Positions 1 through 32,307 of a stretch of DNA of 32,307 bases are shown here, one piece after another. The first letter of the stretch is position 1, and each line of letters opens with the position of its first letter. The notes beneath the pieces were generated by a model that did no database searches, was not told the DNA's origin, and was given only the letters and a program-made list of their open reading frames with translations. Made by a program: the position numbers and the translations under genes. Source of the stretch: Thermoplasmata archaeon (lineage in GTDB: Archaea > Thermoplasmatota > Thermoplasmata > RBG-16-68-12); the NCBI GenBank assembly GCA_035639595.1, contig DASQXV010000028.1:1-32307 (forward strand), in the 5' to 3' direction.

Positions 1-332
1 CGTGCTGTTCATTAGAGCCCGACGTAAAGGACGGCAAAGGATGAACCCCCCATGATTCCGGCCCGGGGCGCACTTTGTAAACGTCCGACGAGAAGCCAGT
101 CCGAGCTCATTTTAATCCATTAGCAATATTTTTATCGACCCATCGTGGATCGAGTCCGCGATGAAGGACGGTAGGCCCCACGGCCAGGTCGAGAGCGGCC
201 CGATCCGACGCGGCCCGCCGGGGTTTGTCAAGGTTTCGTCATGTCGGGCCATGCCTGATTATCAGGTCCCGATAGTCACATCGTCACGTTCATGTGGCGC
301 AGGGCCGCTCGCAGGCGCATCTGGAGGGTCCC

Positions 333-815
333 ATGGCGAACGTCAGGAATCCCCTCGCGGGCTTCGCAATCACGATTGCGGGAGCCGCGGGCCTTTCCTT
401 CGTCGCCGCCCTCCCCCTGTGGTTCATCCTGACCCTCCAGGACGAGCTCGTGTACTTCTACCTCCCTTTCGCCCTCTTCGGCGTCGGCATGTTCGCGGGC
501 CGCAGCGGATTCCTTGGCTCCCTCGGATTCATTGGAGCGACCCTCGGCGGGTTCGTCGGGACCCATGCGTACCAGCTCCTGTTCCTGCCGAACGGCTGGC
601 CCCTCTGGCCCACGGAGTGGACCTTCGTGATGACGTTCGCCTTCGGCGCGGCCTGCGGCGTCGGCGGCCTCGCGATGGGCAAGCTCGGCCTCCGGCGGGT
701 CGAGAGGCTCACGGAGCTGGCCCCGAAGATGCGGCGCTGCGCGCGGTGCGGCGCGAAGGTCGGGATCGCGGCGCGGAAGTGCTGGTCCTGCCGGGCGTAC
801 CTGCCGCCGACGTAG
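333..815 (+). CDS. Small multi-pass membrane protein with C-terminal CX2C-X10-CX2C zinc ribbon
   Basis: Track ORF 294..815 starts at a GTG; the ATG at 333 has GGAGGG 6 nt upstream. About four hydrophobic G/A/F-rich segments are followed by RRCARCGAKVGIAARKCWSCRA (nt 738..791). The gene ends 7 nt from the convergent rpap stop. Confidence 0.6.
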   Translation: MANVRNPLAGFAITIAGAAGLSFVAALPLWFILTLQDELVYFYLPFALFGVGMFAGRSGFLGSLGFIGATLGGFVGTHAYQLLFLPNGWPLWPTEWTFVMTFAFGAACGVGGLAMGKLGLRRVERLTELAPKMRRCARCGAKVGIAARKCWSCRAYLPPT

Positions 816-822
816 GCCGTTG

Positions 823-1710
823 TCAGATCTTCTTCATCCGGCCGAGGATCGGCTCGTAGATGAGGCCCTTGTCCAGGAGCGAGTTGATCGATTCCTCGAG
901 CTTGTCCTTCGACACGCCCTGAGCCATGGCCTTCTCGAGGATCCCCTCCCACGCGGCGCCCTTCCCGTCCGCGTCCAGGGCGGCGATCACCGCGAGGACC
1001 TTCGCCTCGGACTCGTCCGGCTCGGACGGCCGCTCCTCCTTCGACGCGGGCATGGGCTCGGGCGTCGGTTCGCCCGGCGGCACGGCCTCGCGGTACTCCG
1101 GCAAGAGGTACCGCAGGCTCTCCGCGAGCATCGCCGTGTAGCGGGACAGGTCCACTTTTCCGTAGTGCTGCACGGCCTGCACGATGCCCTCCGCGATCGC
1201 GGCCTTCACGCCCACGCGCATGAGCCCTTCCTTCGTGAGAGGCTCCATCTTCTGCGCCTCCGCCATCGCATCGAGCCGCTTCTGCAGGGACCGGCAGGCC
1301 TCGAGGATCCAGAAGTCCCGGATCGGCTCGTCGACCTCCTTGATCCGTTCCGGACGGATGGAGGCGTAGGTCGTGCCGGGCTGCGGCGAATAGATCCGGC
1401 TCTTCCCGACGACCGCGCCGAAGACGGGGGGCTTGAGCTTCGACAACGCGGCGGCGGCCTCGGGCTGGTACTGGCCCGCGTACACATGGAACGTGCCCGT
1501 GGGGTCGGAGATCCGCGCCCGCCACATCGGCTGGCCGTCCGTGCCGACATTCTCCACGTCCGTGATCACGCCGACGACGAAGACCCGGTTCACCCGGGCC
1601 CCGAGGGGCGTGACGACGTAGGAGGGCGGCCGCTCCCCGCTGCCCTCCGCCTCCAGGGTCGCGTCGTTGTACTCCGAGGCGAAGAGGCGCCACGCGACCT
1701 CGCGGATCAC
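823..1710 (-). CDS. RPA-associated protein (Rpap, COG3390-like OB-fold protein with acidic linker and winged-helix-like C-terminal domain)
   Basis: Only the 3' 888 nt of track ORF 823..2697 look coding. The GTG at 1710 overlaps the TGA of the upstream RPA gene (GTGA, 1707..1710). The N-terminus VIREVAWRLFASEYNDA...YVVTPLGARVNRVFVVGVITDVE...WRARISDPTGTFHVYAGQYQPEAA matches my memory of euryarchaeal Rpap proteins encoded directly after rpa genes. Confidence 0.7.
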   Translation of the reverse strand: MIREVAWRLFASEYNDATLEAEGSGERPPSYVVTPLGARVNRVFVVGVITDVENVGTDGQPMWRARISDPTGTFHVYAGQYQPEAAAALSKLKPPVFGAVVGKSRIYSPQPGTTYASIRPERIKEVDEPIRDFWILEACRSLQKRLDAMAEAQKMEPLTKEGLMRVGVKAAIAEGIVQAVQHYGKVDLSRYTAMLAESLRYLLPEYREAVPPGEPTPEPMPASKEERPSEPDESEAKVLAVIAALDADGKGAAWEGILEKAMAQGVSKDKLEESINSLLDKGLIYEPILGRMKKI

Positions 1711-3050
1711 GCGGACCCCTCCAGGCCCTCGAGCATCTCCCGCGCCTCCGCCTGCACGTCGACCTTGAGGACCTTCGCGGAATCCACGATCATCATGAGC
1801 CCGTAGTCGTCCGAGGTCACGTTCCCGCGGGCCTCGATCGGCTGGGCCACGAGGAGGTCCGCGAGGTCGTCCCGGACGACGTCGACGGACATCGCCTCCT
1901 TCGCGGCCGCGATGCACGCCTCGAGGGACTTGCCGAGGAGGGCCTCCGTCAGGGCCCGGTCGAAGACCGCGGTCAGGGCGCCGGAGCCGTCGTCCACGAC
2001 GGCCTTGATCCGCAGGTCGGGTTCGCCCTTTACCTCGCCGTGGAGGCGGCACGCGCCCTTTCGCAGGACCCGATGGCATTCGGGGCAGCGGTACACGAGG
2101 CCGGAGCCCTCCCGCAGGTCGATCAGGATCCCGCGCACGGTCACGTCGGCGCCCCCGCCGCGCTCCGCGAGGTCCTCGATCCACACCCGCGGGCTCACGT
2201 TGAGCCGCTCCGCGGACGGCAGCAGGTCCCCCTTCAGGCGGGTGATCGTCGCGCGCTCGTCGAAGCTGATCTGCGGGATGCCCCGCCACGACTTGACGTA
2301 GGCCCCTTCGATCCGCAGGACCTCGTCCTCCTTGAGCTCGAAGTCCTTCCACGCGCTGAACTGGGTCTTGCCCGACTCGTCCGCGAGCATCCCCGAGAAG
2401 ACGGCCTTCGCGGCGCCGTCCACCTCGACCTCGCGCCGTTCGACGGCCAGGATCCGCGCGGTCACGGCGACGTTCGACGCCCCTTCCCGCAGGTCGACCA
2501 CGCGGACCGGCGTCGGCTTGCCCACGTACGGCTGGCCGACCCCGGGCTTGAACTCGGGCAGGGCGTCCGGGGCCTCCTTGGCCACCGAGGTCCGGAAGCC
2601 GAAGTTCACCTGGACCTGGCCGCGGTATTCCTTCGTATACGCGTTCTGGATCCGGATGACGTCCCCTTTCGCGAGGGGGATCGGGAGCGGCTCCCACGCC
2701 GTGAAGGGCATCGTCGTCGTCGGATCCCCGAGGATGCCGTACAGGATGCGCTTCGTGCCTCCCTCCACGGTGACGTCCTTCTCGTTCACGCTCACGACCC
2801 GAGCGAGCAGGTTCACGCTCTGCTCTCCCGCCCCGAGGTCCCGCAGGCTCTTGTTGATGCCCACCGCGAGGGTCGCGGGATTCCCGCCGTGCTTCTTCAC
2901 GATCGACCGCTTCGCCGTGTCCAGCGAGACGCGGTAGACGTTCAGGTAGCTCGCGAGTTCCCGCTCGATCTCTTGCTCACTCACCTTGTTGCCGAGCGCC
3001 CGCGTGATGTCGCTCACGTGGGCGGCCAATTCCTCCTTCACAGAACTCAT
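1707..3050 (-). CDS. rpa: Replication factor A (RPA) single-stranded-DNA-binding protein, repeated OB folds plus zinc finger
   Basis: Track ORF 1707..3272 trimmed to the in-frame ATG at 3050 (MSSVKEELAAHV...); the upstream extension is R/P-rich. There are three OB-like repeats (VNLLARVVSV..., SNVAVTARILAV..., ADVTVRGILIDL...) and a zinc finger, CPECHRVLRKGACRLHG. Confidence 0.8.
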   Translation of the reverse strand: MSSVKEELAAHVSDITRALGNKVSEQEIERELASYLNVYRVSLDTAKRSIVKKHGGNPATLAVGINKSLRDLGAGEQSVNLLARVVSVNEKDVTVEGGTKRILYGILGDPTTTMPFTAWEPLPIPLAKGDVIRIQNAYTKEYRGQVQVNFGFRTSVAKEAPDALPEFKPGVGQPYVGKPTPVRVVDLREGASNVAVTARILAVERREVEVDGAAKAVFSGMLADESGKTQFSAWKDFELKEDEVLRIEGAYVKSWRGIPQISFDERATITRLKGDLLPSAERLNVSPRVWIEDLAERGGGADVTVRGILIDLREGSGLVYRCPECHRVLRKGACRLHGEVKGEPDLRIKAVVDDGSGALTAVFDRALTEALLGKSLEACIAAAKEAMSVDVVRDDLADLLVAQPIEARGNVTSDDYGLMMIVDSAKVLKVDVQAEAREMLEGLEGSA

Positions 3051-3099
3051 TCCTGAGGCGTGTCTGTTTCTCGCCTCGTTCCCACGGATGATACCGTCG

Positions 3100-3107
3100 T
3101 ATAAAGG
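3100..3107 (-). promoter_or_regulatory. TATA-like box (minus strand CCTTTATA) upstream of the rpa-rpap operon
   Basis: AT-rich box in GC-rich DNA, centred about 53 nt upstream of the ATG at 3050, which implies a 5' UTR of about 25 nt. It could also serve the divergent gene at 3215. Confidence 0.35.
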
Positions 3108-3214
3108 GGTTCGGATGGGTGCCCGAAAGTACTCGATCCTGTGCTTACTAGAGTCTGGCCCAATTCGATTCGGCGGTTGGAATTCGATGGCAAGGTAGAT
3201 ACCGACTCCAATCC

Positions 3215-5893
3215 ATGACTCGTTCCGGAGGCGGGGGGACAGTGCTCGGCCGTTTGGAGACGCATCTGACATCGTCCTGGGTGGTCTGGATTCTGCTTGC
3301 GCTTCTGCTTGGAGCGACCTTCACGTCCCTCGATGCGGAGGCCGTCGTCCGGGGCGTCAGCCCGAATCTTTTCACCGGTGGGGACCCGATCGTGATCGAC
3401 GGAAACTCGGCCTTCACCCCGGAGAACGGCGTTGTCTCCGGAAGCGGGACGAAAGGGGATCCGTACGTGATTGGGCCATGGTACATCCCCGCGCTTGGAG
3501 GGCCCGCCGTTCGAGTCACAAACACGGACGCCTACTTTGTCGTGCGTGATATCCAGATGGAGACTACCGGGTATACGTATGATGCCACGGTGTTCTCCAA
3601 CACGGCGAACGGGAGAATCGAACGCCTCAACGGACAGGGCCGAAATACGATGGTGCGTCTCACACGCGTTCGTGACTTCGTTGTCAACGGAAGTTGGCTC
3701 CCCAACTCTCAGGTGGGAGTGCGCATCGAGGACTCGTCGGGCGTCACGGTTTCGGGGAACGAAATCGGCACAGACGCCGGGATCGCCGTAATCGGGTCGT
3801 CCGCGGTGACGATTCGCGACAACCGGATTAGCACCGGGTATGGGACCGCAATCGAATTGCGAGGCACGAGGGACGTCGTCGTCGAACGGAATGTGATCAC
3901 CGAAGGCGGCATCGGAATCGGCGACTCCGGAACGATTGCGATCCGGGACAACGAGCTTCGTGGACTGGGAATCAGTGTCTCTGTGAATGTAACGGTCGAG
4001 AACAACGTGTTCGCGGACGGCGGGCTGTCGATCGACGGAACTAACCTGACCCACTTCGGCTCCCATTCCGTCATCGGGAACACCATCAACGGTCGACCGC
4101 TCCGCTACGAGAAGGGTTGCCGGGACCTTGTGGTCGATAACGAATCCGTTGCCCAGCTGATTGTCGTGGACTGTGAACGAGTACGAGTGTCGAATCTCAC
4201 CTTGGACCACGTCTCCGTGGGAATCCACTTGGCATTTGTTGCGGGAGCGACCGTGACGAGCAATCGATTCATCACGAACGAGGAAGGCATTCGCCTCACA
4301 TCCTCCACCGATTCCGTCCTGATCGCGAACACGGTTCTGTACACGTCTACCCCGGTCTATCTCGAACGGTCGTCCCGGACCCTCGTGTATAAGAACAACA
4401 TCGCGAATTTCGGGGTTCCCGTCGACATCAACGGGTCCGAAAACGCCTGGTACGCGCCGTATCCGAAGGGTGGCAATTACTGGAGCTACCACACCGCGCG
4501 GGATTATTGCTCCGGTCCGTTACAAGACTCCTGCGAGGGCGGTGACGGGGTGCTCGACCGGGCCTTCACTCCGGCCCCGGGAATTACTGACGCGTACCCG
4601 CTCGCGGAGCCTTTTGGGATGGTGGGCGAGAAGCCGATCGTGTCATTAAGTTGGTCCCCGCAGCCGGTTCCCCTCGGCGAGATTACGTACTTTCGTGCGG
4701 ACGGCTCGGCCGACCCGAACGGACAGATCCTATTCTGGGAGTGGGACTTCGGCGATGCCACAGGAATGGGGGAGCCATGGGCCGCCTGGCACATCTATCC
4801 GGCCCAAGGGGACTACATCGCCACGTTGAAGATCACCGATGATCAAGGCCTGACCGCAACCAAGTCGGTCCGGGTGAACGTGACCGAACCGCTGCCCAGG
4901 CCCATTGCGTCCTTCACGGCCCCGTCGCGTGGCGTCTCGGGCACATCTATCCGCTTCGATGCATCCGCTTCCTCCACGCCCAAGGGGGTCATCGAGCTCT
5001 ACGATTGGCACTTCGGGGATGGGACGATGGCACAAGGACGCGTTGTCGACCACGTCTTTGAACGCGCAGGCACCTTCCAGGTGACCCTCGATTTGCGGAA
5101 CGACCTGGAATACTCTGCAGTCTACCAGGCCGTCATCGAGATCGTCGCACGGATTCCCCTCACGCCGTATTCCGATCCCTCAGGGTTCTCGGTCCCCGTG
5201 CCAGAAACTTGGAGCCGCCGCACGAATGTCGAGGTCGAAGGCCACGTCATCGAGCTCGTGTTGCTCGCCCCGTACGATGGCAGTTTCCGGACAAACATCC
5301 TCATCGATACCGATGTCGACTCCACCCTGCGGGAATCCGATGCGTCCCTCCTCGGTTATGCGGACGACACGATCTCGGACATCCGGGCGAACGACCCCTC
5401 ATCCATCGTGACCGAGCAACCACATGTACGCGTCCTCGGCGGCCATGGAGCTGTGGTGTTCGCGGTCCAGCGTCCTACCACCGACCTGATTCAGAAGATT
5501 GCCCTCGTCGTCAGCGAGCCCCACGCGCATTATTGGCTCCTCATTCTTACGACGACGAAGACGGCGTACGAAGTGACGAACCTGGCGTTCGAGGAGATGC
5601 TCTCCGGCTTCGAAATCACCCTCGCGCCGGCGGGAACCGGTGCTGCGCCCGTCTTCGCGCGCATCATCTCGGGTATCGCGGCCGCGACGATCATCGCGGC
5701 CCTACTCGTGGGCCTGGCCCTGTGGTCGCGGAGCTTGCGGCGGAAGCCTTCGCAAGGGCTCACGATGTTGCCCGGGCCAGTTGGGGTCGGTCTTCCTTCG
5801 AATTCGCCGGGGGGATTTTGCGGCCACTGCGGGGCTTCCTCCCTTCCGGGGGCCCATTTCTGTGTGCAGTGCGGCGCGTCGTTCGGCCGGTGA
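3215..5893 (+). CDS. Surface protein: signal/anchor, NosD-like parallel beta-helix, two PKD domains, unassigned alpha/beta domain, C-terminal TM helix, cytoplasmic zinc ribbon
   Basis: ATG at 3215. Hydrophobic WVVWILLALLLGATF at aa 22-36. GDPYVIGPWYI, repeated short V.V..N.I beta-helix turns and NYWSYH...GDGVLD...DAYPL span aa ~55-465. PKD cores WEWDFGDATG (nt 4631..4885) and YDWHFGDGT (nt 4898..5149). TM helix FARIISGIAAATIIAALLVGLALW (nt ~5648..5722) is followed by RSLRRK, then FCGHCGASSLPGAHFCVQCG (nt 5816..5878). Confidence 0.85.
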   Translation: MTRSGGGGTVLGRLETHLTSSWVVWILLALLLGATFTSLDAEAVVRGVSPNLFTGGDPIVIDGNSAFTPENGVVSGSGTKGDPYVIGPWYIPALGGPAVRVTNTDAYFVVRDIQMETTGYTYDATVFSNTANGRIERLNGQGRNTMVRLTRVRDFVVNGSWLPNSQVGVRIEDSSGVTVSGNEIGTDAGIAVIGSSAVTIRDNRISTGYGTAIELRGTRDVVVERNVITEGGIGIGDSGTIAIRDNELRGLGISVSVNVTVENNVFADGGLSIDGTNLTHFGSHSVIGNTINGRPLRYEKGCRDLVVDNESVAQLIVVDCERVRVSNLTLDHVSVGIHLAFVAGATVTSNRFITNEEGIRLTSSTDSVLIANTVLYTSTPVYLERSSRTLVYKNNIANFGVPVDINGSENAWYAPYPKGGNYWSYHTARDYCSGPLQDSCEGGDGVLDRAFTPAPGITDAYPLAEPFGMVGEKPIVSLSWSPQPVPLGEITYFRADGSADPNGQILFWEWDFGDATGMGEPWAAWHIYPAQGDYIATLKITDDQGLTATKSVRVNVTEPLPRPIASFTAPSRGVSGTSIRFDASASSTPKGVIELYDWHFGDGTMAQGRVVDHVFERAGTFQVTLDLRNDLEYSAVYQAVIEIVARIPLTPYSDPSGFSVPVPETWSRRTNVEVEGHVIELVLLAPYDGSFRTNILIDTDVDSTLRESDASLLGYADDTISDIRANDPSSIVTEQPHVRVLGGHGAVVFAVQRPTTDLIQKIALVVSEPHAHYWLLILTTTKTAYEVTNLAFEEMLSGFEITLAPAGTGAAPVFARIISGIAAATIIAALLVGLALWSRSLRRKPSQGLTMLPGPVGVGLPSNSPGGFCGHCGASSLPGAHFCVQCGASFGR

Positions 5894-6151
5894 CGCTCCG
5901 CACCACCCTGGGCGAACGTCCCCAGTCCTGCCCGTTCCCGGATGGGCCCGCCCGACGGCATTCGGAGTACGAGAAGTCCCAATCCCCGCTGGAAGCGCCG
6001 ATGGCATGAAGGACACCTCGGACACCTCGGCCCGTTCCCTCTCCAGCAGCAGCTGGGCAAGTTGCATAGCCATCGGTACCTCTTCCGAAGGTCTTCCGCA
6101 GCACGTCTCCGGAGTGCAACCTCGATGCCGTCGACATCGTCACTGTGTTGA

Positions 6152-6997
6152 ATGGTATTCAACTCCATACCATCGGAAAGTTCATTCGTGTACCGCCCTT
6201 GGACTACTTCCGTGGACACGAGCACGATGCTTCGCGCGGTCCTCGAGTTCCTCCGGACCTGGAGGGAGCAGGCTTCGACGAAGGAGCGGCGATCGTGGGG
6301 CGTGATCTATCGCGACGACCGGTTCCCCCTGATCCACGATGCGAATCTGGGATGGGTGTCCACCGTCCCACCGGGAGGTCCGGATGGGATCCTCGAGGAC
6401 TTGGACGACGCGTTCCGCGGGACACCCGTCCGCCATCGGGCCCTCCTCTTCGAGGATGCCGACGAAGCGTTTGCGGTCCAGGAACCTTTCGTCCGCTTGG
6501 GATTCCGCCCCACGGCGGAACTCGCCCTGGCCAAGGTTGGACTCCCGGATTGCATCATGAACCCAGAGGTGGAAGTCCGACCCGTAGAGGACGAAGCCGC
6601 CAAAGAGGGATTCCGATCCGTCACGACCGCCACGGAGGCCGCCTTCGGCTATTCGCGAGAGGTTCTCGAACAGTTATGGGGCGTTCGGCAGTATCGGTCG
6701 CGTCGTGTCGGAATGCGGCCCTACCTCGCCTACCTGAACGGCGTCCCCGCCGGGACGGTCAGCGTTTGGCCCCGCGGGAAGTTTGCGTGGATCGACGACG
6801 TAGCGACCCATCCGGATTTCCGGATGCACGGGGTCGGGCGCACGTTGATCTGCGAGGCCTGCAAGCGGGCGGAGGAAGCCGGGTCCGAGTGGGCCCTGTT
6901 GACGTCGGACTTGTTCGACACGCCGCAGGAGATGTACAAGTCCCTGGGCTTCCACCCGATCGGCGAGGTGCGAGGGTTCCTTCGCGATAGCACGTGA
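6152..6997 (+). CDS. GNAT-family N-acetyltransferase, apparently tandem GNAT fold
   Basis: The C-terminal half carries an acetyl-CoA-site-like motif, IDDVATHPDFRMHGVGRTLICEACKRAEEAG...MYKSLGF. Two similar strand starts (FVYRPW, VEVRPV) suggest two GNAT halves. The ATG at 6152 lies inside the palindrome TTGAATggtATTCAA (6148..6162); an alternative ATG is at 6227. Confidence 0.7.
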   Translation: MVFNSIPSESSFVYRPWTTSVDTSTMLRAVLEFLRTWREQASTKERRSWGVIYRDDRFPLIHDANLGWVSTVPPGGPDGILEDLDDAFRGTPVRHRALLFEDADEAFAVQEPFVRLGFRPTAELALAKVGLPDCIMNPEVEVRPVEDEAAKEGFRSVTTATEAAFGYSREVLEQLWGVRQYRSRRVGMRPYLAYLNGVPAGTVSVWPRGKFAWIDDVATHPDFRMHGVGRTLICEACKRAEEAGSEWALLTSDLFDTPQEMYKSLGFHPIGEVRGFLRDST

Positions 6998-7029
6998 GGC
7001 CGCGTGGCCGATCCGCTCGGTCCGTGGGA

Positions 7030-7051
7030 GTTATAGTCGAATAACTATAAC
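7030..7051. promoter_or_regulatory. AT-rich perfect inverted repeat GTTATAGT-N6-ACTATAAC upstream of the SDR gene
   Basis: Perfect 8+8 bp palindrome, read directly from the sequence, located 42-63 nt upstream of the ATG at 7093 in the 95-nt GNAT-SDR spacer. A weaker T-rich box, CTTCTTAG (7061..7068), sits about 29 nt upstream of the ATG. Confidence 0.35.
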
Positions 7052-7092
7052 AGCCGAATCCTTCTTAGCTGTCATCCGCGGTCGCCCCGACG

Positions 7093-7884
7093 ATGGACCT
7101 CGGCCTCCAGGGCAAGGTGGCCCTCGTCAGCGCCGCGAGCCAGGGGATGGGTCGCGCGACCGCCTTGTCCCTCGCGCGGGAGGGCGCGAAGGTCGCGATC
7201 TGCGCGCGGAACCAAGGCCCCCTCGACGCCGCGGCGGAGGCGATCCACAAGGAGACGAACGCGGAGGTCCTGCCCTTCAAGGCGGATGTCTCCAAGGCCG
7301 CGGACATCAAGGCCTTCGTGGACGCGGTCGTCGGAAAGTGGGGCGGCATCGACCGGCTCGTCGTGAACGCGGGCGGTCCGCCGACGGGCCGCCTCGAGGC
7401 CTTGACGGAAGAGCAGTGGACTCAGGCCTACGAGCTCACGTTCCAGAGCGCCGTGCGGCTCATCCGGGCGTGCGCGCCCTCCATGAAGTCGCGGGGAGGC
7501 GGCTCCGTCGTCGCGATCACCTCAATCAGCGTGAAGCAGCCGATCGAGAGCCTCCTGCTCTCGAACACGATGCGCGCCGCGGTCGTGGGGCTCGTCAAGA
7601 GCCTCGCGCGGGAGCTCGCGGCGGACAAGATCCGGGTGAATGCCGTCGCCCCGGGGTGGATCGCGACGGACCGGCTGAAGGACCTCATGAGGCTCCGCGC
7701 GGAGCGGGAGAAGCGGAAGTACGAGGACATCGTCGCCGAAGGGCTCCGGGAGGTCCCGCTCGGCCGGTTCGGGGAGCCCCAGGAGGTCGCGGACCTGATC
7801 GCGTACCTCCTGTCGGAGCGGGCCGTCTACATGACCGGGAACATCATCCAGATGGACGGCGGCCTGTACCGGGGGATCCACTGA
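7093..7884 (+). CDS. Short-chain dehydrogenase/reductase, BKR-like SDR-like subgroup with non-canonical active-site motif
   Basis: Rossmann motif GKVALVSAASQGMGRATALSLAREGAKVAICARN, plus NAGG and VNAVAPGWIATD. The canonical YxxxK position reads S-N-T-M-R (LSNTMRAAVVGL), i.e. Ser and Arg at the Tyr and Lys positions. Confidence 0.85.
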   Translation: MDLGLQGKVALVSAASQGMGRATALSLAREGAKVAICARNQGPLDAAAEAIHKETNAEVLPFKADVSKAADIKAFVDAVVGKWGGIDRLVVNAGGPPTGRLEALTEEQWTQAYELTFQSAVRLIRACAPSMKSRGGGSVVAITSISVKQPIESLLLSNTMRAAVVGLVKSLARELAADKIRVNAVAPGWIATDRLKDLMRLRAEREKRKYEDIVAEGLREVPLGRFGEPQEVADLIAYLLSERAVYMTGNIIQMDGGLYRGIH

Positions 7885-7890
7885 GCCGGA

Positions 7891-8217
7891 TCAGACGTCC
7901 CTCTTCGGCTGCTTCGCGGGCGCGTTCGCGCACGACCAGCAGGACTTGCGGGACGTCGCGTTCCAGCACCGGCATCGGCGGCACTGCCACGTGTCCGGCG
8001 CGGGGTGCCCGGGGTAGAGGCTCAGCCGCGAGACCGCGGCCCCGCAGGACCAGCACACGCTGAGCTCGGCCTCGTTCACGATGCCGCAGTGGGGGCAGTC
8101 CCAGCTCGGGCCGAGGATCCGCGGGAGCTTGCGCAACCGGAGGCGCCAGTCGACCCAGGCAAAGGTCATTCCGACGAGCATGAGCAGCAGGAGGGCCGCA
8201 GGCAACAGTTCTTCCAC
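7891..8217 (-). CDS. N-terminally membrane-anchored protein with two RanBP2-type zinc fingers
   Basis: GTG start at 8217. TM segment LLPAALLLLMLVGMTFAWV is followed by RLRLRK. The two fingers are WDCPHCGIVNEAELSVCWSC (nt 8044..8103) and WQCRRCRCWNATSRKSCWSC (nt 7930..7989). Both fit W-x-C-x2-C-x3-N-x6-C-x2-C exactly. Confidence 0.7.
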   Translation of the reverse strand: MEELLPAALLLLMLVGMTFAWVDWRLRLRKLPRILGPSWDCPHCGIVNEAELSVCWSCGAAVSRLSLYPGHPAPDTWQCRRCRCWNATSRKSCWSCANAPAKQPKRDV

Positions 8218-8242
8218 GGCCGTCTCGGTTCTCGCGGCCGGG

Positions 8243-8250
8243 CATAATGG
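8243..8250 (-). promoter_or_regulatory. TATA-like box (minus strand CCATTATG) about 29 nt upstream of the zinc-finger gene start
   Basis: The box centre is 29.5 nt from the GTG at 8217, the same geometry as the other boxes listed here. Confidence 0.3.
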
Positions 8251-8298
8251 CTCCCGGCAAACTATCAGTGACGATTCTGGTTGTCAAGAACGGATGAC

Positions 8299-8916
8299 CT
8301 ATTGATTGAAGGTCTCGACCTTTGCGAACGTCGATTTGAGGTACTTGATCAGGACGTCGCGGTTCCGCCGGAGGTGGCTCTCGTACCACACCCGGACGAG
8401 CTCCGCGAACAGCTTGTGCAGGTCGTCCACGTTCGCCTTGTCGATCGGCTCGTCGTACAGGGTGTGGATGTTCCAGATCCGCTTCCACCCGCTGTACTTG
8501 AAGTAGTGTTCGCCCTCGCAATATTCGAAGGTCACCTTGAGGTGGGGCTTGCCGTCTGCCTCGACGTAATTGACCTTGAGGGCGTCTCCGACGCGGCCCT
8601 GCTCCATCGACCGGTCGAGCAGCTGGATCGTCTGGACCGCCGCGGGATTGAAGCCGGGCCGCCAGTGCCACTCGCCGTCCGGGAACGTGTCCGGGAACAC
8701 GGCCCAGTTCGTATATGAGGGCTCGAGGGCGAAGTGGACGTTGATCTTGTTGAACCGCTTCCAGACCTTCCAGAAGTCCTCGATCAGCGTGCGGTTCAAT
8801 TCGAGGCGGGCGACGTTCTGCTCGCCGACGTCCTCGATGATCTCGCGGGTCTTCTTTTCGAGCTCCGCGTCCAGGGAGGAGAACCAGTCATCCCCCTTGG
8901 CCTTCTTCGCCGCCAT
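8299..8916 (-). CDS. Hypothetical soluble protein (205 aa, W/F/Y/K-rich), no family recognised
   Basis: The track start at 8922 is a TTG; the ATG at 8916 gives MAAKKAKGDDWFSSLD.... The composition is clean and protein-like, unlike the off-frame ORFs. No TM segment and no motif I can name. Confidence 0.65.
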   Translation of the reverse strand: MAAKKAKGDDWFSSLDAELEKKTREIIEDVGEQNVARLELNRTLIEDFWKVWKRFNKINVHFALEPSYTNWAVFPDTFPDGEWHWRPGFNPAAVQTIQLLDRSMEQGRVGDALKVNYVEADGKPHLKVTFEYCEGEHYFKYSGWKRIWNIHTLYDEPIDKANVDDLHKLFAELVRVWYESHLRRNRDVLIKYLKSTFAKVETFNQ

Positions 8917-8958
8917 GGCCAAGTCCCTTCTCTCCTTTGCGCCGAATGAAATGTCTCG

Positions 8959-8967
8959 CTATATAGG
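8959..8967 (-). promoter_or_regulatory. TATA box (CTATATAGG) upstream of the 8299..8916 gene
   Basis: Strong AT-rich box centred about 47 nt upstream of the ATG at 8916. It is nearly palindromic, so it could also fire rightwards into the 8970..9175 spacer. Confidence 0.4.
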
Positions 8968-9251
8968 TATTTGTCACCCGCTATCTGGAGGGGGCACGAC
9001 CTTGTTTGAAGAGAAAATTCGTCAGGATGGCTCGGGATGCTCGCGCGGGGTCCCTGACCGCGGATGGTTGCGCGGATTGTCGCGAGGTTGGGAATGCCGC
9101 ACGCATGTTTAAGACGTGAGTCGTCCACATCGATGCATCAACGGGGCCTGCCCCCAGGAGGAGTTAGACCCCACCATGGCTTCGAAGAAAACCAAGAAGG
9201 CGAAGAAAGGCAAGCGCTAGGCGACGGCCGCTGCCGATCAGTTGTGGACTT

Positions 9252-11141
9252 TCACCTTTTTCCTTTTTTTCCTCCCTTCTCTTCGCCGCGGACGCGTGCC
9301 GCAAGCCGCTCCCGGAGGACGTCGCTCACGAGCTTCCCGTCCGCCCGACCGCGGACCTTCTCCATGACTCGGCCCATCAGCGCCTTCTCCGCGGATGCGC
9401 CACGGGCCACGACCGTCTCCGCGGACTCGTCCAATACGGAATCGACGATTGATACGAGTTCTTGGCGAGGCATTCCTGTGACGCCCAGGTTGGCCAGGGC
9501 ATCTGTCGCCCGGACGCCGCCACGGGCCATCTCCCTCAGGAGGTCGGGCACGGCCTCCTTCGCGAACCGTCCCGCCTTCAGGAGGGAGAACAGCTCGCGC
9601 AGGCGATCCAGCGGAATCCCATCGACGTCGAGGCCCTCCCGGCGCAATTCTCCGAAGGTGTAGAGGAGCACGGTCGCCACGAGTCGCGCCTCTCCGAATT
9701 CGCGGGCGATCATCTCGAAGACGTCGTCGACGCCTTCTTGGACGAGCTGCTGGGCTTGCTGACCGTGGATCCCGTACTCGTGCGCAATCCGTGCGATTGT
9801 GACCTCGGGCCGCTCCGGGAGGGATTCGCGGATCCTCTCCAACCGCTCCGACGTCACCCGGGTCGGCGGCACGTCCGTCTCAGGGTACATGCGCGCCCGG
9901 CCCGGGAGCGGACGGCTGTAGACGGTCGTCCCGTCGGGCCGCGGTTCGCGCGTTTCCGGCGGGACGCCTTGGATCGCCGCGGCCGCCCGCGGGATCATTT
10001 CCCCGAACGCGGCCCGGGCCCGGCCCTCCTCCTCGGCCACGAGGACGAATGCGTCTTGGTCTCCGAGCTTCAGCTCGCGGCGGACCGCGTCGACTTCCGC
10101 GGACGAGATGCCGTACGCGGGCAGTTCGTCGGAGTGGAAGATGCCTCCCACGCCCGCGATGCGCGCATGGGCGGCGAGTTCGGGCCCGATCTTCTCCTTC
10201 AGGAGGCCCGCGAACCCCGGGAGGACCGCGCCGAGGACGATCCCTCCCTTCTTCAGGGCGGAGCCCACGACCTTCGACTCCGTCCCGCGGAACAAGGAGG
10301 TCAGGTCCCGCGGTTCCGGATGGACCGCCCGAACGCCGCGGCGCCGCAGTTCGGCTGCGACCTCGAGGAGCATCCGCTGCCGCTCGACCTCCTTCTCGAC
10401 GAACGTCGCGATGAGCCGGAGTTCCTGTACCCCCTTGATCTCGATCCGCGCGCCCCCTTCGATGGAGACGTTCAGGTCCTCGCGGATTGTCCCGATCCCT
10501 CGCATCACCTTCCGCGTGGCGCGGAGGAGGGATCCGAAGGCGAGGGCGACGTCCCGCGCCTCCTCAGGGGTCTCGATGTTCGGCGTCGTCGCGATTTCGA
10601 CGAGCGGGATGCCCAGGCGGTCGAGGCGGTACACGACCTCGCCCTCCGCCTCCCCGAGCTTGCGGGCGGCGTCCTCCTCCAGGAGGAGGGTCGGCACCCC
10701 GATCCGCTTGCCTCCCACCTCGAGCCCGCCATCGAGGGCGACGAGGGCGGACCGCTGGAAGCCCGCGGTGTTCGACCCGTCGATCACGATCTTCCGCATG
10801 AAGTCGACCTCCGCGACGGGCTTCGCGCCCAGCAGGAGGGCGATTTCCAGGGCGATGTCGAGGGCCTCTGGGTTCGGCAGGTGGGGCGGCTCCTCGTCCG
10901 CTTCGACCAGACAGGAGTTCGGCGTGGCCTCGTATACGAAGGTGAGGTGGCGTTTCGCCTCCTCCACCGCGGCCGCGTCGATCTCGCCCAATTCGGACTG
11001 GGTCGGCCGTAAGCGGCGGCGGAACCGCGCGCCTCCGAAGGCGTCCACAAGGGCCGATGCGTCCGCGCAAAACAGCTTGTGCGTCGCGAGCTGCTGGTGG
11101 ATCTCCAGACCGACCTTCAGTCCGAGGGCGCGATAGTCCAT
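9252..11141 (-). CDS. gatE: Glutamyl-tRNA(Gln) amidotransferase subunit E
   Basis: 629 aa beginning MDYRALGLKVGLEIHQQL. It is collinear over its whole length with archaeal GatE (GatB-like core with insertion domain and C-terminal tail). Confidence 0.95.
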   Translation of the reverse strand: MDYRALGLKVGLEIHQQLATHKLFCADASALVDAFGGARFRRRLRPTQSELGEIDAAAVEEAKRHLTFVYEATPNSCLVEADEEPPHLPNPEALDIALEIALLLGAKPVAEVDFMRKIVIDGSNTAGFQRSALVALDGGLEVGGKRIGVPTLLLEEDAARKLGEAEGEVVYRLDRLGIPLVEIATTPNIETPEEARDVALAFGSLLRATRKVMRGIGTIREDLNVSIEGGARIEIKGVQELRLIATFVEKEVERQRMLLEVAAELRRRGVRAVHPEPRDLTSLFRGTESKVVGSALKKGGIVLGAVLPGFAGLLKEKIGPELAAHARIAGVGGIFHSDELPAYGISSAEVDAVRRELKLGDQDAFVLVAEEEGRARAAFGEMIPRAAAAIQGVPPETREPRPDGTTVYSRPLPGRARMYPETDVPPTRVTSERLERIRESLPERPEVTIARIAHEYGIHGQQAQQLVQEGVDDVFEMIAREFGEARLVATVLLYTFGELRREGLDVDGIPLDRLRELFSLLKAGRFAKEAVPDLLREMARGGVRATDALANLGVTGMPRQELVSIVDSVLDESAETVVARGASAEKALMGRVMEKVRGRADGKLVSDVLRERLAARVRGEEKGGKKGKR

Positions 11142-11168
11142 CGGCGGGAGGAAGCCCGGCCCCGGGGA

Positions 11169-11612
11169 TTAAGCCTTTTCCGCCGCAGGGACGCCGGCCT
11201 TCCGGAGCGTTTCCTCGAGTTCCGCGATCTTGTTCTCCGCGGTCTCGAGCTCCGCCTCGAGCAGGTCGATCCGCGCCGCCGACTCCTTGAGCTCCGACCA
11301 GAGGATGTGGTACCGGCGGCTCGCGCGGTACTCCCGCAGCGGCTCGGGGTCCGTGGGCTCCGGCTCCCCGTCCGTCGCGAGGATGTTCTTGACGTAGAAC
11401 TCCTTGTCGAGCTCCGGCATCGCCGCGATCCGGAGCAGGAGCTGGTTCGGGTACTCCGGCTTCAGGGCCGACGCCGCACGCAGGGCCATCATCACGGCGT
11501 ACTCGCCGCAGCAGTTGAAGTCGCGGGTCGGCGCATGGTTCTCCCCATGCGTCTGCCGGTGCGTCTGAGCGAGCATGTCCCAGATGCGGTTGTACTCGTC
11601 CTCGGCGGACAT
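11169..11612 (-). CDS. Hypothetical protein with C-terminal coiled-coil segment, directly upstream of gatE
   Basis: ATG at 11612, 147 aa. The C-terminus WSELKESAARIDLLEAELETAENKIAELEETLRKAG is heptad-like. Only 27 nt separate its stop from the gatE start, so co-transcription is likely. Confidence 0.6.
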   Translation of the reverse strand: MSAEDEYNRIWDMLAQTHRQTHGENHAPTRDFNCCGEYAVMMALRAASALKPEYPNQLLLRIAAMPELDKEFYVKNILATDGEPEPTDPEPLREYRASRRYHILWSELKESAARIDLLEAELETAENKIAELEETLRKAGVPAAEKA

Positions 11613-11682
11613 CTCCCTTGGGAACGCGTCCGCTCACGAAGTACCTTTGGAATCGTCGCAGGGCTGCGACTGGGGGCGATGG

Positions 11683-11690
11683 CTTTTTGA
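11683..11690 (+). promoter_or_regulatory. T-rich TATA-like box (CTTTTTGA) about 29 nt upstream of the ATG at 11715
   Basis: The box centre is 28.5 nt from the start codon, which implies a leaderless transcript. Confidence 0.35.
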
Positions 11691-11714
11691 CCCCGGCGGG
11701 CACCGGGTCCTCCG

Positions 11715-12056
11715 ATGGGCTGGTTCTTCGACTTCGCGAAACGCCGGATCGTCGGGTACATCCTCTTCTGGACCCTCGTCCTCCTGTTCATCGGGATCTT
11801 CTACCAGGGGAACCCGCCCGCCCAGGCCGGCGGGCTGCTCATCCTCGGCCTCGCCTTCCTCGGCTCCCTCCTGTACACCCGGCGGATGAAGCGGCGGCAG
11901 CGCGCGAAGCGGGAGGCCGAGGAGCGGATGAAGCAGTGGCAGGAGTGGCAGCGGGCCCAACAGGCCCAGTATGCGCAGCGGCTGCAGCAGTGGCAGGCGC
12001 AGCAGGCCCAGCAAGCCCAGACGGTGCTCCAGCAGCGATCGAAGGGCGGCCGCTAG
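11715..12056 (+). CDS. Small two-TM membrane protein with basic, Q/W-rich C-terminal tail
   Basis: ATG at 11715. TM segments IVGYILFWTLVLLFIGIFY and GGLLILGLAFLGSLLY are followed by RRMKRRQRAKREAEERMKQWQEWQRAQQAQYAQRLQQWQAQQAQQAQ. Confidence 0.6.
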   Translation: MGWFFDFAKRRIVGYILFWTLVLLFIGIFYQGNPPAQAGGLLILGLAFLGSLLYTRRMKRRQRAKREAEERMKQWQEWQRAQQAQYAQRLQQWQAQQAQQAQTVLQQRSKGGR

Positions 12057-12526
12057 CGGCTCGGTCCCCGGTCCGATTCCCGATAAGGGGATTTCAGGGT
12101 GCCTTCCTCGCGCTTGACCCGCTGCTCCTTTTCGTGCTTGAGCCACGCGAGCAGCCGGGATGCGGCCCCGAACGGACGGAACTCGAACACGACCTTCCCG
12201 TGGTCCGCGTCCGTCGCGTGGACGAGGACCCGCTTCCGCTTGTGGACGACGTCGATTGCCTCTTCGAACGGAATCTCGTGATAGCGCTTGCCCTTCTTCC
12301 CACCCGGCAGGTCGAGCCAATCCGAATCCAGGAGGAGGAGCCGACGCCGCGTCTGCCACGCCCATCCCTTCCGTTGGCCGACCAAGGTCTTCTTGGCGAG
12401 GGCGACGGAGCGGTAAACCTCGTACCGTAGCTCGCGGTATCCGATGATCTGGTCCCCCCCGGAAAGGACGGGCTCGTTCGCCTCCGTGAGGACGACCCCG
12501 ACCTCCCCGACCTCGTCGATTTTCAT
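12053..12526 (-). CDS. Hypothetical protein immediately downstream of gatD
   Basis: The ATG at 12526 is 9 nt after the gatD stop, so an operon is likely. 157 aa with mixed beta/alpha-type composition and a basic tail. No family recognised. Its stop overlaps the convergent 11715..12056 gene by 4 nt. Confidence 0.6.
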   Translation of the reverse strand: MKIDEVGEVGVVLTEANEPVLSGGDQIIGYRELRYEVYRSVALAKKTLVGQRKGWAWQTRRRLLLLDSDWLDLPGGKKGKRYHEIPFEEAIDVVHKRKRVLVHATDADHGKVVFEFRPFGAASRLLAWLKHEKEQRVKREEGTLKSPYRESDRGPSR

Positions 12527-12535
12527 CCCCCGACC

Positions 12536-13840
12536 TCATTCCGCGAACTCGTCGAGGCCGATCCGGGGGTTGATCTCGCCGGCGACGTTGGCCAGCATCG
12601 CCCGGGCGACCTCCTTGGGTTCGCGGGTGTGGCCGAGGACCCACATCAGCTTCACGAGGGCGGTCTCCGGCGTCATGTCCTCCCCCTCGATGACCCCGGC
12701 CTTCAGCAGGTCGCGGCCCGTGTCGTAGACGCGCAAGCTGACGCGCCCCTGCAGCGTCTGCGTCGTCATGACGACCGCGACGCCGTCCCGGATCGCCTTC
12801 TGGAGGATCGGGATCAGGTCGTGGGCCACGTGCCCGAGCCCGGTCCCCGCGATCACGAGCCCGTGGACGCCGCGAAGGATCGCCTCGAGCTCCCCCGTAG
12901 GCTGACCGGGGTAGAAGTACGTCAGGCCGACCTTCGGGTCCAGGGCGTCATCGACCTTCGTCGGCCCCGGGGCCCGCGGGAGGGCGCGGTCGGACAGCTC
13001 CACGCGGCCGTCCGCGAGGACTCGGCCGAGGGGGGTCGCGTTCAGGGAGCGGAACGCGTCCCGCCGCGACGAATGCATCTTCCGGACCTTCGTCCCGCGA
13101 TGGACCGTGGCATACGTGTCACCGGTCTCGCCGTGCATCACGGCGACGACCTCGCCCAGGTTCGCGACCCCGACGTGGGCGGCGGCGACCAGGTTCAGGG
13201 CCGCGTCGGAGGAGGGGCGGTCGCTCGACCTCTGGGCGCCCACCACGGCGACAGGCCCGGTCAGGTCTCGGAGCATGAAGGAGAGGGCGGCCGTCGTGAA
13301 GTGGAGGGTGTCCGTCCCGTGCGGGATGATGACGCCCGACGCCCCGCCGTTCAGCTCCTTCGTGGCCTCGCGGGCGAGGTGCTGCCAGTTCTCCGGCTTC
13401 AGGTCTTCGCTGTAGACGCTGTAGATGACCCGCGCGCGGACGTTCCCGATCTCGAGGAGCTCGGGGACGCTGAGGACGAGTTCGTCCGCGGTCACGGCGG
13501 GATGGACGGCCCCGGTCCGGTAGTCCACGTAGGACGCGATCGTCCCTCCCGTGCCGAGGACGGCGAGGGTCGTCTTGCCCTTCGCAGGGGCCGGGGGCGT
13601 CCGCCGGACCGAAGGCGGTGCCCGCTTCCCGATGACCTCGATCGAATCGATCTCCCGGATCTCGATGCCGACGTTGTACCCGTTGGGTAGCTTGACGGTC
13701 AGCATGTCCTCGCCGCTGAAGCCGTGGTGGGGCATGAGGACGCCCTCGTAACGTCCCGCCTTCGCGTGGACCACGACGGAGTCGCCCTCGTCCGCCTTCG
13801 CGCGGTCCAGGAGGGCCCGCACCCGCGGCGGGTATTCCAT
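12536..13840 (-). CDS. gatD: Glutamyl-tRNA(Gln) amidotransferase subunit D
   Basis: 434 aa with a GatD-type N-terminal domain (MEYPPRVRALL...GVLMPH...) followed by an asparaginase-like domain carrying the LGTGGTIAS and HGTDT motifs. Confidence 0.95.
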   Translation of the reverse strand: MEYPPRVRALLDRAKADEGDSVVVHAKAGRYEGVLMPHHGFSGEDMLTVKLPNGYNVGIEIREIDSIEVIGKRAPPSVRRTPPAPAKGKTTLAVLGTGGTIASYVDYRTGAVHPAVTADELVLSVPELLEIGNVRARVIYSVYSEDLKPENWQHLAREATKELNGGASGVIIPHGTDTLHFTTAALSFMLRDLTGPVAVVGAQRSSDRPSSDAALNLVAAAHVGVANLGEVVAVMHGETGDTYATVHRGTKVRKMHSSRRDAFRSLNATPLGRVLADGRVELSDRALPRAPGPTKVDDALDPKVGLTYFYPGQPTGELEAILRGVHGLVIAGTGLGHVAHDLIPILQKAIRDGVAVVMTTQTLQGRVSLRVYDTGRDLLKAGVIEGEDMTPETALVKLMWVLGHTREPKEVARAMLANVAGEINPRIGLDEFAE

Positions 13841-13915
13841 GCCCCTCGGAACCGGCGGGGCCGATATGGTCTTTGTGCCGCGAAGGGCAAGAGCCCGCTC
13901 GGCCTATGCGAAGGC

Positions 13916-14188
13916 GTGGGGAAGACCGCGCGCGAGGTCCTCAACGAGCTGCGATGGCGCGAGCCAAGTCGCATCCGGGACGCGGTCATCTTCTATCGGG
14001 ACCGCACGCGGAAGGAGGGATTCCGGACGATTCGAGGGTCCGAAATCGGCGAGGTCGAACGGCGATACTTCTCAATCGTCGGCGCTCGCCTGCCGTACTA
14101 CAAGATCGAGCGGATCGAAGAAGGCGGTCGCGTCTTGTTCCAACGCGGGACGCAGGGTCCGGGTCTCAGCCCGACCTCTGACCCATGA
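13916..14188 (+). CDS. DUF504 / MJ1316-type small protein (UPF0248-like)
   Basis: AREVLNELRWREPSRIRDAVIFYRDRTRKEGFRTIRGSEIGEVERRYFSIVGARLPYYKIERIEEGGRVLF fits the roughly 80-aa archaeal DUF504 pattern. The track ORF 13724..14188 overlaps gatD. The first in-frame start beyond gatD is the GTG at 13916, so the start is uncertain. Confidence 0.6.
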   Translation: MGKTAREVLNELRWREPSRIRDAVIFYRDRTRKEGFRTIRGSEIGEVERRYFSIVGARLPYYKIERIEEGGRVLFQRGTQGPGLSPTSDP

Positions 14189-14242
14189 GGACGCCCTGTT
14201 GCTGGTGGGTGTGGGGAATCGAGTGGAGATCGTCTTGCGGGC

Positions 14243-14632
14243 CTAGTCCGGTTCGCGCTGGGACCATGGCATGTACGGCTTCGCGGCCGCGAGGATCGCC
14301 CCTATGATTCCAACGATCCCGCCGAGCAACCCGGGCTGGGCGCCGTAGTAGATCAAGAGGATGCCGAGGATGCCCGCAACGGTCGCCCCGTTCATCAGGT
14401 TCTTCCGTGAGATCGCGGCCGCCGCAAACAGCGATCCGCCCAGGACGAGGTTGAGGAGTACGATCACCACGACGTTGTTCAACTGGTTCGTCGGGATCCC
14501 GGGAGGCGTAGCATACGGAATTCCGTATTGGGTCGCGGACAGGAGGATCGCAAGGGCGCCGCCCAGCATCAAGAGCAGTTCATGAGGCTGCTTCGCCCCG
14601 AGCTCGCCCGGGCCCCTTCTGCGTTGGGTCAT
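14243..14632 (-). CDS. Small 4-TM membrane protein, paralogue A
   Basis: ATG at 14632, 129 aa. It aligns without gaps to the 14796..15164 product from KQPHELLLMLGG to AILAAAKPY(M/L)PWS. Confidence 0.7.
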   Translation of the reverse strand: MTQRRRGPGELGAKQPHELLLMLGGALAILLSATQYGIPYATPPGIPTNQLNNVVVIVLLNLVLGGSLFAAAAISRKNLMNGATVAGILGILLIYYGAQPGLLGGIVGIIGAILAAAKPYMPWSQREPD

Positions 14633-14729
14633 GGTCTGGCGGACGACGCTCCCACGCAGGCCATATGGCTTCCGGCTCCATTCACAGGATTGATAACCAG
14701 CGGGCCTGGAAGCCGGTCAAGCTTGCGAA

Positions 14730-14758
14730 GGAAAAACAAAAAGGGGTAGGAGTTCCCC
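14730..14758 (-). terminator. Hairpin plus T5GT5 tract downstream of paralogue B
   Basis: The minus strand reads GGGGAACTCCTACCCC followed by TTTTTGTTTTTCC, starting about 37 nt after the stop at 14796. Oligo-T tracts are the known archaeal termination signal. Confidence 0.5.
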
Positions 14759-14795
14759 TGATCGAGGGGCGACCGAGTCCGACGTCGGGGTCGTC

Positions 14796-15164
14796 TCAGT
14801 CTGAGTCATTCCGGGACCATGGGAGGTAGGGCTTCGCCGCGGCGAGGATCGCGCCGAAGATCCCGATGACGCCGCTGATCTGGCCGAACTGGCCGCCGAA
14901 GTAGATCAGGATCACGCTGATTACTCCGGCCACGATCGCGCCGTTCATCAGGTTCCGCCGCGAGATTGCCGAGGACGCCCACAGGGCCGCACCGAGGACG
15001 ACGTTGATGATCACTCCCGTCGCCACGGTGGAGTATTGCGCCTGCGAAATCCCTGGAGGCGTCGCCCACCGGATCCCAGTCGTCGCGAGGGTCAGGAGGA
15101 CCGCCAGCAGACCGCCGAGCATCAGCAGCAGCTCGTGCGGCTGCTTCGTGCTCAGGTTCGACAT
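14796..15164 (-). CDS. Small 4-TM membrane protein, paralogue B
   Basis: Track ORF 14796..15461 trimmed to the ATG at 15164 (MSNLSTKQPHELLL...), 122 aa. The upstream extension is R/P/G-rich. Confidence 0.7.
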   Translation of the reverse strand: MSNLSTKQPHELLLMLGGLLAVLLTLATTGIRWATPPGISQAQYSTVATGVIINVVLGAALWASSAISRRNLMNGAIVAGVISVILIYFGGQFGQISGVIGIFGAILAAAKPYLPWSRNDSD

Positions 15165-15287
15165 GGCCCGTCCGCTCTCGTAGCCGTGGGACATGGGTGC
15201 CCCGACCGGACCTCCCGCCGATAAGGGTTCTCGCCCGGCTGGCGGAAAGTGAGAATCAGGTCCGAGTGCGACCTGAGAATCAAACGC

Positions 15288-15330
15288 GGGGACAAGACGG
15301 AGGGCCGCCCCGACGTAAGTTCTTGTCCCC
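15288..15330 (+). other. Perfect 10-bp stem (GGGGACAAGA / TCTTGTCCCC) with 23-nt loop, 27 nt upstream of the ATG at 15357
   Basis: Read directly from the sequence. It is preceded by two copies of TGAGAATCA (15250..15258 and 15274..15282) that flank GGTCcgagtgcGACC. Confidence 0.4.
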
Positions 15331-15356
15331 CTCCCGCGGTATCCGCGCGGCGAAAC

Positions 15357-15638
15357 ATGGCGAAATTTCCAGACGAGGTCCTGGCGCACACGAAGAAAGG
15401 CGAGGTCGAGGTCCGCTCCCTCGTCGATCGCGGCCGCTACGTCCGGTACCGGTACCTGCACCCGGAGACCGGCGAGCCGATGGAAGGGGGAAAGGTGAAG
15501 CTCGTCCTGCAGTCGGACTCCGGACGCACCGAGGAGTACTTCATCATCCCGACGAAGTCGAGACGAGACCTACTGATCCCTGCCGCCGAGAAGGGGGATC
15601 GGAAGGTCTGGGACGGCACGCGGGCAGTGGACCTGTAG
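15357..15638 (+). CDS. Hypothetical small basic protein (93 aa)
   Basis: Track ORF 15249..15638 (GTG) trimmed to the ATG at 15357, giving MAKFPDEVLAHTKKGEVEVRSLVDRGRYVRYRYLHPETGEPMEGGKVKLVLQSD.... The composition looks beta-rich. No family recognised. Confidence 0.5.
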   Translation: MAKFPDEVLAHTKKGEVEVRSLVDRGRYVRYRYLHPETGEPMEGGKVKLVLQSDSGRTEEYFIIPTKSRRDLLIPAAEKGDRKVWDGTRAVDL

Positions 15639-15699
15639 CCGGCAAATTCGAGCCGCTCGACATCCGCGGCTTCGGAGCGGGGTCTCCACGGGATCGGCG

Positions 15700-16431
15700 C
15701 TACGCGGGGAGGACTTCGTACACGATCCGGTCCGTCTCCTTGCCCTTCGACCGTTTCTCGAGAATATGGACCCGGCCGATCTCGGAGACGTTCTTCAGAT
15801 GGGTGCCGCCGCATGGGCAATAGTCGGCGTTCCCGATTTGGATGATCCGGAGACGCCTCACCGATTCGGGGATCAGGTCGAGGAGCGCGCGGTCTTCGAT
15901 CTTGTTGTGGACCACGACACGGTCCTCCTCGAAGATCCGGACCGCCTGGGCCGTCCCGATGACCTTGTTGCACTCGTCCTCGATCCGTTGCATATGCTCC
16001 GGGGTGAAGTTCGCGGGCTGGAAGTCCACCCGGCTGTGGTCCGTGTGGATCTGGTTCCCAACGGTCCGCGCGGCATAGATTCGGAACACGAGGCCGGACA
16101 TGAGATGCTGCGAGGTGTGCATCCGCATGTGCTTGTATCGTCGGTCCCAATCGACGATGCCGTGGACGGCCTCCTCCGAGGGCATCCGGTCGACGTAGTG
16201 CTTGATCACGCCCTTTTCCTTCGTGACTCGGAGGACCTGGGCCTCGCCACCCGGCCATCGGAGGACGCCCGTATCGTACGGTTGCCCGCCGCCCTCCGCG
16301 TAGAACAAGGTCTGGTCGAGGACGATGAAATCGGGACCTCGGTCGACGATGTGCCCATCGAACTCCTGCGCGTAGCAGGGATCGGGCTCTTGTCCCCGAC
16401 GTTCCTCCATGTACAGGACCCGGGTCGCCAT
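15700..16431 (-). CDS. alaX: Alanyl-tRNA editing protein AlaX (AlaX-M size)
   Basis: HTSQH (HxxxH) and CPCGGTH (CxxxH) are the zinc motifs of the Ala/Thr-tRNA synthetase editing domain. 243 aa from the ATG at 16431, which has a TATA-like box about 29 nt upstream. Confidence 0.85.
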   Translation of the reverse strand: MATRVLYMEERRGQEPDPCYAQEFDGHIVDRGPDFIVLDQTLFYAEGGGQPYDTGVLRWPGGEAQVLRVTKEKGVIKHYVDRMPSEEAVHGIVDWDRRYKHMRMHTSQHLMSGLVFRIYAARTVGNQIHTDHSRVDFQPANFTPEHMQRIEDECNKVIGTAQAVRIFEEDRVVVHNKIEDRALLDLIPESVRRLRIIQIGNADYCPCGGTHLKNVSEIGRVHILEKRSKGKETDRIVYEVLPA

Positions 16432-16455
16432 CGGGACGGGCCAAGCGACCGGGGA

Positions 16456-16463
16456 ACATAAAA
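16456..16463 (-). promoter_or_regulatory. TATA-like box (minus strand CTTTTATG) for alaX
   Basis: The box centre is 28.5 nt from the ATG at 16431, which implies a leaderless transcript. Confidence 0.45.
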
Positions 16464-16524
16464 GCCGCGGCGCGAAGCCGAGATGCTCCGGGAAGGAGTG
16501 ACTCAACTCGGCGCAGGGGCCGGT

Positions 16525-17661
16525 TCACTTCCCAAGAACCGAGCGGGCGATGACGAGACGCTGGATCTCGGACGTCCCTTCGTAGATCTCCGTGACTCGT
16601 TGGTCGCGGTACAATTTCTCGACGACATAGTCCTTGATGAAGCCGTACCCGCCGTGGATCTGGACCGCCGCGTCCACGGCCCGATGGGCCGCCTCCGAGG
16701 CGAACAGCTTCGCGACGCTCGATTCGTACGTGTGCCGCCGACCCAGGTCCTTCATCTGCGCCGCCCGGTACGTGAGCAGCCTCGCGGCATCGATCTCCGT
16801 CGCCATGTCCGCGAGCTTCCACTGGATCGCCTGAAACCCCCCGATCTTCTGGCCGAACGCCTCCCGTTCCTTCGCGAACTTCGCGGATTCCTCCAGGGCC
16901 CGCTGCGCGATCCCGAGGGCCTGCGCCGCGATCCCGATGCGCCCGCCATCGAGGGTCGCCATGGCGATCGTGAAGCCCTTGTGCAGCTCTCCGAGCAGGT
17001 TGTCCTTCGGGATCCGCAGGTGGTCGAAGCCGAGGGACACCGTGTCGCTCGCCCGGATCCCCATCTTGTCCTCCTTCTTGAGGACGGAGAATCCGTCGGC
17101 GTCCGTCGGGATGATGAAGGCGGAGATCTCGTGCTTCTGCCGTCCCGTCCGGGCGTACGCGATGACGACCTTGGCGACGGAGGCGTTTGTGGCGAAGGAT
17201 TTCGTGCCGTTCAGGATCCACTCGTCCCCCTTCCGCTCGGCCGTCGTCCGCATCCCGGCGGCGTCCGACCCGCTCCCGGGCTCCGTGAGCGCGTAGGCCC
17301 CGATCCACTCGCCGCGGGCGACCGGCATCAGGTACCTCTGCTTCTGCTCTTCCGTCCCGTACCGGAGGAGGGGCTCGCACACGAGGCCGTTGCACACGGC
17401 GGCTATCACGCCGGCGCTCGCGTCCCCTCGGGATAACTCTTCAATCGTGATCGCGTAGGAGATGCTGTCGAGTCCCGACCCGCCGTACTTCTCCGGGACG
17501 TACACCCCGAAGAGGCCGAGCTCCCCCATCTTCTTCGCCCACGCGTGCGGGAACTCTTGGCTCTCGTCGAAGGCGCGGGAGTGCGGGACGACCTCTTGTT
17601 CCACGAAGGCGCGGACCGACTTCCTCGTGATGTCCTGGGTCTCGGTGGGCGCGAAGTCCAT
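16525..17661 (-). CDS. Acyl-CoA dehydrogenase (short/medium-chain type)
   Basis: 378 aa, collinear with butyryl-CoA-dehydrogenase-like enzymes. The C-terminal region QIHGGYGFIKDYVVEKLYRDQRVTEIYEGTSEIQ carries the catalytic Glu context. Confidence 0.95.
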   Translation of the reverse strand: MDFAPTETQDITRKSVRAFVEQEVVPHSRAFDESQEFPHAWAKKMGELGLFGVYVPEKYGGSGLDSISYAITIEELSRGDASAGVIAAVCNGLVCEPLLRYGTEEQKQRYLMPVARGEWIGAYALTEPGSGSDAAGMRTTAERKGDEWILNGTKSFATNASVAKVVIAYARTGRQKHEISAFIIPTDADGFSVLKKEDKMGIRASDTVSLGFDHLRIPKDNLLGELHKGFTIAMATLDGGRIGIAAQALGIAQRALEESAKFAKEREAFGQKIGGFQAIQWKLADMATEIDAARLLTYRAAQMKDLGRRHTYESSVAKLFASEAAHRAVDAAVQIHGGYGFIKDYVVEKLYRDQRVTEIYEGTSEIQRLVIARSVLGK

Positions 17662-17687
17662 CCGATCCGTCGAAGGGCCTGCGGCCG

Positions 17688-17694
17688 CATAAAG
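17688..17694. promoter_or_regulatory. Shared AT box (CATAAAG / CTTTATG) in the 50-nt divergent spacer between acd and the GNAT gene
   Basis: It is centred 29.5 nt from the acd ATG (17661) and about 21 nt from the GNAT ATG (17712). Confidence 0.4.
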
Positions 17695-17711
17695 CCGCGG
17701 TCCGAATCTTC

Positions 17712-18614
17712 ATGCCGCCGCTTCCCTTCCGCGGGTGCGTGGCCGTCGCCCTCGAGCCGCTGCAGAGCACGGAGGCCCATGCGTTCTGGCGCGTCTTCGT
17801 CTCCGGCCGGAGCGACCTCCCGACGGGCGACGTGACGGTCCACTTGGACCGATACCTGTCGCTGCCCCCGGAGGAGCAGCGGTCCCATTTCGCCGCGAAG
17901 AAGGATGGTCGGCTCATCGGCACGCTGCGGCTCGGGCCGGCGGAGATCTCCGGGTTCTCGATGGACCCGGGCCATGCCAAGGAGGCGCCCGCGGTCCTCC
18001 TGAAGGCCGTCGACCTCTTGCGCGCCCGCGGCGCGGCGTCGATCACGGGCCACTTCGAGGAACGGTACGAAGGAGCGTTCGCCGCCCTCGGGTTCCGCCG
18101 TGTGTTCGCACGCATGCGGATGGAGGCGCCGACGAGACGCTGGCCTCCGCGGGACCTGCCGTTGCAGCCGCCCGAGGAGGACGAGGTCCTCGGCCTGACG
18201 CGGTTCTTCCACGATGTGTACGACGGGCACATGGAACAGCAGTACGGGATACACGTCGGCTCCGAGGAGGAGTGGCGGGGTTACGTGGCGGGCCTCCTGA
18301 AGGGGGACTCGGGCCGGTTCATGCCCGACGCGTCGTACGTCCTCCTCGAGGGGGAGCGGATCGTCGGGGCGATCCTCCTCGCGCACTGGATGGGGATGCC
18401 GCTGATCGCGGAACTCGGGGTCGCGAAGGACCGGCGCGGACAGGGGATCGGCCGCGCCCTCGTGGAGGCGTCGATGGGGCGACTTGCGGGACTTGGGGAG
18501 CCGCGCATCGCGTTGTACGTCACCCTCGGGAACGATCCCGCGATCGGGCTGTATCGGTCTCTCGGGTTCTTCCAAGTGGGCGGCCAGTCCGTGACGGCCC
18601 GGCTCGAAGTGTGA
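17712..18614 (+). CDS. GNAT-family N-acetyltransferase, two-domain
   Basis: The C-terminal half carries AELGVAKDRRGQGIGRALVEASMGRLAGLG...LYRSLGF, a Q/RxxGxG/A acetyl-CoA loop. The N-terminal half is a degenerate GNAT-like region. Confidence 0.75.
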   Translation: MPPLPFRGCVAVALEPLQSTEAHAFWRVFVSGRSDLPTGDVTVHLDRYLSLPPEEQRSHFAAKKDGRLIGTLRLGPAEISGFSMDPGHAKEAPAVLLKAVDLLRARGAASITGHFEERYEGAFAALGFRRVFARMRMEAPTRRWPPRDLPLQPPEEDEVLGLTRFFHDVYDGHMEQQYGIHVGSEEEWRGYVAGLLKGDSGRFMPDASYVLLEGERIVGAILLAHWMGMPLIAELGVAKDRRGQGIGRALVEASMGRLAGLGEPRIALYVTLGNDPAIGLYRSLGFFQVGGQSVTARLEV

Positions 18615-18630
18615 AGCCCCGACCAGGGCG

Positions 18631-20190
18631 TCACGATGCCGGGAAGCTGACCGAGTGGCCCTCCGCCTGGCGGAGGGTCTTCGCCGGGGCGCGGATCCGG
18701 AACCCTTTGGTCCGGGCGTACCGCTCCATGATGTTCAGGATGTACCGGCCTCCGATCTGGCCCGTCAGGACGACCATCGTCCGGAGGGGCAACGGGAGGT
18801 CGGTGAGGCGCCACAGGTCCTTGTCGATCTCGCGGAGGACATGCCTCCACGCGCGGTACGCGATGTTGAACCGCGCCTCATCGATCATCTTGTCCATCTC
18901 GTAGAACTCCTCCCCGCGCAGGACGCCGATCGGCACGAAGGTCAGCGGGGCGGTGACGAAGTGCCCGTTCGGGATCTGCTCCATGCGGTCGATCAGGTCG
19001 ACCGTCATCCAGGCGTCGTCCGCGGTCTCCCCCGGGAGGCCGAGGATGATCGTGTACGCCGGGTACCAGTAGTTGCGGTTCAGGATCTCGGTCCCCTCGA
19101 CGACGAGGTCGGGCCACTCCTCCGCGGTGAAGGGCGCCGCCTTCCGGTGGAGGACCGCCCGGGAGAGGGCGGGGCTTCCCGTCTCGATCCCGCTCTGGAT
19201 CCCGATCCACTTCCGCGGGCCTCCGCGGACGATCTTCGTGAGGTCCTCGATCATGCCCGGGTTCGTGACCGCCGCGCTCACGGTCCCGTGGGTCGGATAG
19301 ACGTGGGTGACGCCGGGCTGGTCCATGACGAAGCGGAAGAGCTCCTTCACCGCGTCCTCGTTCGGCTCCATCGTCCTCCAGTTTTCCAAGCGGTAGAGGA
19401 AGATGTCGTCCGAGTGGAGCTGAATCGACGACTGTCCGTCCCGGGCGTTCATCGCGACCTCGTCCGCGATGTAGTCGAGGGGGAAGTAGCGGGGCCGCCG
19501 GAGGGTGACCTCGCAGAATTCGCAGCCTCGGCCGCAGCCGCGCATGACCTCGTTCATCGCGTGCATCGTCGGGCCGAGGATCTTCGGGATCTGCTCGACG
19601 GACGGCGCGGTCGCATTCGTGAATCGCATGACGGGCGGCGCGTCCCCGCGGGCGACGCGGTCGAAGATCTCCGGGACGAGGTGGTCCACCTCCCCGTGGA
19701 CGATGTGGTCGATCCCGAGGGACTGCTGCATTCCTTCGCGGTAGTCGAAGTGCCACGCGCCCGGCCCGCCGAGGATGACCTTGTACTTGCGACCCGACCG
19801 TTGGACCCCATGGACCAATTCGAGAAACTTCGCCTTCGTGTACGGCGTGAGGATGCCGCCCATCGTGAAGGACATGCTCACGGGTCCCAAGCCGAGCGGG
19901 TCCATTGAGTGGAGGCCGACGACCTCCGTGTCGTCGCCGATGAACTCCCCGACGTTTCGGGGGTCTGCGATGACGACGGAGTCGCGGCCGTGGGCCTGGA
20001 CGAGCGACGCCTCGATCTTGCGGAGGCCGTACGGCACGCGGGTGGGCCGGCCGCCGTCCGAGGGCGGAGGGTTCGCGAGGATGCGGAAGACCAGGCGCGA
20101 TTGCCAGTAGTCCGTCGGGATGCAACTGAAGAAGGTCGCGAGAGGGACGTTACGGTAGTCCGTCATCAGGGTGTAGTCGGCCGCCAGCAC
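18631..20190 (-). CDS. Radical SAM enzyme, COG1032-like (B12-binding-domain class by architecture)
   Basis: CGRGCEFC is the CX3CX2C cluster motif, preceded by an N-terminal Rossmann-like region of about 190 aa. The start at 20190 is a GTG; an alternative ATG is at 20166. I cannot verify a cobalamin-binding motif. Confidence 0.85.
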   Translation of the reverse strand: MLAADYTLMTDYRNVPLATFFSCIPTDYWQSRLVFRILANPPPSDGGRPTRVPYGLRKIEASLVQAHGRDSVVIADPRNVGEFIGDDTEVVGLHSMDPLGLGPVSMSFTMGGILTPYTKAKFLELVHGVQRSGRKYKVILGGPGAWHFDYREGMQQSLGIDHIVHGEVDHLVPEIFDRVARGDAPPVMRFTNATAPSVEQIPKILGPTMHAMNEVMRGCGRGCEFCEVTLRRPRYFPLDYIADEVAMNARDGQSSIQLHSDDIFLYRLENWRTMEPNEDAVKELFRFVMDQPGVTHVYPTHGTVSAAVTNPGMIEDLTKIVRGGPRKWIGIQSGIETGSPALSRAVLHRKAAPFTAEEWPDLVVEGTEILNRNYWYPAYTIILGLPGETADDAWMTVDLIDRMEQIPNGHFVTAPLTFVPIGVLRGEEFYEMDKMIDEARFNIAYRAWRHVLREIDKDLWRLTDLPLPLRTMVVLTGQIGGRYILNIMERYARTKGFRIRAPAKTLRQAEGHSVSFPAS

Positions 20191-20345
20191 GTACTTCGCG
20201 ATCGCATTCCCTCCCCGGGTGGTTGGGGCCCGCTCGTCCTCCGAATCTCGGAGAGCGCGGGGCCGGAATGAGCGAGTTCTCTTAGATATAGATTCCGACC
20301 GGCGGTTCGAGTCGCCCCCGGCCCCGGTCCGGAGACGAAAGGGTT

Positions 20346-20861
20346 ATGCCGGGGCCGTCTCTCGTCGCGGGCGACGGTCCGTCGATGGTCGACGTGGGAC
20401 AAAAGGCGCCGGATTTTACCATGCTGAGCGACGAGGCCAAGCCCGTGACGTTGTCGAAGGAATTGGGGCAAGGCCCCGTGATTCTGTCCTTCTACGTGTT
20501 CGACTTCACGCCGACGTGCCAGGGCCAACTGTGCTCGTTGCGGGATTCCCTGGGCGACCTTCAGGCGATCGGTGCGAAAGTGTTCGGGATTAGCACGGAC
20601 AGTCACCACAGCCACCGGATCTTCAAGGAGCAGAACCGGATCAACTACCCCCTGCTGAGCGACTGGAACCGGACGGTCAGCAAGGCCTTCGGCGTCCAGT
20701 ACGACCGGTTCGGGACCTTCGGGCTCCAGGGCGTCGCGAAACGGTCCGTCTTCGTCCTCGATCGGACCGGCGTCGTGCGGTACAAGTGGGTCACGGAGGA
20801 CCCGAAGGTGCCGCCGGACCACGCGAAGGTCCTCGAGGAAGTCAAGAAGTGGGCCCGCTGA
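20346..20861 (+). CDS. Peroxiredoxin, Bcp/PrxQ type
   Basis: VGQKAPDFTM...VILSFYVFDFTPTCQGQLCSL places the peroxidatic Cys in a T-P-x-C context, with a second Cys in CxxxxC spacing. The ATG at 20346 has GGAG 13 nt upstream. The alternative ATG at 20385 gives the more typical N-terminus MVDVGQKAPDF. Confidence 0.85.
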   Translation: MPGPSLVAGDGPSMVDVGQKAPDFTMLSDEAKPVTLSKELGQGPVILSFYVFDFTPTCQGQLCSLRDSLGDLQAIGAKVFGISTDSHHSHRIFKEQNRINYPLLSDWNRTVSKAFGVQYDRFGTFGLQGVAKRSVFVLDRTGVVRYKWVTEDPKVPPDHAKVLEEVKKWAR

Positions 20862-22056
20862 TTCCGAGGGACCGGAGGGCCTCGTCGGCGCCGCGGACGA
20901 CCGGCGCCGTCACCGGACCGCCCGATCCGCGGGCCGTTCCCGTGTTCACGAGGACCACCCGGTCGTCCCCGGTGATGACGCCGTCGTCGAAGAGTCGTCG
21001 GAGTCCGGCCAGGGTCGCGGCTCCCTCGAGGCACGCGCTGATCCCTTCGAAGGTCGCGAGGTTCTGGGCGGAGACGCGCATCGCGTCCTCCGATACCGCG
21101 ACGGCGGCCCCGCGGGTCTCCCGGATCGCTGCAAGGACGATGCGGTCGGCGAGGGTCGATGGCACCCGGAGGCCGGCCGCCTCCGTGCGGGGATCGGGCC
21201 ACGGCTCGGCGCGGTCCCTCCCCTCCTTCCACGCCTTCACGAGCGGCGCGCAACCCTCCGCTTGCACGACCGCGAAGCGGGGCCATGGGCCATCGTACCA
21301 TCCGAGGTCCCGCAGCTCGTGGAGGGCCTTCCACATCCCCGCGATCCCGGTCCCGCCTCCGGTCGGGAAGAGGATCCAGTCCGGGAGACCTGCCAGCGCC
21401 TCCCAGATTTCGAGGAGCATGGTCTTCTTCCCCTCGACGCGGTAGGGCTCCCGCAGGGTCGCGAGATTGAAGGCACCCGTCAAGCGGGCGAGCTCCCCCG
21501 CGATGCGTCCGGCCTGCACGATGTCCCCGTCCACCCGGAGGAGGCGAGCGCCGAAGTCGATCGCCTCGCGGGCCGCGTCCTCGGAGCCGTCCCGAGCGAG
21601 GAGGACCGTCGAGCCCAAGCCGTACGCGGCGGCATACGCCGCGAACGCCGCCCCCGCGTTCCCCGCGGTGGGGACGACGAGGTCGTACGCCCCGAGGGCC
21701 TGGGCCATGGGGACCGCGACGGCCATCCCGCGGGCCTTGAAGGTCCCCGTCGGATTGCGTCCTTCGTCCTTGACATACAGGGCCGCGAGCTTCATGCGGG
21801 CGACGCGTCCTCCGGAACCGAGACGGGTGAGGCGAATCAGGGGCGTCCCGCCCTCGCCCCGGGAGCGGATCTTCGATTCGTCGAGGGGCAGCAGCGGCGC
21901 GTATCGCCACAGGTCGCCCCGCCGGAGCAGGCGATCCTTCGTCAATCCGTCCCAATCGTATCGGGCGAACAGAGGGCCGCCGCAGTCGCAGGTGTTGATC
22001 AGCTGGACCGCGTGGTGTTTCGAACACGCGGTGCATTCGAGGAACACGGGACGCAC
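20842..22056 (-). CDS. thrC: Threonine synthase-like PLP-dependent enzyme
   Basis: N-terminal Cys-rich ribbon (LECTACSKHH...CDCGGPLFARYD), WRYAPLLPL...EGGTPL, and the PLP-lysine motif NPTGTFKARG. Track ORF 20842..22797 was trimmed because its 5' part is antisense to larE. The start is the GTG at 22056 or at 22047. The 3' end overlaps the convergent peroxiredoxin gene by 20 nt. Confidence 0.8.
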   Translation of the reverse strand: MRPVFLECTACSKHHAVQLINTCDCGGPLFARYDWDGLTKDRLLRRGDLWRYAPLLPLDESKIRSRGEGGTPLIRLTRLGSGGRVARMKLAALYVKDEGRNPTGTFKARGMAVAVPMAQALGAYDLVVPTAGNAGAAFAAYAAAYGLGSTVLLARDGSEDAAREAIDFGARLLRVDGDIVQAGRIAGELARLTGAFNLATLREPYRVEGKKTMLLEIWEALAGLPDWILFPTGGGTGIAGMWKALHELRDLGWYDGPWPRFAVVQAEGCAPLVKAWKEGRDRAEPWPDPRTEAAGLRVPSTLADRIVLAAIRETRGAAVAVSEDAMRVSAQNLATFEGISACLEGAATLAGLRRLFDDGVITGDDRVVLVNTGTARGSGGPVTAPVVRGADEALRSLGISGPTS

Positions 22057-22100
22057 GGGCTCGGCATGGAGCGGGGGCGGATACGGTTTGGCCCTCGATG

Positions 22101-22109
22101 CCTTTATCG
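22101..22109 (+). promoter_or_regulatory. TATA-like box CCTTTATCG in the 78-nt thrC/larE divergent spacer
   Basis: It is centred 29.5 nt upstream of the larE-like ATG at 22135 (leaderless geometry) and about 49 nt from the thrC-like GTG at 22056. Confidence 0.45.
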
Positions 22110-22134
22110 TCCCGACGCGTCTTCGTTGCGTTGC

Positions 22135-22959
22135 ATGGGAACCGGCGCCTCCGCACTCGACCTTCGACGCGCCTATGACGGCATGGTCGACGCGATGCGC
22201 TCGCGGGAGAGGGTGCTCGTCGCCTTCTCCGGCGGCGTGGACAGCGGCCTGGTCGCCCGCGTCGCCCACGATGCCCTCGGGGACCGCGCGCTGGCGGTCC
22301 TCGCGGATGCCGAATCCCTCTCGCGGCGGGAGTTGGACGAAGCGACCTCCGAGGCCGCGGAGATCGGGATCCGCCTGCAGACGGTCGCGGTGTCCGAGCT
22401 CGCGAACCCCACGTATGTCGCGAACCCGACGAACCGATGCTACTTCTGCCGGACGGAATTGGGCGCGGCCTTGAAGCCGATCGCCGCGGAGACGGGCGCG
22501 CGCGCGATCGCGGACGGCGTGAACCTCTCCGACCTGGGCGACCACCGGCCGGGGATCCAGGCGATGAACGAGGCGGGGTTCTGGCATCCCTTGGTCGAGT
22601 TCGGGTTCCGGAAGGAGGACGTGCGGGCCCTCGCTCGGGAGCTGGGCCTCAGCTTCCATGCGAAGCCGAGCAACGCCTGCCTGTCCTCGCGGATCGCGTA
22701 CGGGGAGGTGATCACGGTGGAAAAGCTGCGACGCGTGGAGGCCGCGGAGGACGCTGTCCGCAGCCTCGGGTTCCCGGTCGTCCGGGTCCGGGCTCACGAG
22801 GGCGTCGCGCGGATCGAGGTCCCGAAGGCGGACCTCGCGCGCCTGGTCGAGCCCGGGATGGCCGCGAAGGTCGCGGAGGCCGTCCGCGCCGCGGGGTTCG
22901 TGTACGTCACGGTCGACCTGCTCGGCTACCGCAGCGGCTCGATGAACGAGGGCCTGTGA
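22135..22959 (+). CDS. larE: LarE-like PP-loop ATP-dependent sulfur transferase (TIGR00268-type)
   Basis: In-frame ATG at 22135 within track ORF 21262..22959. SGGVDS PP-loop at aa 32-37. Cys102/Cys105 (NRCYFCRTEL) and Cys182 (PSNACLSSRIAYGE). 274 aa. Confidence 0.75.
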   Translation: MGTGASALDLRRAYDGMVDAMRSRERVLVAFSGGVDSGLVARVAHDALGDRALAVLADAESLSRRELDEATSEAAEIGIRLQTVAVSELANPTYVANPTNRCYFCRTELGAALKPIAAETGARAIADGVNLSDLGDHRPGIQAMNEAGFWHPLVEFGFRKEDVRALARELGLSFHAKPSNACLSSRIAYGEVITVEKLRRVEAAEDAVRSLGFPVVRVRAHEGVARIEVPKADLARLVEPGMAAKVAEAVRAAGFVYVTVDLLGYRSGSMNEGL

Positions 22960-23062
22960 CCCGCGTCATGCTCCCGTCGATCCTCGGCGCTGAACCATTA
23001 AATATTACGCCGTTATCGACACATGTGGAGTCGGCTCGGACGGAGCCGGGGAGCGACCTGCG

Positions 23063-23968
23063 GTGGCGGCGAGCGTCGGCGTCATTCCGAGCCTCATCGT
23101 CGGCCTTCGGGAGGGGATCGAGGCCGCGCTTGTGATCGGCATCTTTCTCGGATACCTTTCGAAGATCGGCCGTACCGATCTCAAACGCCATGTGTACGCA
23201 GGCACCGTGGCCGCGGGCCTCCTCAGCGCGGTCATTGCCGGGATCCTGTTCTCCCTGACAATCGGCTTCTCCGGCGTCGGTGAGCAGCTCTTCGAGGGCG
23301 CGGCGATGCTCGTCGCGGTCGCCGTGATCACGTCCATGGTCCTGTGGATGATCAAGGCCTCCCGCAACATCAAGGCCCACGTTCAGCAACGGATCGATGC
23401 GGCGTTGGGCGAGCGCCGGGCCCTCGGCCTCGCTCTGCTCGCCTTCGTCGTCGTCCTCCGGGAAGGGATCGAGACCGCCTTGTTCGTGTTCGGCGTCGGG
23501 GAGTTGACCTCGCCGATCGAGGCGGTCATCGGGATTGGCCTCGGACTCCTCGTGGCCGGGATCATCGGGATCGGGATCGTCCGGGTTTCGTGGCGCTTGA
23601 ACCTGAAACAGTTCTTCCGGGTGACCGGCGTGTTCCTCGTCGTCATCGCCGCCGGCCTGTTCGCCCACGCGGTCCACGAGCTCCAAGAGGCCTCCGGTTC
23701 CGGGTTCGGGGCGGCGCCCCTGTACGACCTCAGCGCCGTCTTCCCGCACGACGCATCGAATCCCGCGGGCTATCTCCTCCGGGGGATCATCGGATACAAC
23801 GCGACGCCGACGGTCCTCGAAGGCGCCGCGTACCTTGCCTATTGGGTCGTCCTCGTCCTCGTCTATCTCGGGATCCGGTCCGGAAAAATCGCGGTCGTCG
23901 CGGATCCGCTGCGGCGCATGTGGCACGGGGTCCTGCGCCGGGGACGGAAGCCGAACGTCGCTCCGTGA
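23063..23968 (+). CDS. FTR1/EfeU-family high-affinity iron permease
   Basis: Two REGxE motifs (LREGIEAAL and LREGIETAL) in a polytopic membrane protein of 301 aa. GTG start at 23063. An AT-rich box, ATTAAATATTA, lies at 22997..23007. Confidence 0.85.
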   Translation: MAASVGVIPSLIVGLREGIEAALVIGIFLGYLSKIGRTDLKRHVYAGTVAAGLLSAVIAGILFSLTIGFSGVGEQLFEGAAMLVAVAVITSMVLWMIKASRNIKAHVQQRIDAALGERRALGLALLAFVVVLREGIETALFVFGVGELTSPIEAVIGIGLGLLVAGIIGIGIVRVSWRLNLKQFFRVTGVFLVVIAAGLFAHAVHELQEASGSGFGAAPLYDLSAVFPHDASNPAGYLLRGIIGYNATPTVLEGAAYLAYWVVLVLVYLGIRSGKIAVVADPLRRMWHGVLRRGRKPNVAP

Positions 23969-23998
23969 CCGAAACGGCGGCCCAGAGACCGGCTCGTC

Positions 23999-24427
23999 TC
24001 AGGGAGAAATCTTGATTGCCTTCGTCGGGCAGGCGGTCTCGCACGCCATGCAATCGATGCAGTCCGACTCCCGAATCATGTCGGACTTGTCCGTGCGGTA
24101 CTTCTTCCACTCCCCGCTGTTGTGGTCCAAAGGACCGATGTCGTTCCCGGTCCCCTTCTTCCCCGGGGCGAGGAGCCACTCGAAGACGTCGACGGGGCAT
24201 ACGTCCATGCAGACGCCGTCCGCGACGCAGGCCTCGAAATCCACCGCAACGTGCAACCCGTGGATCCCCAGGGCCGTGGGATAGGGATTCCCGTCCGCGT
24301 CCTGCCGCGTGATTCCCTCGGCGAACACCTTGTGCTCGAAGTGGGTCCCGGTCTCCGGGTACTCGTCCGGCTTGTTCATGAAGTCGGGATCGATGGGCTT
24401 CGGTTCGTAGTCCACCTCGCGCGACAT
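23999..24427 (-). CDS. Zinc-containing 7Fe-type dicluster ferredoxin (Sulfolobus/Thermoplasma type)
   Basis: LGIHGLHVAVDFEACVADGVCMDVCPVDVFEW contains the C-x2-D-x2-C-x3-CP 3Fe-4S motif, and CIDCMACETACP is a 4Fe-4S motif. There is a His-containing N-terminal extension. The ATG at 24427 has AGGAG 7 nt upstream; the track start at 24490 is a GTG. Confidence 0.85.
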   Translation of the reverse strand: MSREVDYEPKPIDPDFMNKPDEYPETGTHFEHKVFAEGITRQDADGNPYPTALGIHGLHVAVDFEACVADGVCMDVCPVDVFEWLLAPGKKGTGNDIGPLDHNSGEWKKYRTDKSDMIRESDCIDCMACETACPTKAIKISP

Positions 24428-24512
24428 GCCACAGCTCCTGAAGGTCTCGTACCCGGCCGCGAACACGGCCGGGCGGTGGTTCGAATACACCCCCCCTTCT
24501 TGACCTTTCCGG

Positions 24513-24520
24513 TTTTATTC
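24513..24520 (-). promoter_or_regulatory. AT-rich box (minus strand AATAAAAC) upstream of the ferredoxin gene
   Basis: It is centred about 26 nt from the GTG at 24490 and about 90 nt from the ATG at 24427. The same spacer also serves the divergent PLP-enzyme gene. Confidence 0.3.
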
Positions 24521-24614
24521 GCATCGCACCCGATTTCGTCGTGGAGTCGGGAGGGCCTGGAGCGTCGGCGGATGAACCGCAAACCTATTTCGCCGCTCCG
24601 CCGGTCCCCCGGAC

Positions 24615-25796
24615 GTGAAGAGGCCTCGGGGCCCGCGGACTCGAGCCGTCCACGGTCCGCGACGCCCAGGACCCGGCCCCCTGGTGACCCCGATCGTGGC
24701 GAGTTCCACCTGGCGGCTATCGTCGGCGAAGGAGGGCGCGGACCTCGCGGTCGCCACCGCCCCCGAGGCGTACTATTCGCGGTGGGGCAATCCGACGGTC
24801 CGGGACCTCGAGGATGCGCTCGCAGACCTTGAGGGTGGGGCCCGCGCCCTGGCGACGGGGTCGGGGATGGGCGCGATCGCGTCCGCGATCCTGGCCTGCG
24901 TCGATGGGGGGACCCATGTCGTCGCGGGCGCGAGCCTCTATACGGCCACGACGGAAATCTTCAACCGACTGCTCCCCAGGTTCGGCGTCGAGACGACGTT
25001 CGTGGACCCTCGTCGGGCGGGCGCTTGGAAGGCCGCGGTCCGGCCCGAGACCCGGCTGGTCTACATCGAGACGCCCGCGAACCCGACGATGATGATCACG
25101 GATCTGCGAGAGGCGGTCGCCGCGGCGAAGTCCGTCCGTGCGACGACCCTCGCGGACAACACCTTCGCGTCGCCGATCCACCAGCGGCCGATCGAATTCG
25201 GGGTCGACGTCGTCCTTCATAGCGCAACGAAGTATCTGGGCGGCCACAGCGACGTGGTCGCCGGGGCCGTCATCACGCGGACGAAGGATCTGTTCGACCG
25301 CATCTGGTTCGTCTACAAGATGCTAGGGCCAACCTTGGGCCCCTTCGAGGCGTTCCTCGTCCGTCGAGGACTGAAGACGCTCCCCCTCCGGATGCAGGCT
25401 CAGACCGCGAGTGCCCAGGCCCTCGCCGAGTCCTTGGAGGGCCGTTCCGCCGTCCGCGTCGTCCACTATCCCGGCCTTCGGTCCTTCCCACAGCACGATC
25501 TCGCGCGGCGGCAGATGTCGGGTTTCGGCGCGATGCTGAGCTTCGAGCTGAAGGGCGGGTATCGCGCGGGGAAACGGTTCGTGGAGTCGGTCGAGGTCGC
25601 GACGCTCGCCGTGAGCCTCGGAGGGACGGAGACCCTGGTCCAGCATCCCGCGTCGATGACCCATGGACCCCTGACGGACGACGAGCGGCGCACGAGCGGG
25701 ATTTCGGAAGGGCTCGTCCGGGTGAGCGTCGGGCTCGAGGATCCCGAAGACCTGATCGAGGACTTCGACCGATCCCTCCGCAAAGCGTCCCGCTGA
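24615..25796 (+). CDS. Cys/Met-metabolism PLP-dependent enzyme (cystathionine gamma-synthase / beta-lyase / methionine gamma-lyase family)
   Basis: GTG start at 24615. Contains TRAVHG..., ATGSGMGAI and the PLP-lysine motif SATKYLGGHSDVVAG. 393 aa. Confidence 0.9.
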   Translation: MKRPRGPRTRAVHGPRRPGPGPLVTPIVASSTWRLSSAKEGADLAVATAPEAYYSRWGNPTVRDLEDALADLEGGARALATGSGMGAIASAILACVDGGTHVVAGASLYTATTEIFNRLLPRFGVETTFVDPRRAGAWKAAVRPETRLVYIETPANPTMMITDLREAVAAAKSVRATTLADNTFASPIHQRPIEFGVDVVLHSATKYLGGHSDVVAGAVITRTKDLFDRIWFVYKMLGPTLGPFEAFLVRRGLKTLPLRMQAQTASAQALAESLEGRSAVRVVHYPGLRSFPQHDLARRQMSGFGAMLSFELKGGYRAGKRFVESVEVATLAVSLGGTETLVQHPASMTHGPLTDDERRTSGISEGLVRVSVGLEDPEDLIEDFDRSLRKASR

Positions 25797-25833
25797 CCGA
25801 ACGTCGAGGGGATGGAGGGACCGACTCGTCCTT

Positions 25834-28800
25834 TCAGGGGGCGACGCCGAGCTGTGCGGCGAGGGCCCGCAGCTCCGCCTCCTTGTCGCGGAGTTTCTGC
25901 TCCCGGTCCAGGAGCTCCATCGCCTTCTTCTGGATGATCTTCACGCGGTTCTCGACGTCCTTCTTCCATTCTTCCATCGCGGCGGACGAGGGCCCGCTCC
26001 CTTTGTCGATCTCGGTGAGCCGCGCCCGGAGCCGGTCTACCTCGGCCTGGAGTCGGCCCGCCCGGGTCTCCAGCTCCAATCGGTCCGCCTCGATCGCGCG
26101 CTCCTTCCCTTCGAGGATCTCCGCCCGCGTGTCGAGCGCCCGCTCCTCGTGTTCGACCGCGGCCTCCCGCTCCCGGAGCTTCTCCTCCTTGTCCAGGACG
26201 TCGAGCGCCTTCTTCTGGAGGAACCGGAGGTTCTTCGAGACCTCCGCCTGCATCCCTTCCGCTTGGACGCGCAGCTTCTCCGCGTCGCCCCTCGACGCGC
26301 CGGCTGCCCGCAGCTCCTCCTCGGCCCGGGCCCGCTGCGCCTCGATTTCCTGACGGGCCTTCTCGAGGCCCCTCAAGCCTTCCGCGAGCTGGCCTTCCCG
26401 ACCCGCGAGCGAGGACTCGCGGCGCCCGAGCTCCGATTCGAGGGACCGCACCTTCTCCTCGCGGGCCATGAGATCCCGTTCCTTCTTCGTCAGGTCCTCC
26501 ATCAGGTTGTCCGCCCGTTGGAGTTCCGTCGTCATCATGTGCTCCTTCTGAGCAGCCTCCGCGAGCTTCGCGTCCAGGATCGAGCTTCGCGTCTCGAGGT
26601 CCTTCTGACGGGCCGCGAGCTGCTGGCCGAGGGTGGCGAGCCGGGTCGTCTCGAGGTCGATCGTCCCCTTGCGGGTCCTCAGTTCCGTGGCCGCCGCGGT
26701 CGCCTGCTTCTCCGAGTCCACGAGTTTCGCGGACCGGACCTCCAGGTCCCGCGTCGCACTCGCGATCTCCGCTTCCTTGGCCGCCAACTTCTGCGATGCT
26801 TCCTGGAGGCGCGCGAGCGTCGCCTGAGCCTCGCGTTCCGACTTGTCCACTTCGGACCTCCGTCGCTCCAGCTGGGTGAGTTGGTTCGCGGCGTCGGCGA
26901 CCTGTCGCTTCGCCGCCTTCTCTGCCTCGTCGGCGACGAGGGCCCGCCGCTGGGATTCCGCGATGATCCGCTCCGTCTGCTGGGCCTGCGCCGCGGTCGC
27001 GTCCCGGGTCGCCTCGAGCTGTTTCAGCTCCTCCGATCGCTTCACGGCCCAGGTCGACCTTTCCGACTCGAACGCCTGCCGCGCCCTGAGGAGGTCCGCC
27101 TCCATCGTCTTCAACTCGGCAAGGCGACCTTCGGAGCGGCTCCAGGCCGCTTCGGCCTCCGAAGCCTTCGCGCTCGCAGCCTTCGCCTGTGCTTCGAGCT
27201 TCGAGCGTTCGAGCTGGAGCTGGGTCGTCGCGGCCCGCAACGACCGTTCCCGCGCCTCGACGTCCTCGAGGCGCTGCGCGAGCTCCGCCGACCGGGATTC
27301 CACGGTCGCGGTGATCTGCCGCTTCTCGTTGCGGAACGCGGCTTGGAGGGCCTCCAACTGCTGGCGCTTCTCCCGTTCCTCGGCCTCGAACTTCTTGACC
27401 GTCTCGTCGAACTGGGAGGCCCGGGTGTTCAGGTCCCCCTCTCGGCGGACGAGACCCATCGCCTGGGCCGCCAACTCCGTCGTCCGGGACTCCGCCTGCC
27501 GTTCCTTCGACTCGAGTTCTCGAATCCGCGCGTCCACCTCTTCTTCTTCGGCCCGGAGCTCCGCCTCCCGCGCGGCCAAGGCCTTCTCTCGGATCGCCAT
27601 CTCCTTCGCCTTCGCCCCGAGGGTGTCCTGGAGCACGGTCGAGTCGCGCTCGATCCGTTCCCGCTCCGCCCGGACCTCCGCCTCGCGGGCGGCGAGGGAT
27701 TGCCGCATCGCCTCGGTCTCCGTCCGGACGCGGGCGGACTCCGCCTCGTACCGGTCCCTCAGTTGCTCGAGCTCGAGCTGCTGCGCCTCCAGCTGCTTCC
27801 CCGTCTCCTGGACCGTGGCGCGCTCGTGCTCCAACCGAGCGGCCTCGGACCGCAACGCTTCCTCCGTCGTGGCGATCTTCCCTTCGCGGTCCGTGAGTTC
27901 ACGGGCCTTCTCGTCCAAGCGCTGGGACATCTTCTGGAGGTTCAGGTCGGCCTCGTGAATCCGTTCCGTCTGGGCGATCCGGTCCCGCTCGAATTCCATC
28001 CGCTTCGCATTGAGGTCCGCCTCGAGCGCGTTCAGCGTGTTCGTCCGCTTCGTGAGCTCGACCGCGTGGCGGGCGGCGTCCTCTCGGAGGGCGCGTTCCC
28101 GGGAACCGACCTCCATGGCTTCCTGTTCCACCTCTTGCTTCAGCCGCTCCCCCTCCGCCTTCAACTGAGCCGCCTGTCGGGAGGCCTCTTGGACCGCGGC
28201 CTCACGGCGGGTCAGCTCCTCCTTGTTCTGGGCGACCCACTCCAGGTCGGCCCGGACCTTCTCCTCCTGCTCCGCAGCCTTGGCCTCGCGGCGCTCGACG
28301 CGCATGACCCGATCCGACCACGAATCGCGGGCGGCCGCGGCCTCTTGTTCAAACGTTTCCTTCTGTTCCTTGAGCAGGGCCTGCTGGGATTCGAGGGTCG
28401 CCTGCCACGTCCGGAGTTCCTCCGCCCGCCGCGTCTCCTCCTCGCGGAGTCGCGCGGCCTTGCCATCGAGTTCCTTCGCGAGGGTCGCGAGTTCCTCCTT
28501 GCGGGCGCCTAAATCGGCGCGCTCCTTGTCCAACCGAGCGCCCTCGATTTCGACGGACTCCTCGCGGCCGGCGAGTTCCGCGATCCGTCGGGAATTGTCC
28601 TCGGCCTGGGACCGGACGGACTCCTCCTTTTCCAGGAGGGACTGTTCGCGGGCCTCGACCTCGATCTCCTTCGCGAGGATCGCCTGGTTCTTCTCGTTCC
28701 TCGACCGCTCGAACGTATCCCGGTCCGACGCGAGCCGCAACTGCTGTTCTCCAATCTCCTTGGCCTGGCCCGCGAGGTCCTCTTGGCGGCGCCGGAGTTC

Positions 28801-31800
28801 CTCTTCGTAATGGGCCGTGCGATCCTGGAATTCGTTCCGATCGGATTCGAAGGAGGCGCGGGCCTCCTCGATGACCACGCGGTCCTCCGATAGGGCGACC
28901 TCGCGGGCTTCGAGTTCCCGGAATCGGGACGCCAGCTCCGCCAACTGTGCGTCCGCGTCGGACTTTTCGTCCCGCGCCCTTGCTTCGGCCGCTTTCGCCG
29001 CGGCCTCTCGGCCGGCGAGCTCGGCCTCGAACGGCGCGAGGCGTCCCTCCCTCGCCACGAGTTCCTGAGCTTTCGCCGCCGCGTCCGCCTCGGCCTTCTC
29101 GACCTCGGCGACCCGCGCGTCCACGGATTGCTTGAATTCGAGGAGATCCCTCTGTTCCGTTTCGAAACGCTGACGGGCCGCGGCGAGCTCCTCGTTCCCG
29201 GTTCGGATCTGAGCCTCCCGCGCCTCGGCCGCTTCGATCCGCCCCTGGATTGCGGCGGCCTCGGAGGCCAGGCGGTCCTTCTCCGCCGCGAGGCGCTCCT
29301 CCTCCCGCGCGATCCCCCCCTTCCGCTCGTCCAACGCGGCCTCCGCGGACACCACCGCCGACTCCCGCGCCGCGAGGGACTCCGCCTTCGCAGCGAGCCT
29401 GGCCTCTTCCTCCCGAGCCTGCGCCTCGCGCGAATCGAAGCCCGCGCGCGTCGCTTCCACCTCGCGGGCCAGGACGTCCATCGCCTGCCGCTCTTCCAGG
29501 AGTCGGGACTCTCGGAGCTTGACGTCCGAGTCCGCGGCCGCGATCGCGGTCTGGTCAGCCTCGATCTTCGTCCGGACCCGATCGATCTCTTCCTGCGTCG
29601 CGCGGAGTTCGCCCGCGCGAGCCTCGAGCTCGGCCCGCTTCTGTTCCAGCTCGCGCGCCCTCGCATCGAGCTCGCCCTCCCGGGTGCGGGCCTCCGCCAG
29701 GCGCTCTTTCACCGCATCCGCGAACTTGTCCTGGACCTGGACGAGCATCTCCCGTGCGAACTCGACCTGCTCCAACGTCACCGGCCCGTACGCGAGGAGG
29801 ACGACCGCCATGGCGTCGCCACGGACGGTCTGGCCGCGGTACTTCTCGACCTTGACGGGTTTCTCGACCGCGTCCAAGACGCCCGCCTGGACCGCTTGAT
29901 CGTAGGTCACGCGGCACGACGGATCCAGGGTGAATTCCCTGAGCATTCGATTCTTCTCGTCCACGAGGAAGGCCTTCGCGGGCCTCCAGCGCGCGCGTTG
30001 CACCAGCATGGCAATCACCACAAAGACTCCGATCGGCGGGACCGCGAAGTACGAGGCCTGCCACCACGGCGAAACGAGGATCGCCCGCGCGGGACGGGAG
30101 GCCGTCGCGGCGCCGTCGGAAATCGTGACCGTGAAATCGGCCTGCGGGCGATCGCTCGGGAGGGCGATCGTCAGCGTGTGGCCGCTCACCGAGACGTACG
30201 GGCTGTCCGTCGTCACGGTGATCGAGGAGAGGGGCGTGTCGATGTCGCTGATGTACGGGGTCAGGTCGAAGGAAGCCGAGGTCCCGGGGTCGAGTCGGAA
30301 CTCGGGGAGTGGGGCCAGGATCGGCGCGTCGTTCACGGGCCGCACGAGGACCACGAGGGGCGCTTCGACGAACGCGCCCGTCGGGTCGGTCGCCCGCACC
30401 CGCAAAGTCTCCGACCCCGACCAGTTCGCGGCCGCCCACAGGTCGACCGTCCCGTCCCCGTTGATTCGGAAGGCGACGTCCTGGGCTCCCAGGATGGAGA
30501 AGGTCAGCGGCTCCCCGTCGGCGTCGGAGAAGTGGGCCGTCACGTTGCCCGCGAGCGCGTTGAGGTCGATCGTGTCCTCGTCAAATGCGACGGAGGAGAA
30601 GGGAGCCGTGACGACGGGCGGATACGCGGACACCACGCGCACCGCCGCGGTCCCGGAAAAGGCGCCGGAGCTCGCCTGCACCGCGCCGGACGCGGGAGGC
30701 GCGCGGGCGCTGAACGTCACGGCGCTCCCCGAGGACGCGTTCAACGTGCCGACGCCTCCGAGGACCGACCAGGTGAAGCTCACGCCTCCAACCATGTTGT
30801 CCCAGGCGTCGAAGCCTTGCGCCGCGAAGGCCTGCGTGTCGAGGGCCCGGAGGCTCACGTTGCTCGGCGAGACCGCGATCCGCGCGAGGGGTCCCGGAGA
30901 GACGAGGACGGATCCGCTGAGCCCGCTCGCGGCGAGGTACGTCGCACGCAGACGGATCGTCTCCGCCTTCGTGTACGTCTGGGTCGTGAGGGTCGCGGTC
31001 CCTCCCGCGGAAATCGCCATCGTCGTCGTCCCGAGCGTGCCGCCTCCGGGCGTGACCCCGTCCGCGAGGCGAGCCGTCAGGGCCACGACGCCGGTCCAAC
31101 CGGTCATCGTGAAATTCCCGGCGTCCTTCGCCGCCACGGTGACGGTGAAGGGACTCCCTGCGGTCGCAGCGGGCGAAACGGCCACGTAGAAGTGGTCGAG
31201 ATTGTGCAGGAAGGTAAGCCGAATCTCGGTCAGGGTGGGAGAGACGAGGGGATCGGTCGTCGTCAGCGAGGCTCGGAAGCGAATCCGGCCGGAGGTCGTC
31301 GGCACGCCCGCGAGATTGGCGGGCGGCGAGACGGCGCTCCAGGTGGCCCCGGAGTCCAGGGAGTACTCGTACGCGATCGACTGCCCATTCGCCGCCTGGA
31401 CCACGGTCAGGTTCCCCCATCCCGCGAGATCCGAGGGGACGAGATCGTTCGTCGTCAGCGTCCCCGCGGACAGGTAGCGGGACCACGACAGGTTGACGTC
31501 GCCCACGACGGGCGTGTGGTCCGGGAGCACGACCCCAAGCTCGAGCCGGAACTCGATGTACCCGGAGGCGGCGCCGATGGCCGAGCCGGTCGATGACGCG
31601 TACGGGACAGACCATCCGCTCCAGGTCCCATCGACGGGGCTGACGTTGCCCGTCCGGGTGCGGACCGTCACCGTCGTATCGGGATCGTGGGCGACTCGAA
31701 CGTAGTCGACGTCCGTCGCGAGGGCGGTCCCGGACAATCCGTCCGCGGTGTAAAGGGCCAGCCGGACCTGCAGCGGGTATTCGAGGGCCGGGACGTAGGT

Positions 31801-32307
31801 GTCCTGCAGCGTCCAGGACGTCCCGTCCGAGCTCGTCGACGAGGTGAAGGTGTTCCCGGCCCGTTGGATCCGGACCCAGGCCGGGTTTGGGTTCCCGCTG
31901 TTCATGTCGACACGGGTGGTGGTCACGGCGTCGACCGTCGACCGAATCCTCCAGTTCACCGTGCCCGTCCCGAGCACGTATTGCTTTCCAACGTTGTACC
32001 AGTCGCGGGGACCGAGGAGGGCCATCAAGCCGGCCTTCTGCCCGTTCAAGGTGGGACTCGTGGTGAATTTCATCGTCGCGGTGAAGTTGCCGACGACCTC
32101 GTTCGCCAGCACGTTGCCTGTGAAGGTCGGACCGATGAGGTCGCACGCGGTGCACGAGACCACATGCAGGTGACCCGGCGTCGTCGTCCCGACATCGTAC
32201 GTGGCCGGCGGATTCGTCCAGGTCCACTTCGGATCGAGGGACGCCCCGTTGAACTCATCGGTGATCAGGGAACGGTCAGTCCGGTTCCAGGAGATCGTCC
32301 CCCAATT
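25834..32307 (-). CDS. Giant single-pass membrane protein (partial, N-terminus off the window): lectin/Ig/cadherin-like ectodomain, TM helix, alpha/beta module, ~1,290-aa coiled coil
   Basis: Stop codon at 25834..25836. The track starts the ORF at a GTG at 32163. My translation of 32164..32307 in the same frame is stop-free and domain-continuous (NWGTISWNRTDRSLITDEFNGASLDPKWTWTNPPATYDVGTTTPGHLH-VVSCTAC...). At least 2,157 codons are visible. Confidence 0.85.
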   Translation of the reverse strand, partial: NWGTISWNRTDRSLITDEFNGASLDPKWTWTNPPATYDVGTTTPGHLHVVSCTACDLIGPTFTGNVLANEVVGNFTATMKFTTSPTLNGQKAGLMALLGPRDWYNVGKQYVLGTGTVNWRIRSTVDAVTTTRVDMNSGNPNPAWVRIQRAGNTFTSSTSSDGTSWTLQDTYVPALEYPLQVRLALYTADGLSGTALATDVDYVRVAHDPDTTVTVRTRTGNVSPVDGTWSGWSVPYASSTGSAIGAASGYIEFRLELGVVLPDHTPVVGDVNLSWSRYLSAGTLTTNDLVPSDLAGWGNLTVVQAANGQSIAYEYSLDSGATWSAVSPPANLAGVPTTSGRIRFRASLTTTDPLVSPTLTEIRLTFLHNLDHFYVAVSPAATAGSPFTVTVAAKDAGNFTMTGWTGVVALTARLADGVTPGGGTLGTTTMAISAGGTATLTTQTYTKAETIRLRATYLAASGLSGSVLVSPGPLARIAVSPSNVSLRALDTQAFAAQGFDAWDNMVGGVSFTWSVLGGVGTLNASSGSAVTFSARAPPASGAVQASSGAFSGTAAVRVVSAYPPVVTAPFSSVAFDEDTIDLNALAGNVTAHFSDADGEPLTFSILGAQDVAFRINGDGTVDLWAAANWSGSETLRVRATDPTGAFVEAPLVVLVRPVNDAPILAPLPEFRLDPGTSASFDLTPYISDIDTPLSSITVTTDSPYVSVSGHTLTIALPSDRPQADFTVTISDGAATASRPARAILVSPWWQASYFAVPPIGVFVVIAMLVQRARWRPAKAFLVDEKNRMLREFTLDPSCRVTYDQAVQAGVLDAVEKPVKVEKYRGQTVRGDAMAVVLLAYGPVTLEQVEFAREMLVQVQDKFADAVKERLAEARTREGELDARARELEQKRAELEARAGELRATQEEIDRVRTKIEADQTAIAAADSDVKLRESRLLEERQAMDVLAREVEATRAGFDSREAQAREEEARLAAKAESLAARESAVVSAEAALDERKGGIAREEERLAAEKDRLASEAAAIQGRIEAAEAREAQIRTGNEELAAARQRFETEQRDLLEFKQSVDARVAEVEKAEADAAAKAQELVAREGRLAPFEAELAGREAAAKAAEARARDEKSDADAQLAELASRFRELEAREVALSEDRVVIEEARASFESDRNEFQDRTAHYEEELRRRQEDLAGQAKEIGEQQLRLASDRDTFERSRNEKNQAILAKEIEVEAREQSLLEKEESVRSQAEDNSRRIAELAGREESVEIEGARLDKERADLGARKEELATLAKELDGKAARLREEETRRAEELRTWQATLESQQALLKEQKETFEQEAAAARDSWSDRVMRVERREAKAAEQEEKVRADLEWVAQNKEELTRREAAVQEASRQAAQLKAEGERLKQEVEQEAMEVGSRERALREDAARHAVELTKRTNTLNALEADLNAKRMEFERDRIAQTERIHEADLNLQKMSQRLDEKARELTDREGKIATTEEALRSEAARLEHERATVQETGKQLEAQQLELEQLRDRYEAESARVRTETEAMRQSLAAREAEVRAERERIERDSTVLQDTLGAKAKEMAIREKALAAREAELRAEEEEVDARIRELESKERQAESRTTELAAQAMGLVRREGDLNTRASQFDETVKKFEAEEREKRQQLEALQAAFRNEKRQITATVESRSAELAQRLEDVEARERSLRAATTQLQLERSKLEAQAKAASAKASEAEAAWSRSEGRLAELKTMEADLLRARQAFESERSTWAVKRSEELKQLEATRDATAAQAQQTERIIAESQRRALVADEAEKAAKRQVADAANQLTQLERRRSEVDKSEREAQATLARLQEASQKLAAKEAEIASATRDLEVRSAKLVDSEKQATAAATELRTRKGTIDLETTRLATLGQQLAARQKDLETRSSILDAKLAEAAQKEHMMTTELQRADNLMEDLTKKERDLMAREEKVRSLESELGRRESSLAGREGQLAEGLRGLEKARQEIEAQRARAEEELRAAGASRGDAEKLRVQAEGMQAEVSKNLRFLQKKALDVLDKEEKLREREAAVEHEERALDTRAEILEGKERAIEADRLELETRAGRLQAEVDRLRARLTEIDKGSGPSSAAMEEWKKDVENRVKIIQKKAMELLDREQKLRDKEAELRALAAQLGVAP
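25837..29720 (-). other. Coiled-coil rod region of the giant protein
   Basis: About 1,290 residues dominated by E/A/R/L/K/Q/D, with more than 20 copies of (A/G/R)-R-E-x-x-hydrophobic. The few G/P interruptions include KGG at ORF aa 948-950, P1044, GASRGD at 1955-1960 and KGSGPSS at 2054-2060. Confidence 0.75.
30001..30054 (-). other. Single transmembrane helix of the giant protein
   Basis: SYFAVPPIGVFVVIAMLV is flanked by PWWQA on the N-terminal side and QRARWRPAK on the C-terminal side. By the positive-inside rule the C-terminal part is cytoplasmic. Confidence 0.7.
30064..32307 (-). other. Predicted extracellular region of the giant protein
   Basis: ConA/LamG-like module (FNGASLDPKWTW...QKAGLMALL...WVRIQRAGNTFTSSTSSDGTSWT, nt ~31690..32307). 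Two further beta modules ending in IEFRLEL and IRFRASL. An Ig-like module (FTVTVAAKDAGNFTMTGWTGVV). A Big_2-like module (IAVSPSNVSLRALDTQAFAAQGFDAWDN). Two cadherin-like modules, the first ending in VNDAP. Confidence 0.65.

Follow-up and report, generated by a model that had tools for sequence, protein, structure and literature searches.

A giant predicted membrane protein of Thermoplasmata-type archaea, with a longin/roadblock-like module and a length-conserved coiled-coil rod

Reading frame, ectodomain, and membrane topology

The minus strand of the window (the whole 32,307-nucleotide stretch of DNA that was analyzed) carries a giant open reading frame at 25834..32307, whose product appears to join an adhesin-like exterior to an exceptionally long cytoplasmic coiled coil. 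The locus raises the question of whether such a protein is real and, if so, what it could do in the cell. A preliminary description of this DNA had reported one uninterrupted frame here, and translation bears this out: 2,157 sense codons, with no internal stops, are followed by a TGA stop at 25834-25836. The codon-position GC of the frame (0.70/0.48/0.88) is like that of other real genes in the window. We call the protein L, one of three paralogues discussed below. The frame reaches the window edge without closing, so the N terminus is cut off, and the internal GTG at 32163 at which the ORF listing begins L reflects a listing convention only. Residue 1 of the window protein aligns to approximately residues 311 to 321 of orthologues that have signal peptides at their start; by this alignment, L lacks ~315 N-terminal residues here, and its full length is therefore ~2,470 aa. 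Contig extension was unsuccessful: an exact-sequence look-up of the neighboring PLP enzyme gave no record, that of the neighboring ferredoxin matched just one 1.1-kb Logan contig, and no exact copy of a 50-mer taken from the end of the window was present in the JGI metagenomes. We therefore infer the N terminus of L, and the genes for the paralogues S and M, from orthologues.

The extracellular part of L (aa 1-750; 30058..32307, minus strand) is glycoprotein-like and carries an ectodomain of type A. It contains 10 N-x-S/T sequons versus 0 in the cytoplasmic part, with sequon densities of 1.3-2.9 per 100 aa in the N-terminal part and 0-0.3 in the C-terminal part. Pfam searches placed a ConA-like lectin/glucanase-type beta-sandwich at aa 16-169 (31801..32262, minus strand; PF17851 GH43_C2, 2.9e-10; PF07081 DUF1349, 1.7e-08) and an Ig-like/cadherin-like module at aa 564-650 (30358..30618, minus strand; PF17963 Big_9, 7.9e-07; PF17892 Cadherin_5, 2.2e-06). 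The NCBIfam tandem-95 repeat model NF012211 also matches the latter module at 1e-12, yet under its cut-off. The ectodomain is ~60% identical to those of five orthologues (L017, L019, L014, L004, and L021). Across orthologues in general, the ectodomains are of Ig/ConA/CBM96 type, are rich in sequons, and differ between lineages, types A and B being exchanged on one and the same cytoplasmic chassis.

A single transmembrane (TM) helix, ASYFAVPPIGVFVVIAMLV, occupies aa 751-769 (30001..30057, minus strand). It has the 19-residue Kyte-Doolittle maximum (2.16), is the sole segment above 1.5 in L, and is followed directly by the basic stretch QRARWRPAK at aa 770-778. The helix is kept in all orthologues, and the junction of ectodomain, TM helix, and cytoplasmic module is conserved. 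The type-I topology proposed in the preliminary description gains support from the signal peptides (known from orthologues alone, as the window protein lacks that region), from the asymmetry of the sequons, and from the positive cluster after the TM helix; the C terminus has no hydrophobic segment, in agreement with the earlier statement that no C-terminal anchor exists. These sequence features support the assignment of L as a putative type-I single-pass membrane glycoprotein. The order given earlier for its parts, namely ectodomain, TM helix, basic stop-transfer sequence, alpha/beta module, and a coil of ~1,290 aa, also holds.

The predicted cytoplasmic module, rod, and end domain

Immediately inside the membrane lies a juxtamembrane module of ~100 aa that includes QRARWRPAK (aa 770-873; 29689..30000, minus strand). 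It had been described as an alpha/beta module of ~90 aa, and its fold had been missed. An earlier AlphaFold2 model of the TM helix plus module, made from a shallow 7-sequence alignment, was unusable (pLDDT 41); the usable model of the module was built on 27 diverse sequences and reached a pLDDT of 90 and a pTM of 0.78. Its topology is beta-beta-alpha-beta-beta-beta-alpha (E6-13, E19-24, H33-38, E49-51/54-60, E65-71, and H76-103), with the five-stranded antiparallel sheet packed on helices that marks the longin/roadblock fold, and its last helix passes straight into the coiled coil. The best Foldseek matches were the longin domains of AP mu/sigma and zeta-COP, MglB, an Asgard Roadblock protein, Rag C-terminal domains, LAMTOR, and SRX; the Roadblock/LC7 and longin domains, to which sedlin also belongs, are thus the best fold match to the module. 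The top PDB matches were mostly longin/roadblock (probability 0.9-1.0, TM 0.5-0.6), and this superfamily made up the majority of the top 50 (TMq 0.4-0.6); E-values were weak, at 0.03-0.2. At the sequence level, none of the 27 diverse module sequences matched the Robl_LC7 or longin families of Pfam at E <= 10, a profile search of PDB sequences gave no relevant match, and no sequence family for the module was found in Pfam, NCBIfam, or PDB. The module models confidently as a longin/roadblock-type fold and would represent a previously undescribed domain. Its profile (A3) matches the window protein at 5.7e-48, and its column identity is 0.84-0.86; it and the C-terminal end domain (0.72-0.79) are the best-conserved regions of L.

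The heptad coiled-coil rod spans aa 868-2007 (26287..29706, minus strand) and is supported by composition, periodicity, autocorrelation, indel sizes, and heptad conservation. From approximately aa 868 to the end of L (~1,290 aa), the residues E, A, R, L, K, and Q account for 62-76% of the sequence, and there are only 3 prolines. The Fourier spectrum of hydrophobicity has its highest peak at 3.51 residues, the a/d score is 0.43 compared to 0.24 +/- 0.008 in shuffles, and the autocorrelation of the sequence peaks at 7, 14, 21, 28, and 35 (z up to 9.6), which confirms the ~1,290 aa of heptad-like sequence with few breaks reported earlier. Among orthologues, heptad positions a, d, e, and g are conserved more than b, c, and f, and the difference in conservation between a/d and all other positions is significant (p = 2e-4). 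Heptad periodicity, a hydrophobic a/d core, and their conservation in homologues are the generic marks of a coiled coil, and the coil of L exceeds a mere effect of composition. Because register shifts are frequent (24 register segments of >=21 aa), a single continuous coil of 190 nm is an upper bound only, and the shifts would permit a rod that is segmented or folded rather than straight.

In the central rod (27028..28713, minus strand), autocorrelation and motif spacing reveal a super-repeat of ~120 aa, or 17 heptads. The motif (R/K)xxFExER recurs at aa 1199, 1319, 1439, 1520, 1640, and 1746, with spacings of 120/120/81/120/106, and further copies are found at aa 1048 and 1153; at long range, the autocorrelation peaks at lags 120, 233/240, and 353. 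We do not favor a reading of this super-repeat as spectrin-like three-helix repeats, as Gly and Pro are too sparse and irregular for loops every ~35 aa. Both the super-repeat and the C-terminal end domain are visible in the window itself and were missed by the preliminary description, whereas the module fold, the paralogue cluster, and the conserved cytoplasmic length, which it also missed, become apparent only with relatives or a structural model.

The rod leads into this conserved helical end domain of ~150 aa (aa 2008-2157; 25837..26286, minus strand), defined by column identity and by profile A6, an HMM that matches at this one position in the window (4.8e-51). The domain is common to L, M, and distant family members of 413-454 aa (P0058 and P0064), and a motif is present in it twice. 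In the alignment, motif 1, NLRFLQKKALDVLDKEEKLRERE (aa 2026-2048; 26164..26232, minus strand), has an F, an L, and a Q that are invariant over L, the M paralogues, and the distant members. Motif 2, RVKIIQKKAMELLDREQKLRDKE (aa 2121-2143; 25879..25947, minus strand), is preceded by the Gly/Pro linker KGSGPSS, and its R, K, I, Q, K, A, L, R, E, K, L, and R are invariant in all aligned sequences. The end domain had no match in Pfam or PDB, and no search supported a bZIP-like or MIM-like reading of the motifs.

Paralogues, distribution, and length conservation

Full-length relatives were obtained by contig scans, word-index protein searches having given only short fragments. These relatives encode two further proteins next to L. 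S is soluble and consists of the module and a short coil, and M combines a membrane anchor (an N-terminal hydrophobic segment, Kyte-Doolittle 1.67) with the module, a coil of ~300 aa, and the end domain shared with L. At the same rise per residue, the rod would measure up to ~190 nm in L and ~45 nm in M. The modules of S and M are homologous to that of L (hhalign probability 98.2%, E = 3e-14). In the distant members a TM helix is plainly present (Kyte-Doolittle 2.49). M, S, and the distant members have no ectodomain and keep module and coil, with the end domain also kept in M and the distant members, which places the conserved function inside the cell. The three genes are directly adjacent on the same strand, with S and M preceding L: M lies upstream of L in 35/41 loci with enough upstream DNA, and S does so in 27/33. 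Some of the 6 loci without a detectable M are probably frameshifted assemblies. The present window stops inside L, before the point where S and M would lie. Conserved neighbors, which the preliminary description had proposed as a check, are thus present in relatives in the form of these paralogues.

The family is rare, with ~39 real representatives among 1.84 billion; two further candidates from the exhaustive search (P0054 and P0056) proved to be unrelated tandem-repeat proteins and were dropped. All named records bar one short contig are soil Thermoplasmata-type archaeal metagenome-assembled genomes (MAGs), and the host lineage is uncultured. Each of the 21 genome matches contributes a single locus, and 20 of these loci bear archaeal titles (Thermoplasmata, Methanobacteriota, Euryarchaeota, and Methanomassiliicoccales), the exception being a 1.7-kb contig binned as Candidatus Paceibacterota. 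Along with the GatD/GatE genes in the window, these titles uphold an archaeal origin. Searches of Pfam, NCBIfam, and PDB with the module, the end domain, S, and M returned only sub-threshold coiled-coil noise (RNase_Y_N, Nup54, and Tropomyosin, for example), and literature searches found no description of the S-M-L family, consistent with the earlier remark that the architecture was not recognized as a characterized archaeal family.

The collinear architecture of L recurs in ~100 independently assembled loci from several projects. Downstream of L are genes for a PLP enzyme (73 loci), a ferredoxin (66), and FTR1 (41), and upstream of the cluster are those for an ADP-forming acetyl-CoA synthetase, an EamA transporter, a glyoxalase, and an ACT-domain protein. 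These neighbors have no apparent functional link to the cluster, and no GTPase, ATPase, or filament gene adjoins it in the loci inspected. Chromosomal synteny this stable speaks for a role in the core biology of the cell and makes a mobile element less likely.

Orthologues of L range from 2,000 to 4,500 aa in total length, and the length of the cytoplasmic part is conserved. In 80 scored loci it is 1,391 aa in 41, 1,384 aa in 14, and 1,496 aa in 4, so that 55/80 have one of the first two lengths. Closer orthologues differ by indels of 7, 18, and 105 residues and are otherwise gap-free over 1,384 aa at ~57% identity. The 105-aa insertion sits in the N-terminal half of the rod and the 7-aa indel near its C terminus, and neither is compensated in the opposite arm; parallel, in-register pairing therefore fits better than a fold-back of the kind seen in SMC proteins.

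Possible roles of the S-M-L proteins

We put at about even the chance that L is the large member of an undescribed S-M-L system, acting as a parallel, dimeric, membrane-anchored rod in a sub-membrane scaffold or tether. Outside the cell, L would bear a lineage-variable domain of carbohydrate-binding or adhesin type. Roadblock/longin domains typically form homo- or heterodimers at membranes, and the module of L probably dimerizes as such domains usually do, its last helix continuing as a parallel, in-register rod of fixed length (~1,290 aa, <=~190 nm). We infer a hetero-assembly in which the three proteins pair through their modules on the cytoplasmic side of the membrane, like roadblock/longin domains in Ragulator-Rag or MglB dimers; the three paralogous copies recall the stacked roadblock pairs of Ragulator-Rag. 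The common end domains may link rods to one another, to modules, or to a shared cytoplasmic partner. Such an assembly would form a membrane skeleton or tether, a scaffold that is attached to the membrane, has defined spacings, and is in mechanical continuity with an ectodomain of the surface-binding kind. The fuller picture, in which S-M-L is a novel archaeal membrane skeleton or tether whose paired modules and end-domain-linked rods form a lattice or ruler coupled to interchangeable ectodomains, is possible, and we offer it tentatively. The labels of cytoskeletal element, tether, and outside-in coupler used in the preliminary description are likewise candidate roles. Weighing against the scaffold reading are the lack of a GTPase or filament-protein gene beside the cluster, the weak E-values of the fold match, the register shifts of the rod, and the loci in which M is not detected.

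Several known systems resemble parts of this putative scaffold. Lamins, crescentin, Scy/FilP, and Mycoplasma HMW2 have heptad rods of conserved length with whole-heptad indels and long-range super-repeats, and share the proposed role in membrane support, notably in wall-less cells. However, these intermediate-filament-like and coiled-coil-rich cytoskeletal proteins either are soluble or attach peripherally, a type-I membrane protein bearing a large ectodomain is not among them, and a Mycoplasma helix-rich model (TIGR04523) matches L at a sub-threshold 21 bits, with no sequence relationship. The LINC complex (SUN-KASH/nesprin) likewise forms a membrane-spanning mechanical link from an outside-facing domain to a long cytoplasmic rod, but it is a eukaryotic two-protein bridge over two membranes with spectrin-repeat rods, and the comparison is an analogy only.

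Alternatively, though we think this unlikely, the same parts could form a GTPase-linked tether or polarity platform. The module would then regulate (as a GAP or GEF) or dock a small Ras-like GTPase whose gene lies elsewhere in the genome, the coil would be golgin- or EEA1-like, and the end domain would capture the nucleoid, a vesicle, or the machinery of division or motility at a fixed spacing from the membrane. The PDB fold matches are dominated by GTPase-interacting proteins (MglB, Rag C-terminal domains and LAMTOR, AP sigma/mu with Arf1, and SRX), and tethers are built in this way, as a rod of fixed length whose far end carries a conserved domain. Golgins such as giantin also have a cytoplasmic rod of >1,000 aa, a single TM anchor, and a conserved far-end binding region, a general likeness that involves no homology. 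They are eukaryotic and tail-anchored by a C-terminal TM helix, have no ectodomain, and are recruited by or bind Rab/Arl GTPases. However, none of the loci inspected has a GTPase gene within or next to the cluster, the module has no sequence similarity to Robl_LC7 or longin models, and we could not place the catalytic or interface residues of MglB-type GAPs on it. Roadblock/longin folds serve also as plain dimerization platforms, and the module of L differs from them in that it joins a TM helix directly to a giant coiled coil, with no GTPase partner identified.

The ectodomains, which are huge, rich in sequons, of Ig/ConA/CBM96 type, and lineage-variable, together with the single locus per genome, could also suggest that L forms the principal coat of the cell surface, or that it serves as an adhesin to soil polymers or other cells, with the coil merely a bulky anchor or oligomerization device. 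We regard this as quite unlikely, as the conserved and length-locked portion is cytoplasmic while the ectodomain is replaceable, and M, S, and the distant members keep module and coil with no ectodomain at all. Known archaeal S-layer stalks (tetrabrachion and SlaB) are envelope glycoproteins that likewise unite a coiled coil and a membrane anchor with domains of Ig-like or beta-sandwich type; however, their coil is extracellular and their anchor C-terminal, whereas the sole TM helix of L lies upstream of a coil that is predicted to be cytoplasmic and has no sequons. L is not an S-layer stalk.

Nor is L an SMC/Rad50 protein. Very long coiled coils are the shared trait, along with weak coil-only matches, all within aa 846-1192 of L, to NCBIfam models of SMC_prok_B (41 bits, cut-off 567), SMC_prok_A (35, cut-off 729), and the archaea-specific SMC-related ASRP (27, cut-off 300). 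With scores of 35-41 bits against SMC cut-offs of 567-729, in coil segments alone, the earlier claim that ATPase heads are missing stands, and Pfam found no ATPase or hinge domain; L has no Walker A/B head and is membrane-anchored. A fold-back like that of SMC, Rad50, or MukB, in which the end domain would meet the juxtamembrane module in a composite head at the membrane, might be read from the location of the most conserved parts at both ends of the cytoplasmic region. We hold it to be highly improbable, given the lack of head and hinge, the indirect evidence of the 105-aa and 7-aa indels with no compensating change in the opposite arm, and the ~4-fold difference in coil length between L and M, which have the same ends. 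Finally, an artifact, either a chimeric join of surface-protein and coiled-coil genes or a low-complexity non-gene frame, might be feared in a metagenomic contig with repeats from a GC-rich host genome with many spurious ORFs, but is effectively refuted by the collinear layout in ~100 independent loci, the conserved ectodomain-TM-module junction, the gene-like codon-position GC, and conservation that follows heptad positions.

If the scaffold reading is true, S-M-L would be a prokaryotic analogue of spectrin or the lamina, or of LINC-type outside-in coupling, and would use a type of domain that is elsewhere associated with GTPase and trafficking platforms. The longin/roadblock fold figures centrally in debates about how eukaryotic trafficking arose, and the module would widen its known archaeal contexts, here outside the Asgard archaea. 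Three new profiles (module, end domain, and S/M module) can serve to annotate "hypothetical proteins." To our knowledge, few archaeal structural systems are known beyond tubulin and actin homologues, ESCRT, and S-layers, and some Thermoplasmata have no cell wall. S-M-L is a concrete, testable candidate for membrane support or surface-to-interior coupling in Thermoplasmata.

The giant reading frame and its topology

The minus-strand frame at 25834-32307, hereafter L, comprises 2,157 sense codons followed by TGA, has no internal stops, and remains open where the window stops. Its codon-position GC (0.70/0.48/0.88) is the same as that of the other credible genes in the window, which is ~67% GC. 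Counting from residue 1 at the window edge, Pfam places a ConA-like domain (GH43_C2/DUF1349) at aa 16-169 and a Big_9/Cadherin_5-like domain at aa 564-650, and a hydropathy scan finds the sole TM-grade segment at aa 751-769, with QRARWRPAK directly after it. From about aa 868, E, A, R, L, K, and Q make up 62-76% of residues, with 3 prolines in all across the ~1,290 residues. Translation, Pfam, hydropathy, and composition thus bear out the frame and the N-to-C layout given in the preliminary description. Its proposal of a type I protein is also supported: N-glycosylation sequons number 1.3-2.9 per 100 aa N-terminal to the TM helix versus 0-0.3 C-terminal to it, and this asymmetry, the signal peptides at the N termini of full-length L orthologues (~2,000-4,500 aa), and the run of positively charged residues that follows the TM helix agree in supporting an N terminus outside and a C terminus inside the cell.

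Two long antisense ORFs lie opposite L, at 26149-28512 (+) (787 aa) and 29128-31596 (+) (822 aa). The antisense frames checked there have inverted codon-position GC, with GC2 exceeding GC1, and were rejected as genes on that ground. They are shadow frames of a GC-rich, purine-skewed coding strand, which also accounts for the strongly negative AT skew (-0.23 to -0.41) across 26-30 kb.

L ectodomains are of at least two unrelated types. Type A, which includes the window protein, combines a CBM96/disaggregatase repeat, a ConA-like domain, and Big_9/cadherin-like domains; type B is ~3,000 aa long and has no Pfam match. Residue 1 of the window protein aligns with approximately residue 311-321 of type A orthologues, so ~315 N-terminal residues appear to be absent from it. 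The length of the cytoplasmic region is strikingly constant, indeed locked: among 80 loci scored, it was 1,391 aa in 41, 1,384 aa in 14, and 1,496 aa (1,391 + 105) in 4.

Relatives and the S-M-L gene cluster

Relatives were sought with the stretch that spans the TM helix and the juxtamembrane module. By word index, it matched solely short metagenomic fragments (56-82% identity). An exhaustive HMM search matched 41 proteins among 1.84 billion cluster representatives, two of them spuriously, so the family is rare. The spurious pair, P0054 and P0056, are unrelated tandem-repeat proteins, one with eight repeats of ~64 aa (Cys, His, and Tyr rich) and one with six of ~144 aa (beta-helix-like), and were matched because short stretches are repeated. 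GTDB species representatives yielded 21 loci. In 20 the record title is archaeal (MAGs of Thermoplasmata, Methanobacteriota, Euryarchaeota, or Methanomassiliicoccales, with the Angelo 'EA_' and SMAG sets among them); the other, L018, is a contig of 1.7 kb that was binned as Candidatus Paceibacterota. JGI metagenomes added 80 loci. A Methanomassiliicoccales-labeled MAG (CAYGBO010000020.1, ~12.3-12.7 kb) holds a giant orthologue that lacks the otherwise conserved end domain. The final 150 residues of this protein are Arg, Ser, and Pro rich, contain X codons from unreadable bases, and appear out of frame, and a 626-aa ORF in a different frame overlaps the end of the gene. These features point to a frameshift or assembly gap, so its short cytoplasmic length (871 aa) is probably an artifact.

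In relatives, two smaller paralogues, S and M, are encoded directly upstream of L on the same strand. The smaller, S (182-242 aa), joins a module-like domain to an ~80-aa coil and lacks a TM helix. In M (463-480 aa), a hydrophobic segment at the N terminus (Kyte-Doolittle 1.67) is followed by a module, an ~300-aa coil containing a single FExER motif, and a C-terminal end domain shared with L. The modules of both S and M are homologous to that of L (hhalign probability 98.2%, E = 3e-14). Among loci with enough upstream DNA, 35 of 41 carry M and 27 of 33 carry S, and several loci lacking one or the other look like broken frames. Two distant members (P0058 and P0064, 413-454 aa) are M-like, with a TM helix, module, coil, and end domain and no ectodomain. 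For this reason the ancestral unit looks to have been a membrane anchor, module, coil, and end domain, and L looks like a derivative in which the rod was amplified and an exchangeable ectodomain added. A more divergent lineage also has the module as a protein of its own: a Logan contig (ERR11413747_209, 10001-10411) encodes a 136-aa S-like protein that consists of the module only, with no coil, and no M or L lies within 10 kb. In three loci (L003, L025, and L026), a tandem ACT-domain gene (124 aa; 76-450 in L003 and 9495-9869 in L025) sits directly 5' of S on the same strand.

Downstream of L, a PLP enzyme is common to 73 loci, a ferredoxin to 66, and FTR1 to 41; this conserved synteny places L in the core chromosome of these relatives rather than on a mobile element. 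Family profiles detected no paralogue besides L in the window, which stops inside L, upstream of which S and M would sit. For this uncultured organism, the N terminus of L and the presence of S and M are thus predicted from orthologues, whose L cytoplasmic regions are 41-65% identical to that encoded here.

The window itself is archaeal, since GatE (9252-11141) and GatD (12536-13840) are encoded among its housekeeping genes. Between them lie two small ORFs with gene-like codon GC, 11169-11612 (-) (147 aa) and 12053-12526 (-) (157 aa). The former has a C-terminal coiled-coil-like stretch with a sub-threshold Tropomyosin match; neither matched the S/M/L module or end-domain profiles. An 892-aa ORF at 3215-5893 (+), with a NosD/right-handed beta-helix, two PKD domains, and a C-terminal zinc ribbon, occupies the stretch of lowest GC (0.59-0.61 versus ~0.67 elsewhere) and may represent either another surface protein or inserted foreign DNA; near the S-M-L cluster of L025 there is a comparable NosD/Big_5 protein (1,247 aa). 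In the 651-aa frame at 20842-22797 (-), a PALP domain (PLP-dependent, tryptophan synthase beta-like) covers aa 312-620 only. Pfam recognizes nothing in the ~300-aa N-terminal extension, which a 565-aa ORF on the opposite strand overlaps; the true start may lie elsewhere, or the frame may be a fusion.

The rod, the module, and the end domain

The tail of L is a true heptad coiled coil, as judged by several lines of evidence. The top Fourier component of its hydrophobicity is at 3.51 residues, its windowed a/d score is 0.43 versus 0.24 ± 0.008 in shuffled sequence, and its BLOSUM autocorrelation peaks at lags 7, 14, 21, 28, and 35 (z up to 9.6). In the orthologue alignment, conservation is 0.63-0.65 at positions a, d, e, and g versus 0.51-0.55 at b, c, and f (a/d against all other positions, p = 2e-4). 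Across 12 closer orthologues (47-65% identical overall, mostly about 57%), the 1,384-aa cytoplasmic region has three internal indels. Two span whole numbers of heptads, one of 7 residues at aa 2007 and one of 105 at aa 1108 in a single lineage; the third, also at aa 1108 but in a different lineage, is 18 residues long. The heptad character proposed for the ~1,290 residues therefore stands. The single 190-nm coil is an upper bound only, as register shifts are numerous (24 segments of at least 21 aa) and the rod need not form one perfectly straight coil. A super-repeat of ~120 residues (17 heptads), tagged by a recurring (R/K)xxFExER motif, is evidently the mark of tandem duplication.

Within the cytoplasmic part, the membrane-proximal quarter of the rod is the least conserved (column identity 0.35-0.42), and conservation peaks at the module (0.84-0.86; aa 770-873) and the last ~150 residues (0.72-0.79). 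AlphaFold2 models the module (pLDDT 90, pTM 0.78, 27-sequence alignment) as beta-beta-alpha-beta-beta-beta followed by a long helix that runs on into the rod. Longin/roadblock-type structures are the majority of its top 50 Foldseek matches in the PDB, which include AP-2/3/4 mu and sigma, zeta-COP, MglB, Asgard Roadblock, Rag C-terminal domains, LAMTOR, SRX, and sedlin. These matches have probabilities of 0.9-1.0 and TM-scores of 0.4-0.6, yet E-values of just 0.03-0.2. No sequence model in Pfam or the PDB matched, and the predicted longin/roadblock assignment is one of fold, with no family membership implied. The end domain (aa 2008-2157), which had no match in the databases searched, carries one motif twice (FLQKKALDVLDKEEKLRERE and IIQKKAMELLDREQKLRDKE), the copies being separated by a helix and a Gly/Pro linker.

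Possible roles of the S-M-L system

When tested for membership, L proved not to belong to SMC/Rad50/ASRP, to the Roadblock/LC7 and longin sequence families, or to the S-layer stalks. Unlike those stalks, L has its coil inside the cell and its anchor upstream of that coil, not at the C terminus, as the preliminary description had recognized. Each of its parts has precedents (Ig/ConA ectodomains, a TM helix, a longin/roadblock fold, and a heptad rod). The novelty lies in their union in one type I chain with a ~1,290-aa cytoplasmic rod and in the S-M-L trio; a literature search found no description of the family. The nearest functional analogues of L would be long coiled-coil membrane tethers or intermediate-filament-like membrane skeletons, and we tentatively propose that S-M-L could be a distinct, undescribed archaeal membrane-skeleton system.

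Alternatively, the fold of the module suggests a tether or polarity platform under GTPase regulation, but no GTPase gene is linked to the cluster and we regard this as unlikely. That L is an envelope or adhesin protein with the coil as a mere anchor is distinctly unlikely, as the conserved portion of L is the cytoplasmic part and its paralogues lack ectodomains. An SMC-like folded rod is very improbable: the ATPase heads are missing, as anticipated, and so is the hinge, and parallel pairing is preferred over an SMC-like fold-back because the 105-aa and 7-aa indels are uncompensated. An assembly artifact can be dismissed, being excluded by ~100 independent collinear loci.

In our preferred reading, the L module would dimerize and seed a parallel, in-register coiled coil, and S, M, and L would come together through their modules on the cytoplasmic side of the membrane. 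Through the end domains, a rod may bind other rods, modules, or a shared partner. The outcome would be a membrane-attached scaffold or tether of defined dimensions, continuous with a surface-binding domain.
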